Shown here: positions 1 through 64,000 of the stretch, piece by piece
Layout of the letters: each line of letters starts with the position of its first letter
Numbering within the stretch: the stretch's first letter is position 1
Sequence record: PZ445554.1
DNA from: a phage
Length of the DNA stretch: 64,000 nucleotides
Strand: one strand, 5' to 3'
Made by a program: the position numbers and the translations under genes
The notes under the pieces: generated by a model
What the model was told of the DNA's origin: nothing
Database searches by the model: none
What the model saw: only the letters and a program-made list of their open reading frames with translations

Positions 1-63
1 AACATATTTACGTTCAAAGTTAATGTAGTTCATTTTATTCTCCAAGATGTTTAATTGCGGTAC

Positions 64-98
64 AGGTATATAATATCATGTCCTGTACCAAAGTAAAC
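64..98 (-). promoter_or_regulatory. T4 early-type promoter (GTTTAC -35-like box, about 17-bp spacer, TATTAT -10), pointing leftward out of the window
   Basis: Minus-strand reading: GTTTAC-TTTGGTACAGGACATGA-TATTAT. Confidence 0.4.
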
Positions 99-100
99 AA

Positions 101-433
101 TTATTTTACTACTTTCCAATGCTGCATGTCAAGTTTACCAACTTTTTTCATCTTCTCAATTAAGCGTTCGGCGCGTTGGCGAGCTGTAACATAATACCAT
201 TCACCTAATTCATTTTGTTCAATTTTTCCAACGATTACTGTATTCAATTCATAAATCCAACCAGTAAAGAAATTATGAACTTGAATTGTAAAGGTGAAAT
301 CTGTTCCCATACCTTCTGTTGTTTCTACTTCAATAATATCACCTTCAACTGCCATTAAAAACCACATAGTTTCATTATATTTACCATTGAAGCATTTAGT
401 TTTAACTGTAGCGTTCAGATTAATCGTTTTCAT
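101..433 (-). CDS. hypothetical protein, 110 aa
   Basis: ORF track; ATG start read at 431-433; lies downstream of a promoter/terminator pair. Confidence 0.5.
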   Translation of the reverse strand: MKTINLNATVKTKCFNGKYNETMWFLMAVEGDIIEVETTEGMGTDFTFTIQVHNFFTGWIYELNTVIVGKIEQNELGEWYYVTARQRAERLIEKMKKVGKLDMQHWKVVK

Positions 434-454
434 TTTATTCTCCTTTGTTTGTGT

Positions 455-490
455 AAGATAATACTATCACAAAGGAACCGTACTGTAAAC
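455..490 (-). promoter_or_regulatory. T4 early-type promoter upstream of ORF 101-433
   Basis: GTTTAC (485-490 complement) followed by GTGATAGTATTAT. Confidence 0.4.
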
Positions 491-510
491 AACTTTGTGC
501 AATCTTTGGA

Positions 511-538
511 AAATAAAAAAGGACTCCCGAAGGAGTCC
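511..538 (-). terminator. rho-independent terminator
   Basis: Stem GGACTCC, loop CGAA (TTCG on the transcript), stem GGAGTCC, then U-run on the minus-strand transcript; identical hairpin at 53073-53090. Confidence 0.6.
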
Positions 539-543
539 TCAAC

Positions 544-762
544 TTATGCTTTCTGCTTACCAAAACGAGAAGCATCATCTCGAAGAACCGCACGTGCTCG
601 ACGCATGATCTTCTCAACAGTTTGATTAATACGAGAGTTCGACCCACGCTTGTAGCCAGCGCGTTTAGAATCACCAACTTTCTTTTCAACTGCTTTCTTT
701 GCTTTAGCTTGTTTTGCCATTATAAATTCTCTTTTAAATGAAAATGCAGGACTTATTGGCAT
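544..762 (-). CDS. small lysine-rich basic protein (72 aa, or 58 aa from the in-frame ATG at 718-720)
   Basis: ORF track; followed on the minus strand by a rho-independent terminator at 511-538. Confidence 0.45.
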   Translation of the reverse strand: MPISPAFSFKREFIMAKQAKAKKAVEKKVGDSKRAGYKRGSNSRINQTVEKIMRRARAVLRDDASRFGKQKA

Positions 763-839
763 TGCCTGCGCAAGCCCTCAAGGGGTACTTAGGTTTTGAA
801 TATTTACCGACAGGATAACCATAAACCTCGTCAACATAA

Positions 840-1088
840 TTACTTCAGTGTTACCACAAAGTGACGAACTGCTTTTCGTGCAGCAGAAGCCAAAGGCTTA
901 GCATATTTAAGCTCATCTTTTTCCTGGAGCTCAGCGGCTAATGCAGTTTGAGCAGGATTCAGATGTTTGAAATAACGCAGGATTTCAAGAGCTTCGGCTT
1001 CAACATCAATAGATGCGCCATAGTTTTCGTGACCATTATTCCATGCGTTTCGTTGCAGTTCAAGAGCGTGTTGTAATTGTTTAATCAT
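840..1088 (-). CDS. rIII: 82-aa protein at the rIII position (lysis-inhibition accessory protein candidate)
   Basis: 82 aa equals recalled T4 rIII length; sits immediately counter-clockwise of gene 31. Confidence 0.4.
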   Translation of the reverse strand: MIKQLQHALELQRNAWNNGHENYGASIDVEAEALEILRYFKHLNPAQTALAAELQEKDELKYAKPLASAARKAVRHFVVTLK

Positions 1089-1235
1089 TTAAAAATTCTC
1101 GTTAGAGATTAAAACTCGGTAGTCACGTTCTTCTGAATTTCATCTTCTTTCGACAGATCTCTCAGTTGTAGACTACCACATAGAATTGTTCGGTTAACTT
1201 ATTATTCCGACACCCAATTCATATTATTATTTATA

Positions 1236-1571
1236 TCACTTATAAAGACACGGAATAGCTTTATAGTGACAGGTAACGAATTTTTGTTTAATTTCTTTTG
1301 GCTGCTTAAGACCCAGAGCTACAAAAGGATGCGGAACATTTCGAATTTGACCAACTGGAAGAGAAGTCAAATCACCAACTTCGCAGAAACCTTCAGGAAC
1401 ATCAGGACCGACAGAGTGAACTACACACAGTTCAGGAACTTCACCTTGAACACGTTTACCGATAATAAGTCCTGATTCTGTGACTTCTTCATCACCAGCT
1501 TGTGCAGGTTCAGAAACTAAAATAACATATTCACCGACAGCACGAATTGGTAGCTGTTGTACTTCAGACAT
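1236..1571 (-). CDS. 31: co-chaperonin gp31 (GroES-like)
   Basis: 111 aa; sequence recognised as T4 gp31 ([16 protein letters not shown]...); ATG at 1569-1571; MotA-type middle promoter upstream. Confidence 0.85.
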
Positions 1572-1599
1572 TGTTTTTCCTTTTTGTTAACAGATGAAT

Positions 1600-1630
1600 T
1601 AATAATAACAAATAATTCTTAAAGCATTTA
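1600..1630 (-). promoter_or_regulatory. MotA-dependent middle promoter for gene 31
   Basis: MotA box AATGCTTTA, 12-bp spacer, TATTAT. Confidence 0.45.
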
Positions 1631-1936
1631 TTTACCAATAAATTGGAGTAAATGCTCAACTTTCATACCATTAACAGAAATCAATTTGTCAATAGAAAAA
1701 CCTCGCCATGCACCAAGTTCAACATCAAATACTGGAATCATGTCAGTAGATTCTTTCCGAGTAGATTCAGTCAATTTGCCGGTTTGCATGGTTGGCATAA
1801 AGTCCGCATCACGAGTACCTTTCATAATACGAATAGTACCATCAGACTTTTCAAAAACTACGTTTGAAACACCCATGGACAATTTAGTTTTCAAAATTTC
1901 ACGAATTGCTACTTTCTGCTCAGTTGTCAGTTTCAT
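1628..1936 (-). CDS. hypothetical protein, 102 aa
   Basis: ORF track, ATG start. Confidence 0.5.
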   Translation of the reverse strand: MKLTTEQKVAIREILKTKLSMGVSNVVFEKSDGTIRIMKGTRDADFMPTMQTGKLTESTRKESTDMIPVFDVELGAWRGFSIDKLISVNGMKVEHLLQFIGK

Positions 1937-2176
1937 TTATTTACCTATCACAGTTTTAATATGAGTTGTTCCACGTTCTTTAAGGGTGGAAAGTAATTTT
2001 TGGCATTTTTCTAAATCAGATTTCCAACTATATGGTCTATCAATACTAGTCCAATCAGTTTTATAATACTGTTTCCATTTAGAGAAAAAATATTTCTTAT
2101 ACTCTACAGCAAATGAGATGTTCTCATTAGAATAAGAACTAATTGCTGTGAGCTTTACCAAACGAAATTTCATCAT
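1937..2176 (-). CDS. hypothetical protein, 79 aa
   Basis: ORF track, ATG start, abuts cd. Confidence 0.45.
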   Translation of the reverse strand: MMKFRLVKLTAISSYSNENISFAVEYKKYFFSKWKQYYKTDWTSIDRPYSWKSDLEKCQKLLSTLKERGTTHIKTVIGK

Positions 2177-2754
2177 TCACCACAGAATTCGTTGATATTT
2201 TCCCAGTTTAACTTATTCAAGTTTTTCTTAGGAACATTAAACACTTCAATACCTGCATTTCGCAAAATATCATCCCAACCAGGTTTATTTTTGTCGTATG
2301 TTTCGCAATAAACTAGTTTTTTAATTCCAGATTGAGCTATCGCTTTTGCGCAATCCGGACATGGAGAAAGTGTTACATACATAGTAGCACCTTCAATAGA
2401 AGAACCATTTCGTGCAGCAAACAAAATTGCATTTAATTCAGCATGAATTTCATTTTTAGATGACCATTCCGAGTGAGCGCTGCGGTGTTCTTTCGCCAAG
2501 ACAAAACGATCAGTTGAACCAAATGATACACATTCAGGCTTATGGCCTTGAATGATAGTATGTTTAGGCTTATTCAGCAACCAACATTGCTCAGCAGCAT
2601 AATCACAACAGTTCACACCCCCTGCGGGTGAACCATTATACCCAGTAGAAATAATACGTCCATTCTTTTCAATTACTGCTCCTACCTTCCATGAGCAACA
2701 TTTTGATTCCTGCGATACTAAATATGCAATTTGAAGTACTGTACTCGCTTTCAT
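2173..2754 (-). CDS. cd: dCMP deaminase
   Basis: 193 aa; cytidine/dCMP deaminase zinc motifs HAELNAI and PCPDCA. Confidence 0.9.
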   Translation of the reverse strand: MKASTVLQIAYLVSQESKCCSWKVGAVIEKNGRIISTGYNGSPAGGVNCCDYAAEQCWLLNKPKHTIIQGHKPECVSFGSTDRFVLAKEHRSAHSEWSSKNEIHAELNAILFAARNGSSIEGATMYVTLSPCPDCAKAIAQSGIKKLVYCETYDKNKPGWDDILRNAGIEVFNVPKKNLNKLNWENINEFCGE

Positions 2755-3089
2755 TTCATAATCACCAGATAAGCAGATTTAGCAGTTTCAACACGATAAA
2801 TTTCGTGACGAAGTTTAGTTATACTTTTAATAACAGAACTAATTATATTCTGCCCATCTTTAAAGCGGTTTTTCTTATCAATAAAAACTGCGCCAGTCAT
2901 CTTTTTGTGAAGCTCAACTGGATACTTCGTCACAATAATAGCATCATACACAGAAGGATGAATACTATTCACTAGAGTATCATTCATTAAAGTTATTCTA
3001 ATGAACTTTGCTGTTTCAGAATCAAGCGCTCTATGATCGCCAGTATCATTTTCAAGACAATTATCAATTATATCAGTTAAATTCATCAT
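2751..3089 (-). CDS. hypothetical protein, 112 aa
   Basis: ORF track, ATG start overlapping cd stop. Confidence 0.5.
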   Translation of the reverse strand: MMNLTDIIDNCLENDTGDHRALDSETAKFIRITLMNDTLVNSIHPSVYDAIIVTKYPVELHKKMTGAVFIDKKNRFKDGQNIISSVIKSITKLRHEIYRVETAKSAYLVIMK

Positions 3090-3322
3090 AGTACGCCATA
3101 CACCCTTTGTGCTTCAACTAATCCATCGAAATCCAGTTTAAGATGCGATATTTGATCGCCATCACCTGGATTCACAATTACTAATACTGAACGAGGAGTT
3201 TCGGTAATAACACGAACCGATGTTTCAGGAAATCGTTCAGAAACCCTATTTACTAATTCCTGTGCAAATAGTTTAACTTTTTCTTGGAATTCTTTAACAG
3301 TAATTGGTTTTTCACTTAGCAT
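3086..3322 (-). CDS. hypothetical protein, 78 aa
   Basis: ORF track. Confidence 0.45.
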   Translation of the reverse strand: MLSEKPITVKEFQEKVKLFAQELVNRVSERFPETSVRVITETPRSVLVIVNPGDGDQISHLKLDFDGLVEAQRVYGVL

Positions 3323-3843
3323 GTTGATCCCAGCTCCTTACTTTCAACGTTTTTAACTAATTTGACAGAAACTAATTCAGCATCTTGAGTAATCATTACC
3401 GGACCTTCTTCATACTCTTCAAGATATTCTAGAGCTTTCTTTTTAGCTTCTTCCTTCGTATCAGTTTGAGCATAGATATAAAACATACAACCAGTAATAC
3501 CTACTACTTTCCACTTAATTTCTTTATCAGCTTTAATTTCAAATTTACTGACAGAATCATCTTTTTGAACTTCTTCGAAAAAAGAATATTCTAACATATA
3601 AGCAATTGAAAATAACGGGCTAACTTTATAGGATTCGCCCATTACATCAACAGCTTTATACCAGCAATCATCAATTTCGCGTTTAATGCTAATAACATTT
3701 TTCGCAGGATCTATTTTTACTTTAAATGAATTTTCCCCAATAAACTGGGCAATTCGTTTATTAGCCCCGCAAGTTTCATTAAAAATATCTTTATATCCAG
3801 TTTTAAAGCGATAAACCTTATCTTCTTCAAACCATTCGCTCAT
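3316..3843 (-). CDS. hypothetical protein, 175 aa
   Basis: ORF track; SD GAGGAAA and early-type promoter upstream (3868-3902). Confidence 0.5.
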   Translation of the reverse strand: MSEWFEEDKVYRFKTGYKDIFNETCGANKRIAQFIGENSFKVKIDPAKNVISIKREIDDCWYKAVDVMGESYKVSPLFSIAYMLEYSFFEEVQKDDSVSKFEIKADKEIKWKVVGITGCMFYIYAQTDTKEEAKKKALEYLEEYEEGPVMITQDAELVSVKLVKNVESKELGSTC

Positions 3844-3867
3844 TTCAATTTCCTCATTTGTTTGGTA

Positions 3868-3902
3868 GAGCTATAATATCACAACTCTACCGTAAAGTAA
3901 AC
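3868..3902 (-). promoter_or_regulatory. T4 early-type promoter
   Basis: GTTTAC-17 bp-GTGATATTATAG. Confidence 0.45.
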
Positions 3903-3904
3903 TA

Positions 3905-4180
3905 TTAAATCGCTTTGAATTCTGCTGTCTGCGATTTAAAACGAATGTCGCCTTGGATAACTAGCTCAGCATCAAGACCGAATACAACAATGATATGCGC
4001 GGAACCTGGATACAGTGTAATGGCAATAGAATCCACCTGGTCTGGAAGCAAAGTGTTCAATACATGAGTCACTTGAGCATGGATTCGAAGCTCAGCTGCG
4101 TTATCAAGTTTTTCAAACATATTATTAGCGATAATTTGGCTAAACACTACTTCTACGATTTTAGAGTAAGTCGGAAACAT
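3905..4180 (-). CDS. hypothetical protein, 91 aa
   Basis: ORF track, ATG start. Confidence 0.45.
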   Translation of the reverse strand: MFPTYSKIVEVVFSQIIANNMFEKLDNAAELRIHAQVTHVLNTLLPDQVDSIAITLYPGSAHIIVVFGLDAELVIQGDIRFKSQTAEFKAI

Positions 4181-4244
4181 ATTTACCTCACATAATTTTC
4201 TTCAAGCCAATTAATAATAGTCCAAGTTTCATGGTGCCAAGCCA

Positions 4245-5463
<1,219 letters not shown>

Positions 5464-5467
<4 letters not shown>

Positions 5468-5694
5468 TTATTTTTCTCAACTAATGATTGAATATAATCA
5501 TGCAAGTCTTTAGATGCTTTACCCCACTTATTTTGATATTCATTTTTGAGATTAGCACGTGATTGAGCTAATAAAACATCATTAGTTGGAGGTAAAGATT
5601 CTAACCGCTGAATCTGGCGTCCATAAATCATTGCAGCCATCTCGGATTCATAAATCAATCCTTTGAGATGTTCAAATTGATGCCATGAAATCAT
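5464..5694 (-). CDS. hypothetical protein, 76 aa
   Basis: ORF track. Confidence 0.4.
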
Positions 5695-5990
5695 TTACAT
5701 TTATCCTCTTTTAACTCTTGACGATAATAACATATCATAGTTTTCTGGTCATGTACATATCGTTTTACATCATTAAGCCAAATACGAAATTCCTGAGAAT
5801 CTTCAAATGGCATACCTACCCAAGCTTTACCATCAATAACTTTAACTTGCCAAGATAGTTTAGCTTCGTCATATGACTTTATTTGTACAGGCCAATTAGG
5901 ATGAACTGTTTCTTTCTTTACTTCTAGAGGCTTTGTCGAACAACCAACTAGAAGACCAATAGATAATATTACTGCTGATAGTTTAATCAT
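5691..5990 (-). CDS. putative lipoprotein, 99 aa
   Basis: N-terminal signal peptide with lipobox LVGC (MIKLSAVILSIGLLVGCS). Confidence 0.5.
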   Translation of the reverse strand: MIKLSAVILSIGLLVGCSTKPLEVKKETVHPNWPVQIKSYDEAKLSWQVKVIDGKAWVGMPFEDSQEFRIWLNDVKRYVHDQKTMICYYRQELKEDKCK

Positions 5991-6340
5991 TTAGAAAGGT
6001 CCTGGATGTCTTCTGCGAACTTGTTGAAGGAGTTGTTGATTTGTTTTTCAACCAATCCTGGCTTATGAGCCACCACATCCGCCTTCTTTGCGTCTTTGCG
6101 CAGTTTTTCATTTTCACGCTCAATAGCAGCAATTGCCTCACGATTTTTATTATTCATCGCATCAATATAATTATACTGAATTCGCAAATTATTTAATGCT
6201 AAGGCGTTTTCATTGGCTGTTTTTGTAATTTCAGTAACTGATGTTTCTAATCTTTCTACCTTATTTTTTAAAATAATAGATGTTCCGCCAAATGCTATTA
6301 CAAGTAATAGCAATCCAGCTGTAAAATTACTTACATGCAT
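5987..6340 (-). CDS. membrane-anchored coiled-coil protein, 117 aa
   Basis: N-terminal hydrophobic helix followed by charged helical region. Confidence 0.45.
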   Translation of the reverse strand: MHVSNFTAGLLLLVIAFGGTSIILKNKVERLETSVTEITKTANENALALNNLRIQYNYIDAMNNKNREAIAAIERENEKLRKDAKKADVVAHKPGLVEKQINNSFNKFAEDIQDLSK

Positions 6341-6837
6341 AAAGTTTTAATAACCTCTATAATATCGTCTTGAGAAAGACCGTTAATTAAAATATGATGT
6401 TCAGCTGGAGATTTAGAAATTTTAAAGCATGCCTCAACATCTTCTGCCATATCCGATGCACTACGATTTGGATTACTAATACCAAGGCGGTGTTTTCCCG
6501 TCAAAGGATTAACGATGATATAGCATTTGCAGCTATTGATATGAACATTGGGTTGAGTCTGATTAATGAACACTTCACAATCATACTTAGCGAGTTGATT
6601 TTCTAAAAAGACTTTCATCTCTTCAACCGCATCAGGAAGCATATCACGGGCTTGCTCAAGACGACGATTTCGATATTCTTTAATGGTCGTTTTCCGCTTG
6701 ACTTGCTTAGCTAAATCTTTCTTAAGATCAGTGATATATCCAACTCGACGATTTCCTTTGAATACAGAAATCCCATCTGTAGTATCACCGTATGCTTCAA
6801 CGACCATTTCAGTAGTAATAAGCTGCAAATCCATCAT
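6331..6837 (-). CDS. alc: Alc-like host transcription termination factor (candidate)
   Basis: 168 aa, T4 Alc about 167 aa; lies between the pseT block and rnlA as in T4; early promoter at 6858-6896. Confidence 0.45.
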   Translation of the reverse strand: MMDLQLITTEMVVEAYGDTTDGISVFKGNRRVGYITDLKKDLAKQVKRKTTIKEYRNRRLEQARDMLPDAVEEMKVFLENQLAKYDCEVFINQTQPNVHINSCKCYIIVNPLTGKHRLGISNPNRSASDMAEDVEACFKISKSPAEHHILINGLSQDDIIEVIKTLCM

Positions 6838-6857
6838 AAAGTCCTCATGTTATGTCA

Positions 6858-6896
6858 GTAAGACTACTATAACACAACACGAGGGACTTGTAAACA
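6858..6896 (-). promoter_or_regulatory. T4 early-type promoter upstream of the alc candidate
   Basis: GTTTAC-17 bp-TTATAGTAG. Confidence 0.4.
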
Positions 6897-6898
6897 GC

Positions 6899-8486
<1,588 letters not shown>

Positions 8487-8513
8487 AATAAAATGGGCCT
8501 TGCGGCCCACTCC

Positions 8514-9692
8514 TTAAAAGTATTTTTTAAAACTCATCATAACTTTATCATCAACATCATTATCAATCTGTGCAACAAGGTAAGATGACAGTTCTACTTC
8601 TTGTGGCGCGGATTGAACATTATCAGAATTAAGATATTCACGAATCCAAGGATATGGATGTTTAACCGGAGCATCGGTAATTGGGCATGGAAGACCACAC
8701 TGTTTCATACGAGATACAGTTAAGTAATCAATAAAGCTCCACATGCTATTTGTATTTAATCCAGGAACATCGCCATCTTTAAATAAATGAACTGCCCAAT
8801 CTTTTTCTTGGCGGTTAACTTCCATGAAAATATCAACTGCTTCTTGTTCACACTCTTGAGCAATTTTAACCCATTCATCACCATCAGTACCGGATTGAAG
8901 TTGACGAATAATATATTGAGTGCCTTTAAGGTGAAGCTGCTCATCGCGTGCAATGAACTTCATAATCTTGGCATTACCTTCCATGATTTCCATGTTTTTA
9001 TGGAAGTTAAAGGTACATGCGAAAGATACATAAAAACGAATAGCTTCCAATGCGTTGATTACATGCAAACAGAGGTAAAGAGATTTCATTAGCTCACGCT
9101 TCCAATATGTCTCATGCTCAATAGCATCTTCAATAACGTCTTCGTCTGCATTAATTTCTTTTTGGTATTCGATATCAGCTTTAGCGTTTTCCCAATAACG
9201 AGTTTTAATCAGAACATCATCATAATAGCGACCGATAGATTCAGCGCGTTTCATAATAGCTTCATCTAATACAATCTCATCAAACACCTTTGACGGATCA
9301 GTATAAAGATTTCGCATGATATGTGTATATGAACGACTGTGAATAGTTTCACTAAAAGTCCATGTAGCAACCCATGTATCAAGACTTGGGTCTGAAATTA
9401 ATGACATAAGTACAGCAGATGGCGCACGACCCTGAATGCTATCCAAAAGTGATTGATACTTCAGATTATTAGTAAAAATATTTTGCTGATACTGAGGAAG
9501 CTTATTAAACTGTGCAGCATCCATCATTAAGTTTACTTCTTCCGGGCGCCAGAAGAATGACAATTGCTTTTCGGTCAAATCTTCAAAAACTTTATGGCGT
9601 TGAATATCATAACGCGCAATACCAAGACCTGAACCAAAAAACATGGGTTCTTTTAAAACATCAACTGGATTTGTATTAAAAACTGTGCTCAT
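8514..9692 (-). CDS. nrdB: ribonucleotide reductase small subunit, class Ia
   Basis: 392 aa, ferritin-like di-iron protein, single uninterrupted ORF. Confidence 0.9.
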   Translation of the reverse strand: MSTVFNTNPVDVLKEPMFFGSGLGIARYDIQRHKVFEDLTEKQLSFFWRPEEVNLMMDAAQFNKLPQYQQNIFTNNLKYQSLLDSIQGRAPSAVLMSLISDPSLDTWVATWTFSETIHSRSYTHIMRNLYTDPSKVFDEIVLDEAIMKRAESIGRYYDDVLIKTRYWENAKADIEYQKEINADEDVIEDAIEHETYWKRELMKSLYLCLHVINALEAIRFYVSFACTFNFHKNMEIMEGNAKIMKFIARDEQLHLKGTQYIIRQLQSGTDGDEWVKIAQECEQEAVDIFMEVNRQEKDWAVHLFKDGDVPGLNTNSMWSFIDYLTVSRMKQCGLPCPITDAPVKHPYPWIREYLNSDNVQSAPQEVELSSYLVAQIDNDVDDKVMMSFKKYF

Positions 9693-9743
9693 AAATTTTC
9701 CGCTTAGTTAATAGATAGTGACTCGTCCGTGAGTCAAATTATA

Positions 9744-12008
9744 TCATAATTTACAGGATGAACAATCTTCAGCTTTTGGAGTTTCTATTTCATAATCATC
9801 AGTACCAGAACCATCACGGGTATTATGATAATAGAAATTTTTTCCGCCAAAATACCAAAAATACAAAAGGTCATCAATCATTATTGACATTGGAACCTTG
9901 CCTTTAGGGAAGATTTGGGGGTCATAATATGTATTTGCTGAAGCTGATTGACATACCCATTTCAACATAATAGCTACCTGTGTAAGATAAGGTTTATTAC
10001 CTTTCTTAGCTAATTTCCATGTATAATCATAGAGGTCTATGTTATGCTCAATATTGGGCACGACTTGATTAAAGGAGCCCTCTTTTGATTCTTTAACAGA
10101 GACTGGTCCACGTGGAGGCTCGATACCGTTTGTACTGTTAGAAACTTGGGAAGATGACTCACATGGCATAAGTGCTGATAATGTGCTATTACGGATGCCA
10201 AAGAGCTTAAGGTCTTCCCGCAGCGACGACCAGTCACAAACGTATTTTGGAGCTGCGATTTGGTCAATCTTTTTATTGTACCAGTCGATAGGTAATTCGC
10301 CTCGAGACCAACGAGTGTCTGAATAATATTCGCAAGGTCCTTTTTCTTTGGCGAGCTTAATGGATGCTTTAATGAGTCCATACTGTAATCTCTCAAATAG
10401 TTCATGTGTTAAATCGTTAGCATCTTCATAAGAAGCAAAGTTACTTGCCAGCCAAGCTGCATAGTTGGTAACACCTACACCGAGGTTACGACGCTTTTTG
10501 GCTTTTTCTGCTTCAGGAACCGGATATCCTTGGTAATCCAAAAGATTATCAAGAGCACGAACTTGGACTTCTGCCAATTCATTAATTTTATCTTGGTCTT
10601 GCCAATCAAAGTTATCCAGCACAAATGCTGATAACGTGCACAATCCAATTTCAGCATCAGGACTATTCACATCATTTGTTGGAATAGCAATTTCACAGCA
10701 CAAGTTACTCTGACGAATAGGTGCCTTTTCACGAATAAACGGAGTATAGTTATTCGTATTATCAATGAACTGTACATAAATCCTTGCTGTTCCTGAACGT
10801 TCAGTCATGAGCAATTCAAATAGTTCACGGGCTTTAATACGCTTTTTACGAATATTAGGGTCTTTTTCTGCTGCTTCGTACAATTCACGGAAACGGTCTT
10901 GGTCTTTAAAATAAGAATAATAAAGCTCGCCACCCATTTCATGCGGACTGAACAAAGTAATGTAATCGTTCTTTCCAAAACGTTCCATCATCAAATCATT
11001 CAGCTGAACACCATAATCCATATGACGAATGCGGTTTTCTTCTACACCTTTGTTATTTTTCAAAACAAGAAGATTTTCAACTTCCAAATGCCAAATAGGA
11101 TAATAAGCAGTAGCAGCGCCGCCACGAATTCCACCCTGTGAACATGATTTAACAGCAGTCTGAAAATGTTTCCAAAAAGGAATAACCCCAGTATGGCGTA
11201 CTTCACCCATGCCAATCTTAGAACCTTCGGCACGAATCATACCAACGTTAATACCAATTCCAGCACGTTTGGAGATATATTCAACAATTGAAGCGGAAGC
11301 CTTATTGATAGACTTTAGTGAATCACCTGCCTCAATAACAACGCATGAACTAAACTGCCGAGTTGGAGTACGGCAACCAGCCATAATAGGAGTTGGTAAT
11401 GAAATCTGTCGAGTAGATACTGCTTCATAAAAACGAATAACATGTTTTAATCTATCAACAGGTTCATCTTGATGCAATGCCATTCCAATAGTCATAAATG
11501 CAAACTGTGGAGTTTCATAAATTTGACCAGTGGTTTTATCTTTAACTAGATATTTTTCTTTTAATTGCATCGCCCCGGAATAAGTAAATTCCATATCCCG
11601 CTCGTGCTTAATTTTTGATTCTAAAAATGTAATTTCTTCTGCTGAATATTTTGACAATAATTCAGGGTCATATTTACCTTCATTTACACAGTAAGAAATA
11701 TGGTCAATAAATGAACGTGGTTCATATTGCCCGTAAACATGCTTACGAAGAGCAAACATTAAACAGCGTGCAGCTACGTATTGATAATCAGGCTCTTCAA
11801 CTGAAATAGAATTCGCAGCAGCCTTAATGACAATAGTCTGAATGTCATCAGTGGTCATTCCATCACGGAGATATGATTTAATATTTTCATATAATTCATA
11901 AGGATCTACAGATGTTCCTTCAGCTGCCCAAGATAAAACTTTAATAATTTTTTGTGGATCAAAGCTCTGAGAAACACCACTACTTTTGATAACATTAATT
12001 AATTGCAT
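9744..12008 (-). CDS. nrdA: ribonucleotide reductase large subunit, class Ia
   Basis: 754 aa; active-site region SNLCCEI; C-terminal redox cysteines. Confidence 0.95.
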   Translation of the reverse strand: MQLINVIKSSGVSQSFDPQKIIKVLSWAAEGTSVDPYELYENIKSYLRDGMTTDDIQTIVIKAAANSISVEEPDYQYVAARCLMFALRKHVYGQYEPRSFIDHISYCVNEGKYDPELLSKYSAEEITFLESKIKHERDMEFTYSGAMQLKEKYLVKDKTTGQIYETPQFAFMTIGMALHQDEPVDRLKHVIRFYEAVSTRQISLPTPIMAGCRTPTRQFSSCVVIEAGDSLKSINKASASIVEYISKRAGIGINVGMIRAEGSKIGMGEVRHTGVIPFWKHFQTAVKSCSQGGIRGGAATAYYPIWHLEVENLLVLKNNKGVEENRIRHMDYGVQLNDLMMERFGKNDYITLFSPHEMGGELYYSYFKDQDRFRELYEAAEKDPNIRKKRIKARELFELLMTERSGTARIYVQFIDNTNNYTPFIREKAPIRQSNLCCEIAIPTNDVNSPDAEIGLCTLSAFVLDNFDWQDQDKINELAEVQVRALDNLLDYQGYPVPEAEKAKKRRNLGVGVTNYAAWLASNFASYEDANDLTHELFERLQYGLIKASIKLAKEKGPCEYYSDTRWSRGELPIDWYNKKIDQIAAPKYVCDWSSLREDLKLFGIRNSTLSALMPCESSSQVSNSTNGIEPPRGPVSVKESKEGSFNQVVPNIEHNIDLYDYTWKLAKKGNKPYLTQVAIMLKWVCQSASANTYYDPQIFPKGKVPMSIMIDDLLYFWYFGGKNFYYHNTRDGSGTDDYEIETPKAEDCSSCKL

Positions 12009-12325
12009 AAGTCCTCAACTTGAAAATCGTCTTTAAACAATCGGTTAACTATATGAGCTATTATATCACCATGACACGGCTTTGGTTTACATGTGCATCC
12101 TAGCCTCATTCCACGTAAAGGCTCTAAATGTGCTTTAGTTATTTCTCCGGATTTAATTCGACGTATAAAATCTTTTTTGAATAATTCAATGGCAGCCTCC
12201 CGGCTGCCAGCATCTTTACCGACGTAATTTCCCCAAAATGTACCACGGTGAATATTAACATCAAAGTCGGATTTATATTTATTCACTACCTGGCATAGAC
12301 GGCCCGCGCGGTGATAATTCGTCAT
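11999..12325 (-). CDS. hypothetical cysteine-containing protein, 108 aa (nrdA.1 position)
   Basis: ORF track, ATG start; Cys/His cluster [11 protein letters not shown]. Confidence 0.5.
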
Positions 12326-12542
12326 ATTGTTTTTCCGTTAAAACAGTAATATCATAGTAACAATCTGAAGAAGTTTTAACTGTAGAAATTTTATTATCAA
12401 AATACTCACGAGTCATTTTATGAGTATAATATTTTTTGCCATAAATGACAATAGGCTGATTTGGTCCTGGAACTTCTAACTCACTTGGGTTAGGAAGTAT
12501 AAAAAGAACGACACCAGAAGTATCTTTAAATCGTAAAATCAT
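12279..12542 (-). CDS. hypothetical protein, 87 aa (nrdA.2 position)
   Basis: Track start at 12554 is TTG; first in-frame ATG read at 12540-12542. Confidence 0.4.
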
Positions 12543-12565
12543 ATATCCTCGCAATTAAATTAAAA

Positions 12566-13425
12566 TTATACCGCCATTTTTCCTTTCAAGACGCCGTGGG
12601 ACTGATAATCTTTGAGAACGAAATCTTTAGGCCTGAGTTTAAGAATGTATTCCAATTGTTCTTTAGTAGAAAGATAGCGGAATTTATAAGGCAATCCGCC
12701 TATTACCAGTTCACAAAGCTCTTTAGGTTCACGACGCAAAATTTCTTTACATTGTTCTACGTGATTCATATAGATATGAGTATTACCACCAGAAAATATC
12801 AAATCTCCCGGAATAAGATTACACATCTTAGCTACAATATGAACTAACGCAGCATATGATGCAATATTAAATGGAAGACCGAGGAAAACATCTACTGATC
12901 GTTGATACCACTGAAGGTCAAGGTATCCATTACGAACATTAAATTGATAGAACATATGACAAGGTGGTAATGCCATCTGCTTGAGTTCAGCTGGATTCCA
13001 TGCTGAAACAATTTGACGCCTATCATTTGGCAGTTTTTTAATACGATCAATAACTTCTATAATTTGGTCTACACCACCAAAATCACGCCACTGTTTTCCA
13101 TAAATTGGACCAAGTTCACCGCTATGGTATCCTAAATCTTTTGCTTGATTTTCGTAATTTTCATCCCAAACTGTTTTGCCTTGGATTAACGAATCATGTT
13201 GAATTAATCGCAAATCATTGACATTTGTGCTTCCCGATAAAAACCAAAGCAGCTCAGCAATGCAAGCTTTCCAGGCGAGCTTCTTAGTTGTTACTGCAGG
13301 AAAACCTTTAGTTAAATCCCAGCGTAATTTAGTACCGAACAAAGCAATTGTTCCTGTGCCTGTTCGGTCATCGGTTTCGTAGCCATTTTCCAGGATATCT
13401 TTAATTAAAAATTGGTATTGTTTCA

Positions 13426-13426
<1 letters not shown>
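12566..13426 (-). CDS. td: thymidylate synthase
   Basis: 286 aa from ATG at 13424-13426 (track start is TTG); active-site motif LPPCHMFYQF; no intron. Confidence 0.9.
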
Positions 13427-14455
<1,029 letters not shown>

Positions 14456-14466
14456 ATTGCCTCCTA

Positions 14467-14799
14467 TTAAAAAGGATCAGGAACATATCCGCTAGCTTTA
14501 ATCATTTTAATTAACGTTAACATTCCTTTGTTAACTGCTCGTGAGATTTCATCAAAAACTTCATCACTAAAAAGTTCTAACACGCCCTTCTGAACTTTTA
14601 ATTTACAGCCAACAATTTCGTCATCGCCTATAGTAAATTCGCTTCCGCCAATTCCGCCGAAAAACTTAATTACGCCAGTTAACTGTCTTCCACGAGAATA
14701 TGGGTCGTGTGATAAAGTAATATGAGTCACCCCAGGTACAGTTTTAAATTGGCAGCGGATGTTTACTTGAGCAATTCCAGTTACATGAATGTCAGACAT
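14467..14799 (-). CDS. hypothetical protein, 110 aa
   Basis: ORF track. Confidence 0.5.
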   Translation of the reverse strand: MSDIHVTGIAQVNIRCQFKTVPGVTHITLSHDPYSRGRQLTGVIKFFGGIGGSEFTIGDDEIVGCKLKVQKGVLELFSDEVFDEISRAVNKGMLTLIKMIKASGYVPDPF

Positions 14800-14809
14800 A
14801 TTATTTTCC

Positions 14810-15052
14810 TCAAACAGACTTTTTCACAATTTTCCAATCAGCTTTAAACTGCTCGACATCAGAATGGTAAATCCAGAATCCTGCGCTTTCTCCGTCTTCA
14901 TAAAGAGGACATCCATCACATTCATCTTCCCACCCCATATCGCGTAAAAGATGTTCAGCTTTTTCAACAAGCCCAGAATCTTTACCGATGATATTAAAAT
15001 ACCATTTACCTTTAACTTCTGAATCTTTGATGCTCTGGCGTTGTAATCTCAT
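14810..15052 (-). CDS. hypothetical protein, 80 aa
   Basis: ORF track. Confidence 0.45.
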   Translation of the reverse strand: MRLQRQSIKDSEVKGKWYFNIIGKDSGLVEKAEHLLRDMGWEDECDGCPLYEDGESAGFWIYHSDVEQFKADWKIVKKSV

Positions 15053-15157
15053 TTATTCTCATTAGCAAGCTTTAATCAAAAGATATAAACAGACCAACAT
15101 AACTGCTGCCATAATATAAGGTGCGAACATTTTCTTTTCTCCATTAGTTTTGATAGG

Positions 15158-15190
15158 GTAATAGTATCACACTACTACCCTGTTGTAAAC
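15158..15190 (-). promoter_or_regulatory. T4 early-type promoter
   Basis: GTTTAC-17 bp-GTGATACTAT. Confidence 0.45.
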
Positions 15191-15576
15191 TACTTTTTGA
15201 AAGTTTTTCGCAAAAGTTCAATGATTTCATCTACATTATTTTCGTCAACAATGCAGTGAATTTTTGTTACGCCAGAAACCTTGTCTTTAACTTCATCCTC
15301 TTCAGAAGTAGGTTCTTTATATTCGCGGAAACAATAAAACTCTTCTTCACTAAGTTCAAAATAATCATCACCCATACCATCATCATTATAGATTTCACCA
15401 TTAGCACAAATGATTTCGGTTACATAATCAAAGCCATCTAAACTTGATATTGATTTAACTTCAAACCAACCACCATTTTCTTGAATGATGCCGACCATAT
15501 TAGCATTTGATGAACTAATATCAATGAAAGATTTAATACGGTGTGGATTTAACTCGTATTTTTTGCCGATTTCCAT
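15190..15576 (-). CDS. acidic hypothetical protein, about 128 aa
   Basis: In-frame ATG at 15574-15576 with SD GAGGA preferred over the ATG at 15591. Confidence 0.45.
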   Translation of the reverse strand: MEIGKKYELNPHRIKSFIDISSSNANMVGIIQENGGWFEVKSISSLDGFDYVTEIICANGEIYNDDGMGDDYFELSEEEFYCFREYKEPTSEEDEVKDKVSGVTKIHCIVDENNVDEIIELLRKTFKK

Positions 15577-15621
15577 TTTGATTTTCCTCATTTTAATAGG
15601 GGCTTAATAGCCCCTTGATAA

Positions 15622-15849
15622 TTATTGTTCAATCATTCCCATGTAAAATTCTGTGTCTTCAGCATCCATACCATCACAATATTCATTAGCCATAAACCGC
15701 TCAAGAACTTCTAAAGGACCTTCAATAACGATTTGAATGCTCCAAAACTTAGAATCTTGTACACTTGTGATACTAAGTTCAGGATAACGATTACGAATAA
15801 TTTCTTCAATATATTCAAAATCAACGATGTCAATATCAACTTTAGCCAT
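15622..15849 (-). CDS. hypothetical protein, 75 aa
   Basis: Track start (TTG, 15912) runs through the promoter cassette; ATG at 15847-15849 with SD AGAGGAAA lies just downstream of the promoter. Confidence 0.45.
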
Positions 15850-15885
15850 ATTGTTTTCCTCTTTAATCGTCAGCAGTATTGCTGA

Positions 15886-15922
15886 TAGTTGTATAGTACC
15901 ATGGAAGGACAAGGATGTAAAC
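15886..15922 (-). promoter_or_regulatory. T4 early-type promoter (cassette copy) upstream of ORF 15622-15849
   Basis: GTTTAC-18 bp-TGGTACTATAC; part of a repeated cassette. Confidence 0.5.
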
Positions 15923-15940
15923 AGTTTTGTGAAAAAATTT

Positions 15941-15971
15941 TTAAAATAAAAAGGGGACCTCTAGGGTCCCC
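15941..15971 (-). terminator. rho-independent terminator downstream of gene 32
   Basis: Stem GGGGACC, short loop, stem GGGTCCC, then U-run on the minus-strand transcript. Confidence 0.55.
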
Positions 15972-15993
15972 AATTAATTAGTAATATAATCTA

Positions 15994-16902
15994 TTAAAGG
16001 TCATTCAAAAGGTCATCCAGGTCCGTGTCATCAGCACTAGATGAACTGCCAGAGCTTGAGCTCATAAAATCATCTTCAGTTTTTGTATTGAAGTCATCAA
16101 CATTGAATGCATCCAAATCATCAGCAACTTTATCAGCTTTCTTAGCAGCAGTTGCAGCGGCACCGCCCATCACAGCAGTTCCCATAACTTGACCGAATTT
16201 AGTATTCAGTTCTTCAAATGATTTGAATTTATCTTTAGAAGTCATTTCAGAAAGGTCAACCATTTGTTCGAACAGTTCTTTCTGGAAAGATTCATCATCA
16301 ATGTTTGGAATCGCAGATTGATTCAGGAATTTAGATTCATCGTAGTTACTAAATCCGGAAACTTGTTTAACTTTCAGTACAAAGTTAGCACCTTCCCACG
16401 GACAAGTTACATCAACCGGAGTTTCACCCATTTCAACATCAACCGCAATCATTGCATTGATTTTATCCCAGATTTTCTTACCGAAACGGTATTTAAATAC
16501 TTTACCTTCATTTTCTGGAGCAGCTGGGTCTTTTACAACAAGAATATTAGCCCAGTAAGAAGTTTTACGTTTAACAAGACTGTACTCTTTATTGTCAGTG
16601 TTGTACAGATCATTTTTACTGATGTATTGACATACTGGGCAAGAATCGTAATCACCGTGGGTAGATGAACAGTTTTCAATATACCATTTACCATTTTTCT
16701 TGAAACCGTGATTTACAAGAATTGCAAATGGTGCTTGTTCATCATTTTTAGACGGAAGAAAACGAATTACTGCTTGACCGTTACCCGCATTGTCGAGTTT
16801 CAGTTTCCACTCGCCTTTATCTTCAGAAGAAAAACCACCTTTATTTCCAGCCAGTTTAGCCATTTGTGCAGCGAGTTCAGCAGTAGATTTACGTTTAAAC
16901 AT
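15994..16902 (-). CDS. 32: single-stranded DNA-binding protein gp32
   Basis: Sequence recognised as T4 gp32 ([17 protein letters not shown]...), acidic C-terminal tail; leader and late promoter upstream. Confidence 0.95.
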
Positions 16903-16975
16903 TTTTATTTCCTTTTTAATTTAATTAACAGTTGGTGCTATGACGATGTATGACCTCATAGCTGGTCAGTGAGAT
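16903..16975 (-). promoter_or_regulatory. gene 32 mRNA leader: putative pseudoknot plus AU-rich translational operator
   Basis: Complementary arms GCTATGA/TCATAGC followed by TTAATTAAATTAAAAAGGAAATAAAAATG ahead of the gene 32 start. Confidence 0.5.
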
Positions 16976-16985
16976 AATTATAATC

Positions 16986-16993
16986 TATTTATA
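16986..16993 (-). promoter_or_regulatory. late promoter (TATAAATA) upstream of gene 32
   Basis: Exact TATAAATA on the minus strand. Confidence 0.45.
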
Positions 16994-17001
16994 ATAAGCA
17001 A

Positions 17002-17655
17002 TTAATACTTGCAAGATTTCACAGTTTCAATGAAAACATTTTTAGCTTTCTGTGAATCAATATTTAAAATTTTTCTATAAGCCTTTAACTTTATAGAATA
17101 ATTATTCCAGACTAAATTATCAGTCTGTTCATCGTGTTTATCAATTATATTTAAAAACGAATCAAGCAAGATAAACGTTTCAAACGAAATTATATTCGAT
17201 TGAAGTAGTTTAAAAATATAACTTGATTGAACTTTTGGATTATACTCAAAGATTTCTTTAAAAGCAGAAACTTCAACTTTTTTACTAAAATAGTAAATAT
17301 TGCGAATATCTTCTTCAAACTTAAATTTAATTTGCTTTAAGCGTCCGATATATTCACGATAAAACACAAGTGCATCAGCGTCAGAGATGTCGCCAATCCA
17401 AGCATCTTGGTTAGCAACCAAATTACTTATAAAGATTAAAGCAAGTTCCTTTAATTTATATTTTTCTGATAACTTCTGGAAAAAATACTTATCCCTTCGC
17501 TTTTGATAAGCGGCATCAGACACCCGCATGCACCAATTATACTTAATAACATCATACTTTCCATTCATATGCTGTTTTATCATTAAGTATAATTTATAAA
17601 CTGATTTACCATCAATGTATCTTTCACCACCAGCAGGCATGCGGAGTTTAATCAT
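17002..17655 (-). CDS. 59: helicase loader gp59
   Basis: 217 aa, sequence recognised as T4 gp59. Confidence 0.9.
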   Translation of the reverse strand: MIKLRMPAGGERYIDGKSVYKLYLMIKQHMNGKYDVIKYNWCMRVSDAAYQKRRDKYFFQKLSEKYKLKELALIFISNLVANQDAWIGDISDADALVFYREYIGRLKQIKFKFEEDIRNIYYFSKKVEVSAFKEIFEYNPKVQSSYIFKLLQSNIISFETFILLDSFLNIIDKHDEQTDNLVWNNYSIKLKAYRKILNIDSQKAKNVFIETVKSCKY

Positions 17656-17990
17656 AGTAGAAAATCTAATGTATTAGTTTTTTCACAACGAACAACAGAA
17701 GGACGTAAAAGATTTTCGTCAATAGCTTCTGACTGGATTTTTTCAATTATCCCCGAAGGAATAAATTTAGCAAATTGAGTTTCAGGAATAGAGTTTTCTT
17801 CCAAGAATGCTGTCGTAGCTTCAAGATAACTCATTCCAAACTCTTCTACCATTTTTTCAATAATAAATCCGTTTTCTTGACGATCAAGAAGCTTTGCTAT
17901 TTCATCCTTTTCTTTCTTGATTGAAAGTTCTTTTTCTGAAAGACCGGTCTCATCGACCGGACGAATATCATTTAGAGAAAACTGTGTCAT
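17652..17990 (-). CDS. 33: late transcription co-activator gp33
   Basis: 112 aa from ATG at 17988-17990 (track start is TTG); position between 59 and dsbA. Confidence 0.75.
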   Translation of the reverse strand: MTQFSLNDIRPVDETGLSEKELSIKKEKDEIAKLLDRQENGFIIEKMVEEFGMSYLEATTAFLEENSIPETQFAKFIPSGIIEKIQSEAIDENLLRPSVVRCEKTNTLDFLL

Positions 17991-18237
17991 AAAGTTCAAC
18001 TACCTCTTCAGTTTCAGCTTCAAACACATCACGATTATCTTTATGATACAAAGCTAATAGACGATTAAACATCTTACCATCAACGCCAAGTTCATCTTTG
18101 GCACGAATTCGAATATCTTTAATCAGTTCATTATAACCGGAAATTTTCAGTTTATGGTCAGATGCTTCTTTAATAAATTTAGCCAAGTCTTCGCCATGGA
18201 TAGCTTCATCAAATTCAACCATTTCTTTTTTAGCCAT
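17968..18237 (-). CDS. dsbA: double-stranded DNA-binding protein
   Basis: 89 aa; position between 33 and rnh. Confidence 0.7.
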   Translation of the reverse strand: MAKKEMVEFDEAIHGEDLAKFIKEASDHKLKISGYNELIKDIRIRAKDELGVDGKMFNRLLALYHKDNRDVFEAETEEVVELYDTVFSK

Positions 18238-18245
18238 TATTCACC

Positions 18246-19163
18246 TCAAAATTCATTAATGCTATTAGTTAATTTAGAAAGACCCGCTTTTACAAAATAT
18301 GAATAAATTTTGCCACGCGGTGGTAATTTATATGAATTATAGTAATTCACAATGTTTGAAGCAATATTATCAGGAATATAATCAAAATCAATTAGAACTA
18401 AATTTTCTTTATAACGATTATACTCAGATTCTGAGAGAAGCACCTTAGCTTGCTCACGATCATTAGCAATAGCTTCAACGATTGAAGTTTTCATTGAAGG
18501 AGTTCGTTCACCTTCAACTCTGGTAAACCAAAAGTCAGATCGTACTTTAACTGAAGCAACGTTATCCTTTTTGTCGCCTTTAAGGATTTTAGTCATACAG
18601 TCAATTTCAGCAGAACCGCTTTTAATTTTAACCCATTTCTTATGCATCGGTGACCATTGCTTAACATTTGGATATTTGTGAAGCTGTGTAAAGTCACCAT
18701 CCGATGAAATGATTAAAATCTTATGTCCTTCTAAAGAGAACTTTTTAACAAGAACAGCAATGTGGTCATCTGCTTCATACTTATCAATATCCATAACAAT
18801 GTATGGCATATAAGCTTTCAATTCATCTATAACTTTATGGCTGGATTCAAAATAACCTTCCCAGTCCCAAGTAGATTCTTCTCGTGCTTTTCCACGGTTT
18901 TTCTTATAATAATAAGCGAAATCACGACGCCAGTATCCAGATTTCGCGTTATCAATACATAGTACAATTTTAGTGTATCCAAGCGTTTTTGCTTTTTTGA
19001 CATTAAACTTAATTGAGTTCAATATCAAATGACGAACCATTGATAAATTAATTTTTTCTTTATCTGGGAAGTTTACAAGAGCAGTTGAAAGCGCAATTTG
19101 ACTAAAGTCAATAAAGCAAATTCCTTCTTTATAATCTTCATCCAGCATCATTTCTAAATCCAT
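18246..19163 (-). CDS. rnh: RNase H / 5'-3' flap exonuclease
   Basis: 305 aa from ATG at 19161-19163 (track start is TTG); FEN-family acidic motifs. Confidence 0.85.
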   Translation of the reverse strand: MDLEMMLDEDYKEGICFIDFSQIALSTALVNFPDKEKINLSMVRHLILNSIKFNVKKAKTLGYTKIVLCIDNAKSGYWRRDFAYYYKKNRGKAREESTWDWEGYFESSHKVIDELKAYMPYIVMDIDKYEADDHIAVLVKKFSLEGHKILIISSDGDFTQLHKYPNVKQWSPMHKKWVKIKSGSAEIDCMTKILKGDKKDNVASVKVRSDFWFTRVEGERTPSMKTSIVEAIANDREQAKVLLSESEYNRYKENLVLIDFDYIPDNIASNIVNYYNSYKLPPRGKIYSYFVKAGLSKLTNSINEF

Positions 19164-19187
19164 ATGAACCTCGTTCAATTAGTGAGA

Positions 19188-19222
19188 TTTCTATTATATA
19201 CTATCTAAATCTTAAAGTAAAC
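19188..19222 (-). promoter_or_regulatory. T4 early-type promoter for rnh
   Basis: GTTTAC-17 bp-ATATAAT. Confidence 0.45.
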
Positions 19223-19225
19223 AGG

Positions 19226-19233
19226 TATAAATA
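19226..19233 (+). promoter_or_regulatory. late promoter (TATAAATA) for gene 34
   Basis: Exact TATAAATA 35 nt upstream of the gene 34 ATG. Confidence 0.6.
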
Positions 19234-19267
19234 CTTATTATTGAAAACACAATAGGAGCCCGGGAGA

Positions 19268-22200
19268 ATGGCCGAGATTAAAAGAAAGTTCAGAGCAGAA
19301 GATGGTCTGGACGCAGGTGGTGATAAAATAATCAACGTAGCTTTAGCTGATCGTACCGTAGGAACTGACGGTGTTAACGTTGATTACTTAATTCAAGAAA
19401 ACACAGTTCAGCAATATGATCCAACTCGTGGATATTTAAAAGATTTTGTAATCATTTATAATAATCGTTTTTGGGCAGCAACGGATAATATTCCAAAACC
19501 TGCTGGAAATTTTAATAGAATTCGTTGGAAAGCATTACGTACTGATGCCGTATATACAACCGTATCATCTGGACCATATCAATTAAAATCCGGAGAAGCA
19601 ATTTCAGTAGATACATCAGTTGGCAATGACATTGAGTTTACTTTACCACCTTCTCCGCTTGATGGAGAAACCGTAATAATTCAAGATATCGGTGGAAAAC
19701 CTGGCATAAATCAGGTTAAAATAAATTCTTCAAATCAGAGTATTGTCAATTTTAGAGGTGAACAGGTACGTTCAGTTTTAATGACTCATCCAAAGTCACA
19801 GATGGTATTCATTTTTAATAACCGTTTGTGGCAAATGTATATTGCTGATTATAGCAGAGAAGCTGCAATTGTTACTCCATCGACTGCATATCAAGCACAA
19901 TCTAATGATTTTATCGTACGTAGATTTACTTCTGCCGCACCGATTAATGTTAAACTTCCAAGATTTGCCAATCATGGAGATATCATTAATTTCGTTGATT
20001 TAGATAAATTAAATCCACTTTATCATACAATTGTTACGACATATGATGAAACGACGTCAGTGCAAGAAGTTGGAACTCATTCCATTGAAGGCCGTACATC
20101 GATTGACGGTTTCTTGATGTTTGACGATAATGAGAAATTGTGGAGATTGTTTGACGGGGATAGTAAAGCACGTTTACGCATTATAACAACTAATTCAAAT
20201 ATTCGTCCAAATGAAGAAGTCATGGTATTTGGTGCGAATAATGGAACAACCCAAACAATTGAACTTCAGCTTCCGACTGATATTTCTGTTGGTGATACTG
20301 TTAAAATTTCCATGAATTACATGAGAAAAGGACAAACAGTTAAAATCAAAGCTGCCGGTGAAGATAAAATTGCTTCTTCAGTTCAATTGCTGCAATTCCC
20401 AAAACGTTCAGAATATCCGCCTGAAGCTGAATGGGTAACAGTTCAAGAATTAGTTTTTAATGGTGAAACTAATTATGTACCAGTTTTGCAACTTGCTTAT
20501 ATAGAAGATTCTGATGGAAAATACTGGGTTGTACAGCAAAACGTTCCAACAGTTGAAAGAGTCGATTCTTTAAATAATTCTACTAGAGCAAGATTAGGCG
20601 TAATTGCTTTAGCTACACAAGCTCAAGCAAATGCTGATTTAGAAAATTCTCCGCAAAAAGAATTGGCAATTACTCCAGAAACGTTAGCTAATCGTACTGC
20701 TACTGAAACTCGCAGAGGTATTGCAAGAATAGCAACTACTGCTCAAGTAAATCAGAACACCACATTCTCTTTTGCAGATGACCTTATCATCACTCCTAAA
20801 AAGCTGAATGAAAGAACTGCTACAGAAACTCGTAGAGGTGTAGCTGAAATTGCTACGCAGCAGGAAACTAATACAGGTACTGATGATACTACAATCATCA
20901 CTCCTAAAAAGCTTCAAGCTCGTCAAGGTTCTGAATCATTATCTGGTATTGTAACTTTTGTATCTACCGCAGGAGCTACTCCAGCTTCTAGTCGTGAATT
21001 AAATGGTACGAATGTTTATAATAAAAACACTAATAATTTAGTTGTTTCACCTAAAGCTTTGGATCAGTATAAAGCTACTCCAACGCAACAAGGCGCAGTA
21101 ATTTTAGCAGTTGAAAGTGAAGTAATTGCTGGACAAAGCCAAGAAGGATGGGCAAATGCGGTTGTAACGCCAGAAACGTTACATAAAAAGACATCAACTG
21201 ATGCAAGAATTGGTTTAATTGAAATTGCTACACAAAGTGAAGTTAATACAGGAACTGATTATACTCGTGCAGTCACTCCTAAAACTTTAAATGACCGTAG
21301 AGCAACTGAAAGTTTAAGTGGTATAGCTGAAATTGCTACACAGGTTGAATTCGACGCAGGCGTCGACGATACTCGTATCTCTACACCATTAAAAATTAAA
21401 ACCAGATTTAATAGTACTGATCGTACTTCTGTTGTTGCTCTATCTGGATTAGTTGAATCAGGAACTCTCTGGGACCATTATACCCTTAATATTCTTGAAG
21501 CAAATGAGACACAGCGTGGTACACTTCGTGTAGCTACACAAGTTGAAGCTGCTGCAGGAACATTAGATAATGTTTTAATAACTCCTAAAAAGCTTTTAGG
21601 TACTAAATCTACTGAAGCACAGGAAGGTGTCATTAAAGTTGCAACTCAGTCTGAAACTGTGGCTGGAACGTCAGCAAATACTGCTGTATCTCCAAAAAAT
21701 TTAAAATGGATTGTGCAGAGTGAACCTACTTGGGCAGCTACTACTGCAATAAGAGGTTTTGTTAAAACTTCATCTGGTTCAATTACATTCGTTGGTAATG
21801 ATACGGTAGGTTCAACACAGCCATTAGAATCATATGAGAAAAATGGTTATGCAGTATCACCATATGAATTAAATCGCGTATTAGCAAATTATTTGCCATT
21901 AAAAGCAAAAGCTGTAGATAGTAATTTATTAGATGGTCTAGATTCGCTCCAGTTCATTCGTAGGGACATTGCACAAACAGTTAATGGTTCACTAACCTTA
22001 ACCCAACAAACGAATCTGAGTGCCCCTCTTGTATCATCTAGTACTGCTACATTCGGTGGATCAGTTTCAGCAAATAGTGTACTAACTATTTCTAATACTG
22101 GAACGGCAACTCGTCTGATTTTTGAGAAAGGACCTCAAACTGGAACAAACCCGGCTCAAACGATGACTGTCAGAGTGTGGGGAAATCAATTTAGTGGGGA

Positions 22201-23137
22201 ATCAGACACAACACGTTCTACCGTATTTGAAGTTAGTGATGAAACGTCTAGTCATTTTTATTCTCAGCGTAATAAAGCTGGAAATATAACATTTAATATT
22301 AACGGTACAGTAACACCGATAAATGTTAATGCTTCAGGAACATTGAATGCAAATGGTGTAGCAACATTTGGTAATTCAGTCACTGCAACTGGTGAAATTA
22401 TTTCTCGAAGCGCAAATGCTTTCCGTGCTATTAACGGAAATTATGGTTTCATTGTTCGCAATGATGGGTCAGTAACGAATTTTATGCTTACTGCATCGGG
22501 TGATCAAACTGGCGTATTTAATGGATTGCGTCCTTTAGCTATTAATAATGCATCTGGCCAAGTAACGATTGGTGAAAGCTTAATCATTGCAAAAGGTGCT
22601 ACTATAAGTTCGGGTGGTTTGACTGTTAACTCGAGAATTCGTTCTCAGGGTACTAAAACCTCTGATTTATATACCCGTGCGCCAACATCTGATACAGTAG
22701 GATTCTGGTCAATCGATATTAATGATTCAGCCACTTATAACCAGTTCCCGGGTTATTTTAAAATGGTTGAAAAAACTAATGAAGTGACTGGACTTCCATA
22801 CTTAGAACGTGGTGAAGAAGTTAAATCTCCTGGTACATTGACTCAGTTTGGTAACACACTTGATTCACTTTACCAAGATTGGATTACTTATCCAACGACC
22901 CCAGAAGCACGTACCACTCGCTGGACACGTACATGGCAGAAAACCAAAAACTCTTGGTCAAGTTTTGTTCAGGTATTTGACGGAGGTAACCCTCCTCAAC
23001 CTTCAGATATAGGAGCGATCCCATCTGATAATGGAATAATAGGTAATCTTACTATTCGCGATTTCTTGCGAATTGGTAATGTTCGCATTATTCCTGACCC
23101 AGTGAATAAAACTGTTAAATTTGAGTGGATTGAATAA
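19268..23137 (+). CDS. 34: long tail fibre proximal subunit gp34
   Basis: 1289 aa; internal repeated about 40-aa motif (ITPKKL...ATETRRG...EIATQ); late promoter TATAAATA 35 nt upstream. Confidence 0.9.
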   Translation: MAEIKRKFRAEDGLDAGGDKIINVALADRTVGTDGVNVDYLIQENTVQQYDPTRGYLKDFVIIYNNRFWAATDNIPKPAGNFNRIRWKALRTDAVYTTVSSGPYQLKSGEAISVDTSVGNDIEFTLPPSPLDGETVIIQDIGGKPGINQVKINSSNQSIVNFRGEQVRSVLMTHPKSQMVFIFNNRLWQMYIADYSREAAIVTPSTAYQAQSNDFIVRRFTSAAPINVKLPRFANHGDIINFVDLDKLNPLYHTIVTTYDETTSVQEVGTHSIEGRTSIDGFLMFDDNEKLWRLFDGDSKARLRIITTNSNIRPNEEVMVFGANNGTTQTIELQLPTDISVGDTVKISMNYMRKGQTVKIKAAGEDKIASSVQLLQFPKRSEYPPEAEWVTVQELVFNGETNYVPVLQLAYIEDSDGKYWVVQQNVPTVERVDSLNNSTRARLGVIALATQAQANADLENSPQKELAITPETLANRTATETRRGIARIATTAQVNQNTTFSFADDLIITPKKLNERTATETRRGVAEIATQQETNTGTDDTTIITPKKLQARQGSESLSGIVTFVSTAGATPASSRELNGTNVYNKNTNNLVVSPKALDQYKATPTQQGAVILAVESEVIAGQSQEGWANAVVTPETLHKKTSTDARIGLIEIATQSEVNTGTDYTRAVTPKTLNDRRATESLSGIAEIATQVEFDAGVDDTRISTPLKIKTRFNSTDRTSVVALSGLVESGTLWDHYTLNILEANETQRGTLRVATQVEAAAGTLDNVLITPKKLLGTKSTEAQEGVIKVATQSETVAGTSANTAVSPKNLKWIVQSEPTWAATTAIRGFVKTSSGSITFVGNDTVGSTQPLESYEKNGYAVSPYELNRVLANYLPLKAKAVDSNLLDGLDSLQFIRRDIAQTVNGSLTLTQQTNLSAPLVSSSTATFGGSVSANSVLTISNTGTATRLIFEKGPQTGTNPAQTMTVRVWGNQFSGESDTTRSTVFEVSDETSSHFYSQRNKAGNITFNINGTVTPINVNASGTLNANGVATFGNSVTATGEIISRSANAFRAINGNYGFIVRNDGSVTNFMLTASGDQTGVFNGLRPLAINNASGQVTIGESLIIAKGATISSGGLTVNSRIRSQGTKTSDLYTRAPTSDTVGFWSIDINDSATYNQFPGYFKMVEKTNEVTGLPYLERGEEVKSPGTLTQFGNTLDSLYQDWITYPTTPEARTTRWTRTWQKTKNSWSSFVQVFDGGNPPQPSDIGAIPSDNGIIGNLTIRDFLRIGNVRIIPDPVNKTVKFEWIE

Positions 23138-23145
23138 GAGGTATT

Positions 23146-24261
23146 ATGGAAAAATTTATGGCAGAGTTTGGACAAGGATATGTCCAAACGCCATTTTTAT
23201 CGGAAAGCAATTCAGTAAGATATAAAATAAGCATAGCGGGTTCTTGCCCGCTTTCTACTGCGGGGCCATATGTTAAATTTCAGGATAATCCCGTTGGAAA
23301 TCAAACATTTAGTGCAGGTCTTCATTTAAGAGTTTTTGACCCTTCTACGGGAGCATTAGTTGATAGCAAGTCATATGCTTTTTCTGCTTCAAACAATACA
23401 ACATCTGCCGCTTTTGTCAGTTTCATGAATTCTTTGTCAAACAATAGACTTGTTGCTATATTAACTAGCGGAAAGGTTAATTTTCCTCCTGAAGTGGTAT
23501 CTTGGTTAAGGGGAGCAGGAACTTCAGTTTTTCCATCAGATTCAGTATTGTCAAGATTTGACGTGTCATATGCTGCTTTTTATACTTCTTCTAAAAGAGC
23601 TATTGCATTAGAGCATGTTAAACTAAGTAATAGAAAAAGCACAGATGATTATCAAACTATTTTAGATGTTGTATTTGATAGTTTAGAAGACGTCGGAGCT
23701 ACAGGATTTCCTAAAAGAACATACGAAAGCGTTGAGCAATTTATGTCTGCGGTTGGAGGAACTAATAATGAAATTGCGCGATTGCCAACTTCAGCTGCTA
23801 TAAGTAAACTTTCTGACTACAATTTAATTCCTGGTGATGTTCTTTATCTTAAAGCACAACTATATGCTGATGCTGATTTACTTGATCTTGGAACTACAAA
23901 TATATCTATTCGTTTTTATGATGCATCAAATGGATATATTTCCTCGACCCAAGCTGAGTTTACTGGGCAAGCTGGGTCTTGGGAATTAAAAGAAGATTAT
24001 GTAGTTGTTCCTGAAAATGCAGTAGGATTTACGATATATGCACAAAGAACTGCCCAAGCAGGTCAAGGCGGCATGAGAAATTTAAGCTTTTCTGAAGTAT
24101 CAAGAAATGGCGGCATTTCAAAACCTGCTGAATTTGGCGTCAACGGTATTCGCGTTAATTATGTCTGCGAATCGGCTTCACCTCCAGATATAATGGTACT
24201 TCCTACACAAGCCTCTTCTAAAACTGGCAAAGTGTTTGGGCAAGAATTTAGAGAAGTTTAA
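23146..24261 (+). CDS. 35: long tail fibre hinge protein gp35
   Basis: 371 aa; follows gp34 with SD AAGAGG. Confidence 0.8.
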   Translation: MEKFMAEFGQGYVQTPFLSESNSVRYKISIAGSCPLSTAGPYVKFQDNPVGNQTFSAGLHLRVFDPSTGALVDSKSYAFSASNNTTSAAFVSFMNSLSNNRLVAILTSGKVNFPPEVVSWLRGAGTSVFPSDSVLSRFDVSYAAFYTSSKRAIALEHVKLSNRKSTDDYQTILDVVFDSLEDVGATGFPKRTYESVEQFMSAVGGTNNEIARLPTSAAISKLSDYNLIPGDVLYLKAQLYADADLLDLGTTNISIRFYDASNGYISSTQAEFTGQAGSWELKEDYVVVPENAVGFTIYAQRTAQAGQGGMRNLSFSEVSRNGGISKPAEFGVNGIRVNYVCESASPPDIMVLPTQASSKTGKVFGQEFREV

Positions 24262-24265
24262 ACTG

Positions 24266-24292
24266 AGGGAGCCTTCGGGTTCCCTTTTTCTT
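24266..24292 (+). terminator. rho-independent terminator after gp35
   Basis: Stem GGGAGCC, loop TTCG, stem GGTTCCC (one G-U pair), then TTTTTCTTT. Confidence 0.55.
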
Positions 24293-24300
24293 TATAAATA
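24293..24300 (+). promoter_or_regulatory. late promoter (TATAAATA) for gene 36
   Basis: Exact TATAAATA 23 nt upstream of the gene 36 ATG. Confidence 0.6.
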
Positions 24301-24323
24301 ATATTAAAATAAAGGGGCATATA

Positions 24324-24974
24324 ATGGCTGATTTAAAAGTAGGTTCAACTGTAGGTGGATCTGTCATTTGGCATCAAGGAAATTTTCCATTGAATTCAGC
24401 CGGTGACGATGTACTCTACAAATCATTTAAAATATATTCAGAATATAATAAACCACAGGCAGCTGATAACGATTTCGTTTCTAAAGCTAATGGTGGTACT
24501 TACACCGGTCCAATTACTATTAATTACGGGGTAAATAGTTATCTTCAATTAAGTAATAATGAAACCCCCATTCGAATTCGTTCTGGTGGCGGTACCGGTA
24601 ATACTCTTGTAGTTGGCGGCTCTTCCGGCGGTATTAGTTTTAGACCTGCAGGTAGTGAAATCACTACTGGACAAATTACTATTACACCAGAAGGTTTGAC
24701 AACATTTACCAGGGCTGTAACGGCTCCATCGATAACTGTTACATCTACTCCTTCCGCAGCATCTGATGTTACTCGTAAAGATTATGTTGATGGAGCAATA
24801 AATACTGTTACAGCAAATGCAAACTCTAGGGTATTACGCTCTGGAGACACTATGACAGGAAATTTAACTGCGCCAAACCTTTTTTCACAGAATCCTGCAT
24901 CTCAACCTTCACACGTTCCACGATTTGACCAAATCGTAATTAAGGATTCTGTTCAAGATTTCGGCTATTATTAA
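24324..24974 (+). CDS. 36: long tail fibre distal connector gp36
   Basis: 216 aa; preceded by terminator hairpin and late promoter TATAAATA. Confidence 0.8.
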
Positions 24975-24982
24975 GAGGACTT

Positions 24983-27967
24983 ATGGCTACTTTAAAACAA
25001 ATACAATTTAAAAGAAGCAAAACTGCAGGTCAACTTCCTGCTGCTTCAGTATTAGCCGAAGGTGAATTGGCTATTAATTTAAAAGATAAAACAATTTTCA
25101 CAAAAGATGACTCAGGCAATGTTATAGAATTAGGTTTAAAATATGGAGGAACAATTGATGGTTCTTTAACTGTTAATGGAAATATAATTGGAAATTTAAC
25201 AGGTAACGCTGCAACTGCAACGAAATTAAAAACAGCACGAAAAATTAATGGTATATCCTTTGATGGGTCAAAAGATATCACGCTAACTCCATCTGACATA
25301 AATGTCAATAGCACAACGTTTATAAAAAATAATGGCGAATTACCTGTTGATGCTAATTTAGATACGTATGGGCCTGTTGAAGAATATCTTGGAGTTTGGT
25401 CGAAAGCAACTTCAACCAACGCTCAACCAGCAAATAAATTTCCAGAAGAAAATGCTGTAGGTGTGCTAGAAGTATTTGTGGCCGGTCAATTTGCTGGTAC
25501 TCAGAGATATACAACTAGATACGGAAATGTTTATATTCGTTCCTTGACTGCTACATGGAACGGAGTAAATGGTCCGTGGAGTGTGTGGCGAAATATTCAA
25601 TCCGGTACTCGTCCACTGTCAACAACAATTGATCTTAATGATCTAGGAGGCGCTGAACACTTTGGTTTGTGGCGAAATAGTTCAAATTCCATTGCTACCT
25701 TTGACAGAAATTTCCCAGAAGAGGGGTCGTCAGCTCAAGGTCTTTTGGAAGTATATGAAGGTGGAAACTATTCTCGTACACAAAGATATACAACCAGATT
25801 TGGTGTTGTATATACTCGTTGTCTTGCTGCCGCATGGGATGCTTCCGCGCCTAAATGGGGACCGTGGCAACAAGTCGGTAATGTCACACCAGCGACTTTC
25901 TATGACGGAGATCTGAATGATTTTAAAACCCCTGGGTTATATAATATTTTAGGCACTGATGCCGTTATTAACTGTCCTACAGGTGAAGGTTTGCCGACTG
26001 TTATTGTTGGTTTGCTGGAAGTTAAACAACGTGCTTCTGGCGGTGCTATTTTCCAAAAATTTACTACTGCCGGAACGGGTGCAACTACTCGCGATCGTAT
26101 TTTTGAGCGTGCATATACTGGTGGTGTGTGGGGTGCATGGAACGAAGTATATACATCTTACTCTCTGCCAATTACTTTAGGTATGGGTGGTATTAAAACT
26201 CAATTAGCGGAGCTAGATTGGCAAACATTTGATTTTGTTCCTGGTAGTATGTTTAGCGTTCCTTTGAACAAAATAAAGAACATGCCAGCTAATATGAATT
26301 GGGGCACGATTGACGGAAACTTAATTATGTTTTCTGTTGGTCCTAGCGAGCACACCAGCACAGGACGTACTGTTCAGGTTTGGCGTGGTACTGTATCCCA
26401 GACAAACTACCGTTATTTTGTCGTTCGTGTGTTCGGTAATTCTGGAAATAGAACTTGTACAGTTCGCCGTGTTGTTCTTGAAGATGGTCGCCACACATGG
26501 ACAGCTCAACAAGATTTTAATGGTGCTGTTAACTTCGGTGCTCCTACCAATTTTAACTCTACTGTTAACCTTAATAACACTACCACATTTAAAACAGAAG
26601 TTAAATTTCGCTCATTGAATGCATTCCGTATGTATGGCGGAAAATTTGGTACATTTTTACGTAATGATGGAGAGAGTCTTTATATTCTTTCCACCGACGA
26701 AGATGATCAAGATGGAAACTTTAATACAAATAGACCTTTCCGTTATGAATTAAGAACTGGTGATGTTACTTTGGGTGGTGCTAGTGGTGCTAACGTTTTA
26801 AAATTAAAACGTGATTCTCTCACCGCATTTTTTGGCGGTGATATTAACATTAAAGGCACGATGACTTTTGACGCCGGACGTTTAGGATCACGAGATTATT
26901 TTAAATTTAACCATTGGGGTGATAGTAATAATGCGCGTGATAACATTATTCAGTTAGAAGACAGCAAAGGCGCTCATTTTTCCACTGAACGTACTTTAGC
27001 GACTGGTGCAATTAAGACTAAATTTTTTGGTGAAATTGAATCCGATGGTAAATTGGTTATTAAACGTCCGGGTGATTCTATTGTATTATCAACAACTGCT
27101 AGTAATTCTTTGCATATTCGTGGTGACATAGACGGGACTGGTAACTGGTATATTGGTAAGGGTGGTGCTGATAATGGATTAGCGTTATATAGTTATGCTA
27201 CTAATGCTGGTGTATACATTACAAACGCAGGAGATATCACGCTAAGTCCAAAAGGCGTCGAAATGGCCCATGTCAATAACGTTCGATTATATGTTCATGG
27301 TGAACGTTGGACTGCTAGTCAACCAGGTGATTGGGGTAGTCAGTGGCAAGTGGAAGCGCCAATATTCGTCGATCATGGTTATGTTTCACAGGATTGTTAT
27401 TATCCAATTATTAAAGGAAGAAGTGTAATCACCAATCAAGGGTTTGTAACTGCCGTCGATCTTGGTATTCGTCGTGTCAATAACAATTGGGGACAAGCAA
27501 TTATTCGTGTTGGATCTGCGGAGGCATCGCCAGCGGCTGGACACCCTAACGCGGTATTTGAATTTCATTACGACGGTACTTTCTATTCTCCTGGTAATGG
27601 TAACTTTAGCGATGTGTATATTCGTTCCGATGGTCGTCTTAAGATTAATAAAAAAGAGCTAGAAAACGGAGCACTTGAAAAAGTATGCCGACTGAAAGTT
27701 TATACATACGATAAGGTTAAGTCTATTAAAGATCGTAGTGTTATTAAACGTGAAGTTGGTATTATTGCTCAGGATCTTGAAAAAGAATTACCGGAAGCTG
27801 TGTCTAAAGTTGAAGTTGATGGATCTGATGTTCTGACAATTTCTAACTCCGCTGTGAATGCTCTTTTAATTAAGGCTATCCAAGAAATGAGCGAAGAAAT
27901 TAAAGAATTAAAAACGCCTTTCTTCACTAAAATTGCTCGCAAAATTAGTAAATATTTTAAATTCTAA
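24983..27967 (+). CDS. 37: long tail fibre distal subunit gp37
   Basis: 994 aa; three tandem repeated modules; C-terminal intramolecular-chaperone-like domain. Confidence 0.85.
27604..27964 (+). other. C-terminal intramolecular chaperone / self-cleaving domain of gp37 (peptidase S74-like)
   Basis: Motif ...[18 protein letters not shown]...[12 protein letters not shown]... resembles auto-processing chaperone domains of tail fibres and endosialidases. Confidence 0.5.
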
Positions 27968-28001
27968 CAACAAGGGGCAACGCCCCCTTTGGAGATAAAT
28001 T

Positions 28002-28802
28002 ATGGCAGTAGTTGGTGTTCCTGGTTGGATTGGTAGTTCATCCGTAAATGAAACAGGACAACGATGGATGAGTCAAGCGGCTGGTCAATTAAGATTGGGT
28101 GTTCCTTGCTGGATGAGTCAATTTGCAGGTCGCTCACGAGAAATTATTCATACACTTGGAGCAGACCATAACTTCAATGGTCAATGGTTCCGAGATAGAT
28201 GTTTTGAGGCCGGTAGTGCACCTATAGTGTTTAATATTACAGGTGATTTAGTATCATATTCTAAAGATGTTCCTTTATTCTTCATGTACGGGGATACGCC
28301 TAATGAATATGTTGTTCTTAATATTCATGGTGGTGTTCATATGTGGGGTCGTGGTGGTAATGGTGGATACACTCACTCGGGAGGCGACGGTAACGGTACA
28401 CAAGGCGGTCATGTTATTCAAAATGATATCGGTGGACGGCTTCGTATTTGGAACTACGGTGTTATAGCTGCTGGCGGTGGCGGCGGTGGTGGTATTGCAT
28501 ATCGTCCACACTCAGGGGCAAAATGGCAAGATATCGGTGGCGGTGGTGGTCGACCTTTCGGTGGCGCTGGCGGTGGCGGTTATTCCGGTGGTGCTGCTTC
28601 GTATGAAGGTCCGGGTGGTGGTTATGACTATGGTAACGCACACTCCGGCGCTGGTGGTAATGCTGGTGCTGCTGGTCAGAATGCATGGTCTGACGGCGGT
28701 AAAGTTCTTAAAGTTGGTGTTGGTGGTGCGTCTGGTCATGCAGTGTTTGGATCTTCTCCAACTTGGGGTGTTGTTGGAACAATTTACGGACCAAGAGTAT
28801 AA
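28002..28802 (+). CDS. 38: receptor-recognising tail fibre tip adhesin gp38 (T2-type, glycine-rich motifs)
   Basis: 266 aa with poly-Gly motifs (GGGGGGG) separated by variable segments; directly follows gp37. Confidence 0.75.
28380..28700 (+). repeat. glycine-codon repeats (GGT/GGC runs) encoding the gp38 glycine-rich motifs
   Basis: Low-complexity G-rich coding DNA; it produces spurious alternative-frame ORFs in the track. Confidence 0.7.
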
Positions 28803-28832
28803 TGTGAATAAATACCCTTAAAAGGAGGGTCT

Positions 28833-29489
28833 ATGGCAGCACCTAGAATATCATTTTCGCCCTCTGATATTCTATTTGGTGTTCTAGATCGCTTGTTCAA
28901 AGATAATGCTACCGGGAAAGTTCTTGCTTCCCGGGTAGCTGTCGTAATTCTTTTGTTTATAATGGCGATTGTATGGTATAGGGGAGATAGTTTCTTTGAG
29001 TACTATAAGCAATCAAAGTATGAAACATACAGTGAAATTATTGAAAAGGAAAGAAATGCACGCTTTGAATCTGTCGCCCTGGAACAACTCCAGATAGTTC
29101 ATATATCATCTGAGGCAGACTTTAGTGCGGTGTATTCTTTCCGCCCTAAAAACTTAAACTATTTTGTTGATATTATAGCATATGAAGGAAGATTACCTTC
29201 AACAATAACTGAAAAATCACTTGGAGGATATCCTGTTGATAAAACTATGGATGAATATACAGTTCATTTAAATGGACGTCATTATTATTCCAACTCAAAA
29301 TTTGCTTTTTTACCAACTAAAAAGCCTACTCCCGAAATAAACTACATGTACAGTTGTCCATATTTTAATTTGGATAATATCTATGCTGGAACGATAACCA
29401 TGTACTGGTATAGAAATGATCATATAAGTAATGACCGCCTTGAATCAATATGTGCTCAGGCGGCCAGAATATTAGGAAGGGCTAAATAA
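28833..29489 (+). CDS. t: holin T
   Basis: 218 aa, single N-terminal TM helix and large periplasmic domain; sequence recognised as T4 holin. Confidence 0.9.
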   Translation: MAAPRISFSPSDILFGVLDRLFKDNATGKVLASRVAVVILLFIMAIVWYRGDSFFEYYKQSKYETYSEIIEKERNARFESVALEQLQIVHISSEADFSAVYSFRPKNLNYFVDIIAYEGRLPSTITEKSLGGYPVDKTMDEYTVHLNGRHYYSNSKFAFLPTKKPTPEINYMYSCPYFNLDNIYAGTITMYWYRNDHISNDRLESICAQAARILGRAK

Positions 29490-29762
29490 TTATTTGTTCG
29501 TATACATCTCTAGATATCGATATACACCCTCAAAACCCTCGTTGAATTCGTCGATGAGGGTTTTCTTATCTTCTTGAGTTAATTCAGAAACAATTTTACG
29601 GAATGAATTCTGATTTAACTTTCTACCTTCATGTGTTACTCCAATCTCATTCAGAAATGCAATAAAATTAGCACGATTCTCAACAATATCTTCTCTGGAA
29701 AATTTAATCAAAATAGACGCAACAGTAATAATTTCACGAACTGTATCAATATTTTTATTCAT
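29490..29762 (-). CDS. asiA: anti-sigma-70 factor AsiA
   Basis: 90 aa, sequence recognised as T4 AsiA (MNKNIDTVREIITVASILIKF...). Confidence 0.9.
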   Translation of the reverse strand: MNKNIDTVREIITVASILIKFSREDIVENRANFIAFLNEIGVTHEGRKLNQNSFRKIVSELTQEDKKTLIDEFNEGFEGVYRYLEMYTNK

Positions 29763-29774
29763 TAACTATACCAC

Positions 29775-29927
29775 TCAATTAGTTGACTTTGTTATAATAT
29801 CATCAGACGCTTGATTTGTAAACTGGTCTGTGTTATTTTCTTCAAAAATTTTTTCTACGAATTCTTTGAACGACTCACGTTCCTGAGTTACATTGTGCTC
29901 GATTACCATTTCAAGATTATAACTCAT
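29775..29927 (-). CDS. small ORF, about 50 aa (absent from track)
   Basis: ATG overlaps arn stop (ATGA); an early-promoter motif sits in its 3' end. Confidence 0.25.
   Translation of the reverse strand: MSYNLEMVIEHNVTQERESFKEFVEKIFEENNTDQFTNQASDDIITKSTN
29790..29823 (-). promoter_or_regulatory. T4 early-type promoter for asiA
   Basis: GTTTAC-17 bp-ATATTATAAC. Confidence 0.45.
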
Positions 29928-30202
29928 TCGAAATAATCTTCAATTTCGTAATCATGGACATAAATCATTATAGTTTCTAATACATCATCAATACTTTTTC
30001 CTGGAGCTGGAATTACGTAAAAATATCCTGCTTTTGAGAGGTCTTTATAAGTTCCAACCAAGAAATCATTATTCTCAAGATGTAGTTCTTCAACTAATTC
30101 ATTAACAATTAAGTGGTATAAATTTGGTAGAAACTTATATAGCTTTTCTAGAATATCAATTTTGATTGTGTATTGAACCACAGATTGAGAATCAATAATC
30201 AT
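29924..30202 (-). CDS. arn: anti-restriction nuclease Arn (McrBC inhibitor) candidate
   Basis: 92 aa acidic protein, length and position next to asiA match T4 Arn. Confidence 0.6.
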   Translation of the reverse strand: MIIDSQSVVQYTIKIDILEKLYKFLPNLYHLIVNELVEELHLENNDFLVGTYKDLSKAGYFYVIPAPGKSIDDVLETIMIYVHDYEIEDYFE

Positions 30203-30285
30203 AGACCTTCCCCTTATGTTTCTGTTTGCGATTAGATTCTTTAAACGCTTTCTTCTTATCCTTATGAACAGAAGCTTTATTAAAA

Positions 30286-30504
30286 TTATGCTTTGCGACT
30301 AAATTGTTCATAGTGCTGAATTACCTCTCTTAAACATTTGCATGTGAATGAAAACTTTTTAGCTACACCACATTCAAATATATGTTCTCTTAAATCACGT
30401 GTGTCAGTATATCCCATCTCAACAATAAAATGCCGTATTAGATTTTTATCTTTATCGTTGAGAGAATTAAAATAATCGGATTTTGAATTAATTTCCCTGG
30501 CCAA
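30286..30504 (-). CDS. hypothetical protein, 72 aa (TTG start)
   Basis: ORF track; SD AGGTGA upstream of TTG. Confidence 0.3.
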   Translation of the reverse strand: MAREINSKSDYFNSLNDKDKNLIRHFIVEMGYTDTRDLREHIFECGVAKKFSFTCKCLREVIQHYEQFSRKA

Positions 30505-30784
30505 ATTGAATCACCTTCAGTTGACGTTTTAGCTCTTTTATCATCTCTTCGTTCATCGCAATATAAAGATCGCGTAAAGCAGGTTTTATCATTCCATTTA
30601 TTGGGGAACTAAATGGGCATACATAATCTTTTCCTACGAGCTTTTTAGTGAATTCCATATCACAAAACTGAAATGCAGGTTCATTAGCATAAATTCCCCA
30701 ATTGGTTGACATCATTTTATTGGCATATTCCAATGCTTGGATTTGATTAGTAATTCCATCAATTTGAAACTTTTTAATATTCAT
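30488..30784 (-). CDS. hypothetical protein, 98 aa
   Basis: ORF track, ATG start. Confidence 0.45.
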   Translation of the reverse strand: MNIKKFQIDGITNQIQALEYANKMMSTNWGIYANEPAFQFCDMEFTKKLVGKDYVCPFSSPINGMIKPALRDLYIAMNEEMIKELKRQLKVIQFGQGN

Positions 30785-31251
30785 TAGTAAAGGTCCTCGG
30801 AGTAAAGTTCTTTTTCACTACCACCACGTTCAATACGCACTTGTCCAGCGTAAGTTGCAATAATCATTGCTTCTTCACGTGTCCAGTAATTGCTATACTG
30901 GTCAATAAATCCTTGGTCTTCACCACAAACATGGTCTGATACAAGTTTATCACTTACCTGGTCAAGAACTTCAGCCATATCTTTAGAATAATGACGAGCA
31001 CCAGGAATAACCAGAGTCCCACCATCTTTTAACTTAAAGCGGTTGGCTGCACACACAATTCGACGTTGATATTTTTCATTATTGTTCCAATGAGCTACTT
31101 GCCAACAGATTTCAGGAACCTCTTCTAAAACATCCTCTTCCGTATATTCGGTGTAGTCGCCATAGGCCTGTAATTTAGCTGCTAGACTTTCTGGAGTTTC
31201 ACGTAATAAAGCCAGGTCTAATAATTCAAGACGCTCTTTGAAGGTTTTCAT
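30784..31251 (-). CDS. hypothetical protein, 155 aa
   Basis: ORF track, ATG start. Confidence 0.5.
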
Positions 31252-31403
31252 TTGGTTTCCTCAACACTTTTAATTTTTATAGCTTGTTTAGAACTTTCAA
31301 AGCATTGACAATATACTCTTACCGCATCAAACTGGTTGGCCGCTTTAAGATGGACTACACCTTCGCCGTTATAAAATTCTACAACAATTTTAAATGTTTT
31401 CAT
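31248..31403 (-). CDS. small ORF, about 51 aa (absent from track)
   Basis: ATGA overlaps at both ends with neighbouring genes. Confidence 0.3.
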
Positions 31404-31729
31404 TTAAACCATCCTTTAATACGTTGCCATAAAGTTTTCTGTTGAGCTTTGTTAACACCAATTGAGCGAATAACTGGTTGAGATTCATGGAATTCTTTAT
31501 AATCAGCAAGGTAAATTTCGTAAGCTGAATCCATAAAGGAACTTATAGCTGCCATGAAATTATTGCGAATACCTACTGGAGCATCTTTACTTTCACGAAT
31601 AATCATGTATTTACCAGTCTTAATCTTTACAATAGTTCCAAGATAAGCCCCATGGTACCAGATGTCCCATCCCTCTTGAGTGGGTTCTGCGCAACGACGA
31701 AGTTCATTAATAATTTCTAACTTGTTCAT
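31400..31729 (-). CDS. hypothetical protein, 109 aa
   Basis: ORF track. Confidence 0.5.
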   Translation of the reverse strand: MNKLEIINELRRCAEPTQEGWDIWYHGAYLGTIVKIKTGKYMIIRESKDAPVGIRNNFMAAISSFMDSAYEIYLADYKEFHESQPVIRSIGVNKAQQKTLWQRIKGWFK

Positions 31730-31739
31730 TATTTATTCC

Positions 31740-32375
31740 TCACAGTTCAGACGCTACGGTGATTACTGCTTCAATGTTTTCTGCCGAGCGTTTAATGTCA
31801 AGATACACATTACCGTTTTTAGCGATTTTACATGACATTCCGATATCAGTAAATTTCTGAATATGATGTTCCATCATTTTGTATCCAAAAATTCGCATAT
31901 TTCCATTGTTGTTAATTTCAAAATTACGAATTCCGTGAGTGCGTTTTTCTAAAATAGCGAGATAGTTACTGCGGTAAGTTTCAACCTTTTTAAGAACAAA
32001 TCCATTTTCATCTAAAAGTTTTAACATGAAGTCTTTATCTTCTTCCATATCAGAAGTAATTTCGCGAGCTTTACGAGTTGCTCGTTTTTTCAGCAGTTCC
32101 GGAGCGTTTTCCTGTGCGTATAAAGTTGCTGCATTTGAAATAATATCCTGAGCTTCACCTGTAATGATTAATCCATCACCAGATTTCTCCACCAGGCCTT
32201 TTTTAATCAATACCCCAATATTACTATTAACTACTGCGTTACCTAAATCTGGATGCACCTCACGAACTTCTGCAGCTGTAATGAAATCTTTCTTAGCAAT
32301 GGTAATTAAAATCGCAGCAGTTTTTTCATTCAGAACATCGTTAGAAGCTTTGATGATGTAAGTTACTTTAGACAT
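31740..32375 (-). CDS. motA: middle-promoter transcription activator MotA
   Basis: 211 aa, sequence recognised as T4 MotA; early promoter and terminator upstream. Confidence 0.9.
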   Translation of the reverse strand: MSKVTYIIKASNDVLNEKTAAILITIAKKDFITAAEVREVHPDLGNAVVNSNIGVLIKKGLVEKSGDGLIITGEAQDIISNAATLYAQENAPELLKKRATRKAREITSDMEEDKDFMLKLLDENGFVLKKVETYRSNYLAILEKRTHGIRNFEINNNGNMRIFGYKMMEHHIQKFTDIGMSCKIAKNGNVYLDIKRSAENIEAVITVASEL

Positions 32376-32409
32376 TTTCTAATCTCCGTAATTCTGTATC
32401 AGTAGTTGA

Positions 32410-32446
32410 TAGTTGTATAGTACCACAGTATGCTTTGGTTGTAAAC
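32410..32446 (-). promoter_or_regulatory. T4 early-type promoter (cassette copy) for motA
   Basis: GTTTAC-18 bp-TGTGGTACTATAC. Confidence 0.5.
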
Positions 32447-32465
32447 CGTTTTGTGAAAAAATTTT

Positions 32466-32496
32466 TAAAATAAAAAGGGAGAGCCGAGGCTCTCCC
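32466..32496 (-). terminator. rho-independent terminator
   Basis: Stem GGGAGAGCC / GGCTCTCCC, then U-run on the minus-strand transcript. Confidence 0.55.
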
Positions 32497-32501
32497 TAAA
32501 A

Positions 32502-32651
32502 TTACTGCATGACTGTGATAACTGTCATGATAACACGTTGAATTCCGAACGCAAGAAGACCTCCTGCTACGGCTGGAACAACGCCTAAACCCGTCAGTAA
32601 AATGCTACCAGATACTAATGCAGCGCTTGTAATACCAATGAATGGACTCAT
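32502..32651 (-). CDS. small hydrophobic membrane protein, 49 aa (absent from track)
   Basis: SD GAGGAAA; ATG overlaps gene 52 stop; MSPFIGITSAALVSGSILLTG... Confidence 0.35.
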   Translation of the reverse strand: MSPFIGITSAALVSGSILLTGLGVVPAVAGGLLAFGIQRVIMTVITVMQ

Positions 32652-33976
32652 TTGATTTCCTCTAAATCTTTGGTGTATTCGGTAACTACATCAGTAGTTT
32701 TCCAATATTCGTTTTCTTCTTTTTTAGCTTTAGCTTCTTCAGCAAGTTTCTTTGCTTCGTCGGAAGTCATATGAAAAATATTCATTCCAACTAGTTTATC
32801 AACATAAGAAGAATACATATCAATTTTAGAAAGTTCTTCGGTCAGTTCTTTACGAGTTTTACCCTGTACAACAATTTCACCTGAAATTACTTTCTTAATG
32901 AAATGTGCCTTGGCAAAAGCTAAACGAAAAGCTGACTCAGTTTCTTTAATTTTGTTATCAATTCGTTTTTGGACATAAGTTTTACGAACTTCAACGAAGT
33001 CTTTAATTAAATCAACCACGTTATCGTAAACTTGTAGTTTTCCTTTCTCATTAATAACCGTAATATTCTGAGAACGACGCTCAATCAACCCGAAGTCTTT
33101 CATAATTTTTGCATGGCGTTCTTCTTCGTTATCGCTCAAAGAGTATTCTTTGCGGAATTTAACTTTGAAGCCAAAGCCATGCTCACCACAAGCATCATCC
33201 CATGTAATGAAGCCTTTATCTTCAAGCGGGTCTAAGATTTTACTCACATAAGTTTCACGATCATACTTATATGGAATCTCAGTGATATGCATTTGAGTTC
33301 GTGAAGTAAACTTGTATGTTCCACGAATTTCATATTGCCCATCAATTTCAACGACTTCACCACGAAATTCTGGGAATTCTACCTTCGGTTTAGTTACTTT
33401 CTTTCCTTGAAGAGCTTGCAGTACAGCTTTCTTGACAGAAGAAACACTATGAGGAAGAATGTAAGTTGCATAACCAGTTGCAATACCGGAAACACCATTA
33501 AGAAGAACGGTAGGAATAATAGGCAAATAGAAAGCAGGCGGAATGTGTTCTTTATCTTGATGTACTGGAGCATATTCAGTATCTTTATATACGTTATAGA
33601 AATTTTTACTTACACGAGCAAAAATATAACGACTTGCCGCTGCCTTTTGGACAGTACGAGAACCGAAGTTTCCTTGACCATCTAACAGAGGAAAGTTATT
33701 ATTCCAAGTGTTAGCCATCAAAGCGCCTGCGTCTTGTGCAGAGTTTTCGCCATGGTGATATCCGAGGTCCGCTACACCACCTGCAATAGAAGCGAGTTTG
33801 TGAAACTTATCTTTATTTCCTCGTGCCAAATCAAGAGCTCGAGCAATAACAAATCGTTGAACTGGCTTAAATCCATCAATCATATTTGGGATAGCACGAT
33901 TTTCAACCGTGTACATAGCATAAGCCAATGCTTCATTATCAATGATACTTTTTAAATCGCGATTATTCAGTTGCAT
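32648..33976 (-). CDS. 52: DNA topoisomerase II medium subunit gp52
   Basis: 442 aa, GyrA/ParC-like breakage-reunion domain. Confidence 0.9.
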   Translation of the reverse strand: MQLNNRDLKSIIDNEALAYAMYTVENRAIPNMIDGFKPVQRFVIARALDLARGNKDKFHKLASIAGGVADLGYHHGENSAQDAGALMANTWNNNFPLLDGQGNFGSRTVQKAAASRYIFARVSKNFYNVYKDTEYAPVHQDKEHIPPAFYLPIIPTVLLNGVSGIATGYATYILPHSVSSVKKAVLQALQGKKVTKPKVEFPEFRGEVVEIDGQYEIRGTYKFTSRTQMHITEIPYKYDRETYVSKILDPLEDKGFITWDDACGEHGFGFKVKFRKEYSLSDNEEERHAKIMKDFGLIERRSQNITVINEKGKLQVYDNVVDLIKDFVEVRKTYVQKRIDNKIKETESAFRLAFAKAHFIKKVISGEIVVQGKTRKELTEELSKIDMYSSYVDKLVGMNIFHMTSDEAKKLAEEAKAKKEENEYWKTTDVVTEYTKDLEEIK

Positions 33977-33981
33977 AAATT

Positions 33982-34122
33982 TACCATACTAGTGAATGTA
34001 GTGCCATAATAACATCAGAAATGAAAAGCACGACTTGAATTAATCCGAACATTACTCCATAATATAGTGCTATTAATAAAATAGCAAGGGCTAATGAATA
34101 GCCCAAGATTTTCTTAATCATT
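33982..34122 (-). CDS. small membrane protein, about 46 aa (absent from track)
   Basis: Hydrophobic ORF immediately upstream of gene 52. Confidence 0.25.
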
Positions 34123-34269
34123 AGATAACAGCACAAATGTTAAATATGCACACATACCCTGGGCTAAAGCCTGCGAAAACACACTACTGGCATCGATACA
34201 GATAGTTAAAACACATGCTACTATCCAACAAATAAATGAAATAACTCCTAATAATTTTGCGATATTCAT
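34117..34269 (-). CDS. small membrane protein, about 50 aa (Ac-like size; absent from track)
   Basis: Strong SD GAGGAG; Cys-rich hydrophobic sequence. Confidence 0.35.
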
Positions 34270-34365
34270 AGTATTCTCCTCAACTATTTTTAAAACCTAA
34301 AATACCAAAGTTTTTAAGATTGTCACGATAGAACTGCATCACATGTTCGTTATGGAAATTACTCA

Positions 34366-34824
34366 TTAATATGCCTGCAAAACAAATTTAAAGTTATCAG
34401 CCAACATACGGTTCATTTCTTCAAGTGTTTGATACTCAGAATGATGATTACGAGTAAACGCCAAAGCTAACTGACCTTTACCAAATCCTGTCGTCAGAGG
34501 TTTCATCTTAGAAGCAGGCAGATAAAATACTGTGTATGGAACATTGTTATTTGCAATAGTACGCGCAAGCTGAGACCGACGCTGACGAATATGACTTAGA
34601 ACCGCACTGAATCCTTGCTTAGAACGCTGATTACCTACATAAAATCGTGCAGACACGCACGGATTACTAAATGGACGACCATCTAATTTACTCACTAAAA
34701 AGTAAAATCCAGGTTTAGATAAAATATCTTTATGCGGAGTTCCCAAAAACCACTCACCGCCCTTGATTGTACCAATAACAGTAGCGCCTGCATTATTCAG
34801 ATCAGTAACAGTCATATATTTCAT
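34366..34824 (-). CDS. ndd: Ndd-like nucleoid disruption protein (candidate)
   Basis: 152 aa from ATG at 34822-34824 with SD GAGGAAA (track start is GTG); T4 Ndd is 151 aa; position between 52 and denB. Confidence 0.4.
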
Positions 34825-34884
34825 ATTAATTTCCTCTAAATTATTTTCTACTCCAAGGCCGCATGGATACACACGGCCATTAAA

Positions 34885-35100
34885 TTAATCGTCGCAGTCG
34901 ACGCTCAATTCCCAGAATTCTTCTACGGTATAAGTTTCAGTATCATTTTCAATACAGAAACGTTCATTACTATTGTTTGCTAAAGTAGCATTAACTGTCA
35001 TTTTTTCGCTAGTGCTCTTAAGAGGTGAAATACGAATTAACTGATCACCGTTATCTAAACAAAAAATTTCACCAACTTTTACATCTTTAAAACTTTTCAT
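34885..35100 (-). CDS. hypothetical protein, 71 aa
   Basis: ORF track. Confidence 0.4.
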   Translation of the reverse strand: MKSFKDVKVGEIFCLDNGDQLIRISPLKSTSEKMTVNATLANNSNERFCIENDTETYTVEEFWELSVDCDD

Positions 35101-35215
35101 AATTCACCTCAAGGAGTATAAAATCCAAACGCAGTTGTTGACCATCCCATCCAATATGGAAAATTTGCACCAATGTAAAACATAAGAATATAAAACCAAC
35201 CGCTCAGCAAATTCA

Positions 35216-35413
35216 TCATTTTACACCATTCCAAATTGTTTCAACCACGGATTTTAAACCATTTTGATGAATATCAATTCCGACTACTGTCATCAAATAG
35301 ATTCCAACTACAACTGAACCTAAGGCAAAAATCAGCATGAAAATGAATAAAGCCGGAAAAATATTATCGAAAAACCATTCAATAAATGTAAAAGCACTGC
35401 GTTTACGCTTCAT
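35216..35413 (-). CDS. small membrane protein, about 65 aa
   Basis: ATG at 35411-35413 with SD GAGGAAAA (track TTG start rejected). Confidence 0.4.
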   Translation of the reverse strand: MKRKRSAFTFIEWFFDNIFPALFIFMLIFALGSVVVGIYLMTVVGIDIHQNGLKSVVETIWNGVK

Positions 35414-35420
35414 ATTTTCC

Positions 35421-35534
35421 TCACATAAATCCAAAGTAAACGTTTAATACATCAATCATTAAAACGATTGGGAATATACTCAAAACTACTAGTATTATAA
35501 CTACATTCCATATAGCTTTAATAATCTTTTTCAT
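35421..35534 (-). CDS. small membrane peptide, 37 aa
   Basis: ATG at 35532-35534 with SD GGAGG just downstream of a promoter cassette; the track's longer form translates the cassette itself. Confidence 0.3.
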   Translation of the reverse strand: MKKIIKAIWNVVIILVVLSIFPIVLMIDVLNVYFGFM

Positions 35535-35555
35535 TTTCTGTTCCTCCGTAGTTGA

Positions 35556-35593
35556 TAGGGTAATAGTACCACGGAAGAACAGTCTTGTAAACA
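35556..35593 (-). promoter_or_regulatory. T4 early-type promoter (cassette copy)
   Basis: GTTTAC-spacer-CGTGGTACTATTAC. Confidence 0.45.
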
Positions 35594-35776
35594 ACTTTTT
35601 AAAAATATTCGTAATAAATGTGAATACCAACTACTACCGCTGAAACCTGTGCAACCCACCACGCACAAGCAATAAGTACAGAATTCAAAATTTTCATAAT
35701 AACCTCATCACAAAAGTAAATGTTAAACAAATTAATGGAATACTAATTAACCAAACAAAACACCACCATAATGAAC

Positions 35777-36040
35777 TCATAGTTCAATCTCAGCGATTTT
35801 CATTTCATTATTGTTAATAGCATTTTTAAGACTATCCGAAAGAATTACATTCCAGTGGTCATTCATATGACCATTAACTAAGCGTGTAATTTCTTCGGGA
35901 GTTGAAAAATAAGGCGTATCAGACTCCCAATGCGATAATCCTAAGCGAGTATAAATCATGCCTTCATCATCGCTAGAATATTCAACTGACACAAACTCAT
36001 CAGTTATTTTATGTTTAGCGTAATAAAATTTAAATTTCAT
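35777..36040 (-). CDS. hypothetical protein, 87 aa
   Basis: ATG at 36038-36040 with SD GGAG downstream of promoter cassette 36068-36104; the track form starting at 36139 runs through the cassette. Confidence 0.4.
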   Translation of the reverse strand: MKFKFYYAKHKITDEFVSVEYSSDDEGMIYTRLGLSHWESDTPYFSTPEEITRLVNGHMNDHWNVILSDSLKNAINNNEMKIAEIEL

Positions 36041-36067
36041 TTTACTCTCCAAATCCGTATCAGTTGA

Positions 36068-36104
36068 TAGTTGTATAGTACCACGGTCCTTGTGGTATGT
36101 AAAC
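36068..36104 (-). promoter_or_regulatory. T4 early-type promoter (cassette copy)
   Basis: GTTTAC-spacer-CGTGGTACTATAC. Confidence 0.45.
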
Positions 36105-36120
36105 CATTTTGTGAAATTTT

Positions 36121-36678
36121 TTAAATGGAAAGATACCATCCGCTGTAGTTGCTTTTTCTTACAACCTTACGAAGGTCTTCTCTATCACCGATGAACTTCG
36201 GAGTGTATTGGATGACACCTGGATGAATTTCTTTAGTGTTGAATATAATTATACAGTCAGCGACTTGATGATTTAGAATGGGCCCTAGATTTATTCCAGA
36301 ACCATATGGATACTCTCCGCTGCATCCTGTTGTCACCGAAATCCAACGTGAGTCAGTTTGATGTGTCTTAACTTCTACACGAAGCCCGCAGTATCTTGGA
36401 TGCGCCAATACATCCCATGCATATGTGTACGGATCATCGACATCTTCTTGACCTTTGTTAACATACCCGCTCAGCCAATCTGCTACAAAAAACTCTGCGT
36501 ACACAGCGATACGGCATCTTTCGATAACTTCTGCCTTATCCTGATTTGGGTTTTGTTTTAAAGAGTATCTTGCAGTATCAACAATTTTGACCTTCATTTC
36601 ACTAGTCAAGTCACTGTTCGATAGGGTAAATGTCGGAATCTGAAATAGTCTCTGTAACCCCGGATTCGTTTTCTGCAT
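36121..36678 (-). CDS. denB: endonuclease IV
   Basis: 185 aa equals T4 EndoIV length; SD AAGGAAAG; position upstream of rIIB. Confidence 0.6.
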   Translation of the reverse strand: MQKTNPGLQRLFQIPTFTLSNSDLTSEMKVKIVDTARYSLKQNPNQDKAEVIERCRIAVYAEFFVADWLSGYVNKGQEDVDDPYTYAWDVLAHPRYCGLRVEVKTHQTDSRWISVTTGCSGEYPYGSGINLGPILNHQVADCIIIFNTKEIHPGVIQYTPKFIGDREDLRKVVRKSNYSGWYLSI

Positions 36679-36940
36679 TTAAACTTTCCTTTTTACCACT
36701 AAGATAAGCGTTATACACTTTAAGAGTACCATAGTAAATTCGATCATTTTCATCTAAAGAATTACGATCAAGTTCATCGAGATTCTTTTTGTCCATGACT
36801 ATAACATCATTGCAGTAAAGAACTCCAAGTTTTTCATGCCCAAACTCGAATTTATTGCAGTACACAATATTAGCGTAATGATTACCATGTAGAGAAATTT
36901 CTTTTATGTCGGTGTCACCGATATTCATACAATAAATCAT
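36611..36940 (-). CDS. hypothetical protein, 109 aa
   Basis: ORF track; overlaps denB N-terminus by 68 nt in another frame, so uncertain. Confidence 0.35.
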   Translation of the reverse strand: MIYCMNIGDTDIKEISLHGNHYANIVYCNKFEFGHEKLGVLYCNDVIVMDKKNLDELDRNSLDENDRIYYGTLKVYNAYLSGKKESLNAENESGVTETISDSDIYPIEQ

Positions 36941-36950
36941 AATTTACCTT

Positions 36951-36974
36951 AAAACAAAAGGGCCGAAGCCCTTA
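36951..36974 (-). terminator. stem-loop / terminator (one of two identical copies)
   Basis: AAGGGCCGAAGCCCTT with U-rich tract on the minus-strand transcript. Confidence 0.45.
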
Positions 36975-36976
36975 TT

Positions 36977-37171
36977 TTATTTGAATTGTTCAATTCTTTT
37001 CTCTAAACAGTCAGCATAAGATTTCATTGAGATAAACTGCGAAAGTAACAGTTCTTGCTCAACTGCACTAACTGTTAGAAACTTTGCGCTTTCTAAAAAT
37101 TTGCTCAGTGCATTAATTTTGAGCATTAATTGATCGTATTCTTCTTTTACTCGTGCTTGATAACCTAACAT
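36977..37171 (-). CDS. hypothetical helical protein, 64 aa
   Basis: ORF track; flanked on both sides by identical stem-loops. Confidence 0.4.
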   Translation of the reverse strand: MLGYQARVKEEYDQLMLKINALSKFLESAKFLTVSAVEQELLLSQFISMKSYADCLEKRIEQFK

Positions 37172-37185
37172 AATTTTCCTTAGTT

Positions 37186-37201
37186 AAGGGCCGAAGCCCT
37201 T
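37186..37201. repeat. second copy of the AAGGGCCGAAGCCCTT stem-loop
   Basis: Identical hairpin between the rIIB stop and the RBS of ORF 36977-37171. Confidence 0.5.
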
Positions 37202-38138
37202 ATTTAAATTGTTCAGTAACGTCTTCAACTACTTCGTATTGACAGGTACGCATTTTAGCATCGTTGTAATCAATCGGAATTGATACTACATCACGCGGAT
37301 GTACTTTAACTTTTACAACTCGGCTGGTTGAACTGCCAAAGTGACGAATATAAGATTTAGAACACACATGCAGACCACGAGAACAAGTTTGTGTATCATC
37401 GTCATTCACACGAGTACGTGGCATTTTAACTACTTTACCCGGACTGTTATCAAAGGTGTTTGAGTGACAGTCAAAGTAATTGCTGCGAACTACTTTCCAA
37501 GCATAGAAGTAGCCATCTTCTGTAATTTCAATATCGTTTGCTACCAAGAAATCAAAGAGTCGAGATACTGCTTTTTGGCTTGGGTTTTCCAGCAGATTTT
37601 CCAAGAACGGAAAATAAAATTCAAAGTTTTCGCCTTTTTCCATCGAGTCAAGAATACGATCAACCAAACCAGACCGCAATTCAATATTTTGATAGAACAA
37701 GCTTCCACCTTCAATTCGAACATCGCCGGAAATATATTTTTCAACAGCGCGACGAACATTAATTTTTTGTGCCGCTTCTTCCAACTTATCCGCTACAAGC
37801 AGATTAAGAATTTCCTGGAAGTTTGAATGAGTATTAGGAGTTGCGTTATAAGTTACACCGTCAACAGTAATTGAAATGAATTTTTTAGATGCATTCCAAA
37901 TAATGTCAGATTTAGCAACTGGAGCAATAACTGCATCGCTATTAACTTTAACTGTAATATCACCGCTAATAGTAACTTTAGGGCGTTTAGCTTCTTCAGC
38001 ATTTTTCAAAACACGACGGATTGTGTCAACCGATACATCCTTCCAATAAGCTAATTCCTGCTGAGTGTAATTACCACTTGAATACAGTTTAACAATTTCA
38101 GCTTGTTCGTTTTTGGTCAGGCATTTAATATTGTACAT
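37200..38138 (-). CDS. rIIB: rIIB protein
   Basis: 312 aa, length and position downstream of rIIA match T4. Confidence 0.85.
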   Translation of the reverse strand: MYNIKCLTKNEQAEIVKLYSSGNYTQQELAYWKDVSVDTIRRVLKNAEEAKRPKVTISGDITVKVNSDAVIAPVAKSDIIWNASKKFISITVDGVTYNATPNTHSNFQEILNLLVADKLEEAAQKINVRRAVEKYISGDVRIEGGSLFYQNIELRSGLVDRILDSMEKGENFEFYFPFLENLLENPSQKAVSRLFDFLVANDIEITEDGYFYAWKVVRSNYFDCHSNTFDNSPGKVVKMPRTRVNDDDTQTCSRGLHVCSKSYIRHFGSSTSRVVKVKVHPRDVVSIPIDYNDAKMRTCQYEVVEDVTEQFK

Positions 38139-38149
38139 AATTTTCCTTA

Positions 38150-40327
38150 TTAGGCCGCAAGGGCCTTCATAGTTTTAGCGATTTGAGAAACTTCATCATC
38201 ACTTAAAGAGTTGCGATATCCGATGAAGTCGGAAACAATACGGAATTTCTTGGTAAACTCAGCAACCATTTTATCACTGTTTTTTGAAGCATTATTTGAT
38301 AATACATCAAAAAGATTAGTTACTGTCCAGATGTCATGACCGATGGTATCTTTTCCACCATTAAAATATACACCGCGCAATGAACTAACTATATTAGCGA
38401 GTCGTGTATATTCTTCAGAAACTTCATCTGTACTGAAGTACTTCATCATAAAATCTAGTTCAGGATACTTGATAATTTTATCAATATATCGTTGAGCTGA
38501 ACTTGAATAACCTACGTACTTATCATAATCTACATCATCAAAAGCATCTACATATAAATCACGCAGAGTTTCAAAAATACATTGGCACTGACCGAGTTCT
38601 TTTACCTTTTTCTGCAAAAGCGGACGAATAACATAAAACTCATTAATGCCAATAAGATTAGCCATACGAATCAAAATATTCATAGATGGATGACAAAGAG
38701 ATGTAGTACCATCCATAGAGAAAATATCAGAACGATGCATATACGCTACATAACCAGTAATTTCATCTGCTTCTGATGTGAGCGTAAATAGTTCCTCTTT
38801 TTCCCAGCGCCCGTCTTTAATTTCAAACTTAAATGCTGTAGCAGCTTTAGGACGAGGAGCTTTACTTTTAACTACCTTTGGAATATAACTTTTTACTAAA
38901 GCTTCAATTTCTGACAAATAATGAATGTTAACTTCATCACTTTCAAACATCGCCATAATGTCAGGAAGTAAATCAATCTGCGATTCTACTTCTGGGTTAA
39001 TAAACAGAAGGCGTTCGTTATGATGAATATTCAAAGTGTTATTAAATTCACTATCATCTAATGCATGCGCTAATCCACGGACAATATTAACACGATTTTT
39101 AATATTGTCAATAACGATATTAATTTTTGTTGTATTAATACCAAACAGACGATAACTTGATGCAACGGCTGAAGTTTCATGACTTTGCTTAATGCGTTTC
39201 AGTCGAGGGTCAAGATTTACTTCATACACAACTCCTGCATTGCATAACTTACTGTCAGGTTCAAACATGCTTTGCATCTTTTTATATGACAGATTTTTAG
39301 TCGTGAATTTGACTGAATTACTAATCATATAATCTCGAGCAGAATATCCCATCTTCATCAATTCACGATATGTGTGACGAGGAGATGTAGATTCTTTAAA
39401 TCGTTTTACATCTTCATTAAATGCTTTCTCACTGAGTTCTTTAACTCGTTCAATAATATTTTTACGAGTACGATCATCTAGTGAAAGAGCTTCGCGTGAT
39501 GGAGCAATATCAAGCGAACCCATTGGAAACTTAATGTAATTCACTTCATTACGAATGCTTAGCCAGTTACGGTCTTTAATAACACCATCGATAGGATAAA
39601 CAATACCGCCATAGATAGCATATAATCCACCACGATCAGGCCAGTATCTTTCTGGATTTACGCCGTAATAATCATCAAAATCCGGAAAATAATCAATTTC
39701 GCGGTCAAGACCATTAATGATAGCCAAATCTTTGAATGGTCGCATGATATAAGAAACTTCATAAGCAAAGTTTCTAAAGTCTTTTTCTTCAACTGGAACT
39801 ACGATTTCAATACCAGTTTTATCATCTGGACCCATTTCTTTTACGAATGTAGGTTTAATCTGTGGACCATCACCATCCATGTAAGCTACATAACCACGAA
39901 TTTCACCTTTATGATACGAAGTAATACTAAATGTATCAGTATAACTAAATGGAGATTTAGAACCTAAACCAAATCCGCCAATAAAGTCATTAGATTCAGC
40001 CTTAGATGAACTGAAGTATGAATTATACAGACCAGGAGAATTATCATCACCTTGAATATCAAAATCACTCATACCCGGACCAAAATCTCGGCAAACAAAT
40101 CGCGGGTCTAATCGTCCTGGAACTTGAATGATAAATTTTTCAGGATTTCCATTGAGAGCATGGGCATCAATCATGTTAGTAATCAATTCACGGACTACTG
40201 CGCGAATCTTGTTTGTATACAAATCAGATGACAGAATTTTAAATACTTTAGGAGATGCTGTGATGCTAAATGCTTTTGATTTAGAACCATTACCAAGAAT
40301 TGTTTCTTTTTCAGTGGTGATAATCAT
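38150..40327 (-). CDS. rIIA: rIIA protein
   Basis: 725 aa, length and position match T4 rIIA. Confidence 0.9.
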
Positions 40328-40337
40328 AATTTCCTCA

Positions 40338-40541
40338 TTAATTCATATTACGTTTAATAACTTCGGCAACTTCTAGTAGTTCATCTTTAGTTGCGGTGTC
40401 GGATTGAATTTTATCTCTAATATCCTTAAAGCGGTTTTTAAATTCTTCGGCTTCTCCCATATCGAAAAAGCGTTGAATGATTCTATATTCTCGATGAACT
40501 GCTTTATCAAAAAGTTCTAAATTTACTTTATATGATTTCAT
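40338..40541 (-). CDS. hypothetical protein, 67 aa (rIIA.1 position)
   Basis: ORF track, ATG start; early promoter at 40565-40596. Confidence 0.45.
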
Positions 40542-40564
40542 TTCAATATCCTCATTTGCCCAAT

Positions 40565-40596
40565 TAATTATACCACATCCTTGTGGTAAAGTAAAC
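40565..40596 (-). promoter_or_regulatory. T4 early-type promoter upstream of ORF 40338-40541
   Basis: GTTTAC-17 bp-GTGGTATAAT; overlaps the gp39 3' end. Confidence 0.5.
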
Positions 40597-42416
40597 TACT
40601 GACTCATCCATTCTTTACGAAGGTCAGCATTATCTCCCATGAGCATTTCAAAAAGCTCTTTCCAGTTCTCAGGAAGTTTAACAACATCATATACTGGATT
40701 TTGAATCATCTCACGATATTCAGATTTTTCCAAAGAGCCAAGTCCTTTAATATAACGGATGCTATGTTTAGGTAGAGCATCTTTGGCACTCTCATATTCA
40801 GCGACTGTATAAAACCATTCTTGTTTTTTACCGACCTGAGCGATGATTACAGGAGTTTTGACAAAGCGAATTCGTCCTTGCTCAAACAATTCTGGCCAAT
40901 TACTAAAAAATCCAAGCAGAGAAGGATAAATGCTTCCTAGACCATCATGGTCAGCATCAGTCATAATAGCGATATTGTGATAATTCAAGTTTTCAGCTTT
41001 TTCACCGAGAACTAATCCAGTGATTGCGCAAATATCAAATAGTTCTTTGTTTTTAAGCATATCTGCATAAGACATACCCCAACTGTTGAGAACTTTACCG
41101 CGCAATGGATAACCACCGTGAAGTTCTTTATCACGAACATCAATAAGATATCCGATAGCCGAATCACCCTCAGTTAAAAATAATGTAGTATCAGCATCTT
41201 TACCACAAAGATTCGCTTTGATATGTTTATGAACCTTAGCTTTAGAAGCCTTTTTAGCTGCTTTAGTTTCTGCTGCTTTTTCTGCCGCCAATTTACGAGC
41301 CAAAGCAGCTTCAATAATCGGCATTAGAATTGCTTCATTATTCAAAATAGCACGTGAAATCTTTTTAGCGTCAAGTTGAATATGACTACGAATTTCGCCA
41401 AATGGAGAAGTCAAACGCTCTTTAGTTTGAGAATCAAATCGCATGTTTTTCATATCACGAACAAACATAACGATAGTCAAACATTCTTTGACACGCGCTT
41501 TAGTCACATCAATTTTGAACTTACGTTTGATTTGTGGAATAAGGTCTTCACAAATATCATCCATAACACAGTCAATGTGATGGCCACCATTCTTAGTATG
41601 AATGTTATTGACGTATGTTAATTGACGAAAACCATCCGGTGAACGACCAACCGCAATAGAACAATTTTCTTGTTCTTGAACGATAGCATGTTCATCATAC
41701 TGTCGTGCATATTTCTTAAAATTGCCCTGAACCTTTTTACCATTAAAGGTAAATTGAATATCAGGATAAACTACCGCAAGTGTCTGGAGACGATCTAGTG
41801 TAATGTCAAGATAAACTTGGGACAGCTCATTAGTTTCAAATGACATAAAATCAGGAATGAAAGTAACACGAGTTCCTTTCCATTTTCCAGGAATATCTTC
41901 CCATGATTTATTTTCCATGCCGTTTGAACAACGAACTACAATATTATTTTGACCGTCACCAGTTTCACCGACAAACATCGCAGAAAAAATGTTTGTCAAA
42001 CTAGAACCAACGCCATTCATACCGCCAGTGACGCGTTCTTTATCATCACCAAAGTTACCACCTGCTTTTGGAATAGTCCATGCAGCAACTGGACCAGGAA
42101 TTTCTTCACCGGTAGGTGTTTTAACCATCGCTTGTGGAATACCGCGACCGTTATCTTCAACTGTTACCTGATTATTTTTAATGGTAACATTAATTTTATT
42201 TGCGAATTTAAACTTAGTACGAATACCTTCATCTACTGAGTTATCGATAATTTCATCAATAAGCTTAACAAGACCAGGTACATACTGAACACTTTCCCAT
42301 TTACCAAACAGAAAGCGCTCATGCATTTCATTAGCAGAAGAGCCAATGTACATGCCACTACGCTTTTTGATATGTTCAATATCGCTCAGAATTTTAATTT
42401 CATTCTTAATCATCAC
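40596..42416 (-). CDS. 39: DNA topoisomerase II large subunit gp39, unsplit form
   Basis: 606 aa, GHKL ATPase plus TOPRIM (GyrB/ParE-like); one continuous ORF. Confidence 0.9.
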   Translation of the reverse strand: MMIKNEIKILSDIEHIKKRSGMYIGSSANEMHERFLFGKWESVQYVPGLVKLIDEIIDNSVDEGIRTKFKFANKINVTIKNNQVTVEDNGRGIPQAMVKTPTGEEIPGPVAAWTIPKAGGNFGDDKERVTGGMNGVGSSLTNIFSAMFVGETGDGQNNIVVRCSNGMENKSWEDIPGKWKGTRVTFIPDFMSFETNELSQVYLDITLDRLQTLAVVYPDIQFTFNGKKVQGNFKKYARQYDEHAIVQEQENCSIAVGRSPDGFRQLTYVNNIHTKNGGHHIDCVMDDICEDLIPQIKRKFKIDVTKARVKECLTIVMFVRDMKNMRFDSQTKERLTSPFGEIRSHIQLDAKKISRAILNNEAILMPIIEAALARKLAAEKAAETKAAKKASKAKVHKHIKANLCGKDADTTLFLTEGDSAIGYLIDVRDKELHGGYPLRGKVLNSWGMSYADMLKNKELFDICAITGLVLGEKAENLNYHNIAIMTDADHDGLGSIYPSLLGFFSNWPELFEQGRIRFVKTPVIIAQVGKKQEWFYTVAEYESAKDALPKHSIRYIKGLGSLEKSEYREMIQNPVYDVVKLPENWKELFEMLMGDNADLRKEWMSQ

Positions 42417-42439
42417 TTATCCTCGTTTGGTTTCGGGAA

Positions 42440-42468
42440 TATTATACTCCGGTAATCATAAAGCTAAA
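42440..42468 (-). promoter_or_regulatory. middle-promoter-like element upstream of gene 39
   Basis: MotA-like box AGCTTTA, 12-bp spacer, TATAAT. Confidence 0.4.
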
Positions 42469-42490
42469 GGCCCGAAGGCCTTTTATTTAA
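42466..42490. terminator. stem-loop with flanking A- and T-runs (bidirectional terminator-like)
   Basis: Stem AAAGGCC, loop CGAA, stem GGCCTTT. Confidence 0.4.
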
Positions 42491-42743
42491 AACGAATAGT
42501 TGAATCCTTAAAGAACAGCCCAGAACATACTGTTCCTTCTACTTTCTGCCCAGTAGGTCCAATAGCACGAAATCCAGTATGTTGGAAATCATTTTCAGAA
42601 CAACCAAACCAATTATATCCAGTGATTTCAATATTAGTAAAACCACTTGAAGATAAAACTTTGGTTGCATTATCAGCATCAGTACATCCTGCTAAAGACA
42701 CTGCTAATACTAATGCCGCGATAGAACGATTAATATATTTCAT
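42483..42743 (-). CDS. putative lipoprotein, 86 aa
   Basis: ATG at 42741-42743 (track start is GTG); signal peptide with lipobox LAGC. Confidence 0.5.
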   Translation of the reverse strand: MKYINRSIAALVLAVSLAGCTDADNATKVLSSSGFTNIEITGYNWFGCSENDFQHTGFRAIGPTGQKVEGTVCSGLFFKDSTIRFK

Positions 42744-42748
42744 AATTT

Positions 42749-43120
42749 TCACTTAAATTTAATGGCTTGAAGAAGACTAATAATTCTCAAGCGACTTCCT
42801 TCATCTTTAACTGTAAAAGAAAGAGGGTCACCAGATTTCATAGTGATAGTGCATTCAAAAGCAAAACCTTCGGGAACTTCTTCGAAGAAGTCAAATTCTT
42901 CATCATAAATTAGAACATTACTCTGAAAACTGTGAAGAATTTTTCCGTCATTTCCAGATGCTGTACTAATCATTGTAACATTATTACCTTTCATATCTTC
43001 AACGATAAATTCGCTTGTAGATATTACAGCATTAATAGAACCATTCCTATAAATAGCAGAAAATAGATATTTCTTTTCTTCACCTTCGCGAATGCGATAT
43101 TTCTTACCGATTTTAAACAT
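42749..43120 (-). CDS. hypothetical protein, 123 aa
   Basis: ORF track. Confidence 0.5.
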   Translation of the reverse strand: MFKIGKKYRIREGEEKKYLFSAIYRNGSINAVISTSEFIVEDMKGNNVTMISTASGNDGKILHSFQSNVLIYDEEFDFFEEVPEGFAFECTITMKSGDPLSFTVKDEGSRLRIISLLQAIKFK

Positions 43121-43122
43121 AA

Positions 43123-43299
43123 TTACCCTTTAAGTAAGTCGTAAAATCCGCCATTCACATGCTTAGGGGCAGAGACTAACCGAATAGCAATCCGATGACA
43201 ATCAGGACATACATCAGTATCTCTTTCAGAAATTTTCTTGATTTTTTCGTATTCTTTTGCGCAGTCTTTTGATTGACATTTATAATCATAAAGCGGCAT
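43123..43299 (-). CDS. FmdB-like zinc-ribbon protein, 58 aa (absent from track)
   Basis: MPLYDYKCQSKDC...(16)...CPDCH: two Cys pairs in the arrangement of FmdB-family regulatory zinc ribbons. Confidence 0.4.
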   Translation of the reverse strand: MPLYDYKCQSKDCAKEYEKIKKISERDTDVCPDCHRIAIRLVSAPKHVNGGFYDLLKG

Positions 43300-43301
43300 A
43301 A

Positions 43302-43715
43302 TTATTCCTTAAAGTGAGCTTTCAACATCTGATACAAGGACCATGCCTGTTCATCATTTTCAATAGTAACTTTCATTACAGGGAATTTAGATTGATCAGT
43401 TATCGGTGCAGATTCTTCCTGCTCTTCAGCTGCCTGGTATGGATTTTCAACTTCATTAAAGAATTCAGCTTCATTCGATGAAAGCCAAATAAAATCTTCA
43501 TCCAAAATATCTTTACCAGAAGATAGTACTAAATTTCCAGCAAATGACATAATTTTAATAGGACGCCCAAGAGCATCCACATCTAAAATTTTAAAAGGAT
43601 GCATACCTAAACGGCGTGCATAGATTCCGTTATCAGTATGGTCTTTAATAAAATTTTCTTGAGCTTGTTTATTTTTAAATTGATACCATTTATTAACTTC
43701 AAATCTAATAGCCAT
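43302..43715 (-). CDS. hypothetical protein, 137 aa
   Basis: ORF track. Confidence 0.5.
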
Positions 43716-43933
43716 TAATAAATTTCCTTCCAGTAAGTTGTGCCATCTTCAGTGATTTCACGGAATACACCATAAATTGGTTGTTTATCACCGACTTTCT
43801 CATATACATAAACCGAAGTCAAGTGAGTAAACTTGATAGTGTGTTCCTTTTGAACTACTACCAAATCTGGATCGAATAATACATCTTCAAATTCATCATT
43901 AGTGCAATTCTGAACAATTTTACGTTTCATCAT
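43715..43933 (-). CDS. hypothetical protein, 72 aa (cef position by synteny, unverified)
   Basis: ORF track, ATG start. Confidence 0.45.
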
Positions 43934-44104
43934 AATTTCCTCATTAATTGAACATTGGAGCGATGCGTTTCAGAAGAGTATCAGCGCACCTTTAACGAAT
44001 TATCCATTTTATTCTTCAAGTTGTTTTCTGTATCAGTAGTTGATATTGATATAGTACCATAATCAACTACTGATGTATATAGTTTTATGAAAAAATTTTA
44101 AACT

Positions 44105-44596
44105 TTATGCATAGCGAGCTTTGCTGTAGTGTTTAATCCAACTTTCAGGAATGACTTTGTATGTTCCTAAAAATACCGCGTTGTATAACTTAACGCCATC
44201 TTCTACCCATTGATCAGTAATGTATGCACACATAGCGCGAGTACGCTGAGGAAGTGGTTGTCCACCTTCGGTAAATTCAAACTCATAAGGAGCAATGAAC
44301 TTGATAGCTTGACCAAGTTTCCACTTAAAGTCTACACCTACATGCGAAGTATCAATCGTTTCAATTCCTTTAGCAGGAACAGCTTTCAAAAACGCAGGCT
44401 CAAGAAATTTCCATCGAACATAACCAAACTGGGGCTTAGACATTCCATCTTTAGCAATGATACGTACTTTTACTTCAGAATCTTCATCTTTAACACCGTG
44501 TTTAAGCTGAATGCTTACAACTTCGACCAATTTTCCTGCTGCTTTAGAACGGGATTTATCAGATACACGAGCAATTTCACCGATATTAATATTCAT
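44105..44596 (-). CDS. hypothetical protein, 163 aa (motB position by synteny, unverified); paralogue of the next ORF
   Basis: C-terminal motif TDQWVEDGVKLYN shared with 44670-45173. Confidence 0.5.
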   Translation of the reverse strand: MNINIGEIARVSDKSRSKAAGKLVEVVSIQLKHGVKDEDSEVKVRIIAKDGMSKPQFGYVRWKFLEPAFLKAVPAKGIETIDTSHVGVDFKWKLGQAIKFIAPYEFEFTEGGQPLPQRTRAMCAYITDQWVEDGVKLYNAVFLGTYKVIPESWIKHYSKARYA

Positions 44597-44669
44597 AATT
44601 ATCTCTCACTTGTTAAAAAGATTTTATACTCCACAGGACCATTATACTCTGGTCCCAAGAGTTTGTAAA

Positions 44670-45173
44670 CTAGCTTACACGAACATTAATCACTGCGCTA
44701 CGAGGAACTACAGAGTATTCTCCAGCATGAACTACGTTCAGAAGTTCAACGCCATCTTCAATCCACTGGTCAGTTACCCAACCACCGACCGGATTCGCGA
44801 ATGGACGACGAATGTAAACCGCCTTACACAACAAATCAGTCGGGTCTTCAATTTTTTCAACTGGTGCCACATACATAGAAACTAAATCCATATCAATATG
44901 GAATTTTTCCTGTTCTTCTTTTTCAATTTCTGTCAATAGACTAAAATCTTTTTCATAAATAATAAGCGATGACACCATTCCATAATAGTTTCTAATTTCA
45001 ATATACATCATGCCGATAAGAATTCCGCTATTAACACTAATAACAATAAAAGGATATCCGCCAGTTAAAGCAAGAAGTTCACAAAACTTATTATGAGCTG
45101 TATTAGACAGTACCGGAAAATTCTTAATTTCATCAAATTTTTTCAATTGATAAACAGCATTATTTTTAATCAT
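44670..45173 (-). CDS. hypothetical protein, 167 aa; paralogue of the preceding ORF
   Basis: C-terminal motif TDQWIEDGVELLN; N-terminal part unrelated and hydrophobic. Confidence 0.5.
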   Translation of the reverse strand: MIKNNAVYQLKKFDEIKNFPVLSNTAHNKFCELLALTGGYPFIVISVNSGILIGMMYIEIRNYYGMVSSLIIYEKDFSLLTEIEKEEQEKFHIDMDLVSMYVAPVEKIEDPTDLLCKAVYIRRPFANPVGGWVTDQWIEDGVELLNVVHAGEYSVVPRSAVINVRVS

Positions 45174-45183
45174 AATTTTCTCT

Positions 45184-45684
45184 TTAATCTAAGGTAATAA
45201 AGCCTTTTAATTCGGCATGCGATTTGCGGAACATTACTTGATGTCCGCCAATGATAACTTGGTCATCTGGTACTTCGTATACAGCAAGATAAAATCCTTT
45301 CGAAGCTAATTCTTCACGCTCTTCTCGTATGAACCATCTCATCATATCATATTCGCTAGCGAAAGCAAAATGATAAAGAGCTATAAACCATCCTGGAATA
45401 TGATATTCTACTCCAACATAATCTTTCTTGAACTTAGTATTAATTACTATATTAGCGTTTTTAACTAATAGTTTATCTTCGTGTGGTAAAGGAATTCTTT
45501 TATTATTATCGCTATGATGCATAAAATTAGGTCTGTCATAACCTACGTGTAATAGCCACTCTTCGCTCCATGAATCTATTATACTCCTGTACGGCGTTAT
45601 TTGAACACAAAGATTTCGACGTATTGTTATAGCATCTTCATAATTAAGAATACTAAACGATGATTCAACACGATAAATTTTCAT
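45184..45684 (-). CDS. hypothetical protein, about 166 aa
   Basis: ATG at 45682-45684 with SD GAGGA (track start is TTG); early promoter at 45704-45742. Confidence 0.45.
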   Translation of the reverse strand: MKIYRVESSFSILNYEDAITIRRNLCVQITPYRSIIDSWSEEWLLHVGYDRPNFMHHSDNNKRIPLPHEDKLLVKNANIVINTKFKKDYVGVEYHIPGWFIALYHFAFASEYDMMRWFIREEREELASKGFYLAVYEVPDDQVIIGGHQVMFRKSHAELKGFITLD

Positions 45685-45703
45685 TTTATTATCCTCAGTA
45701 GCT

Positions 45704-45742
45704 ATGGTGTTATAATACCACAACTAACCGAGGAAGTAAACA
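45704..45742 (-). promoter_or_regulatory. T4 early-type promoter
   Basis: GTTTAC-17 bp-GTGGTATTATAAC. Confidence 0.5.
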
Positions 45743-45747
45743 ACTTT

Positions 45748-46431
45748 TTATCGTTTTGTTGGAAGAGATAGAGGATCGCAATCTTCCTCTGATGGAGCAT
45801 CTTCAAGACCCATAGCATATCGCAAAGCGTACTTCATCATCAGGATGTCTTTCGCACAGTCATGAATAGAATCATGTGCAACGAATCCATCTAAAGTTCC
45901 CTTTGGAAGAGGACATGTGGTCATATCACGAACAAGCAGAAGTGCTTCAATTCTGGTACGAATATCACGCTGATTCCAGAATTTACATGGTTCTAACTTA
46001 AATGTGTCAAGCTCATTCTCAGATACACCATTAAGGCGTTGAATATCACGAATGAGATCGACTAAAATTGGAAAATCAAACGACATTCCACGACACCAAC
46101 CTTGAGATTTCCAAGGATCGATATTATGCGCATTGATATAATCATTAAATTTTGCAATACCATCGATGGTGCTTACATCTTCATCTGATGGTGCAATATT
46201 TTTTCGAGCTTCAGGGGATTGATTCTTCCACCATTCGATAGTACTTTTAGTAAAAAGACGATGTCCTTTTTGGCTTTTTAAATCAAATTTGATTTTAATG
46301 CCACGTGAAACTAATTCATCAAATGTTTCAACGACTTCTGGATTAGGGTCAAAAGCAATTACAGCTAAATCAATAACAGCTGCCTTTTCGCCGCTTCCCA
46401 TTGTTTCAAAATCTATAATAAAATCAAACAT
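45748..46431 (-). CDS. dexA: exonuclease A (DEDD 3'-5' exonuclease)
   Basis: 227 aa; N-terminal DEDD exo motif IIDFETMG. Confidence 0.85.
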   Translation of the reverse strand: MFDFIIDFETMGSGEKAAVIDLAVIAFDPNPEVVETFDELVSRGIKIKFDLKSQKGHRLFTKSTIEWWKNQSPEARKNIAPSDEDVSTIDGIAKFNDYINAHNIDPWKSQGWCRGMSFDFPILVDLIRDIQRLNGVSENELDTFKLEPCKFWNQRDIRTRIEALLLVRDMTTCPLPKGTLDGFVAHDSIHDCAKDILMMKYALRYAMGLEDAPSEEDCDPLSLPTKR

Positions 46432-46673
46432 TAAATTTTCCTTGCTAAATCGCGAATTTGACCTACAGTATAGTCTTGAATATAAACTTTATTAATAGGC
46501 TCATCAATAAATTTTGCCATAGATTCAATGTCTTTTTGTATCTCTTCAAGACTGTATACTATCTTTGAAGCTTTTTCGCGAATAGTAATATTTTCAGGAC
46601 CCGGATTTTCTTCAATGACAGCTTTAACATTTGTCATAAGAGATTTAAACTGGTACCAACTCAATTCAATCAT
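46431..46673 (-). CDS. hypothetical protein, 80 aa; paralogue of the next ORF
   Basis: Shared motifs LEEIQKDI / KVYIQDYTVGQIRDL. Confidence 0.45.
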   Translation of the reverse strand: MIELSWYQFKSLMTNVKAVIEENPGPENITIREKASKIVYSLEEIQKDIESMAKFIDEPINKVYIQDYTVGQIRDLARKI

Positions 46674-46926
46674 TAATAATCGCCTTATAAAGATAGCTAA
46701 TTTCGCCTAAAATATAATCATTGATTGTAACAGTTTTCACTTCACCACAAAAGAATTCTAACGCAATTAAATCTCGTTCAATTTCTTCTAATTGAAGCCT
46801 CAACTTACTAGATTCTATTTTTACAGTTTCACGATTTTTGCTATAAGCAATTTCATAAATTTCGCTTACTTTATCTTGAAGAAGATAAAACTGATCTTTA
46901 GTTATTTCCACGAATAGCTTCCTCAA
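46666..46926 (-). CDS. hypothetical protein, 81-86 aa; paralogue of the previous ORF (start uncertain)
   Basis: Track start is TTG; possible GTG start at 46911 with SD AGGAAG; shared motifs LEEIERDL / KTVTINDYILGEISYL. Confidence 0.4.
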   Translation of the reverse strand: MRKLFVEITKDQFYLLQDKVSEIYEIAYSKNRETVKIESSKLRLQLEEIERDLIALEFFCGEVKTVTINDYILGEISYLYKAIIND

Positions 46927-47158
46927 ATTTAATCAGTAATTTACAAACACTTTCATCTAGTGTAATTACCGTATCTGTATTACTGTGATATGATTGTTTT
47001 TCAATTCGTTTAATTGCTAATATAGTATCACTTATAAGATAAAGCTTATGAAGGAGCTCAGCTCCTGTTACCATAACATTAAGATTATCTTGCTTATTAG
47101 TATGCTTCCTTATACCATCTATTAGACGATTTAAATATTTTGAATTGATGTTAATCAT
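46898..47158 (-). CDS. hypothetical protein, 86 aa
   Basis: ORF track. Confidence 0.45.
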   Translation of the reverse strand: MININSKYLNRLIDGIRKHTNKQDNLNVMVTGAELLHKLYLISDTILAIKRIEKQSYHSNTDTVITLDESVCKLLIKFEEAIRGNN

Positions 47159-47164
47159 ATATCC

Positions 47165-48484
47165 TCACACATAAAATACATCATAACGACCACGAGTAAC
47201 ACCAACATAAAGAAGTTGTTGAGCCAATTCAGCATCTGCATAATGAATACAAGGCGTATAAATGAAAGCACGGTCTACAGACATGCCCTGTGCTTTATGG
47301 AATGTTGATGCAGGAAGTGCTTTCACTTTACTAAACTGTGATTTAGCATCCCAAAAATCACTCCATGGAGCTTTTCCGCCTTTGTTCCAATTTTTATAAG
47401 TTTCTGCCGTTTTACCTAAAAATAGGTTAAACTTATACAGTTCTTCATCAGATGAAATTATTTTAATCTTTTCACGATAATATTCATCATCGCCATAAGT
47501 TTCTACTGTTAAATCCCAGTGACGAATTAGATATTCTCCAGGAACACCACGAGCTTTAACAAAGGTTGATGTATACTCTGCTTCTATAATACGAACTAAT
47601 TGTCCGTTGTTAAAAATAATTTCTGACACAGGCTTTCCATCAATTTTATATGTTTTAATTAATGGTTCCTGCATTACAATAATTTCACCGACAATAAAAT
47701 CTTTATCAGTTTCAAAAATCTTTTTACGAATAATGCTATTTAACTTATCAACAGATTTATTCGTAAATGCCATTACGCGATTTTCAAACAAATCATCTAG
47801 AGATTTGACGATTGAAAAATAATTTACCATAAAATCGCGTAAAGCGGTATCACCAGTAAATCCACGTACTCCATGCCCGTCAACAACTTTATCATAAATC
47901 CACTTACCGCTACGAACGTCAGTAGCTACATCAATAATAGGAGCATTACTGCGTTTAACTTCAGTGAGTTCACACTGATAAAAATCTTTATGTGTAAAGA
48001 ATGGACTGATATAAGCAGTATTTTCTCCTGGGTCAACAGGTCTAATTTGCTTATTATCACCTATTCCAATTATAGTACACCACGGCGGGATAGTTGAAAG
48101 CAGAATTTTAAATAGCTTTCTATCATACATTGACACTTCGTCGCAGATTAATACCCTGCATTTAGCTAAATCTGGTACTTCCTTCTGCTCGAAGAGGACA
48201 TTTTCTTCATATGTTACTGGGTTAATTTTAAGAATACTATGAATAGTACTCGCTTCTTTCCCTGATAGTTTTGAAAGAATCTTTTTAGCCGCATGCGTAG
48301 GAGCTGCTAAAATAATACCAGTTTCACCCGTAGATATTAAAGCTTCAATGATGAACTTAGTAAGAGTAGTCTTACCAGTACCGGCAGGTCCATTAATAGT
48401 TACATGGTGTTTCTTTTCTTTAATAGCCTTCATAACAATGTTAAAGGCATTTTTCTGGCCTTCGGTCAAATCATCAAATGTCAT
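47165..48484 (-). CDS. dda: Dda SF1B DNA helicase
   Basis: 439 aa; Walker A GPAGTGKT. Confidence 0.9.
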   Translation of the reverse strand: MTFDDLTEGQKNAFNIVMKAIKEKKHHVTINGPAGTGKTTLTKFIIEALISTGETGIILAAPTHAAKKILSKLSGKEASTIHSILKINPVTYEENVLFEQKEVPDLAKCRVLICDEVSMYDRKLFKILLSTIPPWCTIIGIGDNKQIRPVDPGENTAYISPFFTHKDFYQCELTEVKRSNAPIIDVATDVRSGKWIYDKVVDGHGVRGFTGDTALRDFMVNYFSIVKSLDDLFENRVMAFTNKSVDKLNSIIRKKIFETDKDFIVGEIIVMQEPLIKTYKIDGKPVSEIIFNNGQLVRIIEAEYTSTFVKARGVPGEYLIRHWDLTVETYGDDEYYREKIKIISSDEELYKFNLFLGKTAETYKNWNKGGKAPWSDFWDAKSQFSKVKALPASTFHKAQGMSVDRAFIYTPCIHYADAELAQQLLYVGVTRGRYDVFYV

Positions 48485-48792
48485 CGTAAATTCCCTGCAA
48501 TTGGTATACTAACAATACGCCCAGTATCTAAAATTCGCTGATATAATCTTTGCGTGTCTACGTCAGGCTTAACATGTTTAACTTCTATTTTATTAAACCA
48601 AAATTTACGTGGAGTCTCAACTAATCTTGGAATTCCCTTACCTAAAGCTAGTCGATACTGCTCTTTAAGAGTAGTAAATACTTTATCAGCAATATTCCAT
48701 TCAAAAAATACAGCAGGACGATGTTCATCAAGTGGAACTGGCGCTGTAAATCCGTCTTTGTCTCGGTAAACTATCGCATATACATAAACCAT
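48481..48792 (-). CDS. hypothetical protein, 103 aa
   Basis: ORF track. Confidence 0.5.
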   Translation of the reverse strand: MVYVYAIVYRDKDGFTAPVPLDEHRPAVFFEWNIADKVFTTLKEQYRLALGKGIPRLVETPRKFWFNKIEVKHVKPDVDTQRLYQRILDTGRIVSIPIAGNLR

Positions 48793-48793
48793 A

Positions 48794-49540
48794 TTATCCT
48801 CGGATAAGTTTAAAAATTGAACAATTTAGCGGGTATCCTCTTTTCAGTTTAAGTTTATCAATAAAAGACAAGTTTTGATACCGCTCTACACCTTGAATAA
48901 TTTTATCACACATATCATATTGCATTTCTGCTTCTGACAACTTTTTCACAATTTTCCAATCCGAGCCTTTAAGAAGAACGTTCAATTTAACAACTTCAGC
49001 GCCTTCTGCTATACGAGAACCATCAATACGAGCTTTAAGTGCTATAATCCTCAGCTTAATGTCAGAGGTCTGTTTTGATTTAGAAAGCTGAGAAATGTGC
49101 TCAATTCGGTTTTCACGTTTTTTCTGTATAGCTTTAATTTGATTATAAGTCTTTTTGATTTTAGCCCATTTCTTTTCATCTAAATTTAGTTTATGAACTT
49201 TTTTCGCAGATGAACGACCAATTCGCAAAGCAAATAAATCCCGTTTTTCAATCAACTCTTCTAAAGTATAATCAGAACGAAATGTATTATACTTTTTCTT
49301 TACTGCAATAACATTCCCTTTAATGTATCCAACGTTATTATCAAAACGTTCTAATGATAATTTCTCTCCTTCAATACGATTATCAAAAGGTTCTCCCGAG
49401 TAAGCACAAACTTTTTGATCTAAAATGTTCTTAATGTAATTGAAGTCTAAGTTAAAATCTTTAGAACGTCTTTTTGCAGATGCCTGAGTATGCTCTAGAC
49501 GACGTTTAATTTTACGAATTTGGTTATTAGACAGCTTCAT
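48794..49540 (-). CDS. basic 248-aa protein (srd position by synteny, unverified)
   Basis: ORF track; early promoter at 49570-49606; weak HNH-like resemblance (CAYSGEPF...ERFDNNVGYIKGNV) without catalytic His. Confidence 0.5.
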   Translation of the reverse strand: MKLSNNQIRKIKRRLEHTQASAKRRSKDFNLDFNYIKNILDQKVCAYSGEPFDNRIEGEKLSLERFDNNVGYIKGNVIAVKKKYNTFRSDYTLEELIEKRDLFALRIGRSSAKKVHKLNLDEKKWAKIKKTYNQIKAIQKKRENRIEHISQLSKSKQTSDIKLRIIALKARIDGSRIAEGAEVVKLNVLLKGSDWKIVKKLSEAEMQYDMCDKIIQGVERYQNLSFIDKLKLKRGYPLNCSIFKLIRG

Positions 49541-49569
49541 ATTTTTCTCACATCTTACGGACGGTTAAC

Positions 49570-49606
49570 TACTTATACTATAACATTTTTACCTTAACTT
49601 GTAAAC
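49570..49606 (-). promoter_or_regulatory. T4 early-type promoter
   Basis: GTTTAC-spacer-ATAGTATAAG. Confidence 0.4.
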
Positions 49607-49663
49607 AACTTTATGTAAAAATGCTTTAAAACTTTCATGGTATAATGAATCTAAGTCCTTCCA

Positions 49664-50266
49664 TTATAGATTAAATCCTTCAAAATCAAGAGTATAGATA
49701 GTATATGTTGAATACTTTTTGTACTCATATCTATCTGCAATTCTAAATACACTTCCAGCTGGTATCATTACTTCTTGTTCATCTGAAACTAATTCCATAT
49801 TACGATAACGATGACTATCCGGAAACTTAAAGTTTGGATTGTATTCTTTACAGCGTAGAGCTTTTATAGCATACTCCTGAAAATTGAATACCATAGGAGC
49901 TTTGAATTCAAAAATAACTTGTGTGTTATATTCTAAACCAGAAGCAAAATGTAGAGCTATATTTTTATCATATGAAGCTGATACGACTTTATCAAATGTA
50001 ATAATATCAATTCCTTGATTTAATACTTGTTTAGTCTCAGCTGGAACACCTCTCCAAAGAGGTTTATCGTTTGGTTCCAAACGAGATTTGATTATTTCAT
50101 TTAACCAAGTATGGTCATCTGGCTTATTAGTAATACAATGAATTAAAAGTTCAATTTCAGATAAATTAAACCCTTCAGAAAGTAATTCTTCACGAATAGA
50201 AGCACGCACCGATGCATCCATTGATTTTATTTTAAAATCTTTTAGTTGCATTACTGAGTATTTCAT
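49664..50266 (-). CDS. modA: ADP-ribosyltransferase ModA
   Basis: 200 aa; R-S-EXE motifs (LWRG ... SAS ... DEQEVMIP). Confidence 0.8.
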   Translation of the reverse strand: MKYSVMQLKDFKIKSMDASVRASIREELLSEGFNLSEIELLIHCITNKPDDHTWLNEIIKSRLEPNDKPLWRGVPAETKQVLNQGIDIITFDKVVSASYDKNIALHFASGLEYNTQVIFEFKAPMVFNFQEYAIKALRCKEYNPNFKFPDSHRYRNMELVSDEQEVMIPAGSVFRIADRYEYKKYSTYTIYTLDFEGFNL

Positions 50267-50886
50267 TCAACTACCTCAATATCATAAACTTTAAATGTTC
50301 CAAATGAATCGTGTAATTTTTCTTTTGAAATAGAAGTTATTCTATACTTTCCAATTGGAATCATCCATTCTTGTTCACGCACAATCATCATTAAGTTATC
50401 AGTACGCTCTGAATCTAATCCATCAGTATCTTCATACGTGTACTTAAACTCAGTATTAGGAGAAGAAAGTATAATATCGCTGATATGGTCAGAATAATTA
50501 AAAGCTTTATTAGTTTTTAAGCGAAGTATTATTTTAGTAAAATATTCAGCGTAAGAAAAAGAACATGCTGTGAGCAAACTAGTAGTAAATGAATCTACTC
50601 TATTCGTTGAAAACACTTCTCCAACTTGTAAATCTTTAATAAGTTCTTCTGTTGATTTTGATATACCACGATATAACTGATAAGGTGATTTAGTTAAATG
50701 CTTTTTAATGATTTTATTCAACTGCCTATGAAGAGCTTCATTCTTTTTGGCTTCCATACATTGCCAAAGAACTGACTGCTCAAAGTCAGTAAATTTTTCA
50801 CAGACCTTTTTATACATATCATATTGAAAATCAACGCTTTCAGCTTTTATAGATAACTGTTCAACATCTGCAAGATTAATAATCAT
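50263..50886 (-). CDS. modB: ADP-ribosyltransferase ModB
   Basis: 207 aa; R-S-EXE motifs (LYRG ... STN ... REQEWMIP); early promoter and leader hairpin upstream. Confidence 0.8.
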   Translation of the reverse strand: MIINLADVEQLSIKAESVDFQYDMYKKVCEKFTDFEQSVLWQCMEAKKNEALHRQLNKIIKKHLTKSPYQLYRGISKSTEELIKDLQVGEVFSTNRVDSFTTSLLTACSFSYAEYFTKIILRLKTNKAFNYSDHISDIILSSPNTEFKYTYEDTDGLDSERTDNLMMIVREQEWMIPIGKYRITSISKEKLHDSFGTFKVYDIEVVE

Positions 50887-50907
50887 GATAGCCTCCGTAT
50901 ACTTCAG

Positions 50908-50942
50908 AAGCTATCATATCATCGTTAGAAAGGAAAGTAAAC
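50908..50942 (-). promoter_or_regulatory. T4 early-type promoter for modB
   Basis: GTTTAC-17 bp-ATATGATAG. Confidence 0.45.
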
Positions 50943-50953
50943 AACTTTTTGAA

Positions 50954-51136
50954 TTATTTTGCCCAGGGAGCCCAAGGCGGAGGGTCAAGATGGTATGAAG
51001 CTAGTTCTTCTAGAAGAGCATCTGGGGCTTCAATTCCATAATTCTGTAATACTATACGGTACTCTTTCTTATAATCACTGGAATCATTCTGGTTATTCGT
51101 AGAATGATTATCTTCTAACATCTCAAATAAATCCAT
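50954..51136 (-). CDS. acidic hypothetical protein, 60 aa
   Basis: ORF track. Confidence 0.4.
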   Translation of the reverse strand: MDLFEMLEDNHSTNNQNDSSDYKKEYRIVLQNYGIEAPDALLEELASYHLDPPPWAPWAK

Positions 51137-51144
51137 ATTAATTC

Positions 51145-51627
51145 CTAGCGATAAAAACCAAAATAACGATTAGCTTCAACAATCTTTCTTTCTTCTTCGG
51201 ACATTCTCCAGCGTAGTCCAACATCAAAATGAGCCCAGACCATCTTAACAAATGCATTTATATCTTTAATATCTTCAATAATGAATGTTTTACTTTTAGA
51301 ATGTTGACCTGCTAAATTAAGTGCTAATTTAACGTTATCATCTTCAAACAGGTCAAAAAGACCATATTCATGAGCTCTTTTATAGCCTTTAATAGTTAAA
51401 GCTTCAGAAGAAGAAAACGGTGAATCAGTATTCTGCAAAATATCTTCAGTATGCTTTATAATTAGAATAACATTTTCTGGATATTTTCTTTCTTGTATAT
51501 CTTTAATTAAAAAATCCGGATTTTCTGCTAAAGGAATAATTAATGAGCATTTTTTACCAAGAGTATTTACTGATTTACCTTCTTTAGACATGAATTCTAC
51601 TGAATAATGTTTTGCTACTTCAATCAT
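51145..51627 (-). CDS. hypothetical protein, 160 aa
   Basis: ORF track. Confidence 0.5.
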
Positions 51628-51784
51628 GTGATTTCCTTTTGCCTACTAATGGACCATCGGGAATTTTGTTTTCCTGGATATATTTCTCATTTTCTTCCAT
51701 CATTTTACTGCCAATTTTAAGAAGCAAATCCAGTGCTTCATTTGCTTTTGCTTTAGCCTCTTCTAACGTTATATCTTTGTTCAT
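51620..51784 (-). CDS. small ORF, about 54 aa (absent from track)
   Basis: ATGA overlap with upstream gene stop. Confidence 0.25.
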
Positions 51785-51984
51785 GATTTATCACCATAGA
51801 TGTCTCTCATCAATTTAAGCGCTGAGCGTTCTAATTTCTTTTCTTTCTCAGCACTAATCATTGATTTCATCCATTCTTCCGATTCGTTCTGCATTTCTTT
51901 ATTTGCTTGTTCAACCCAACCATCATCAATATACATTGAGTTTGGTCTATTGAACCATTCAAGAATCTTCTTGAGAGCTTTCAT
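51781..51984 (-). CDS. hypothetical protein, 67 aa
   Basis: ORF track. Confidence 0.4.
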
Positions 51985-52444
51985 TTATTTTACCTAAAAC
52001 AATAGTAGGAGCATCGTCAAATTTATGAATTTTTAGCAAATTTGGATTTAAATTATTCCATAAAGAGGTAATAAAATATGATAGCGCACTTTCGTCCGTA
52101 ATTATAAATTTATTTCCTTTATCTATTTTCCAATCATATATTGAATCATATGAATAGAAGGATAACGGTTTATTATTATAATATGCTTCAGCAACATCAA
52201 TATAGTTAGATTTAGTAAATGCTTGAATTGCCATAAATGGAGAATTTTGTACAGTTTCAATAATTCCGATCTTTTTAAGTTTTATTTCAACATCTTCTGG
52301 AATTGGCATTGAAATAAAATCTTCTACTAGATACATGTTATTGTCATATCTTTTATCAATCATTACTGCTACGGTAATTGGAACATCCTTGACAAACGCC
52401 ATACTAATACTATTGATAGACATTTCAAACAAAATTGCTTCCAT
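51959..52444 (-). CDS. hypothetical protein, 161 aa (mrh position by synteny, unverified)
   Basis: ATG at 52442-52444 with SD GAGGAAAA (track start is TTG). Confidence 0.45.
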
Positions 52445-52452
52445 AATTTTCC

Positions 52453-52794
52453 TCAATCACAAGATGTAGATGAACAACTAGAATCACAAGAACTTCCACA
52501 TGAATCGCCCGTCCATACATGAACAGGAACATTAGTATCATATGAATCAGAACTAGACTGTGTTTTCTGTGTGTTAGATGATGCAGTAGGTGTTGACCAG
52601 CGCCAAGGATTTTTATAATATTCTTGGGCTTCTTCATAAGTCATAGTAACTGCTTCTACTGTTCCATCTCCCATATAAACATATTCAACTACAGTTAAAG
52701 GGAGATAGTCATTTGAAATAGGAACTACACCTTCTCCAGGAGTCGTAGAGAAAAAATCCGTAAAGAAACTTTTAAACCAATTAAAGATAAACAT
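52453..52794 (-). CDS. hypothetical protein, 113 aa, with Cys/Ser-rich C-terminal tail
   Basis: C-terminus [18 protein letters not shown]. Confidence 0.45.
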
Positions 52795-53000
52795 TACAAA
52801 AAGCCTCTTTTGAATTCAACTTGTTTATCGCCATAATCATATCGAATTTCTGCATTAAATTCAACAGAACCATCTGCGTACATCATAAATGAATGAACAA
52901 CAACTTCTGTAGACCATGGTTGCAGTTCATATTTCTTCATTACATGCCGTGAAATGATAATATCTAAATCTTCATTTGGTTTAATCCAACGATTTAACAT
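52794..53000 (-). CDS. hypothetical protein, 68 aa
   Basis: ORF track; early promoter and SD AGAGGAG upstream. Confidence 0.4.
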   Translation of the reverse strand: MLNRWIKPNEDLDIIISRHVMKKYELQPWSTEVVVHSFMMYADGSVEFNAEIRYDYGDKQVEFKRGFL

Positions 53001-53021
53001 AATGCTCTCCTCTATAAGATA

Positions 53022-53056
53022 ATTCTATTATACCATACTCATTTTGGAAAGTAAAC
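53022..53056 (-). promoter_or_regulatory. T4 early-type promoter
   Basis: GTTTAC-spacer-TATGGTATAAT. Confidence 0.5.
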
Positions 53057-53065
53057 CGGTAAAAT

Positions 53066-53090
53066 GAAAAAAGGACTCCCGAAGGAGTCC
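53066..53090 (-). terminator. rho-independent terminator downstream of soc
   Basis: Same hairpin as at 521-538, preceded by an A-run on the plus strand. Confidence 0.6.
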
Positions 53091-53098
53091 TTGAATTA

Positions 53099-53335
53099 TT
53101 AACCACCTATTTCTGTTGGCGTAAACATTGCAGCATTCTTAGTTTTCCAGTCAGCTGCATCAGAAACTACAGTAGAATATGCCGCCTTTTCAGAAGGAAA
53201 GGTCTGATAATGAGAATCTGCAATACGATGCTCGTTAGAATAGATTTCAAACGGAACAGAAACTTCCATACCTTTAACTTCTTTGCCTTCACCCGCTGGA
53301 TGAGTAAAGGTCTTGATGTTAACGAAACCACCCAT
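53099..53335 (-). CDS. soc: small outer capsid protein Soc
   Basis: 78 aa; motifs VNIKTF and YQTFPSEKAAYSTV as recalled for T4 Soc; late promoter TATAAATA upstream, terminator downstream. Confidence 0.8.
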   Translation of the reverse strand: MGGFVNIKTFTHPAGEGKEVKGMEVSVPFEIYSNEHRIADSHYQTFPSEKAAYSTVVSDAADWKTKNAAMFTPTEIGG

Positions 53336-53366
53336 AATAAACTCCTTTATTGTTTAATTACAGGTG

Positions 53367-53374
53367 TATTTATA
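53367..53374 (-). promoter_or_regulatory. late promoter (TATAAATA) for soc
   Basis: Exact TATAAATA 32 nt upstream of the soc ATG. Confidence 0.55.
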
Positions 53375-53548
53375 TCAGTCTTCAATGAAAACTTGTGCCA
53401 GGAATTCGTGTTCATCTTGAATTTGTTTATATAAAGCCATTACAGCATTTATATTAGAGCTATCTACTTTAAGTTGATAAGCATACCACTCGTGTAAATT
53501 AATTAAAGCTTTTTGACGTCTAATAAATTCTTCTTTGGATATTTTCAT
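53369..53548 (-). CDS. small ORF, about 59 aa (absent from track)
   Basis: ATGA overlap with upstream ORF. Confidence 0.25.
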
Positions 53549-53745
53549 TTTGAATGCTCTATAATTAATTTTAAGGCTTTTTCACTGACAAAAATTTCAT
53601 CAGGACCTTCTTCTACAACCCAATCAACCATACGAAGCTGATTAGATAAGAGCTCGTATGTGAGCTCTTTGTCATAATTTTTAAATAGCTGGTCAATACG
53701 TTTCTTGCGGGCTTTCTTAAGCTGGCGTTTATTTAAACGAGCCAT
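53545..53745 (-). CDS. basic hypothetical protein, 66 aa
   Basis: ATG at 53743-53745 overlapping gene 56 stop. Confidence 0.4.
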   Translation of the reverse strand: MARLNKRQLKKARKKRIDQLFKNYDKELTYELLSNQLRMVDWVVEEGPDEIFVSEKALKLIIEHSK

Positions 53746-54263
53746 CAATAACCTCGGTCTTGACGAGCGAAATTTTCAGCATTTTTCAGATAATAAAGTT
53801 TAAAGATTTCTTCAGCTGACATTCCAAGAGCAATGAATTTATTCATGAAAAAGTGAAATTGGTCAATCAGTTCAAATTTAATTTCAAGCTGATCTTCGGG
53901 AGATAAATCTTGAATTTTCTTGGATTGCATTTCAGAATAACGTTTCTTCCAAGGTTTCCATACGGCAGAAGCTTCTTTTTCACCATTACTCATACCACCA
54001 AGAGAAGTATATAGCTCGCGAGTTTCATCTGCGATATAATCGTCTTGGTTTCGCAGCCAAGCAAGAACTTCTCCTGCAGTTTCAAGTGAATCAGGATGAC
54101 GATTTGTTTCTGGTTTATCATTAGCCAAACGAATCTGTAAATGCCGCTGCATATCAAGCATAACCTGCAGTGGGTCAATATTGTGCATAATATTCTCAGC
54201 ATATGCACGAGTTGCTTTATCAACACCTTCGATCAAATGAGCACATTCATTAAAGTGAGCCAT
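53745..54263 (-). CDS. 56: dCTP/dUTP pyrophosphatase gp56 (MazG-like)
   Basis: 172 aa from ATG at 54261-54263 with SD AAGGA; the track's 36-aa N-terminal extension runs through the middle promoter. Confidence 0.7.
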   Translation of the reverse strand: MAHFNECAHLIEGVDKATRAYAENIMHNIDPLQVMLDMQRHLQIRLANDKPETNRHPDSLETAGEVLAWLRNQDDYIADETRELYTSLGGMSNGEKEASAVWKPWKKRYSEMQSKKIQDLSPEDQLEIKFELIDQFHFFMNKFIALGMSAEEIFKLYYLKNAENFARQDRGY

Positions 54264-54295
54264 TATTTTTCCTTTCAATTCATGGATTAATAGAT

Positions 54296-54325
54296 TAATT
54301 ATACAATAAATATATAAAGCAATAA
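54296..54325 (-). promoter_or_regulatory. MotA-dependent middle promoter for gene 56
   Basis: MotA box ATTGCTTTA, 11-bp spacer, TATAAT. Confidence 0.5.
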
Positions 54326-54336
54326 GGAGGATATAT

Positions 54337-54537
54337 ATGGTACAAAAATTAATGGCACTTGTTAATGCCATAAAAGGTAATAAAAAACGTATAGCTTTTA
54401 CTATTTCTGCTATGGTAGGAATTTTACTCTGGAACTTTATTCTATCACCTGTTGCAATTGCACATGGTATTAATATTCCAGTAGTTACTCTTGATACATT
54501 CGTAGATTTAGCATTTGCTTTAGTTGGGTTAATTTAA
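54337..54537 (+). CDS. small hydrophobic ORF, 66 aa, antisense to the 56-61 intergenic region (uncertain)
   Basis: ORF track; apparent SD AAGGAGG is the complement of the gene 56 MotA box, so it may be coincidental. Confidence 0.3.
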   Translation: MVQKLMALVNAIKGNKKRIAFTISAMVGILLWNFILSPVAIAHGINIPVVTLDTFVDLAFALVGLI

Positions 54538-55562
54538 ATCTTGGCATATTTAGATAGCCGCATTTTAGCCATTAACCCCTGGGCAATATTATTTTTCATA
54601 TATTCCATAATTTGTTCAGGGGTTGCACCTTCCTTTCTAATCATATCATTAACATCTTTTGATTTCCAGGGAGATTTATCCCAAAACATAACCCTTTCTC
54701 CTGCATCAACTAATTTAGTCATTCGCTTAATAGTGTCAGGATGACGAGGTTCATTATCTAAAACCCACACGCGTCTATCTTTAAATGGAACAATTTCTAG
54801 GTCTAATTGACCACCCGTAATAGCTATACCATTTTCAATAAAAAGTGAATCTATAGGTCCTTCTAGAACATATACATCACCATCTTTAACTCGTTCGACT
54901 CCATAGATTTTTGTTGCCTCAGGATAAGCTTTGATGGTGATATATTTTTGAGGAGCATCTTTCTTTAATGCACGTCCTTGAAAAGACTCAGCTTTTCCAT
55001 TAGCATTATAAATTGGAATAACAAGACGAGGCTCAGGTATTTCCTTTTTATATGTTCCTGGTGCTATGCTATTAACTAATTTAGGCCATTCAGTTGTAAA
55101 CCAAAGATATTTCCATTTATCCTTTGGAATACAACGAGCTTTTACGTATTTTATAATTGGATGGTCTTCCGCCAGTTTATCTAATCTAACACATGACGGA
55201 AGAGATTTAATTATTTTCTTCTCAGGTTGTTTAGGAAGTTCTTTAGGTTTTTCTACTGGACGACTTTTACCTTTTTCTTTTCTTATTTCAAAGATATACT
55301 CACGATATAAATCAGGTTCAAACTCCTTTAAATATATTCCGATTGGTGCATGATAGTTACAGTTATAACAATGAATATTTCCTTCATTATTATCACCATA
55401 ATACCATCCACGAGCTTTATTCTGGTCGGTTTTTGAATCTCCACAAACAGGGCATCTAAACCGTAATTTAAAAGTTGAACTATTATTTACTTGTGTGAAT
55501 TTAGGTAAATGAGCTAATGCACGGTATGCAAACTCATTATCAATCCAAGGTATTGATGACAT
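54534..55562 (-). CDS. 61: DNA primase gp61
   Basis: 342 aa; N-terminal zinc ribbon CPVCGD...CYNCNYH and TOPRIM motif VYVLEGPIDSLF. Confidence 0.9.
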   Translation of the reverse strand: MSSIPWIDNEFAYRALAHLPKFTQVNNSSTFKLRFRCPVCGDSKTDQNKARGWYYGDNNEGNIHCYNCNYHAPIGIYLKEFEPDLYREYIFEIRKEKGKSRPVEKPKELPKQPEKKIIKSLPSCVRLDKLAEDHPIIKYVKARCIPKDKWKYLWFTTEWPKLVNSIAPGTYKKEIPEPRLVIPIYNANGKAESFQGRALKKDAPQKYITIKAYPEATKIYGVERVKDGDVYVLEGPIDSLFIENGIAITGGQLDLEIVPFKDRRVWVLDNEPRHPDTIKRMTKLVDAGERVMFWDKSPWKSKDVNDMIRKEGATPEQIMEYMKNNIAQGLMAKMRLSKYAKI

Positions 55563-55729
55563 TTTTACTCTTCTTTTTCTTTAGATTCCTCTTTTTTCTT
55601 TTTAGGAATCTGTTCAGGACCTTTATTTACTACAGCGCCTGATGTTGTTCCAGTAGAGATATTTTCAGGACTACCACCTGAATCTCCAGCGACCATATCT
55701 TCTTTGATAAATTCTTTATATGTTTTCAT
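55559..55729 (-). CDS. small lysine/glutamate-rich ORF, about 56 aa (absent from track)
   Basis: Stop abuts gene 61 start. Confidence 0.3.
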
Positions 55730-55730
55730 A

Positions 55731-56087
55731 TTAACCTCTATTCATAAAAGCATTAAAAATTTGGTCATCAATAGATGGTGCAGTAATATTTTCTGCATCA
55801 TTTAGCAAATCATTAATTTCATCAGATAGCATAACACATGTACCTTTATTTCCTGTAATTGTTACTGCGCAATTACGAACGTTTTCTTTATTAAATTTTA
55901 GGTTAATATTTTCGTAATGAAAATCCTTTAGTGCTGAATATATTTTTAAAATAAAATTATCTTTTACTATAATAAACCCAACCTCACTATTAAAACGTGG
56001 TTCATGGAAACTGTAATAAACCTTTTCATCTATAAAATCGTATGAAATTTTTTCCATTTTTAAATATGAAAATTCAGAACTATGCAT
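55731..56087 (-). CDS. hypothetical protein, 118 aa (61.2 position)
   Basis: ORF track; second ORF clockwise of gene 61. Confidence 0.45.
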   Translation of the reverse strand: MHSSEFSYLKMEKISYDFIDEKVYYSFHEPRFNSEVGFIIVKDNFILKIYSALKDFHYENINLKFNKENVRNCAVTITGNKGTCVMLSDEINDLLNDAENITAPSIDDQIFNAFMNRG

Positions 56088-56099
56088 ACTAACCTCTAA

Positions 56100-56393
56100 T
56101 TACTCACCTACCACTTCAGCGATGATATTTTTGTTATTAAAGTTTTTATCGCAATACAGAACATAATTATACTGCATTACACCACCAGACTTAAGCTGTT
56201 TTTGCACTTCAGCTTTCATTTCAGGACGATCGCGCTCAACGATATTCATAATATCTGCTTCAATTTGGGTTTCAACCTCAGTCTGATCCGCAGTCATAGA
56301 CCATTCGCACAAATCTTTATCATAACCTGCCATAGCAGGCTGAGCAGCACAAGAAGCTAAAGCAAAAATTGTGGCAAAGATAAATTTTTTCAT
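56100..56393 (-). CDS. sp: periplasmic superinfection-exclusion protein Spackle (candidate)
   Basis: 97 aa with cleavable signal peptide MKKFIFATIFALASCAAQPAMAG; length and position match T4 Sp. Confidence 0.65.
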   Translation of the reverse strand: MKKFIFATIFALASCAAQPAMAGYDKDLCEWSMTADQTEVETQIEADIMNIVERDRPEMKAEVQKQLKSGGVMQYNYVLYCDKNFNNKNIIAEVVGE

Positions 56394-56417
56394 GATAATC
56401 TCCTCAGTAGTTTATGT

Positions 56418-56451
56418 TTATATAGTATCTCAATTTCCAACAAAAGTAAAC
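56418..56451 (-). promoter_or_regulatory. T4 early-type promoter for sp
   Basis: GTTTAC-17 bp-ATACTATAT. Confidence 0.45.
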
Positions 56452-56453
56452 AG

Positions 56454-56711
56454 CTATTTTAAAACTTTTGCATAATCACATGTTACAAACTGTTTCTCTA
56501 GCTTGACGATTTTACGAAAGTATCTTTTGCATTGGCGAATCTGCCGCTTCGTAGGGCGAACAGCAAACTTAATAAATTCCACTCGACCAAATGGAGGACT
56601 TTCTTCTGCTGGAATATCTAGCACCAATTCCCACGTATCTGCAATAAGTGCTTTGAATTGTGTATTTTTCCTAACGTTATACGGAGTAGGTTTAAATAAA
56701 ACAATATGCAT
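56454..56711 (-). CDS. basic hypothetical protein, about 85 aa
   Basis: ATG at 56709-56711 with SD GAGGA preferred; the longer track form would overlap dmd by 38 nt. Confidence 0.4.
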   Translation of the reverse strand: MHIVLFKPTPYNVRKNTQFKALIADTWELVLDIPAEESPPFGRVEFIKFAVRPTKRQIRQCKRYFRKIVKLEKQFVTCDYAKVLK

Positions 56712-56712
56712 A

Positions 56713-56895
56713 TTATCCTCGGCAATCCACTTCACACACTTTCTTGTCATCAATGAAAGCTTTAACTAATGCTTTATTAACTTCAGCATACTGAGTAGTA
56801 GCCCATTGAACGTCATCTTTCATCATTGTGGTTTCTTTAGTAAACATGCTTTCATTCTTAAACCACCCCATAAAAACTACCTTTACCAATTCCAT
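56713..56895 (-). CDS. dmd: Dmd antitoxin (inhibitor of RnlA/LsoA-type toxins) candidate
   Basis: 60 aa, length and position next to gene 41 match T4 Dmd; SD GAGGAGA. Confidence 0.6.
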   Translation of the reverse strand: MELVKVVFMGWFKNESMFTKETTMMKDDVQWATTQYAEVNKALVKAFIDDKKVCEVDCRG

Positions 56896-56921
56896 AACAA
56901 TCTCCTCATTTAACCAACAAG

Positions 56922-56954
56922 ACTACTATACCATAGTCTTGTCAGCTTGTAAAC
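56922..56954 (-). promoter_or_regulatory. T4 early-type promoter for dmd
   Basis: GTTTAC-17 bp-GTATAGTAG. Confidence 0.45.
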
Positions 56955-58381
56955 TAAAATTTTAATTCATTTGCCAAAGCATCTAACTGAGCTCGAGTCG
57001 ATTCGTTTCTTTGATAGCGATTCTGCTCAGCTTGTATCTGTTGTGAACCTGCTACCTCACTCACTTCAGTTGGAGTAGAATCTTGTTCAATTTCTACCCA
57101 TTTCTGATTTCCTTTTTGAACACCCATCAAAAACTTATTCCATTTATTCTTATCACCATATCGTGATTTGATTTGCTTAATAAGTTGTTGTTCAGCAGCT
57201 GCTAACTCCTCGGTTTCAATGACCGCAAGCATAAAATCAGCTGTTGCTGGAAGACCGGCAGATTCTGCAATATCGCTCATGTTAACATCAGAAGAATCCC
57301 AAGCTTGTTTACCAACCTGTGCTGCAGTCCAAAGAACAGTTTCGGTTTCAACAGCAAGAGCACGTAATTCCTCTGCAATGGCTTTAACAGTTGTGTAACT
57401 ATTTTCTGAGTAAACTCTAATGCGGCAAGATTTACAAATACCCAGATAGTCGACAATAATGATTGTTGGAACAAAATTCTTCTTGAGCTTTAATTCGTTT
57501 AAAAGCGATCGAAATGTATTAGCATCTGCTCCACCAGTAGGATACTGTTTAACTATTAAACGACCGAGAGTAGATTTCTCGCGCCATTTTTCCATTTTTC
57601 CTTTATACTCAGCGTAAGAAATATGCCCATCATCAATATCATCAAGAGAAACATCAAGCATATTAGCATCAATACGCTTAGCACAGACTTCTTCTGCCAT
57701 TTCCATGGAAATGTAAAGAACATTATGTCCGAGCTGCAAATAATCTGCTGCCAATGAACACAATCCTAATGACTTACCAACGTTAACTCCAGCCATTAAA
57801 ACGTTCAGTGTTCCAGTCTCAGCTCCGCCTTTAGTAATTTTGTTTAGAATTCTGAGTTTAAATGGAACCTTACGAGCTTTATTCATATAAGATAGCCAAC
57901 GTGCTTCGTAGTCATCCATCCAATCATGACCAACGTAACTATCAAATGAAATAGATAATGCCTGGCGCATGATGTCAGGAATAGCACCAACATCTGGCAT
58001 TTTCTTATTTCGTTTTTCCGGAGGAAGCTCAGCATTAGTTTGAATTTCGATTATTTTAGACGTAGCATTAAACATCGCCCTTTGCTGAACATATTTTTCT
58101 GTTTCTTTTACTAACCAACTGTGGTCTTCCGGAGAATCAGCCAGTTTTGAAATAAGTGTTTTTACACCAGAATATTCTGTTTCAGTAAATGAACTATTTT
58201 CTAATGCAACATTTAACGCATTAATAGATGGAACGCTATGATACTCATTGACATGAGATTTAATTAATTTGAATGTATTTTTAGCTGGACCACTTTCAAA
58301 ATATTCTGAATCCATATATGGCCAAACTTTTGAAAAATAAGCTTGATCAAATATGAGATGAGAAAGAATAATTTCTACCAC
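56954..58381 (-). CDS. 41: replicative DNA helicase gp41 (DnaB-like)
   Basis: 475 aa; Walker A GVNVGKS; GTG start as in track gives the T4 length. Confidence 0.9.
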   Translation of the reverse strand: MVEIILSHLIFDQAYFSKVWPYMDSEYFESGPAKNTFKLIKSHVNEYHSVPSINALNVALENSSFTETEYSGVKTLISKLADSPEDHSWLVKETEKYVQQRAMFNATSKIIEIQTNAELPPEKRNKKMPDVGAIPDIMRQALSISFDSYVGHDWMDDYEARWLSYMNKARKVPFKLRILNKITKGGAETGTLNVLMAGVNVGKSLGLCSLAADYLQLGHNVLYISMEMAEEVCAKRIDANMLDVSLDDIDDGHISYAEYKGKMEKWREKSTLGRLIVKQYPTGGADANTFRSLLNELKLKKNFVPTIIIVDYLGICKSCRIRVYSENSYTTVKAIAEELRALAVETETVLWTAAQVGKQAWDSSDVNMSDIAESAGLPATADFMLAVIETEELAAAEQQLIKQIKSRYGDKNKWNKFLMGVQKGNQKWVEIEQDSTPTEVSEVAGSQQIQAEQNRYQRNESTRAQLDALANELKF

Positions 58382-58390
58382 ACTTACTCC

Positions 58391-58753
58391 TTAAAAGAAT
58401 TTAAATTTTTTCTTTGACCTTTTATTAAATGCATCTTGTAGTTGCATTGTAATACATTTTTCTACATGAGGAGCTAACTCAGCTTTTCTTTCTTGGTCAA
58501 GAACAGCAAAGTCCATTACAACCTTTCCATCAACCCAATCCAGTTTAGTTACATACACTATATGTGTAGAACCATCTTCTAGTTTAATGACAATCTCCTG
58601 GATAACATTTTCCATAGCGGATTTAATTATCTTAAGAGACTCATTAAAAAGACGTTCTTTTCTTTCTTCTTCCCCCTCCGAAGAGGGGGATTCATCGATA
58701 ATTTCTAGATCTAAATCTAAATCATCTTTATTCATTAAATTCTTCCATATCAC
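58391..58753 (-). CDS. 40: head vertex assembly protein gp40 (candidate)
   Basis: 120 aa with GTG start (or 114 aa from ATG at 58733-58735); position between 41 and uvsX. Confidence 0.45.
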   Translation of the reverse strand: MIWKNLMNKDDLDLDLEIIDESPSSEGEEERKERLFNESLKIIKSAMENVIQEIVIKLEDGSTHIVYVTKLDWVDGKVVMDFAVLDQERKAELAPHVEKCITMQLQDAFNKRSKKKFKFF

Positions 58754-59909
58754 TTAACTGTTCGAGGTCAGTTTCTAAATCAGCAGCTGATTTACTTTTA
58801 CTTTCTGGAGATTTAAATTTTTCAACCTTTGAGTTAATCAATTCATCAACTTCAGCTTCAACAATTTCATTACTATCAATAGCACCTAACTGATAAGCAC
58901 GTTTAATAGCATCTCGGAATGGTTGATGCTTAAATAAAGGACCCCAGAATGTAGTGCAATTGGTATCTTTTGCACGCCAAGATTTTTCTTCGCGAATCAT
59001 CTCGCCGGTTTCTTCATCAAGAAATTCACGAGCATACCAGCCATTTTTAGGTTTTACCACGAATCCTAATTCTAGAGCCATATCTAACAATCCAGAATAA
59101 GGATCGATACCACCGTCAAATTTAACATCAATAAAGAATTTACTTTTTTCTTTAACGGTACGAGATTTTTCTACATTTAGAACAAATTGATACCCCTGAA
59201 GATCGGAACCATCTTTAATCTGGCGCTTACCGATAATGAATACAGTATCAGCCGAATACATTACGCCTGTACCACCTGTCATCACGGTTTTACTAAACAT
59301 TTCAATTGTTTCAATTGTATGGTTAACCGCAACACATGGAATATTTTTAATGCTAAAATAAGGAGTAACAATACGGAATAATGACTTCAGTGATTTAGCA
59401 CGAGTCATATCTGCCACAGATTTTTCATTCAAGGCATCTTCAGTTTCTTTCTTGGAAGCCATATTACCAATTGAGTCGATGAATACAATAACTTTTTCAC
59501 CGCGCTCAATAGCTTCAAGCTGGTTCACCATATCAATTTTCAGCTGTTCAACTGACTGGATTGGCGTATGAATTACTCGTTCCGGGTCAACTCCCATGGA
59601 TCGCAAATAAGCTGGAGTAATACCAAATTCGCTATCATAGAATAGACAAACCGCGTCAGAATATTTGTTCAAATACGCTGCAACCATAGTCAAAGACATA
59701 TTTGATTTAAAGTGTTTAGAAGGACCTGCGAAAATAGTTAAACCAGACTGCATACCGCCATCAATCGCACCAGAAATAGCGATATTAAGCATTGGGATTT
59801 TTGTACGGATTACATCCTTTTCATTAAAGAATTTAGATGTAGTCAGTTCAGCAGTCATTTTAGAAGTGGAAGCTTTAATCAAACGGGATTTTAAATCTGC
59901 AATAGACAT
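58728..59909 (-). CDS. uvsX: RecA-like recombinase UvsX
   Basis: 393 aa; RecA fold, Walker A GPSKHFKS. Confidence 0.9.
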   Translation of the reverse strand: MSIADLKSRLIKASTSKMTAELTTSKFFNEKDVIRTKIPMLNIAISGAIDGGMQSGLTIFAGPSKHFKSNMSLTMVAAYLNKYSDAVCLFYDSEFGITPAYLRSMGVDPERVIHTPIQSVEQLKIDMVNQLEAIERGEKVIVFIDSIGNMASKKETEDALNEKSVADMTRAKSLKSLFRIVTPYFSIKNIPCVAVNHTIETIEMFSKTVMTGGTGVMYSADTVFIIGKRQIKDGSDLQGYQFVLNVEKSRTVKEKSKFFIDVKFDGGIDPYSGLLDMALELGFVVKPKNGWYAREFLDEETGEMIREEKSWRAKDTNCTTFWGPLFKHQPFRDAIKRAYQLGAIDSNEIVEAEVDELINSKVEKFKSPESKSKSAADLETDLEQLSDMEEFNE

Positions 59910-59959
59910 TCATTTTTTCCATAGGCATCATTATATTTTCCTCACTGGTTAAAGATAGA

Positions 59960-59990
59960 GTAATTATAACACAATAAATTTAGGCATTAA
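59960..59990 (-). promoter_or_regulatory. possible middle promoter for uvsX
   Basis: MotA-like box AATGCCTAA, about 12-bp spacer, TATAAT. Confidence 0.3.
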
Positions 59991-60829
59991 TCAACTGCTA
60001 TTGGATGAATAGCATTAAACTTATGAAATGCTTCTGATTTTTCTTTACGCGAAACACACATGCGAAGAACCTTTAGTGGTTCATCTTCTTCACCCAACGA
60101 TTTTCGTTTTTCAATATTAGAAGTTTTCCAACGAGCTTGCTCTGGAAACTCTCTATTGATTTGCTCAAGCGCTCTATTATGTTTAGAATTACTACGAATT
60201 GAACTGCACCCGCCAGGAGCTTGTGCTTTTCCAGATACAACCAGATATTTGAACAAGGCCAAATGCGGATAACCTTGATTAATTAAATTGAGAAATGCAT
60301 ACATATCTTCGCATAAATCAATTTTTCCATACCCAATTTGTTCTGTGGTAAGTTTTCCGAGGTCATACCATGTATTCGTGAATCCGTATGAATTTTCACG
60401 ATAATTACCCCAAGATGAAGTAATTTTAAAAATAGGTAGACGAGCATGGCCATGATAATACCCGCAATCCATGGCATCTTCAACGTATTGAATCAATTCA
60501 TAGAACTGTTCACGAGTCAATTGATTGACTTTATCTGCGCAGCGCCGATCATCTCTCTTTCGCATTGAACTCATACGAATAGTAGTATCATCGTCAATCA
60601 TCCAGATTCGTTGACCTGCATACATATCAGTAATTGCTTTACGAGTTCCAGCAATTCCGTTGACATCATCAGGAATAGTTATAATTTTAGCTCTAGACCC
60701 ATAGGCATCATAATAAGCTTTTTCTTCGTGTTCACGCACTACAATATGCGGTTCATAATCAGTCGGAAACATATCAAGGGCAGAAACTGCCCCTACACGT
60801 TGATAGCTTGGAATTACGAATTGAATCAT
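59987..60829 (-). CDS. GT-A fold glycosyltransferase at the bgt locus (candidate hmC-DNA beta-glucosyl-alpha-glucosyltransferase)
   Basis: 280 aa from ATG at 60827-60829; N-terminal VIPSYQR and DxD-type motif WMIDDD typical of family-2 glycosyltransferases; adjacent to gene 42. Confidence 0.55.
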   Translation of the reverse strand: MIQFVIPSYQRVGAVSALDMFPTDYEPHIVVREHEEKAYYDAYGSRAKIITIPDDVNGIAGTRKAITDMYAGQRIWMIDDDTTIRMSSMRKRDDRRCADKVNQLTREQFYELIQYVEDAMDCGYYHGHARLPIFKITSSWGNYRENSYGFTNTWYDLGKLTTEQIGYGKIDLCEDMYAFLNLINQGYPHLALFKYLVVSGKAQAPGGCSSIRSNSKHNRALEQINREFPEQARWKTSNIEKRKSLGEEDEPLKVLRMCVSRKEKSEAFHKFNAIHPIAVD

Positions 60830-61566
60830 TTCCACTCACCATTATAATCTTTTTTCACAATATGAGTTTCGCCAGTATTCCACCAATGATCAACCAAGTA
60901 AAAATGACGAGAATATACATGAAGACTTCCAACATTCCATATAATAGAACCTGCTTTATACTGACGAGTTGAATCGCCTGCATTCAAATCAGATACTAAT
61001 TTATCTAATACGTATTTTTGCCATGCATAATCATTACGGAATCCGAAGACCACATCATTTGAGCGCATGCTTACTACTGCATTGACTTTCTTATCACGAA
61101 TCAGGTACTGTACTGTATTAGTACACATGAAATCTGACATACCATCTTTATTGTAGTCAAATTGCATGGATGGACGAGTATAAATCATGATACCACGTCG
61201 AGAATCAGGATTTTGACCAAGTTCAGCTAAACACATATCATACTGAGCATAGTTATCTTCTGACCAGATAGCCCAACCATAATTCGAGTTAATTTCGCCT
61301 TTAGAAGATGCTACCTGCTGCCAAATCTTTGGTGTTTCACCTGGAATATCTTTAACAAACAAGCTCTTAGATTTATACCATTCAAGTTCACGCTGAATGT
61401 ATTCATCATTAAGAGCGCCAAAAATAAACGGTTCATCTGCTACAAATGATGCGCCAATAATTTCAATAGTTTTAACGCCAGTTTTATCAACTACGAAATC
61501 TTTTTCTTTTAATGCAAGCCCCAAATGAAGACGGATTTCTTCAACTGTCATAGAGTCACTAATCAT
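60826..61566 (-). CDS. 42: dCMP hydroxymethylase gp42
   Basis: 246 aa; sequence recognised as T4 gp42 (MISDSMTVEEIRLHLG...). Confidence 0.9.
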   Translation of the reverse strand: MISDSMTVEEIRLHLGLALKEKDFVVDKTGVKTIEIIGASFVADEPFIFGALNDEYIQRELEWYKSKSLFVKDIPGETPKIWQQVASSKGEINSNYGWAIWSEDNYAQYDMCLAELGQNPDSRRGIMIYTRPSMQFDYNKDGMSDFMCTNTVQYLIRDKKVNAVVSMRSNDVVFGFRNDYAWQKYVLDKLVSDLNAGDSTRQYKAGSIIWNVGSLHVYSRHFYLVDHWWNTGETHIVKKDYNGEWK

Positions 61567-61573
61567 TTAAACC

Positions 61574-61723
61574 TCAATTGATACATTCATATTTAACTTG
61601 TAACAGTAATAAACCCCAACCTAAAATAATAGTTGGAATCATAAGAGGAACCGTTACACTATAGTATATACTTATTATAACCATCAAGATTAAAAGCAAC
61701 ACTGCTATAATTTTGCTTTTCAT
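61574..61723 (-). CDS. small membrane ORF, about 49 aa (absent from track)
   Basis: ATG overlaps imm stop (ATGA); hydrophobic. Confidence 0.3.
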   Translation of the reverse strand: MKSKIIAVLLLILMVIISIYYSVTVPLMIPTIILGWGLLLLQVKYECIN

Positions 61724-61971
61724 TCCTTCTCTCTGATGATAATTACCTGATTTGGCTGTGCAGACTTTTTAGTTTCACCTGCAATTGACCAAATAAATGT
61801 AATAAACCAACCAATAATTGACCAGTTAAACAGTAAAGACGTGAAAAATATTCCTACTGTCGATTTTGACCCACGCATCAAGGCGATAAACCATGGAAGC
61901 ATGTATATAATAATAGCCAACACACCTGAAACTAAAACCATAAAAATTGAACCTGCTACTAAAGTTTCCAT
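61720..61971 (-). CDS. imm: superinfection immunity membrane protein Imm
   Basis: 83 aa, two TM helices; length and position between 42 and 43 match T4 Imm. Confidence 0.7.
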   Translation of the reverse strand: METLVAGSIFMVLVSGVLAIIIYMLPWFIALMRGSKSTVGIFFTSLLFNWSIIGWFITFIWSIAGETKKSAQPNQVIIIREKE

Positions 61972-61978
61972 GTTTTCC

Positions 61979-62359
61979 TCACTTAGTCAAATTTTTTACG
62001 CATGAATTATAAGAATTCACTACATACTCCATCGGAGCATTTTTACCGGTACGCCATTGGTAATTATTAGCCCAATTTGCCCAAATTTCAGCACAGTAGT
62101 TTTCAATTTTTTCTTCGCGTGTAATTACATCCGAATTACGATATGCTTGAGCAGATTCATCTGGACGAATAGCTTCGTCAAAATTCGCCTGCATTTGTTC
62201 TACTGTTTGCTTTGGAGCTTCTTTATAACACTTGACATTAGGATTATAAAACTTGCTTGAACAGTTTACAATTTTTCCTACATCAGACTGATTTACTACC
62301 GGTCCTTGAGCTACACAACCAGTAAGACCTAATGCAATAACCAAAATAGCGATTTTCAT
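61979..62359 (-). CDS. putative lipoprotein, 126 aa (imm.1 position)
   Basis: ATG at 62357-62359 with SD GGAGAA (track start is TTG); signal peptide with lipobox LTGC. Confidence 0.5.
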   Translation of the reverse strand: MKIAILVIALGLTGCVAQGPVVNQSDVGKIVNCSSKFYNPNVKCYKEAPKQTVEQMQANFDEAIRPDESAQAYRNSDVITREEKIENYCAEIWANWANNYQWRTGKNAPMEYVVNSYNSCVKNLTK

Positions 62360-62387
62360 TTCATTCTCCAAATCCGTATCAGTTGAT

Positions 62388-62424
62388 AGTTGTATAGTAC
62401 CATGGAAGAACAGGGATGTAAACA
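62388..62424 (-). promoter_or_regulatory. T4 early-type promoter (cassette copy)
   Basis: GTTTAC-18 bp-ATGGTACTATAC. Confidence 0.5.
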
Positions 62425-62504
62425 GTTTTGTGAAAAAATTTTTAGTGAATTCAAAGGGTCCAGAATCATCTGTTTTTCATAAGTATAGATTTATATTACT
62501 TGTA

Positions 62505-62527
62505 TGAAAAGGGGACCCGGAGGTCCC
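62505..62527 (-). terminator. rho-independent terminator downstream of gene 43
   Basis: Stem GGGACC, 4-nt loop, stem GGTCCC, then CUUUUC on the minus-strand transcript. Confidence 0.5.
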
Positions 62528-62540
62528 TAGATTTATTCTA

Positions 62541-64000
62541 TCAGCCAAACAGGAAGTCTAACGAAGCTTTTTCCTCATAGTCCATACCTGCCGATTCACA
62601 CATACCCGCAAGCGGTTTAACAAACGATTTTTGGAACAAAGTTGAGTAGTCAATCCAAGATAGTACATCAGAACGAATTTCTTTTGGAAGTTCTGTACCC
62701 GATGGCCAAGCAATGCACTTGTCACCAAATGGATTTCCTTCACGTAATGGAAGAACCATTACTTTATTTCCATCCAAAATTGGAGCTACACCTAGACCAC
62801 TAACAGCTCGACGATAAGTTAGCACACCGCGAATATGGAACGGGCATTTAAATCCTGGCCAACCTTTATCATCATATTTCGCTATATCGTTCGCAGTTTT
62901 TACTTCAGCAATAACTTTATAGTCGAGTTGACGATATTCTTTCTCGAAGTTCTTGTAATATTCTTGGACAGACTCTTCACCTTCCTGAAGAATACGACGA
63001 ATACTTTCTTCGAGAGCTTCTTGCACTGCTTTTGGTGTTGAACTCTGCTGAGTTTCCATACCCATGATTTTTAGATGCGGTTCAGCAAATCGCTTATCTT
63101 CCATATCATAAACGTTCAGAGCATAACGTTTTTTCGCTTTCCAAAATCCACCAACGCCCTTTGAACCAAGCGGAGGGCAAGAAATAGCTTCACGGTCCAT
63201 ATGCATCAGATGCTCGCGGTTATTCATATAATCACATAACTCACGATATGCAACATCAATCATAGGTTCCATCTTTTTCTTACCAAACTGATTCATAAAT
63301 TCAACTAAATCGTTCTGCTCTTTGAATCGGTCAAGACCAACTTTTTCAATAACTTTATCTACACAAACATATACCGAATCAGTATCACCTGCTGCGATGA
63401 AATCTTCACCATTAGTTCCGCATACTTTATTCAGATATTCATTAATTTTACGAGCAATCCACTGAATACCGACTTGGCCGAAAATTGTGATAGCAGTAGC
63501 ATTTCGCAAATCATAGTAACGGAAATGAATATTACCAAGAGCACCATAAAGACTGTTAATGAGAATTTTACGGTTCAGCTGATTTGTGTTAGCAAGTGTA
63601 GCTGCTTTTTCACATTCCTCGATCAGACTATTGAGAACAGATTCAGTATAATTCGATAGTTCATTTAAGAAATCATCACTGAACTTAACATATCGTTCAA
63701 CTTCTGGTTTAGTTGAACAAGACCCTGCGCCTTTCATAATAATCTTTTTAATAGCTTCGGCATTCATTTCTTCAGCGAACATTTTCTTTTTCCAGTCTTT
63801 ACGCTGGAAAAATACTTTAGCGATTTCCTTTGGAATGATACCTTCTTGATGCTTATCATACATCCATCCATTCGGAGAACAAGAATATTCATCACTCGGT
63901 TTAGGAGCTGTTCCTGCGATATATTCATGAATTGGATGAACTTTAAACTGCCCACGAATAGTCTCAGGACTAATGTTAACCTGACGAATAATGCTCGGAT
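62541..64000 (-). CDS. 43: DNA polymerase gp43, C-terminal part (gene continues beyond window end)
   Basis: Family B polymerase motif B KILINSLYG and motif C YGDTDS-type (AAGDTDSVYV); reading frame stays open to position 64000. Confidence 0.9.
   Translation of the reverse strand, partial: PSIIRQVNISPETIRGQFKVHPIHEYIAGTAPKPSDEYSCSPNGWMYDKHQEGIIPKEIAKVFFQRKDWKKKMFAEEMNAEAIKKIIMKGAGSCSTKPEVERYVKFSDDFLNELSNYTESVLNSLIEECEKAATLANTNQLNRKILINSLYGALGNIHFRYYDLRNATAITIFGQVGIQWIARKINEYLNKVCGTNGEDFIAAGDTDSVYVCVDKVIEKVGLDRFKEQNDLVEFMNQFGKKKMEPMIDVAYRELCDYMNNREHLMHMDREAISCPPLGSKGVGGFWKAKKRYALNVYDMEDKRFAEPHLKIMGMETQQSSTPKAVQEALEESIRRILQEGEESVQEYYKNFEKEYRQLDYKVIAEVKTANDIAKYDDKGWPGFKCPFHIRGVLTYRRAVSGLGVAPILDGNKVMVLPLREGNPFGDKCIAWPSGTELPKEIRSDVLSWIDYSTLFQKSFVKPLAGMCESAGMDYEEKASLDFLFG

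Follow-up and report, generated by a model that had tools for sequence, protein, structure and literature searches.

The sequence module that recurs in the stretch of phage DNA analyzed here (64,000 nt, record PZ445554.1, hereafter the window) very probably represents early promoters (PE) of the T4 type, which often come with a stem-loop (PeSL), and patches of sequence appear to have been exchanged between its copies. A first, sequence-only reading had described a promoter-leader-terminator cassette dispersed through the early regions and had compared it with the early promoter stem-loop modules of T4-type phages. The repeated module was correctly identified, and it is already known because PeSLs have been published (Arbiol 2010; Comeau 2014).

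Results

Identity, number and placement of the copies

The window is a segment of a Tequatrovirus (T4/RB32-like) genome. A 2-kb probe around the module, whose match covers gene 32 and frd.1-frd.3, finds several hundred Tequatrovirus genomes, with 97-98% identity to fPS-65, RB33 and RB32. In an alignment with T4 (AF158101) the window starts at about gene 30.9, continues through gene 32, the tail-fibre genes, motA, the ndd-denB region, rIIB/rIIA, motB, modA, dmd, uvsX and imm and ends within gene 43. It was compared with T4, Sf23, PD112, HY03 and SH-2 and with several IMG/VR contigs.

The six copies originally listed are all present and all lie on the minus strand. A repeat search returned one 77-nt family with six copies (15868-15944, 32392-32468, 35538-35614, 36050-36126, 44026-44102 and 62369-62445), and two further copies at 450-507 and 15150-15207 had been missed. 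An nhmmer profile built from eight copies gives eight matches in the window (E = 5e-18 to 2.5e-12) and also picks up weaker relatives, nearly all of them on the minus strand. The pattern GTTTAC-N18-GGTACTAT is matched five times as compared with 0.00 times in 100 dinucleotide shuffles, while TTTACW-N17-TAYWAT, the published T-even/PeSL consensus for T4/PST, is matched 14 times against 0.41 expected, 14 of 14 times on the minus strand. With E-values of at most 2.5e-12 for eight copies and five pattern matches where none were expected, the alignment stands clear of the AT-rich background. Mere chance similarity of AT-rich intergenic DNA might be put forward in view of the AT-rich genome, and in a generic sigma70 and terminator scan promoter-like sites were indeed no commoner than in shuffles (79 versus 77.9; 71 versus 74.3). 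In DNA this rich in AT such a scan is uninformative, significance being reached by the class-specific patterns alone. The pattern counts and nhmmer E-values refute chance similarity, and the matches, moreover, are confined to a single strand and all lie upstream of gene starts, so that this explanation has practically no probability left. A scan of the whole window against Rfam at gathering thresholds yielded zero matches.

Once the variants TATAGT, TAGTAT and ATATAC are added, the window contains about 19 early-type promoters, each located on the minus strand upstream of the orthologue of a T4 prereplicative gene, namely 30.8, cd.2, alc, frd.1, frd.3, rnh, asiA, motA, ndd.4, ndd.6, rIIA.1, cef, motB, motB.2, srd, mrh.2, sp, dmd and imm.1. 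Early-type promoters on the minus strand precede rnh (19193..19221), asiA (29794..29822), rIIA.1 (40567..40595), srd (49577..49605, TTTACA-17-TATAGT) and sp (56422..56450); the others are described below. The eight strong copies are positional orthologues of the T4 promoters of 30.8, frd.1, frd.3, motA, ndd.4, ndd.6, cef and imm.1. The same nhmmer profile recovers the orthologous sites in T4 with nearly identical side-by-side alignments, and all eight strong copies as well as weaker ones, including those of cd.2 and motB.2, align with T4 base for base. One orthologous promoter is named in the T4 record itself (Pe133295, cd.2). As loci and alignments match those of T4, the copies are fixed orthologous promoters that have not recently moved, and the term "portable", which had been applied to the cassette, is not borne out, every strong copy occupying its T4 locus. 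The genes behind the copies are unrelated to each other, as had been noted, each copy preceding a different prereplicative gene orthologue; motA had been named correctly among them, while the supposed lipoprotein gene is the orthologue of T4 imm.1.

Multiple dispersed copies in front of unrelated small ORFs could also be taken as a sign of a mobile element, either MITE-like or similar to an integron cassette, that carries a promoter to new sites by transposition or through a recombinase, and the speculation of Arbiol 2010 about a recombinase and integrons points in the same direction. Against this, the copies occupy the same positions in T4, Sf23, PD112, HY03 and SH-2, they share a single orientation, that of early transcription, and they show no terminal inverted repeats, target-site duplications or associated recombinase. 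Given orthologous positions in six genomes and the lack of visible terminal repeats and target duplications, we reject this explanation as highly improbable.

Anatomy of promoters and leaders

Read on the minus strand, the elements follow each other in the order A/T-rich tract (typically AAAAATTTTTTCACAAAAC), G-TTTACA, 17-bp spacer, TGG-TACTAT and ACAACT. The predicted transcription start, placed by spacing alone, is the A of ATCAAC about 7 nt downstream of the -10 element, and the resulting leaders of 21-37 nt terminate with a Shine-Dalgarno sequence, GGAG or GAGG, and the ATG. The previously proposed combination of AT tract, GTTTAC box and -10 element is found in eight copies with one deviation: GTTTAC is exact in seven of the eight strong copies and replaced by ATATAC in the cef copy. 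TGGTACTAT or TGATACTAT, that is a TGn extended -10 with TAnnnT, follows at a distance of 17 bp in eight of eight.

The frd.3 promoter and leader (15847..15951, minus strand; orthologue of T4 146833-146905) comprises the UP element AAAAATTTTTTCACAAAAC, GTTTAC at 15922-15917, TACTAT at 15898-15893, a predicted +1 at about 15886 and the ATG at 15849-15847. In the motA promoter and leader (32373..32475, minus strand) the -35 element is located at 32446-32441, the -10 element at 32422-32417 and the predicted +1 at about 32410, followed by a GGAG Shine-Dalgarno sequence and the ATG at 32375-32373; the 63 nt from the -35 element into the leader are 100% identical in T4, Sf23, PD112, HY03 and SH-2. 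The remaining strong copies, likewise on the minus strand, are those of ndd.4 (35532..35619; -35 at 35592-35587, -10 at 35568-35563), of the ndd.6 locus downstream of denB (36038..36133; -35 at 36104-36099, -10 at 36080-36075), of cef (44005..44106; degenerate -35, -10 at 44056-44051; identical in five other phages), of imm.1 (62357..62453; -35 at 62423-62418, -10 at 62399-62394, ATG at 62359-62357; orthologue of T4 27036-27109) and, both missed at first, of the frd.1 locus (15128..15220; -35 at 15190-15185, -10 TACTAT at 15166-15161) and of 30.8 (431..540 including the adjoining terminator at 519-540; -35 at 490-485, -10 TAGTAT). The leader of the ndd.6-locus promoter, ATCAACTGATACGGATTTGGAGAG, leads to an ATG at 36040-36038 that opens an 87-aa ORF (35777-36040, minus strand) absent from T4, and the promoter of the cd.2 locus (3873..3901, minus strand; orthologue of T4 Pe133295) drives a 175-aa ORF (3316-3843) that is also absent from T4. 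In a PHROGs scan of three extra ORFs only families of unknown function were returned.

High identity among the copies, as originally claimed, applies to the UP element, the -35 element, TGn/-10 and the surroundings of +1 but not to the core of the spacer. The UP element, AAAAATTTTTTCACAAAAC or close variants, is 73-96% identical among frd.3, motA, cef and imm.1, whereas a segment-by-segment identity matrix gives background values of 14-43% for the 14-nt spacer core in most pairs, random 14-mers averaging 27%. Selection on the contacts with RNA polymerase keeps the copies alike, as the confinement of conservation to the contact elements shows. Much of the resemblance among the copies is due to functional constraint, imposed by these contacts, and not to recent common ancestry. 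Carried to its limit, this leads to pure functional convergence, according to which the likeness arises from polymerase contacts alone, recombination plays no role and any association with indels is a by-product of the intergenic gaps. The restriction of conservation to the contact elements and the +1 region, the background identity of most spacers and the location of all copies at T4-orthologous loci are in line with it; other evidence is considered below.

GGAG is present in six of the eight leaders. As candidate sites of RegB, which are defined by an unpaired GGAG with an A-rich tract behind it, the 30.8 leader, GGAGAATAAAA, fits the full consensus GGAGRAYARAA and the others agree with it at six of seven downstream positions; GGAG Shine-Dalgarno sequences of early genes are targets of RegB (reviewed in PMC3014915). 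A short palindrome had been reported for the leader of each copy. It amounts to an RNA hairpin at frd.3 (UCAGCA-AUAC-UGCUGA, 15885-15870, minus strand; -7.1 kcal/mol) and at no other copy, the folding energies being -0.6 kcal/mol at motA and cef and 0 at the remaining copies, and the short variant ATCAACTGAT is unable to fold. A general 5' RNA hairpin formed by the leader palindrome is therefore ruled out.

Terminators upstream of the promoters

A GC-rich hairpin terminator had been assigned to each copy. It is present at frd.3 and motA, but none is found at the copies listed as 35541-35600, 36041-36120 and 44025-44100, and the one at imm.1 exists but lies about 60 nt upstream of the UP element. 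Across the whole set, a terminator adjoins the promoter in four of 19 cases, that of imm.1 being a fifth at a distance. The four abutting terminators (519-540, 15953-15971, 32476-32497 and 53071-53092) consist of a G+C stem-loop and a T-run, with -14 to -19.5 kcal/mol, and two of them belong to copies left out in the first reading, those of 30.8 (519-540) and mrh.2 (53071-53092). At mrh.2 terminator and promoter (53027-53055) form a composite (53027..53092, minus strand). No upstream terminator was found at the ndd.4, ndd.6-locus, cef and frd.1 copies.

The terminator in front of frd.3 is the intrinsic terminator of gene 32 (15953..15971, minus strand; GGGGACCCTAGAGGTCCCC + T5ATTTT, -14.3 kcal/mol), which is identical in T4 and whose T-run passes directly into the frd.3 UP element. 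The motA promoter is adjoined by an intrinsic terminator that follows motA.1 (32476..32497, minus strand; AGGGAGAGCCTCGGCTCTCCCT + T5ATTTT, -19.5 kcal/mol, z -4.8). Upstream of the imm.1 UP element, a terminator-like hairpin with a weaker tail follows gene 43 (62512..62527, minus strand; GGGACCTCCGGGTCCC + CTTTTCATAC).

Probable exchange of patches between copies

Comparison of the frd.3 locus between phages reveals an 18-nt spacer that has been swapped as a whole between flanks that are about 95% identical. The spacer reads AAGCATAAAGCTTTATGG in T4, ATCCTTGTCCTTCCATGG in the window, HY03 and Sf23, ATCTCTGTTCTTCTATGG in PD112 and AACCAAAGCATACTGTGG in SH-2, and the SH-2 version equals the spacer of the motA promoter, as present in every phage examined, at 18 of 18 positions. 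Allele-specific 96-nt queries, covered to at least 80%, distinguish three unrelated alleles among about 500 Tequatrovirus records: the window type in about 268, the T4 type in 131 and the motA type in 98. The frd.3 spacer of the window is 86% like its imm.1 spacer, and the T4-type frd.3 spacer also occurs at another locus, before another gene, in two IMG/VR contigs. As for imm.1, T4 and Sf23 have a spacer of the ndd.4 type, whereas that of the window, SH-2 and ZN18 corresponds to the window type of frd.3. The ndd.6-locus promoter keeps its spacer across phages, but both its leader and the first gene behind it come in three different versions. More generally, among the phages compared identical leaders are joined to differing genes and differing leaders to one gene. 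Judged from these alignments, exchange of spacer and leader patches between copies is evident.

Compared with T4, the 3 nt ACT are missing from both the ndd.6-locus and the imm.1 leader of the window. Concerted evolution of this indel was considered and discarded: the two loci are concordant in T4, the window and ZN18 and discordant in two IMG/VR contigs, and for this reason the indel is not a clean signal.

Promoter-to-ATG zones make up 3.8% of the sequence. For indels of at least 25 bp relative to five genomes, 13 of 71 have a breakpoint in these zones where about five would be expected, a modest enrichment with events shared between genomes; in the comparison of the window with T4 alone it is two of 23, which is about chance. 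Since these genomes have little intergenic DNA, proximity to promoters is to be expected anyway of indels that spare genes. Where junctions are resolved best, they lie in SD/ATGAAA repeats of 8-14 nt, located at the 3' end of the cassette and not in the promoter core. An eight-codon ORF behind the T4 ndd.6 promoter (MKIAEIEL) is a deletion remnant of the 87-aa ORF that the window carries at this place.

These observations weigh differently on convergence without recombination. The lack of indel enrichment against T4 alone and the microhomology at the junctions agree with it. The pooled excess of indels speaks against it, as do the replacement of the entire frd.3 spacer between nearly identical flanks, the spacers that equal those of other promoters (SH-2 frd.3 and motA; window frd.3 and imm.1) and the reassortment of leaders and genes. 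Altogether we consider convergence alone unlikely. Sub-module exchange between copies and the position of indel junctions at the leaders lend support to the earlier suggestion that the copies may mediate shuffling.

Predicted hairpins pairing the spacer with the 5' untranslated region

In many of the 19 promoters the spacer is able to pair with the discriminator and the 5'UTR such that the -10 element comes to lie in the loop. Segments of 47 nt, from just after the -35 element to about +16, were folded and compared with 49 control segments upstream of other minus-strand gene starts. Eight of 19 promoters have z < -3 as compared with one of 49 controls (Mann-Whitney p = 4e-4), and z averages -2.7 over all 19. 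The z-scores are -7.0 for motB.2, -6.5 for alc, about -6.3 to -6.4 for cef, -5.8 for dmd, -5.1 for the cd.2 locus, -4.0 each for motB and ndd.4 and -3.0 for the frd.1 locus. Folding is more favourable for the sense than for the antisense strand, by 2.9 kcal/mol on average (Wilcoxon p = 0.012), and this speaks for RNA, not DNA, as the folded molecule.

At cef, a perfect 13-bp inverted repeat (44074-44062 with 44044-44032; -20.2 kcal/mol) surrounds the -10 element, and hairpins also extend across this element at motB (44641..44669) and, with 15 bp, at dmd (56925..56953). The ndd.4 spacer TTCTTCCGTGGTA pairs with the leader sequence ACTACGGAGGAAC, Shine-Dalgarno sequence included, in 13 pairs that are 100% paired in five phages; at the frd.1 locus, GGGTAGTAGTG in the spacer pairs with TACTATTACCC. 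Spacer and discriminator form the hairpin at the cd.2 locus, the spacer pairs with the leader and the Shine-Dalgarno sequence at motB.2 (45712..45740) and with the Shine-Dalgarno region at alc (6866..6894; TTTACA-17-TATAGT, TGn), all these promoters being on the minus strand. The 3' arm contains the Shine-Dalgarno sequence at alc, motB.2, ndd.4 and 30.8. In the ndd.4 and dmd stems seven of seven variable positions are changed on one side only and are G.U-compatible, leaving 100% of the cells paired in the phages compared.

The strongest among the hairpins belong to promoters with no terminator upstream. Even so, six of the 19 promoters are without a terminator and a significant hairpin alike, and a joined stem-loop is a property of the promoter class and not of every copy.

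Discussion

As depicted by the elements assembled here, unmodified host sigma70 RNA polymerase is predicted to bind the copies very strongly immediately after infection, contacting the A/T-rich UP element (through alpha-CTD), the -35 element TTTACA, the TGn extended -10 and TACTAT across a 17-bp spacer. Selection of the same contacts at every copy accounts for their likeness. Transcripts would carry short leaders whose GGAG-type Shine-Dalgarno sequence is of the kind targeted by the RegB nuclease, which would later inactivate the early mRNAs. The stem-loop usually coupled to the promoter would handle transcripts arriving from upstream. It takes one of two forms, either the preceding gene's intrinsic terminator, which is fused to the UP element, or a predicted hairpin between spacer and 5'UTR. 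As comparative data suggest, 40-70 bp of shared sequence may allow the very active homologous recombination of the phage to exchange patches between copies and to join different genes to the same promoter and leader.

T4 early promoters (PE) were reportedly described by Liebig and Rueger in 1989 and by Wilkens and Rueger in 1996. Their UP/-35/TGn/-10 architecture (Hinton 2010, PMC2988021) and the position of GTTTAC at -36 to -31 (Nolan 2006, PMC1524935) are established. The promoters of the window agree with those of T4 in the UP element, GTTTAC, the 17-bp spacer, TGn, the -10 element, the conserved +1 surroundings and the loci, likewise precede prereplicative genes on the strand that is transcribed early and are near-identical to T4 at 30.8, frd.1, motA, ndd.4, cef and motB.2. 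They differ in that the frd.3 and imm.1 spacers are whole-patch replacements relative to T4 and in that two of the promoters drive extra ORFs.

PeSLs were defined in RB49 and phi1, for which promoter and terminator activity as well as mini-circles were shown; a specific recombinase was speculated upon, the cassettes were likened to integrons, and the elements at T-even IP loci were regarded as analogues, not homologues, built on T4 early promoters (Arbiol 2010, PMC2839356). For T4/PST, and also nt-1/KVP40, PeSLs were later described as TTTACW-N17-TAYWAT with stem-loop, Shine-Dalgarno sequence and start codon, located next to indels, and an exchange was depicted at ndd.4/ndd.5, a locus inside the window (Comeau 2014, Fig. 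6A, PMC4122927). The resemblance to T4-type PeSLs that had been suspected is borne out by the 14 consensus matches, the stem-loops and the Shine-Dalgarno sequences with start codons. As in the RB49 subclasses, stem-loops in the window are found just upstream, as terminators, or across the -10 element, and the promoters appear to go together with indels and small variable ORFs, among them those of the ndd region. In contrast, the promoter boxes of the RB49/phi1 elements match TTGACA/TATAAT almost perfectly and their stems have the form G(n)-loop-C(n), and it is for these two phages only that mini-circles and terminator activity were demonstrated experimentally. In the T-even elements of Comeau 2014 the stem-loops are drawn upstream of the promoter, and the spacer-to-5'UTR hairpins (8/19 in the window) are not described there. 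According to the summary in PMC2839356, Repoila 1994 reportedly found repeats of early promoter and AT-rich stem-loop flanking T-even IP loci and proposed that they limit and direct shuffling. Those repeats and the copies studied here share the T4 early promoter, the stem-loops and a position bounding variable genes, but the IP loci lie outside the window.

The spacer-to-5'UTR hairpins of T-even early promoters are only a lead. No description of them was found in the more recent literature that was surveyed. It is conceivable, though at present doubtful, that T-even early promoters are systematically built into sense-strand hairpins of spacer versus discriminator/5'UTR, so that read-through transcripts would fold the translation initiation/RegB site away or would be attenuated or stabilized, while local transcripts would lack the 5' arm. 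A precedent is provided by late promoters inside hairpins, which are involved in translational control of e, soc, 49 and I-TevI (Uzan and Miller 2010, PMC3014915). There, too, the promoter is found in the 5' arm or loop, the read-through transcript has both arms and the local transcript is devoid of the 5' arm. In contrast to these documented cases, the promoters in the putative hairpins of the window are early, and the Shine-Dalgarno sequence is part of the stem in only about four of nine hairpins.

In essence, the module combines the textbook T4 early promoter with published PeSL-mediated modular shuffling, and as such the finding itself matters little. Its value for annotation is that about 19 early transcription units are marked in the window and that variable ORFs directly behind promoters (3316-3843 and 35777-36040) are flagged. 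If the hairpins between spacer and 5'UTR were real, they would extend the promoter-in-hairpin logic of the late genes to the early class and would explain why spacers, although not read by the polymerase, are swapped as whole patches with or against leaders; if confirmed, they would be of moderate interest for post-transcriptional control in T4. The three frd.3 spacer alleles in about 500 genomes, finally, are clean examples of patch exchange with which ectopic gene conversion could be quantified in T4-like phages.

Hairpins surrounding the -10 of early promoters

RNA hairpins in which the spacer pairs with the 5'UTR, such that the -10 is enclosed, reached folding z-scores below -3 at 8 of the 19 early promoters in the window as compared to one of 49 control regions. 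The promoters included, for example, those at 6866-6894, 45712-45740, 56925-56953, 3873-3901 and 35563-35591. These structures are more stable on the sense than on the antisense strand, and the sequence variation within them keeps to G.U-compatible changes. The Shine-Dalgarno sequence is part of the 3' arm of the hairpin at alc, motB.2, ndd.4 and 30.8.

Complementarity between spacer and leader is exact in the promoter copy at cef (44032-44074, minus strand), where the start of the leader (ATCAACTACTGAT) is the precise reverse complement of the spacer (ATCAGTAGTTGAT). A perfect inverted repeat of 13 bp, with a folding energy of -20.2 kcal/mol and a z-score of -6.4, thereby surrounds the -10. 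In this copy, the -35 is degenerate and reads ATATAC. The sequence in T4, Sf23, PD112, HY03 and SH-2 is identical to that of the window. Identification of the repeat as a classical terminator was rejected, because no T-run is present on its 3' side.

Variable segments at early promoters and in the denB region

In two IMG/VR contigs, 3300010279_000005 (L008) and 2974742932_000001 (L009), a terminator-promoter composite at another locus joins an imm.1-type leader with the T4-type frd.3 spacer, and the gene located 3' of it begins with MKTVTINKGIYFGKEISG. At the junction of the imm.1 promoter with imm.1 itself (62346-62359 in the window; 48721-48957 and 48502-48738 in the comparison sequences L016 and L019, respectively), Sf23, SH-2, ZN18 and two IMG/VR contigs contain an extra ORF of 78 aa (MKIVMGCLAVCLVALAA..., resembling a signal peptide) that has ATGAAAAT repeats on both of its sides and is absent from the window and from T4.

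Downstream of the frd.1-locus promoter (15128-15130 to ~15060; compared with sequences L017, L018 and L019), a small unannotated ORF (MFAPYIMAAVMLVCLYL...) precedes frd.1 in the window, T4 and Sf23, while frd.1 is fused directly to the promoter in PD112, HY03 and SH-2, the difference amounting to 84 bp. The orthologue of the T4 early promoter Pe133295 is separated from cd.2 by an inserted minus-strand ORF of 175 aa (3316-3843; PHROG 3710, unknown function), and the leader's SD/ATG marks the exact point at which homology to T4 is lost.

Between denB.1 and denB resides a 109-aa ORF (36611-36940, minus strand; PHROG 2237, unknown function), a similar version of which occurs in Sf23 and PD112. T4, PP01 and UFV06 lack ~200 bp of this region (36693-36894), with an overlap of ~11 bp at the junction. 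The promoter downstream of denB is directly followed by an 87-aa ORF (35777-36040, minus strand; PHROG 2390, unknown function). T4 lacks the 87-aa ORF and retains only an eight-codon remnant (MKIAEIEL), which arose through deletion between AAATGAAA repeats. This junction also holds an additional ORF of ~68 aa in SH-2 and UFV06, and a different segment of 208 bp in PP01.

Follow-up and report, generated by a model that had tools for sequence, protein, structure and literature searches.

Genes 37 and 38 of a T2/T6-type Tequatrovirus probably encode the receptor-recognition module of coliphage Ox2

Genes 37 and 38 in the phage record PZ445554.1, of which we analysed a window of 64 kb (64,000 nucleotides), very probably constitute the module by which a T2/T6-type Tequatrovirus recognises its receptor, and in the comparable sequence this module is that of coliphage Ox2, with predicted S74-type processing of the distal fibre subunit gp37, docking of the adhesin gp38 and binding to OmpA. 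We document its gene structure, domain membership, dyad conservation, predicted folds, near-identity to Ox2 and segment-wise modularity. The module is already known and has been studied since the 1980s, and we found no new biology in it. Publications from 1986 to 1991 described the adhesin of Ox2, its build of glycine-rich and hypervariable parts and the processing of gp37, the work on the Ox2 record X05675.1 reportedly coming from the Henning laboratory (1987–1991); tip-adhesin structures followed in 2018 and 2026, and the position of gp38 at the fibre tip of T2-type virions is likewise published. The follow-up work suggested in a preliminary description of this DNA has largely appeared in print between 1986 and 2026. 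What the annotation of this genome gains is a probable cleavage site, R881^S882, the boundaries of the adhesin loops and a probable receptor, OmpA.

Results

The program-made list of open reading frames places gene 37 at 24983-27967 (+ strand, 994 aa) and gene 38 at 28002-28802 (+ strand, 266 aa plus stop), exactly where the preliminary description had put them. Gene 37, encoding the precursor of the distal long-tail-fibre subunit, matches phrog_1699 ('long tail fiber protein distal subunit') over its full length with E 3.7e-224; gene 38, encoding the monomeric tail-fibre tip adhesin, the Ox2 receptor-recognising protein, is assigned by its matches to Pfam, the PDB and X05675.1. Gene order at the locus is the canonical g34-g35-g36-g37-g38-t, with intergenic spacers of 34 nt (g37/g38) and 30 nt (g38/t). 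Gene 38 lies directly 3' of the chaperone-encoding end of gene 37, and the holin gene t (28833..29489, + strand; Pfam Phage_holin_T, E 4e-117), next downstream, bounds the module. Short ORFs on both strands within gene 38 (28267-28821) were dismissed as a by-product of its stop-poor, GGN-rich sequence; they lack independent support and lie wholly inside a strongly supported gene.

An exact match to the T4-type late promoter consensus, TATAAATA, is found 24 nt 5' of gene 36 (24293..24300, + strand), directly preceded by a terminator-like hairpin at 24265-24286, and is where the late transcript of g36-g37-g38 likely begins. Since the motif count across the whole window shows no excess over chance, this assignment is one by position; a second copy is located at 19226, upstream of gene 34. 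A sigma-70 promoter scan returned fewer sites than expected by chance (12 versus 18.5) and was left unused, and when the window as a whole was scanned for tRNAs and Rfam families, no RNA element could be assigned to the gp37/gp38 module.

Compared with the Ox2 entry X05675.1 (GenBank, 1987), which spans the 3' end of gene 37, gene 38 and gene t in the same order and with the same spacers, positions 27212-28950 of the window are identical at 1737 of 1739 nt; over this length, the module is essentially the Ox2 sequence itself and not merely 'Ox2-type'. At the protein level, the C-terminal 251 residues of gp37 are identical to those of Ox2, as are 265 of the 266 residues of gp38. One of the two nucleotide differences, at 28523 (A here, G in X05675.1), is synonymous (K174), whereas the other, at 28578 (G here, C in X05675.1), replaces Arg193 by Gly193 and is the sole protein change. 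Residue 193 is the first of the third hypervariable segment (HVS3); apart from it, all four segments are identical to those of Ox2. Gly is the majority state at this position among close relatives (9/12, with Arg in 2/12), which suggests that G193 is the ordinary form, whereas R193 reflects either a less common natural variant or a mistake in the 1987 entry. Residue 174, within HVS2, is Lys here and Asn in most close relatives, and it is also the position at which gp38 differs from that of the nearest complete genome, ph0021. Neither the exact gp37 nor the exact gp38 sequence was found in a collection of 15 billion proteins.

Within the gp37 shaft, residues 522-587 (26546..26743, + strand) form a Gp34_trimer-like domain shared with the C-terminus of gp34 (Pfam PF21446, E 2.7e-12), and the T4 gp34 structures 5nxf, 4uxe and 9x3r align to residues 440-630 with E values of about 1e-10; for the repeat region at residues 101-420, no solved structure matched at E ≤ 1. 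The extreme C-terminus of the subunit is occupied by a 113-residue intramolecular chaperone of the Peptidase_S74 type (aa 882-994; 27626..27964, + strand), as indicated by Pfam (PF13884, matched over aa 882-940 with E 1e-11 and 45.4 bits, the cutoff being 22), by the predicted model and by a profile search that matched S16 gp37 (6f45_A, E 1.2e-16). The chaperone segment originally delimited at about 27604-27964 corresponds to residues 875-994 and starts 7 residues upstream of the cleavage site that we predict; the protein string quoted for it is present, with YIRSDGRLK at residues 879-887 (nt 27617-27643). In the AlphaFold2 model of the monomeric C-terminus, the overall pLDDT is 74 and that of the core 81-90, with the residues before the cleavage site poorly predicted. 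With strands between residues 67 and 113 of the modelled segment and a helix from 115 to 151, the model shows, as the preliminary description had anticipated, the chaperone fold, which consists of beta-hairpins and a long C-terminal coiled-coil helix; its 12 best Foldseek matches in the PDB are all chaperone or ICA domains (7dc3, 3gud, 3gw6, 4uw8), led by 7dc3 (E 2e-5, TM 0.58-0.64).

The Ser-Lys dyad, which had been left to be located, maps to S882 and K887, five residues apart. Ser882 (27626..27628, + strand) is the predicted nucleophile and the first residue past the scissile bond, and Lys887 (27641..27643, + strand), at i+5, the predicted general base. In 45 gp37 homologues, Lys887 is invariant down to about 31% identity, and Ser882 and Asp883 are at least 90% conserved. 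Ser882 aligns with the Ser of S16 SSDRRIK, with the first residue of 3gud, whose chain starts at SDERHK, and with the position of S587A in MyRF 7dc3; Lys887 aligns with the Lys of S16, GA-1 and MyRF. MyRF S587/K592 correspond to the catalytic dyad of endoNF, S911/K916, and in this chemistry the cut falls N-terminal to Ser (PMC8326128). S16 gp37 cleaves itself at DLNVS^SDRRIKK, freeing 113 residues, and the string DVYIR^SDGRLKI of fPS phage gp37 has been aligned to this site (PMC7917993). The gp37 studied here contains an identical string, and by analogy with S16 we predict a cut at DVYIR881^S882DGRLK that would likewise free 113 residues. The preceding DVYIR (aa 877-881; 27611..27625, + strand), by its identity with the fPS phage string, is the predicted C-terminal strand of mature gp37 and surface for gp38 docking. 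For T2 and T6 gp37, C-terminal cleavage and subsequent capping by gp38 have been reported (PMC3157838).

The domain and motif scores of gp37 and gp38 are far beyond chance. For gp38 they comprise Pfam GP38 (PF05268, E 1.7e-67, 227.9 bits) and Gp38_N (PF21721, E 3.2e-19, 69.1 bits), each with a cutoff of 25, phrog_2056 (E 1.9e-109) and the PDB sequences 9v85 (E 1.8e-65) and 6f45_D (E 5.2e-43). Its alignment with gp38 of T2 (E 2e-41) and T6 (E 6e-95) bears out the earlier assignment to the T2 type and not the T4 type. The AlphaFold2 model (pLDDT 87) superposes on 9v85_C (TM 0.88) and 6f45_D (TM 0.81), with no other PDB fold at E < 1 in Foldseek, and predicts the three-domain fold of a helical attachment domain, a beta-helix and a polyglycine-II sandwich. 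The attachment domain (aa 1-46; 28002..28139, + strand as all gp38 features below; Gp38_N at aa 1-42) is of the T6 subtype and contains Trp9, Trp22 and Trp37, each aligned with one of the three Trp in gp38 of S16; Trp9 is invariant and Trp22 at least 90% conserved in 45 gp38 sequences, and Trp37 is invariant in a 12-sequence alignment. Such Trp residues act as prongs that enter pockets of gp37 (PMC6851490). The conserved beta-helix (aa 47-115; 28140..28346) is 90-94% identical to those of T6, M1, MX01, FL08 and AV119, and its strands are modelled with pLDDT > 90.

Past the beta-helix, the Gly content rises from 12% (aa 1-115) to 36% (aa 116-266), with Gly runs at residues 158-164, 179-183, 190-193 and 205-207. 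The conserved poly-glycine motifs between variable segments that had been read from the sequence reappear in the entropy profile of 45 homologues, in which Gly motifs at low entropy (0.34-0.68 bits in the three main ones, rising to about 1.1 in two shorter ones) alternate with segments at 1.6-2.6 bits. The first motif, GRM1 (GRGGNGG, aa 116-122; 28347..28367), has a mean entropy of 0.38 bits, with G116, R117, G118, G119 and G121 invariant, and is followed by HVS1 (aa 123-134; 28368..28403) at 1.68 bits, 17% identical to T6 and 83% to FL08 and AV119. GRM2, a run of seven Gly (aa 158-164; 28473..28493; 0.34 bits), precedes HVS2 (aa 165-178; 28494..28535), the segment of highest entropy (2.60 bits; identity 14% to T6, 79-86% to FL08/AV119). 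GRM3 (aa 179-192; 28536..28577; 0.68 bits), with G182, G183, P185, G187 and G190 invariant, leads into HVS3 (aa 193-215; 28578..28646), which was delimited by entropy and segment identity and includes a short GGG motif at 205-207. GRM5 (aa 216-226; 28647..28679), with G216, G218, G219, G222 and G225 at least 90% conserved, is followed by HVS4 (aa 227-240; 28680..28721; 2.35 bits; identity 14% to T6, 93% to FL08/AV119), and the protein ends in a conserved motif (aa 241-266; 28722..28799) with G242, G245, A247, V248, P253, W255, G259, I261, Y262 and G263.

In sum over these segments, identity is 14-17% to T6, which binds Tsx, and 79-93% to the OmpA binders FL08 and AV119. Because of this pattern, the receptor is almost certainly E. 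coli OmpA, and the view that the variable segments are the likely determinants of specificity gains in weight. Ox2 binds the extracellular loops of OmpA, FL08 and AV119 are OmpA-dependent, and the R165-A170 stretch of FL08 reportedly contacts OmpA loops (PMC12032242); HVS2 contains the equivalent stretch, R168-x-H-S-G-A. Full infectivity of Ox2 reportedly depends on more than one component of the host (PMC3157838), so OmpA alone as its receptor may be an oversimplification.

Discussion

Considering that the gene occupies the same position as in T4, and that many records label its homologues 'distal long tail fiber assembly catalyst' (e.g. T6, wV7, ASO78A), one can ask whether gp38 is an assembly chaperone of the T4 type, missing from the virion, with the gp37 tip itself binding the receptor. 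We regard the chance of this as close to nil. The preliminary description had set gp38 apart from the 183-aa T4 chaperone, and the two proteins indeed show no similarity in BLASTP (E = 3.6) and have no Pfam family in common, T4 gp38 giving no GP38 match in a scan that covered T4 and T2 proteins. Moreover, the present gp37 carries the S74 chaperone instead of the T4 Collar and needle-tip domains, and gp38, 61% identical to the PP01 receptor-binding domain, superposes as a model on the tip adhesins of both PP01 and S16. Database entries that give homologous gp38 genes labels such as 'assembly catalyst' or 'peptidase' are wrong on this point.

With gp38 taken as a tip adhesin, it is highly improbable that the S74-like domain of gp37 has degenerated into a non-cleaving remnant kept on the mature fibre, since a chaperone left in place would bar gp38 from docking. 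Such a remnant would fit the only moderately confident monomer model and the extra basic and aromatic tail of about 13 residues (aa 982-994) that extends past the end of T2 gp37; however, Ser882, Asp883 and Lys887 show just the conservation seen in family members with proven self-cleavage, the site string is the one aligned with the mapped S16 site (PMC7917993), and the protein is 92% identical to gp37 of T6, for which, as for T2, cleavage is reported (PMC3157838). It is also distinctly unlikely that the module is as described but differs from classical Ox2 in receptor specificity, using for example OmpC or LPS as well by way of G193 or K174. These residues open HVS3 and lie within HVS2, respectively, and according to PMC12892980, which cites Drexler 1989 and 1991, single substitutions in Ox2 gp38 reportedly alter receptor specificity; yet most close relatives have Gly at position 193, and the four segments are otherwise those of Ox2. 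That Gly193 and Lys174 might give a receptor range unlike that of classical Ox2, with more or less use of OmpC or LPS, is a very slim prospect; if true, it would provide a natural counterpart of the laboratory host-range mutants of Ox2.

For the Ox2 module, we envisage the following course of events, which nothing in our data contradicts and in which the actual cleavage, docking and OmpA binding are taken over from published homologues. Late transcription of genes 36-37-38 probably starts from the TATAAATA promoter (24293), and gp37 would be produced as a precursor of 994 residues, the last 113 of which, as an S74-type intramolecular chaperone, would trimerise and drive folding of the trimeric fibre upstream. 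Once the fibre has folded, the Ser882/Lys887 dyad would cut the Arg881/Ser882 bond, and departure of the chaperone would expose a flat trimeric gp37 tip ending in ...DVYIR. A single gp38 monomer could then use the helical domain at its N-terminus to dock on this tip, with Trp9, Trp22 and Trp37 entering three symmetry-related gp37 pockets. In the C-terminal half of gp38, the Gly-rich motifs would pack as a polyglycine-II sandwich that displays the hypervariable loops (aa 123-134, 165-178, 193-215 and 227-240) distally, and since these loops would bind the surface loops of OmpA, they would also set the host range. Presence at the virion tip together with recognition of an outer-membrane receptor is known for gp38 of Ox2, T2, T6 and S16 (PMC3157838, PMC12032242, PMC6851490), and from the identity of 265/266 residues with Ox2 gp38 we infer both for the present protein. 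In host-range engineering, this well-characterised module can serve as a scaffold.

Beyond Ox2, the known systems resemble the module to different degrees. T6 (MH550421.1) has a gp37 of the same length, 92% identical over 994 residues without gaps, with a DVYIRSD.RLK site and a chaperone with C-terminal tail as here; its gp38 is 100% identical in the attachment domain and 91% in the beta-helix, but just 14-17% in HVS1-4, which fits the different receptors, Tsx for T6 and OmpA for Ox2. In their Pfam domains, gp37 and gp38 of T2 agree with the proteins encoded in the window. The gp38 of the S16 gp37(3)-gp38 tip complex (6F45) can be aligned from end to end (E 5e-43, 41% identity, TM 0.81), and the fragment freed from S16 gp37 equals, with 113 residues, the size predicted here. 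S16 differs in its receptor, Salmonella OmpC, in its HVSs, in the residue preceding the scissile bond (Ser in S16, Arg here) and in the gp37 shaft upstream of the tip, which is unrelated in sequence. The receptor-binding domain of PP01 gp38 (9V85) is the best solved-structure match (61% identity, TM 0.88, aa 38-266), but PP01 has unlike HVS sequences and binds OmpC of E. coli O157 (PMC12892980). T4 shares the gene positions, the gp34-36 partners, the N-terminus of gp37 and the Gp34_trimer-like domain; its gp38, however, is the unrelated chaperone, and its gp37, with a Collar domain, fibre repeats and a receptor-binding needle tip, is devoid of an S74 domain. The chaperone domains of endoNF (3GW6), GA-1 gp12 (3GUD), T5 pb1 (4UW8) and MyRF (ICA, 7DC3) share the predicted fold of the gp37 C-terminus, the SDxRxK motif with Ser and Lys at i and i+5, and the C-terminal location in a trimeric fibre, at only 8-21% sequence identity. 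In gp37, this domain is joined to a T-even distal fibre, where by analogy its removal would create the docking site for a separate adhesin.

Gene order and transcription of the module

The canonical T-even order is kept: genes 34 (19268-23137), 35 (23146-24261) and 36 (24324-24974), assigned from this order and from Pfam/PHROG matches, are followed on the plus strand by gene 37 (24983-27967; 994 residues; ORF call, PHROG 1699, Pfam) and gene 38 (28002-28802; 266 residues; ORF call, Pfam GP38/Gp38_N), with holin t (28833-29489) directly after. The positions that a preliminary description, made from the sequence alone, had given for the genes of the distal long-tail-fibre subunit gp37 and the tip adhesin gp38 proved exact. 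A terminator-like hairpin (24265-24286) precedes the T4 late-promoter consensus TATAAATA at 24293, 24 nt 5' of gene 36; a second copy lies upstream of gene 34, at 19226, the whole-window count of the motif being not above chance. Since the spacers between genes 36 and 37 and between genes 37 and 38 measure 8 and 34 nt, the three genes are, by position, likely to share a single late transcript. The latter spacer (27968-28001) contains a 5-bp G+C hairpin (GGGGC-AAC-GCCCC) followed by CTTT, immediately 5' of the gene 38 ribosome-binding site GGAG; it was not called by the terminator scan, and could affect RNA stability or act as a weak attenuator. G+C in the gene 38 region is 0.44-0.48 compared to about 0.35, with a strong positive GC skew, because residues 116-266 of gp38 are glycine-rich. 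Five ORFs of 66-114 residues that overlap gene 38 in other frames or on the opposite strand (28267-28821, both strands) are most likely artefacts of stop-poor, GGN-rich sequence.

gp37 and its C-terminal chaperone domain

The whole length of gp37 is covered by PHROG 1699 ('long tail fiber protein distal subunit'; E 3.7e-224), and Pfam places a Gp34_trimer-like domain at residues 522-587. Residues 134-205 (nt 25382-25597) and 225-298 (nt 25655-25876) form tandem domains, each of about 75-95 residues, that are clearly related: they share the pattern ...GxLEV...TQRYTTRxGxVYxRxL...W...W and align with a score of 159 (z = 24), the mean for shuffled sequence being 27.6. A third copy, around residues 341-395, is much weaker (z about 2). 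This repeat region matches PHROG 4618, 'tail collar fiber protein', and a sequence search for a solved structure of it found none.

A chaperone or S74 peptidase domain had been suspected at the gp37 C-terminus, with a Ser-Lys dyad to be looked for, and both were borne out. Pfam Peptidase_S74 ('chaperone of endosialidase') covers residues 882-940 (E 1e-11; 45.4 bits, cutoff 22). When an AlphaFold2 model of residues 841-994 (pLDDT 81-90 across the chaperone core) was compared with the PDB by Foldseek, the best 12 matches, among them MyRF (7dc3; E 2e-5, TM 0.58-0.64), GA-1 (3gud), endoNF (3gw6) and T5 pb1 (4uw8), were all intramolecular chaperone or ICA domains, every match ranked after them having E > 1. 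The string quoted in the preliminary description is indeed there, with YIRSDGRLK as residues 879-887. Across 45 homologues, with identity down to about 31%, Lys887 does not vary, while Ser882 and Asp883 each stay the same in at least 90%. The profile of these homologues matches S16 gp37 (6f45_A, E 1.2e-16), and profile alignment puts S882-D-G-R-L-K887 on S16 SSDRRIK, S882-K887 on SDERHK, the first residues of the released GA-1 chaperone, and S882 on the S587A-mutated site of MyRF. MyRF S587/K592 correspond to endoNF S911/K916, a dyad indispensable for autocleavage, which occurs immediately N-terminal to the Ser (PMC8326128). The S16 cleavage site, S^SDRRIKK, from which 113 residues are released, has been aligned to DVYIR^SDGRLKI (PMC7917993), identical to the string found here. 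Based on the conserved dyad residues, these alignments and the identical site string, we predict that the chain is cut between Arg881 and Ser882 (nt 27625/27626), which would yield a mature gp37 of 881 residues and a released chaperone of 113 residues (nt 27626-27964). The last 13 or so residues of this Ox2/T6-type domain (982-994, nt 27926-27964) make up a basic, aromatic tail; it is kept in T6 gp37 with one substitution, but T2 gp37 stops short of it, at ...KELESKLM.

Architecture of the gp38 adhesin

Pfam GP38 (E 1.7e-67) and Gp38_N (E 3.2e-19) together span the whole of gp38, whose glycine content is 36% in residues 116-266 compared to 12% in residues 1-115, with runs at 158-164, 179-183, 190-193 and 205-207. 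As had been proposed, poly-glycine motifs alternate with variable segments. Column entropy over 45 homologues, from which boundaries were taken approximately, delimits Gly-rich motifs at residues 116-122, 158-164, 179-192, 205-207 and 216-226 (three main motifs 0.34-0.68 bits, two shorter ones about 1.1 bits) and hypervariable segments HVS1-4 at 123-134, 165-178, 193-215 and 227-240 (1.6-2.6 bits), with a conserved C-terminal motif after the last; five motifs and four segments constitute the published gp38 architecture (PMC3157838). In a PDB sequence search, gp38 matched the receptor-binding domain of PP01 gp38 (9v85, E 1.8e-65) and S16 gp38 (6f45_D, E 5.2e-43). Aligned to the latter, Trp9, Trp22 and Trp37 fall on its three Trp residues that plug into gp37. 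The AlphaFold2 model (pLDDT 87) superposes on 9v85_C (TM 0.88, 61% identity) and 6f45_D (TM 0.81); beyond these, the Foldseek PDB search gave no other fold with E < 1.

Relationship to Ox2 and receptor specificity

In a tblastn search of a phage collection, gp38 matched X05675.1, 'Bacteriophage Ox2 gene 38 for receptor-recognizing protein and flanking regions', with 99.6% identity. Base by base, 27212-28950 differs from this 1739-nt record at two positions: 28523 (A here, G in Ox2; synonymous) and 28578 (G here, C in Ox2; Gly193 vs Arg193 in gp38); the last 251 gp37 residues are identical. Among close relatives, residue 193 is Gly in 9 of 12 and Arg in 2. Over the module, the closest complete genomes (ph0021, PsgM02F and DalCa) show about 97% identity, K174N being the sole difference in gp38 of ph0021. 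The exact gp37 and gp38 sequences are absent from a 15-billion-protein collection, but each has neighbours only a very few residues away; gp38 with at least 95% identity occurs in 36 phage records, and this adhesin type is therefore common. One carrier of the same Ox2-type module is OR584013.1, a Tequatrovirus deposited as 'Pseudomonas phage PsgM02F' (97.0% over the module, 99.3% over the gp38 region), whose recorded host, Pseudomonas coronafaciens pv. garcae, is odd for an OmpA-type E. coli adhesin.

gp37 and T6 gp37 align over 994 residues without gaps, at 92% identity. For gp38, identity to T6 is 100% in the attachment domain, 91% in the beta-helix and 14-17% in HVS1-4, compared to 50-57%, 91-93% and 79-93% for the OmpA binders FL08 and AV119. 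Because of these segment-wise identities, gp38 reads as a T6-type attachment domain joined to an Ox2/FL08-type specificity domain, in line with the earlier suggestion that the variable segments determine specificity. The T6-type gp37 tip and attachment domain fit the published 'lock-and-key' pairing of gp37 tips with gp38 N-terminal subtypes (PMC3157838). Ox2 binds OmpA surface loops, while T6 binds Tsx (PMC12032242). HVS2 contains R168-P-H-S-G-A, equivalent to FL08 R165-V-H-S-G-A, which is predicted to touch OmpA loops (PMC12032242). Gly193/Arg193 or Lys174/Asn174 are unlikely to alter receptor range; full Ox2 infectivity may require a second host component besides OmpA (PMC3157838).

Comparison with the closest complete genome

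For the window as a whole we used Escherichia phage ph0021. It has two genes that are absent here (at 9700-9747 and around 54270, respectively): one with an HNH domain, lying between nrdA and nrdB (11118-11849), and one for a homing endonuclease, lying between genes 56 and 61 (25900-26550). Conversely, about 2 kb (12878-14912) is without counterpart in ph0021, whose td gene looks truncated; ORFs in or near it (12566-13438, 13629-14210, 14467-14799) occupy the position of td and frd in T4. Smaller unmatched patches lie at 31212-31390, 42748-43117, 44863-45154 and 53215-53542. Scans of the whole window returned neither tRNA genes nor any Rfam family at threshold, group I introns included. Nothing interrupts the reading frame of the candidate td ORF (12566-13438) or that of the candidate nrdB ORF (8514-9692).

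Discussion

In the mechanism suggested by homologues, the C-terminal chaperone would trimerise and fold the gp37 fibre, Ser882/Lys887 would then cut before Ser882, and the chaperone would depart. A single gp38 monomer would dock through its three Trp residues, its polyglycine-II sandwich presumably displaying the hypervariable loops to OmpA. All elements of the preliminary interpretation are supported. Of the two outcomes that it named as refuting it, alignment of gp38 with the T4-type chaperone and a gp37 C-terminus lacking the chaperone fold, neither was seen. The module is already known, and the checks proposed with that interpretation have been published for Ox2 gp38 itself and close relatives.

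In many database records T2-type gp38 is labelled 'distal long tail fiber assembly catalyst', which is what gp38 does in T4, or 'tail protein and peptidase'; both labels are misannotations that have propagated. A reading of gp38 as the 183-residue T4-type chaperone was rejected, since T4 gp38 shows no similarity to it (E 3.6) and no GP38 domain in a Pfam scan. T4 gp37 likewise has Collar and fibre-repeat domains without S74, whereas gp37 here carries S74. The T2-type assignment held: T2 gp37 and gp38 show exactly the same domain pattern, T2 gp38 aligns with E 2e-41, and the T2 gp37 C-terminus is 45% identical, VYIRSDIRLK included.

What the first reader, a model, noticed from the sequence alone, without database searches (positions are those of the whole stretch)
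29490..36678. Dense host-takeover locus with many unassigned small ORFs
This interval holds AsiA, a 92-aa Arn-like protein, MotA, an Ndd-sized protein and endonuclease IV, interleaved with at least ten small unassigned ORFs. Many are coupled by ATGA overlaps, and the block contains several of the promoter cassettes. In T-even phages such regions are hyperplastic and are where lineage-specific accessory genes accumulate, so the unassigned ORFs are the best places to look for unknown anti-defence functions.
Basis: partly seen in the sequence, partly recalled or inferred. Interest (0 to 1): 0.4.

Follow-up and report, generated by a model that had tools for sequence, protein, structure and literature searches.

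The report
T4-type early host-takeover gene block
This stretch is the well-known asiA-to-denB early gene block of a T4-like coliphage, with 8 genes of known host-takeover function and 15 small conserved genes of unknown function, all already catalogued in hundreds of sequenced phages, so it is ordinary.

Summary
Window 29490-36678 holds 23 minus-strand genes (93.6% coding). They are colinear with the asiA-denB block of T4-type phages: 97.5% nucleotide identity to the best record, and 450 phage records cover at least 80% of the interval. Fifteen small ORFs have no assigned function, but every one belongs to an existing family and is 92-100% identical to a phage RB14 gene. The 'promoter cassettes' are four copies of the T4 early promoter (GTTTACA-N14-TGGTACTAT). 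These are the published PeSL recombination elements, and the ndd.4-denB stretch is one of the published examples of PeSL-mediated exchange. Presence/absence across ten T4-like phages shows a conserved skeleton (asiA, motA, 52, ndd, denB) with variable filling, so the region is hyperplastic. No anti-defence role is shown for any unassigned ORF, and six or seven of them are single-pass membrane peptides. Side findings: arn.1 is really 72 aa with a TTG start, and the published ArcZ pairing site lies on its codons 2-5. The arn.3-arn.2-arn.1 trio also occurs in a Vequintavirinae phage. arn.3 belongs to a very large phage-only family with a confident model and no PDB relative. Novelty: already known.

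The parts
29490..29762 (-). asiA, anti-sigma-70 factor (90 aa)
   Evidence: PF09010 E 1e-42; 100% identical to T4/RB14 AsiA
29775..29927 (-). asiA.1 (50 aa, acidic, pI 4.3), unassigned; ATGA-coupled to arn
   Evidence: phrog_3762 E 1e-36; found only in the Tequatrovirus phages of the matrix; junction
29924..30202 (-). arn, DNA-mimic inhibitor of McrBC (92 aa); carries S70, as in T2
   Evidence: PF22134 E 1e-51; alignment with T4 and T2; role of residue 70 from PMC12871103
30192..30311 (-). RB32ORF249c-type ORF (39 aa, pI 10.2, DUF7230), unassigned; overlaps the arn start and the arn.1 end
   Evidence: PF23876 E 1e-11; phrog_1359; 62-100% identical in 9 of 10 T4-like phages; 100% identical in T4, where it is not annotated
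30286..30504 (-). arn.1, long form (72 aa, TTG start overlapping the arn.2 stop by 17 nt), unassigned
   Evidence: phrog_4452 covers 1-71 of 72; the N-terminal 29 aa are conserved in T4, T2 and Vequintavirinae phage A73, which has ATG at the homologous codon, with Ser TCC versus AGT; 803 of 808 phage hits cover at least 80% of the 72 aa; AAGGTG 7 nt upstream
30488..30784 (-). arn.2 (98 aa), unassigned; its 3' end carries the published ArcZ pairing site (+285..+294 = 30500-30491)
   Evidence: phrog_1844; site identical to T2; preprint 10.64898/2026.06.19.733364
30784..31251 (-). arn.3 (155 aa; Pfam T4_Y16D domain in residues ~45-155), unassigned
   Evidence: phrog_839; homologues carry PF26092; 1570 phage records; 2899 50%-identity clusters; AF2 model pLDDT 87.6; no PDB relative
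31248..31403 (-). RB32ORF252c-type ORF (51 aa), unassigned, variable (absent from T4 and T2)
   Evidence: phrog_15636; matrix; ATGA junctions on both sides
31400..31729 (-). arn.4 (109 aa), unassigned
31740..32375 (-). motA, activator of middle transcription (211 aa)
   Evidence: PF09114 + PF09158; 98-100% identical to T4/RB14
32404..32458 (-). early promoter cassette upstream of motA (-35 TTTACA starts at 32445; extended -10 TGGTACTAT)
   Evidence: repeat family D1; pattern search; same position in T4, RB14, RB32 and APTC-EC-2A
32476..32497 (-). intrinsic-terminator-like hairpin after motA.1 (9-bp stem, T run); with the promoter downstream it forms a complete PeSL
   Evidence: sequence; PeSL definition in PMC4122927
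32502..32651 (-). motA.1 (49 aa, TM-like), unassigned
   Evidence: phrog_3487; hydropathy
32648..33976 (-). gene 52, topoisomerase II medium subunit (442 aa)
   Evidence: PF00521 E 9e-77; 100% identical to T4 gp52
33981..34121 (-). 52.1 (46 aa, TM-like, DUF7396), unassigned; contains a MotA-box-like site (GTGCTTTTC-N-TATTAT, starting 34030) upstream of gene 52
   Evidence: PF24129 E 1e-22; hydropathy; motif scan
34114..34269 (-). ac, acridine-sensitivity membrane protein (51 aa)
   Evidence: 100% identical to T4 Ac; phrog_2501; TM-like
34280..34366 (-). stp, 28-aa variant of the PrrC anticodon-nuclease activator peptide, with a T2-like C-terminus
   Evidence: PF08133 E 5e-14; 96% identical to T2, 79% to T4
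34366..34824 (-). ndd, nucleoid disruption protein (152 aa)
   Evidence: PF06591 E 1.4e-95
34885..35100 (-). ndd.1 (71 aa, acidic), unassigned
   Evidence: phrog_2183
35109..35216 (-). ndd.2 (35 aa, aromatic and hydrophobic), unassigned
   Evidence: phrog_4135
35216..35413 (-). ndd.2a (65 aa, TM-like, DUF7248), unassigned; corresponds to ndd.2a plus ndd.3, which T4 annotates separately
   Evidence: PF23906 E 6.5e-19; T4 annotation; 95% identity over 98% of its length in T4 DNA
35421..35534 (-). ndd.4 (37 aa, TM-like), unassigned
   Evidence: phrog_3098
35550..35604 (-). early promoter cassette upstream of ndd.4
35599..35697 (-). ndd.5 (32 aa, TM-like), unassigned
   Evidence: phrog_5011
35777..36040 (-). 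RB14ncORF269c-type ORF (87 aa, acidic), unassigned, variable cassette (T4 has ndd.6 here; RB32 has ORF266c)
   Evidence: phrog_2390 covers residues 34-120 of the longer 120-aa reading
36062..36116 (-). early promoter cassette upstream of the variable cassette
36121..36678 (-). denB, endonuclease IV (185 aa)
   Evidence: phrog_1360 E 1e-96; 98% identical to T4 DenB
29781..29835 (-). early promoter cassette for asiA, lying inside asiA.1

Best explanation
This is the standard asiA-to-denB early/middle transcription block of a Tequatrovirus (T4/RB14-like coliphage).

Inferred from the promoter matches and from established T4 biology: host RNA polymerase reads the block leftward (minus strand) straight after infection from four near-identical sigma-70 early promoters. 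Genes within each unit are packed at 93.6% density, and half of the junctions have overlapping stop and start codons.

The products with known roles, assigned here by homology, carry out host takeover:
- AsiA and MotA redirect sigma-70 to phage middle promoters.
- Arn mimics DNA and blocks McrBC.
- Stp affects the EcoprrI/PrrC system.
- Ndd collapses the nucleoid.
- DenB cuts cytosine-containing DNA.
- gp52 is a topoisomerase II subunit.
- Ac affects acridine uptake.

Fifteen small conserved accessory genes of unknown function lie between them. Six or seven of these are single-pass membrane peptides; the rest are small soluble proteins.

Gene content varies between relatives by gain, loss or swap of whole ORFs next to the repeated promoter (and promoter/terminator) elements. 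This is the published PeSL recombination mechanism. The variation is shown here by comparison; the recombination mechanism itself is taken from the literature.
For: - Megablast: 936 phage records match and 450 cover at least 80% of the interval. The best is 97.5% identical, and several records (U115, a48, ESh31, F1, FN) align colinearly in one piece over 100% of the interval.
- Every RB14 gene from t to rIIB except RB32ORF266c maps to the window in the same order. Most are 92-100% identical at protein level; the exceptions are stp (79%) and gp38, which lies outside the interval (63%).
- Pfam and PHROG identify all known genes, and all 15 unassigned ORFs hit a PHROG family.
- The four promoter cassettes are a repeat family and are enriched 10 versus 0.06 expected. 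They match the published PST/T4 PeSL consensus TTTACW-N17-TAYWAT and sit at the same places in T4, RB14, RB32 and APTC-EC-2A.
- The cassette behind the denB-proximal promoter differs between phages: ndd.6 in T4, ORF266c in RB32, ORF266c + ORF269c in RB14, ORF269c alone here. APTC-EC-2A has an extra 75-aa ORF between the motA promoter and motA.
- The presence/absence matrix shows a conserved skeleton with variable filling.
- Coding density, Shine-Dalgarno sites and overlaps.
- Literature: PeSLs, with the ndd.4/.5 exchange as a worked example (PMC4122927); DenB and Arn roles (PMC2993671); the arn.4-to-arn transcript and the still-unknown functions of arn.1-4 (10.64898/2026.06.19.733364).
Against: Nothing contradicts this reading.

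Limits:
- Promoter activity, transcription units and translational coupling are inferred from sequence and from T4 literature, not measured for this phage.
- Only one of the four cassettes (motA) has the upstream stem-loop of a complete PeSL.
- No strong MotA box was found upstream of arn.4, although the preprint calls the arn cluster a middle unit.
- The functions of 15 of the 23 genes remain unknown.
Confidence: 0.93

Rival explanations
1. The block is chiefly an anti-defence island: most of the 15 unassigned small ORFs are dedicated inhibitors of bacterial immune systems.
For: - Two neighbours are proven defence-related effectors (Arn, Stp). Arn also blocks a second system, PUA-Cal-HAD (PMC12871103).
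- The genes are early, small, dispensable-type and variable between relatives.
- The arn.3-arn.2-arn.1 trio has moved between unrelated phage families, which is typical of accessory counter-defence genes.
- Several products are small and acidic like DNA mimics: asiA.1 pI 4.3, ndd.1 4.3, ORF269c 4.9.
- The 2026 preprint voices the same guess for arn.1-4.
Against: - No sequence or fold match to any known anti-defence protein.
- Six or seven of the 15 are 32-65-aa hydrophobic peptides. These are more easily read as envelope-acting factors.
- ORF249c, arn.3, arn.4 and 52.1 are conserved across genera and hosts, which fits a general infection function better than a strain-specific counter-defence.
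- No paper in the library assigns a function.
Confidence: 0.25
2. Many of the small ORFs are chance reading frames in AT-rich DNA, not genes.
For: - Several are very short (28-51 aa). The ORF listing reports many overlapping alternative frames.
- Five starts lack a Shine-Dalgarno motif.
- RB32 notes say 52.1 and stp were not predicted by gene finders.
Against: - All are on the transcribed strand, tile the DNA almost without gaps (93.6%), and mostly have Shine-Dalgarno sites or coupled starts.
- All hit PHROG protein families with E 1e-21 to 1e-71.
- Protein-level conservation reaches distant genera at 35-87% identity.
- arn.1 shows synonymous Ser codon replacement (TCC versus AGT) between T-even phages and A73.
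Confidence: 0.03
3. The interval contains something new to this phage: a lineage-specific gene or arrangement not present in sequenced T-even phages.
For: The best database match is only 97.5% identical. The window differs from its two closest annotated relatives by one cassette each.
Against: - Several records align over 100% of the interval in a single piece, so the arrangement already exists in the database.
- Each ORF is 92-100% identical to RB14, or 96% to T2 for stp.
Confidence: 0.02

Closest known systems
Phage T4 asiA-denB region (NC_000866.4, 160878-167660)
   Same: Same gene order and orientation, between t (holin) and rIIB. The same four early promoters sit at the same places. Proteins are 92-100% identical for most genes.
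   Different: - The window has ORF252c, ORF269c and (just outside the interval) ORF268c, which T4 lacks.
- T4 has ndd.6 instead of ORF269c.
- arn.3 is a different allele (74% identical).
- stp has a T2-like C-terminus (79% identical to T4).
- Arn has S70, where T4 has N70.
- T4 has no ATG at the 109-aa arn.4 start.
Phage RB14 (FJ839692) and colinear Tequatrovirus genomes such as U115 (MZ753803), a48 and ESh31
   Same: RB14: 97.2% nucleotide identity, and every window ORF is annotated there. U115 and the others align over 100% of the interval in one piece.
   Different: RB14 carries one extra ORF (RB32ORF266c) between ORF269c and denB. APTC-EC-2A carries an extra 75-aa ORF between the motA promoter and motA.
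PeSL elements (promoter-early stem-loop) of T4-like phages (Arbiol 2010, PMC2839356; Comeau 2014, PMC4122927)
   Same: The promoters match the published T4/PST consensus TTTACW-N17-TAYWAT. They are repeated, lie in the variable region, and sit next to ORF indels. The ndd.4/.5 locus is the published example.
   Different: Only the motA copy has the upstream stem-loop. The other three are promoter-only ('half') elements. Recombination at them is inferred, not observed.
Pfam T4_Y16D (PF26092), the arn.3 family
   Same: All 120 listed homologues but one (a 104-aa fragment) carry this Pfam domain. The conserved core is ...RRIVCAANR...G.RH.D...QGFIDQ...REEA..IA..AGQ...LFSEDLY.
   Different: The family has no assigned function and no solved structure. 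The window protein adds a variable 45-residue helical N-terminus.

Membership tests
Tequatrovirus asiA-denB early block | Synteny t / asiA ... motA / 52 / ndd ... denB / rIIB, transcribed opposite to t | tested here: met
Tequatrovirus asiA-denB early block | High nucleotide identity over the whole interval to sequenced members | tested here: met
   97.5% for the best record; 450 records cover at least 80% of the interval
AsiA / MotA sigma-appropriation pair | AsiA domain, plus MotA N-terminal activation domain and C-terminal DNA-binding domain | tested here: met
   PF09010, PF09114 and PF09158, E 1e-42 to 1e-67
AsiA / MotA sigma-appropriation pair | Binding to sigma-70 region 4 and to MotA boxes | not testable with these tools
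   Inferred from 98-100% identity to the T4 proteins
Arn DNA mimic | DM_Arn domain over the full length | tested here: met
   PF22134 E 1e-51; 95% identical to T4 Arn
Arn DNA mimic | N70, needed by T4 Arn to inhibit PUA-Cal-HAD (PMC12871103) | tested here: not met
   The window has S70, as do T2 and RB14. McrBC inhibition is not affected by this as far as known.
Stp (anticodon nuclease activator) | Match to the 26-residue Nuclease_act profile | tested here: met
   PF08133 E 5e-14 over residues 1-24. The C-terminal part differs from T4 and matches T2 at 96%.
Ndd | Full-length Phage_T4_Ndd domain | tested here: met
   PF06591 E 1.4e-95
DenB endonuclease IV | Full-length similarity to T4 DenB | tested here: met
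   phrog_1360 E 1e-96; 98% identical. No Pfam model and no PDB relative.
PeSL element | Early promoter TTTACW-N17-TAYWAT, repeated | tested here: met
   Four copies in the interval and 10 in the window, against 0.06 expected
PeSL element | Stem-loop immediately upstream of the promoter | tested here: inconclusive
   Present at the motA copy (32497-32476). Not found at the other three.
PeSL element | Association with ORF insertions, deletions or replacements between close relatives | tested here: met
   The cassette after the denB-proximal promoter and the extra ORF after the motA promoter differ among T4, RB32, RB14, APTC-EC-2A and the window
Known anti-defence protein families (for the 15 unassigned ORFs) | Sequence or fold similarity to a characterised defence inhibitor | tested here: not met
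   Pfam and PHROGs give only unknown-function families. PDB sequence search was run for arn.3 and arn.4. Fold searches were run for arn.3 and arn.4 only. The other 13 were not modelled.

The most novel reading that the evidence does not exclude
arn.3-arn.2-arn.1 is a mobile three-gene module exchanged as a unit between T4-like phages and Vequintavirinae. Its largest protein, arn.3 (T4_Y16D domain), belongs to a family of about 2,900 50%-identity clusters found in T4-like, rV5-like, phi92-like, Vi01-like and jumbo phages. In this reading arn.3 is an enzyme or binder of a phosphorylated ligand, built on a fold absent from the PDB, and it acts in counter-defence or nucleotide metabolism. Translation of arn.1 from its real TTG start would be directly controlled by the host sRNA ArcZ, whose pairing site covers arn.1 codons 2-5.
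Probability: 0.15. Interest if true: 0.5.

Novelty: already known. Interest (0 to 1): 0.14.

Why it matters
As a finding it matters little. The locus, its gene content, its variability and its promoter cassettes are all described for T4 and its relatives, and the same arrangement is present in deposited genomes.

Its value is as a reminder that 15 of 23 genes in one of the best-studied stretches of phage DNA still have no function.

Three small points could help people who work on it:
- arn.1 should be annotated as 72 aa with a TTG start. The 'intergenic region' used in a 2026 ArcZ/RNase E study is therefore coding, and ArcZ pairs on arn.1's initiation region.
- The arn.3 domain is one of the larger uncharacterised phage-only families. 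It gives a confident model with no solved relative.
- This phage's Arn carries S70, the T2-type residue reported not to block PUA-Cal-HAD.

Tried and rejected
- Pfam on all unassigned ORFs: only DUF7230, DUF7396 and DUF7248; nothing for the rest.
- PDB sequence search for arn.3, arn.4 and DenB: no significant match.
- Profile search with arn.3: 2,899 clusters. Ten members with long N-terminal extensions had no Pfam domain, so fusions gave no clue.
- A NADAR gene lies near arn.3 homologues in A73 and PcCB7V. It is too loosely linked (1-4 genes away, and not present in T4-like phages) to build on.
- Rfam and tRNA scans of the whole window found nothing.
- MotA-box scan: one plausible middle promoter (starting 34030, upstream of gene 52) and none upstream of arn.4.
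- The generic sigma-70 scan is not enriched (32 found versus 30.9 expected). Only the specific T4-type cassette is enriched.
- Literature searches for ndd.x, motA.1, asiA.1 and Y16D returned nothing relevant apart from the ArcZ preprint. The HIDEN-SEQ and CRISPRi-ART main texts do not discuss these genes.
- The longer alternative readings of ORF269c (120 aa), ndd (168 aa), ndd.4 (69 aa) and ndd.5 (43 aa) were rejected. Family profiles and RB14/T4 annotation match the short forms, and for ORF269c and ndd.4 the extension would start upstream of the promoter.

Full report
WHAT IS THERE. The interval 29490-36678 is AT-rich (30-39% GC) with negative GC skew, which fits genes on the minus strand. 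ORF listing and tblastn with the annotated genes of phage RB14 give 23 minus-strand genes that cover 93.6% of the 7189 bases. The median product is 71 aa. In transcription order (right to left) they are: denB, ORF269c, ndd.5, ndd.4, ndd.2a, ndd.2, ndd.1, ndd, stp, ac, 52.1, 52, motA.1, motA, arn.4, ORF252c, arn.3, arn.2, arn.1, ORF249c, arn, asiA.1, asiA. The block lies between the holin gene t (28833-29489, plus strand, PF11031) and ORF268c/denB.1/rIIB.

IDENTITY OF THE WINDOW. Megablast of the interval against 50,697 phage records finds 936 records, and 450 cover at least 80% of it. The best are Tequatrovirus phages: APTC-EC-2A 97.5%, D5505 97.4%, RB14 97.2%. Several (U115, a48, ESh31, F1, FN) align over 100% of the interval in a single piece, so the exact arrangement is already in the database. 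Every RB14 gene from t to rIIB except RB32ORF266c maps to the window in the same order. Most are 92-100% identical at protein level; the exceptions are stp (79%) and gp38, which lies outside the interval (63%).

All are right.
- AsiA: PF09010, 1e-42.
- MotA: PF09114 + PF09158.
- gp52: PF00521.
- Arn: PF22134, 1e-51.
- Ndd: PF06591, 1.4e-95.
- Stp: PF08133, 5e-14.
- DenB: phrog_1360, 1e-96, 98% identical to T4 DenB.
- Ac: 100% identical to T4 Ac.
The roles of DenB and Arn are summarised in PMC2993671. The other roles are established T4 knowledge that I cite from memory (Miller et al. 2003 is not held in the library).

THE UNASSIGNED ORFS. Fifteen genes have no function: asiA.1, ORF249c, arn.1, arn.2, arn.3, ORF252c, arn.4, motA.1, 52.1, ndd.1, ndd.2, ndd.2a, ndd.4, ndd.5 and ORF269c. 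Several lines show they are real genes.
- All hit PHROG families with E 1e-21 to 1e-71.
- Three have Pfam DUFs: DUF7230, DUF7396 and DUF7248.
- 18 of the 23 starts have a Shine-Dalgarno-like motif.
- 11 of 22 junctions overlap: 4 ATGA, 3 single-base and 4 longer overlaps (and for arn.2/arn.1).
By hydropathy, motA.1, 52.1, ac, ndd.2a, ndd.4 and ndd.5 each have one clear transmembrane-like segment, and ndd.2 is aromatic and hydrophobic. About half of the unknowns are therefore tiny membrane peptides. asiA.1, ndd.1, ORF269c and arn.3 are acidic. ORF249c is very basic (pI 10.2).

PROMOTER CASSETTES. The repeat finder gives one four-copy family of 55 nt at 29781-29835, 32404-32458, 35550-35604 and 36062-36116. 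Its core, GTTTACA-N14-TGGTACTAT, occurs 10 times in the 64-kb window, always on the minus strand, against 0.06 expected. Generic sigma-70 matches are not enriched. The core equals the published consensus of T4/PST early promoters in PeSL elements, TTTACW-N17-TAYWAT (PMC4122927). The motA copy is preceded by a strong terminator-like hairpin (32497-32476), which makes a complete PeSL. The other three copies lack a stem-loop. The same four promoters sit at the same positions in T4, RB14, RB32 and APTC-EC-2A.

HYPERPLASTICITY. I fetched the homologous region from T4, T2, RB14, RB32, APTC-EC-2A, a Mosigvirus (moha), a Gaprivervirus (VR7), a Gelderlandvirus (STP4-a), a Klebsiella Marfavirus (MY02) and an Acinetobacter T4-like phage. 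Every window protein was scored against them.
- Present in all ten: asiA, motA, 52, ndd, denB and rIIB.
- Widely but not universally kept: ORF249c, arn.3, arn.4, arn.1 and 52.1.
- Confined to the Tequatrovirus phages: asiA.1, motA.1 and ndd.5. Nearly confined to them: ac, ndd.2, ndd.2a and ndd.4, each with one or two weak matches in other genera.
- Variable even within Tequatrovirus: ORF252c, ORF269c and ORF268c.
- The Acinetobacter phage has asiA directly next to motA, and only two small ORFs between 52 and ndd.
Behind the denB-proximal promoter, T4 has ndd.6, RB32 has ORF266c, RB14 has ORF266c + ORF269c, and the window has ORF269c alone. APTC-EC-2A has an extra 75-aa ORF between the motA promoter and motA. 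Comeau et al. show the exchange of ndd.4/.5 at this very locus as their example of PeSL-mediated swapping.

MECHANISM. Shown here: gene identities, promoter repeats, the terminator hairpin, overlaps, and variability next to promoters. Inferred from T4 biology: the four promoters fire immediately after infection. One unit probably runs from 35591 through ndd.4...52-motA.1 to the hairpin at 32497-32476. The next runs from 32445 through motA and the arn cluster. asiA has its own promoter inside asiA.1. A MotA-box-like site starting at 34030 may add middle transcription of gene 52. A 2026 preprint reports arn.4-arn.3-arn.2-arn.1-arn as one abundant transcript in T2.

ATTEMPTS TO ASSIGN FUNCTIONS.
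- The other unassigned ORFs were not modelled.
- No paper in the library assigns a function to any of them.

SIDE FINDINGS.
(1) arn.1 is 72 aa, not 43. The frame opens with TTG at 30504, 17 nt inside arn.2, with AAGGTG 7 nt upstream. The 29 extra residues are almost invariant between T4, T2 and the Vequintavirinae phage A73. A73 has ATG at the homologous codon and a Ser TCC/AGT replacement. phrog_4452 is a 72-residue profile that is matched end to end. 803 of 808 tblastn hits cover at least 80% of the long form. Mosigvirus and Gaprivervirus annotations already use it. The TTG is arn.2 position +281. The ArcZ pairing site reported at +285..+294 (CCAGGGAAAT, identical here and in T2) therefore covers arn.1 codons 2-5. 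The 70-nt 'intergenic region' of that study is coding.
(2) arn.3-arn.2-arn.1 occur in the same order in phage A73 (Vequintavirinae), at 79%, 34% and 78% identity to the window. A73's arn.2 is of the Mosigvirus type (60% identical). The trio therefore moved as a unit.
(3) Arn here has S70, like T2 and RB14. T4's N70 is reported to be needed to block PUA-Cal-HAD.
(4) stp is a 28-aa T2-type variant.

VERDICT. All its ORFs, its promoter cassettes and its plasticity are already catalogued. The anti-defence idea for the unknown ORFs is plausible, untested and not new. Interest is low. The side findings are modest annotation and lead-generation points.

Noticed in passing
window 30286-30504 (-): arn.1 is almost certainly 72 aa with a TTG start that overlaps arn.2, not the 43-aa form annotated in T4 and RB14. 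The ArcZ pairing site of a 2026 preprint (arn.2 +285..+294 = 30500-30491) lies on arn.1 codons 2-5, and that study's 70-nt 'intergenic region' is coding.
   Followed up: yes
window 30286-31251; L004 5979-6914 (phage A73, Vequintavirinae): The arn.3-arn.2-arn.1 trio is present in the same order in an rV5-like phage (79%, 34% and 78% aa identity). Its arn.2 is of the Mosigvirus type, so the three genes travel together between unrelated phage families.
   Followed up: partly
window 30784-31251 (-): The arn.3 (T4_Y16D) domain is very widespread: 1570 phage records and 2,899 clusters at 50% identity. It also occurs in jumbo, Vi01-like and phi92-like phages. It gives a confident model with no PDB relative and has an invariant C-terminal ...SEDLY tail.
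   Followed up: partly
window 29924-30202 (-), residue 70: Arn has Ser70, as in T2 and RB14. T4's Asn70 is reported as necessary for inhibiting the PUA-Cal-HAD defence, so this phage may be sensitive to that system.
   Followed up: partly
window 34280-34366 (-): stp encodes a 28-aa peptide whose C-terminal part differs from T4 Stp (26 aa) and matches T2. The N-terminal 14 residues are identical to T4, from my recollection of the T4 sequence.
   Followed up: partly
L003 5128-5466 (T4) versus window 31400-31729: T4 itself has an Ile codon where the window and most relatives have the ATG of the 109-aa arn.4, which is why T4 annotates only a 68-aa product. The rest of the frame is open and 95% identical.
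   Followed up: partly
window 30192-30311 (-): A 39-aa very basic ORF (DUF7230) overlaps both arn and arn.1. It is 100% identical in T4, where it is not annotated, and it is conserved in 9 of 10 T4-like phages compared.
   Followed up: partly
window 36611-36940 and 36977-37171 (-): Just outside the interval, ORF268c (109 aa, DUF7418; absent from T4 and T2) overlaps the denB start by 68 nt. denB.1 belongs to the Pfam family 'crAss001_48 related protein'.
   Followed up: no
window 28002-28802 (+): The glycine-rich gp38 adhesin upstream of t is only 63% identical to that of RB14, although the flanking genes are 97-100% identical. This is a host-range module swap.
   Followed up: no
window 29532-29564 (+): A 14-bp-stem hairpin followed by a T-rich run lies on the plus strand inside the asiA coding sequence, 43 nt past the stop of t. 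It could terminate late transcripts of t.
   Followed up: no
window 461-490, 15161-15190, 15893-15922, 44051-44080, 45712-45741, 62394-62423 (-): Six more copies of the early-promoter core (GTTTACA-N14-TGGTACTAT, at most 2 mismatches) lie elsewhere in the window, all on the minus strand.
   Followed up: no
window 34114-34269 (-) versus L014 7627-7782 (RB32): The ac gene of RB32 is only 41% identical to the window's and T4's ac, although neighbouring genes are 96-100% identical. This is an allelic replacement inside the block. arn.3 likewise exists as two alleles (window/RB14/RB32 type versus T4/T2 type, 74-75% identical).
   Followed up: no

Follow-up and report, generated by a model that had tools for sequence, protein, structure and literature searches.

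The interval between ndd and denB of phage T4 carries ndd.2-ndd.6 (NC_000866 T4p270-T4p275), which the T4 record describes as 'uncharacterized 4-5 kDa proteins in ndd-denB intergenic region'. T4 also encodes Ac, Imm, Sp and RI, small early or accessory proteins that are anchored in the inner membrane, alter envelope behaviour and have genetic phenotypes of their own. In bacteria, small membrane-protein regulators such as AcrZ, MgrB, MgtS, KdpF and CydX act by helix-helix binding to a larger membrane protein. The hyperplastic region of T4-like phages contains variable small ORFs flanked by early promoters (TTTACW-N17-TAYWAT) in what are termed PeSL cassettes (PMC2839356, PMC4122927), and ndd.4/ndd.5 serve as an example of such a cassette in Comeau 2014 (PMC4122927).

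The window analysed here, a stretch of 64,000 nucleotides, is a 100% DNA match to Shigella phage SHFML-26 (Tequatrovirus). Its minus strand between 35109 and 35780 contains five densely packed ORFs, the orthologues of T4 ndd.6 (28 aa), ndd.5 (32 aa), ndd.4 (37 aa), ndd.2a (65 aa) and ndd.2 (35 aa), which share their order, strand, overlaps and early promoter with T4 and are 95-100% identical to the T4 proteins in amino acid sequence. A first-pass annotation had pointed to a string of very short ORFs here, and their positions and starts are confirmed, except that the start placed near 35213 is at 35216 or 35219. These tiny ORFs are genuine conserved genes, annotated long ago in T4-type phages as ndd.2-ndd.6; the observation was right but not new, and the locus is not a new kind of system. 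The likeness to Ac, Imm, Sp and RI is one of size, timing and membrane anchoring (ac lies 1 kb off in the same deletable block), but none of the four is similar in sequence to ndd.2-ndd.6. The likeness to AcrZ and the other bacterial regulators, a length of 28-65 aa and a single predicted transmembrane helix, is purely analogical. The features of the locus, in the direction of transcription, are as follows.

36075-36104, minus strand: early promoter A, GTTTACATACCACAAGGACCGTGGTACTAT, a perfect match to GTTTAC-N14-GTGGTAYWAT, ahead of x87
35777-36040, minus strand: x87, first gene of operon A, 87 aa, soluble, acidic and not hydrophobic; phrog_2390
35694-35780, minus strand: ndd.6 orthologue, 28 aa, MSSLWWCFVWLISIPLICLTFTFVMRLL; phrog_8851, E=3e-17
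35599-35697, minus strand: ndd.5 orthologue, 32 aa, MKILNSVLIACAWWVAQVSAVVVGIHIYYEYF, one moderately hydrophobic helix; phrog_5011, E=4e-26
35563-35592, minus strand: early promoter B, GTTTACAAGACTGTTCTTCCGTGGTACTAT, a perfect consensus match also found by the sigma-70 scan, ahead of ndd.4
35421-35534, minus strand: ndd.4 orthologue, 37 aa, MKKIIKAIWNVVIILVVLSIFPIVLMIDVLNVYFGFM; phrog_3098, E=4e-21
35216-35413, minus strand: ndd.2a orthologue, one intact 65-aa gene, Pfam DUF7248 (PF23906); phrog_2401
35109-35216, minus strand: ndd.2 orthologue, MNLLSGWFYILMFYIGANFPYWMGWSTTAFGFYTP, 35 aa (36 aa from 35219); phrog_4135, E=2e-24
34885-35100, minus strand: ndd.1 orthologue, last gene of operon B, 71 aa, soluble and acidic; dN/dS 0.08
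34847-34903, minus strand: hairpins that resemble terminators, where operon B ends ahead of ndd; CGTCGACTGCGACG spans the ndd.1 stop and GGCCG...CGGCC lies in the spacer

On the minus strand at 35109-35780, 89% of the sequence lies in ATG-initiated ORFs of at least 28 aa, against 17% on the plus strand; in 2000 dinucleotide shuffles the mean coverage was 28% and the maximum 84%, so that 0/2000 reach the observed value. Variable sites pooled by codon position number 22/11/55 (chi-square p=1.7e-8), and dN/dS is 0.10 for ndd.6, 0.10 for ndd.5, 0.07 for ndd.2a and 0.13 for ndd.2, compared to 0.09, 0.08 and 0.03 for the controls ndd, ndd.1 and denB. All five have full-length PHROG matches (8851, 5011, 3098, 2401 and 4135; E from 3e-17 to 4e-29), and diverged syntenic homologues lie between denB and ndd in Gaprivervirus VR26, Edwardsiella phage PEi20, Serratia phage CHI14, Dhakavirus dhabil, Mosigvirus RB69, Gelderlandvirus CGG4-1 and a metagenomic contig. 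The five genes are stable across approximately 500 Tequatrovirus genomes. Conservation in relatives, on which the first-pass annotation had staked its reading, is thus extensive, each ORF being found in about 400-600 phage genomes as well as in other genera. The codon-position bias, the low dN/dS and the homologues in other genera lead us to regard the five ORFs as coding and under purifying selection. The case for ndd.4 differs, as its dN/dS of 0.91 is uninformative because it derives from 8 variable sites only, and there is no synonymous excess within Tequatrovirus; its assignment as coding would depend on the cross-genus homologues. We considered unusual constraint at the nucleotide level for ndd.4, where pi is low (approximately 0.015), but denB and ac have equal troughs. 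Damaged natural alleles do occur: ndd.2a of SV76 has a nonsense codon, SP21535 has lost 12 nt at the ndd.2a/ndd.2 junction, one IMG/VR contig is frameshifted at the end of ndd.6, and Sf25 has ndd.4 fused to ndd.2a (ndd.4::ndd.2a). The peptides are not paralogues of one another: Smith-Waterman comparison against shuffles gave nothing above z = 2.1, and we treat them as five unrelated families. Sequence searches of Pfam, NCBIfam and the PDB returned no homology to a protein of known function, DUF7248 being the sole Pfam/NCBIfam hit.

The early-promoter pattern scanned, GTTTAC-N14-GTGGTACTAT, has 15 matches in the whole window against 0.17 expected. Promoter A is recovered by the sigma-70 scan too, with an extended -10 TG, and is followed by a 5' leader with CTATCAACT...GGAG; it drives x87-ndd.6-ndd.5. 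Promoter B begins 6 nt past the ndd.5 stop, and its leader ends in the GGAGG Shine-Dalgarno of ndd.4. The sites homologous to both carry early-promoter annotation in phage SA20RB. The two promoters set two operons, x87-ndd.6-ndd.5 and ndd.4-ndd.2a-ndd.2-ndd.1. The proposal that each ORF not chained to its neighbour has its own promoter cassette therefore survives in part: there are two perfect early promoters, one before ndd.4 and one before x87 and so ahead of ndd.6 and ndd.5, but not one per ORF. The early-promoter consensus of PeSL cassettes is present, but no convincing stem-loop adjoins promoter A or B, a weak negative given that the published T4/PST consensus is loose; the only hairpins found by the scan are at 34646-34661 and 34890-34903. 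The interval 34.2-36.8 kb contains no late promoter (TATAAATA), and the ndd-denB interval showed no MotA promoter.

The chaining of the ORFs by stop/start signals was seen correctly. ATGA overlaps join x87 to ndd.6 (35777-35780), ndd.6 to ndd.5 (35694-35697) and ndd.2a to ndd.2 (35216-35219), and the gaps from ndd.4 to ndd.2a (7 nt) and from ndd.2 to ndd.1 (8 nt) have the stop embedded in the GAGG Shine-Dalgarno of the next gene. A hairpin with the ndd.6 AUG in its loop was considered as a coupling device and rejected: at -10.2 kcal/mol it does not outperform shuffles (z = -1.17), substitutions among 15 variants are few, mostly compatible with it and never compensatory, and it is missing in RB69 and Gelderlandvirus. 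At the end of operon B, the hairpin at 34890-34903 was found by the scan, and the SA20RB annotation lists the homologue of the spacer hairpin as a rho-independent terminator; the window coordinates of the spacer hairpin were read from the sequence and the mapped SA20RB annotation and carry no tool score. It is uncertain that these hairpins act as terminators because their T-tracts are weak.

The first gene of operon B, ndd.4, has a basic N-terminus and one transmembrane helix, predicted to be N-in. It is present in 597 records; approximately 100 of these come from beyond Tequatrovirus, with 58-80% identity, and VR26, PEi20, dhabil and L034 have syntenic homologues. In T4, the gene is annotated from an upstream ATG that is absent in the window phage. 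A 40-aa ORF of Serratia CHI14 was examined as a further homologue and is a positional analogue only (BLASTP E = 13).

The ndd.2a product is a typical member of DUF7248 (PHROG 2401), a family without known function, and matches it end to end: it scores 68.1 bits against a PF23906 gathering cut-off of 27 and covers model positions 4-57 of 58. A basic N-terminus is followed by a predicted transmembrane helix at about residues 18-46 and then by an acidic helix, placed outside the cytoplasm, that carries the motif NGLKSVVETIWNG, in the family C-terminal GLKSVVExIW(N/E)G. The AF2 model is all-helical (helices 3-17 and 19-64, pLDDT 80.6). The frame is intact in 497/500 records. Across 22 diverse members of the family alignment, G52, K54, W61 and G63 are invariant; DUF7248 keeps the predicted periplasm-facing motif, not the transmembrane sequence. 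The family was seen through an exhaustive HMMER search; a word-based protein search with the 65-aa protein yielded 8 clusters only. The T4 reference differs from the window by a 1-nt deletion in codon 2 of ndd.2a, which yields an artefactual 'ndd.3' and a shortened 'ndd.2a'. Judging from this alignment, we regard the two T4 entries as a single 65-aa DUF7248 gene that is frameshifted in the reference sequence. The T4 'ndd.3' frame, a PHROG singleton (PMC11879866 supplement), has no counterpart in the window phage. We also considered whether Ndd always requires DUF7248 as its membrane partner; the two genes adjoin in several genera, but this fails as a general rule in Dhakavirus, Mosigvirus and Gelderlandvirus, which have ndd without DUF7248.

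The first ATG of ndd.2 (35219) is ATA in 7/22 relatives, and the second, at 35216, is therefore the likely start. The peptide is aromatic-rich and without a charged residue, for which reason we assign it a weaker transmembrane or interfacial helix on sequence grounds. It is found in 519 records, including 25 Klebsiella phages at <60% identity, and has homologues in PEi20 and L034. The ndd.1 gene starts 8 nt past the ndd.2 stop, with GAGGTG as its Shine-Dalgarno.

In operon A, x87 lies between denB and ndd.6 in the window phage and was lost from T4, where pairwise alignment shows a gap of approximately 237 nt. The slot behind promoter A differs among phages, being empty or holding x87, a divergent x87, a 68-aa gene or both. 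The 24 nt directly upstream of ndd.6 are kept as an 8-codon mini-ORF where x87 is deleted (T4) or replaced (RB6, SV76, LYE-01). The ndd.6 peptide (495 phage records) has one transmembrane helix, likely N-out/C-in because its sole charge is R26; 11 residues are invariant between it and the RB69 and Gelderlandvirus homologues, and SIPxIC is kept. The ndd.5 gene, with a GAGG Shine-Dalgarno 7 nt upstream, occurs in at least 408 records, and its variable sites by codon position are 1/1/9.

The hydrophobic character claimed for these ORFs holds. Their KD19 maxima are 2.2-3.1, and the summed insertion free energy is negative for ndd.2a, ndd.4 and ndd.6, while ndd.2 is weakly hydrophobic (+4.2). By hydropathy, and by the AF2 model for the 65-aa protein, each peptide would essentially be a single hydrophobic, membrane-spanning helix. 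Labels derived from T4 annotation place these products in the outer membrane or periplasm. We reject this, since the 28-37 aa peptides are almost wholly one hydrophobic helix and leave no space for a signal peptide and a mature part, and in its model the 65-aa protein forms one continuous helix whose N-terminus would serve as an uncleaved anchor.

In T4, the transcripts of ndd.2-ndd.6 are classed as 'early' (PMC9697503 Table S2). The time-course proteome of the same study detected the ndd.1 protein early by mass spectrometry but no ndd.2-ndd.6 peptide (Class_P = NA; PMC9697503), which is weak evidence against translation because tiny hydrophobic peptides are poor targets for shotgun mass spectrometry. 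Neither ndd.2a nor ribosome profiling of T4 yielded anything specific in literature searches. CRISPRi-ART scores all ndd.x genes as 'Not Fit', their knock-down having no fitness effect in the laboratory host (PMC11879866). Host takeover and superinfection exclusion, which the first-pass annotation had suggested, would be candidate roles only, since the published record amounts to early transcripts, no mass-spectrometry signal and no effect on laboratory fitness. The sa-delta-9 deletion is viable with an approximately 50% burst and loses the stimulation of phospholipid and phosphatidylglycerol synthesis, and the overlapping rII-delta-DD2 deletion likewise loses stimulation of phosphatidylglycerol synthesis (PMC6071114). 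This loss is the sole phenotype mapped to the interval and is known from large deletions. The deletion concerned is 3.4 kb and takes ndd, denB, ac, stp, 52.1 and ndd.1 too; its phenotype does not point to the ndd.2-ndd.6 peptides in particular.

On balance, and with some reserve, we favour the view that the cluster encodes early accessory inner-membrane micro-proteins arranged in two operons. Host sigma-70 RNA polymerase would transcribe both in the first minutes of infection from the T4-type early promoters, and ribosomes would move from cistron to cistron via the ATGA/TGATG overlaps or across the 7-8 nt gaps in which the stop lies inside the next Shine-Dalgarno. The peptides would insert in the host inner membrane, Ndd.2a being N-in and exposing its conserved acidic helix, GLKSVVExIWNG, to the periplasm. 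That the five ORFs are real translated membrane peptides is very probable. We suggest that they most likely serve as accessory, host-conditional 'monkey-wrench' factors that bind and modulate inner-membrane proteins of the host or of a prophage, with helix-helix binding as the proposed mode, although we see the arguments for binding to membrane proteins as evenly balanced. Envelope and phospholipid metabolism would be the leading candidate process because deletions spanning the interval abolish the T4-induced stimulation of phosphatidylglycerol synthesis; we think it rather unlikely, however, that the peptides account for this phenotype. It is a long shot that the long-sought T4 factor behind the reprogramming of host phospholipid synthesis belongs to the conserved operon-B trio of ndd.4, DUF7248/ndd.2a and ndd.2, one or more of which would bind an inner-membrane protein directly. 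Such a factor would raise phosphatidylglycerol and lower phosphatidylethanolamine; its target would be an inner-membrane protein of lipid synthesis or envelope stress, contacted by the invariant periplasmic GLK...W.G helix of DUF7248.

Alternatively, the peptides could be directed at counter-defence or exclusion, neutralising membrane-embedded abortive-infection and exclusion systems of the host or of a prophage or stopping superinfecting phage at the envelope, as T4 Imm, Sp and rII do, and would therefore be useful only on particular hosts. This agrees with genes that can be spared on a laboratory host but are held under purifying selection in nature, and with their patchy modular spread among genera in a hyperplastic early region near rIIB, denB, stp and ndd, a locus cited as an example of promoter-cassette-mediated gene shuffling (PMC4122927). 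The conservation in DUF7248 of a periplasm-facing motif over the transmembrane sequence also fits recognition of an envelope partner. However, Pfam, NCBIfam and PDB searches linked the peptides neither to Imm, Sp or RI nor to a known anti-defence family, the literature examined contains no host-range or exclusion phenotype for the interval, and sequence data alone do not separate an exclusion role from the accessory role that we favour. We regard exclusion as a real if minority possibility. Membrane-damaging toxins or holins (Hok, TisB or Ibs type), which would depolarise or permeabilise the inner membrane during host shut-off, are quite improbable. The size of 28-37 aa and the single hydrophobic helix do resemble type I toxins, and many small T4 immediate-early genes are host-lethal once cloned (PMC6071114). 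Against this, the peptides would be made at the onset of infection, while the phage needs an energised membrane; the operons have early transcripts in T4, no late promoter and denB, ndd and stp, not lysis genes, as neighbours. No antisense RNA or Rfam element was found (Rfam, which holds curated families only, gave no match on either strand of the interval), which is no proof of absence, and the scan picked out no strong promoter on the plus strand. Five unrelated families keep specific residues (SIPxIC in ndd.6, GLK...W.G in DUF7248), which points to specific contacts and not to generic membrane damage.

Two further readings deny the peptides any function. In one, the ORFs would form a translational relay that only passes ribosomes to ndd.1 and ndd. 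Stop/start overlaps run all along the cluster, and the 8-codon mini-ORF before ndd.6 survives the loss or replacement of x87, so that coupling itself appears to be preserved. A relay would leave the amino acid sequence free, though, whereas dN/dS is approximately 0.1, homologues at 35-60% identity in other genera keep the hydrophobic helices and motifs, and ndd.1 and ndd.4 each possess a good Shine-Dalgarno sequence; we therefore consider this very unlikely. The other, that these are chance ORFs in a non-coding ndd-denB spacer, could appeal to the shortness of each ORF and to the proteome study without their peptides. It is barely credible: the third-position excess of variation and the tiling test effectively refute it, and the frames are intact in hundreds of genomes with homologues across genera.

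The cluster is a clean example of the uncharacterised immediate-early accessory genes of T4. Protein-level selection, together with two modules that differ in phylogenetic spread, narrows the candidates for a decades-old unexplained phenotype, the phage stimulation of phosphatidylglycerol synthesis that is lost in sa-delta-9 and rII-delta-DD2.

Small hydrophobic ORFs had also been noted around gene 52, and these too are real. Together with stp, the T4 orthologues there are as follows.

34280-34366, minus strand: stp, 28 aa, soluble
34114-34269, minus strand: ac, 51 aa, hydrophobic
33981-34121, minus strand: 52.1, 46 aa, DUF7396, hydrophobic
32502-32651, minus strand: motA.1, 49 aa, Gly/Ala-rich, hydrophobic; its start overlaps the gene 52 stop

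The remark that such ORFs are easily missed is true of some records and not of others. The SHFML-26 RefSeq record is without ndd.4, ndd.5, ndd.6, stp, ac and 52.1, and the RB69 record is without its ndd.6 homologue, but T4 annotates ndd.2-ndd.6, all five have PHROG families and the longest has a Pfam entry. The RefSeq label 'transcriptional regulator' for motA.1 found no support in this analysis and should be dropped, as should 'outer membrane protein' and 'naphthalene dioxygenase'. We suggest that T4 ndd.3 and ndd.2a be merged, that ndd.4, ndd.5 and ndd.6 be added to SHFML-26 and that ndd.6 be added to RB69.

The feature is the T4 ndd.2-ndd.6 cluster, which is already known; its members belong to known, uncharacterised families, and the cluster is not a novel type of system. 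Positions 34800-36200 match Shigella phage SHFML-26 (NC_031011, genus Tequatrovirus) with 100% identity, and approximately 500 further T4-like genomes with 90-99%. The T4 reference annotation lists ndd.6, ndd.5, ndd.4, ndd.3, ndd.2a, ndd.2, and ndd.1 between denB and ndd, and the cluster was therefore named by T4 biologists long since, though it is uncharacterised. It would gain in importance only with the demonstration that a peptide of the cluster is the T4 phospholipid-reprogramming factor or a new counter-defence. Read on the minus strand, the five small ORFs (ndd.6 to ndd.2) lie within a few bases of the positions given in the first-pass annotation; they are listed here with their two neighbours:

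35777-36040, minus strand: x87, soluble product of 87 aa, upstream of ndd.6
35694-35780, minus strand: ndd.6, 28 aa
35599-35697, minus strand: ndd.5, 32 aa
35421-35534, minus strand: ndd.4, 37 aa
35216-35413, minus strand: ndd.2a, 65-aa ORF
35109-35216 or 35219, minus strand: ndd.2, 35 or 36 aa
34885-35100, minus strand: ndd.1, downstream of ndd.2

The same annotation had described the five ORFs as chained by ATGA overlaps or each preceded by its own promoter. Such overlaps are found at three junctions (x87/ndd.6, ndd.6/ndd.5, and ndd.2a/ndd.2), and at ndd.4/ndd.2a and ndd.2/ndd.1 there are gaps of 7-8 nt, with the stop codon inside the GAGG Shine-Dalgarno of the next gene; the promoter claim was overstated, as there are two here. 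Both agree at every position with the early-promoter consensus of T4, GTTTAC-N14-GTGGTACTAT, and lie at 36075-36104 (5' of x87) and 35563-35592 (5' of ndd.4); the whole 64-kb window holds 15 matches, where 0.17 are expected. Searches of the interval for late promoters (TATAAATA), MotA-box promoters, and Rfam families gave no match, and weak terminator-like hairpins lie 3' of ndd.1. Taken with the junctions, the promoters divide the genes between an early operon A (x87-ndd.6-ndd.5) and an early operon B (ndd.4-ndd.2a-ndd.2-ndd.1).

The proposal that the ORFs are coding holds. On the minus strand of 35109-35780, 89% of the sequence lies in ORFs of 28 aa or longer, a value reached by none of 2000 dinucleotide shuffles (mean 28%, maximum 84%). 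Our alignment of the locus comprised 22 Tequatrovirus sequences, six of them IMG/VR contigs and the others GenBank records picked over the identity range. In their annotated frames, the five small ORFs pooled have 22, 11, and 55 variable sites at the first, second, and third codon positions (chi-square p = 1.7e-8). The dN/dS values (Nei-Gojobori) are 0.10 (ndd.6), 0.10 (ndd.5), 0.07 (ndd.2a), and 0.13 (ndd.2), matching those of two established genes, ndd (0.09) and ndd.1 (0.08); when the frame is shifted, the ratio is close to 1 or higher. The value for ndd.4 (0.91) is uninformative, resting on eight variable sites only, and synonymous differences are scarce in this gene (pS 0.025 versus 0.15-0.22 in its neighbours). 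Similar troughs of diversity occur in denB and ac, so that the low diversity of ndd.4 is unexceptional for the locus and perhaps due to chance or recent recombinational homogenisation. All five peptides match PHROG families end to end, and the 65-aa protein matches Pfam DUF7248 with 68 bits (cut-off 27).

The membrane character assigned to the peptides is likewise supported. The 19-residue Kyte-Doolittle maxima of ndd.5, ndd.6, ndd.2a, and ndd.4 are 2.2-3.1, and the summed biological-scale insertion energy is negative for ndd.2a, ndd.4, and ndd.6. The ndd.2 product, aromatic-rich and without a charged residue, has only weak hydrophobicity, and hydropathy places x87, ndd.1, and stp among soluble proteins. 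In the AlphaFold2 model of the 65-aa protein (pLDDT 80.6), residues 3-17 and 19-64 are helical; the helix is interrupted at residue 18, shortly before Pro20. We infer that the peptides are single-pass inner-membrane micro-proteins, for which charge distribution predicts an N-in topology in ndd.4, ndd.5, and ndd.2a and N-out in ndd.6. Two inherited annotations, "outer membrane protein" and "periplasmic protein", do not suit peptides made up almost wholly of one hydrophobic helix. The five are not related to one another, and searches of NCBIfam and PDB yielded no relatives.

Conservation in relatives, on which the first-pass reading depended, is clearly present, with homologues in hundreds of records and in other genera. 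Searching 50,697 phage records by tblastn, we found matches in 495 (ndd.6), at least 408 (ndd.5, where low-complexity masking is limiting), 597 (ndd.4), 500 (ndd.2a), and 519 (ndd.2). Outside Tequatrovirus, the genes behave as two modules, A and B. RB69 (Mosigvirus) has no module B gene; from module A it carries x87, an unannotated 28-aa ndd.6 homologue (NC_004928, locus L036 3880-3966, minus strand, MSSKMWIGIWLLSIPMICIIFSIVLRYL) overlapping the RB69ORF270c stop through the same ATGA, and then a 36-aa hydrophobic ORF, the positional analogue of ndd.5. Salmonella phage CGG4-1 (Gelderlandvirus) retains the ndd.6 homologue alone. Across the three genera, M1, S2, S3, W6, W10, I14, P15, I17, C18, F21, and L28 of ndd.6 are conserved. 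Module B is represented in Gaprivervirus VR26 (ndd.4, DUF7248, ndd.1), Edwardsiella phage PEi20 (ndd.4, ndd.2, DUF7248), Serratia phage CHI14 (DUF7248 and a 40-aa hydrophobic ORF), Dhakavirus dhabil (ndd.4, ndd.1), and a 909-bp metagenomic contig (denB-ndd.4-DUF7248-ndd.2-ndd). Comeau et al. used ndd.4/ndd.5 as an example of shuffling by early-promoter cassettes (PMC4122927), their Fig. 6A showing the T4 genes exchanged for ORF268/269 in Yersinia phage PST. This sits oddly with the 98.3% identity of PST to the window over the whole 691-nt block, and the discrepancy may be one of annotation, not gene content.

Gene content is hypervariable in the slot that separates early promoter A from ndd.6 (35777-36040 in the window and, among the compared relatives, loci L002, L013, L017, L018, L020, L023, L026, L012, and L025). 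The slot is empty in T4, and in other phages it contains x87, an x87 allele of approximately 50% identity, a 68-aa gene that is unrelated, or the two genes together. T4 has lost x87 by a deletion of approximately 237 nt between short repeats (AAATGAAA), leaving behind the x87 Shine-Dalgarno an 8-codon mini-ORF (MKIAEIEL) that still overlaps the ndd.6 start; RB6, SV76, and LYE-01, with the 68-aa gene in the slot, keep the identical mini-ORF. These last 24 nt, ending in ATGA, precede ndd.6 in every slot variant. Since ndd.6 lacks a good Shine-Dalgarno of its own, it would be entered by translational hand-over, and this appears to have been preserved through three rearrangements. A hairpin as the explanation of this preservation was tested and found unsupported.

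In the T4 reference (NC_000866/AF158101), and there alone, codon 2 of the 65-aa gene is one nucleotide short, ATGAA-CGT versus ATGAAGCGT (window 35396-35413; T4 locus L002 4049-4129), which breaks the gene up into an artefactual "ndd.3" and an N-terminally truncated "ndd.2a". "ndd.3" is an out-of-frame product and a PHROG singleton. The 65-aa frame is intact in T4 "wild" (KJ477684), in other T4 records, and in 497 of 500 records overall; the KRT47 annotation had already remarked on the "26-residue N-terminal extension". An exhaustive HMMER search for DUF7248 gave 27 cluster representatives, of 47-76 aa except for four long proteins, a 25-aa fragment, and a fusion in Shigella phage Sf25. The transmembrane sequence is variable among the 22 members aligned, all of which keep G52, K54, W61, and G63 in the motif GLKSVVExIW(N/E)G. 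The long proteins (P0012, P0016, P0020, and P0025; 820-976 aa) have 5-10 tandem "ETVWNGIKSFF"-type repeats matching the C-terminal motif (ETIWNGVK); from the repeat pattern we take them to be candidate tape-measure-like proteins, and the shared motif is probably a convergent amphipathic helix. Sf25 gp120 (P0007) joins in frame the N-terminal transmembrane part of ndd.4 and the C-terminal part of ndd.2a, a natural fusion that the phage evidently tolerates.

Our analysis and published data together show five conserved, selected, hydrophobic micro-ORFs that lie behind early promoters, are dispensable in the laboratory, and are modular in distribution. In a T4 dual-omics time course, transcripts of ndd.2, 2a, 3, 4, 5, and 6 are "early"; the ndd.2-ndd.6 proteins are "NA" (undetected), and Ndd and Ndd.1 were detected early (PMC9697503 Table S2). 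Genome-wide CRISPRi-ART scored all ndd.x genes and denB as "Not Fit", that is, dispensable in the laboratory host (PMC11879866). Coupled ribosomes would translate the peptides within the first minutes of infection; the peptides would then insert in the inner membrane and, by analogy with bacterial small membrane proteins, may act by binding larger membrane proteins of the host or of a prophage.

The sole mapped phenotype, that of multi-gene deletions, points to phospholipid and envelope metabolism. The sa-delta-9 deletion (approximately 3.4 kb, 52.1 through denB, including ndd.1-ndd.6) leaves about 50% of wild-type yield and abolishes the stimulation of phospholipid synthesis after infection, the partially overlapping rII-delta-DD2 loses the specific stimulation of phosphatidylglycerol, and Kutter et al. 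noted several predicted membrane proteins encoded within the deleted block (PMC6071114). Counter-defence or exclusion is a possibility of about the same plausibility, and it cannot be told from a phospholipid or envelope role by sequence data. We regard it as less likely that the peptides are generic membrane toxins, that they are mere translational relays, or that the ORFs arose by chance.

Annotation of the region is uneven. The SHFML-26 RefSeq record omits ndd.4, ndd.5, ndd.6, stp, ac, and 52.1, and it uses a TTG further upstream as the start of ndd.2. Nonsense product names for small ORFs have propagated through GenBank and RefSeq (loci L012, L024, and L016; window 32502-32651). For example, ndd and ndd.4 are called "naphthalene 1,2-dioxygenase", ndd.2 is called "chaperone for long tail fiber formation", a note on ndd.2a cites "dNMP kinase", and motA.1 (32502-32651) is called "transcriptional regulator". 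Between denB.1 and denB, a 109-aa ORF (36611-36940, minus strand; Pfam DUF7418, E=4.5e-36) extends over the initial 68 nt of denB, which it reads in a different frame; T4 lacks this ORF, SHFML-26 RefSeq leaves it unannotated, and in some relatives denB is shortened, making room for it. The 64-aa denB.1 (36977-37171, minus strand) matches PF21825, named "crAss001_48 related protein" in the Pfam copy and "Sequestin" in a precomputed table, a possible functional lead for this uncharacterised early gene. Stp (34280-34366, minus strand) is the 28-aa variant also present in T6, near-identical to the SV76 form, which is one residue shorter; the usual T4 form has 26 aa and ends in ...NLKTKGVFGRQ, and there are therefore at least two C-terminal alleles of the PrrC-activating peptide.
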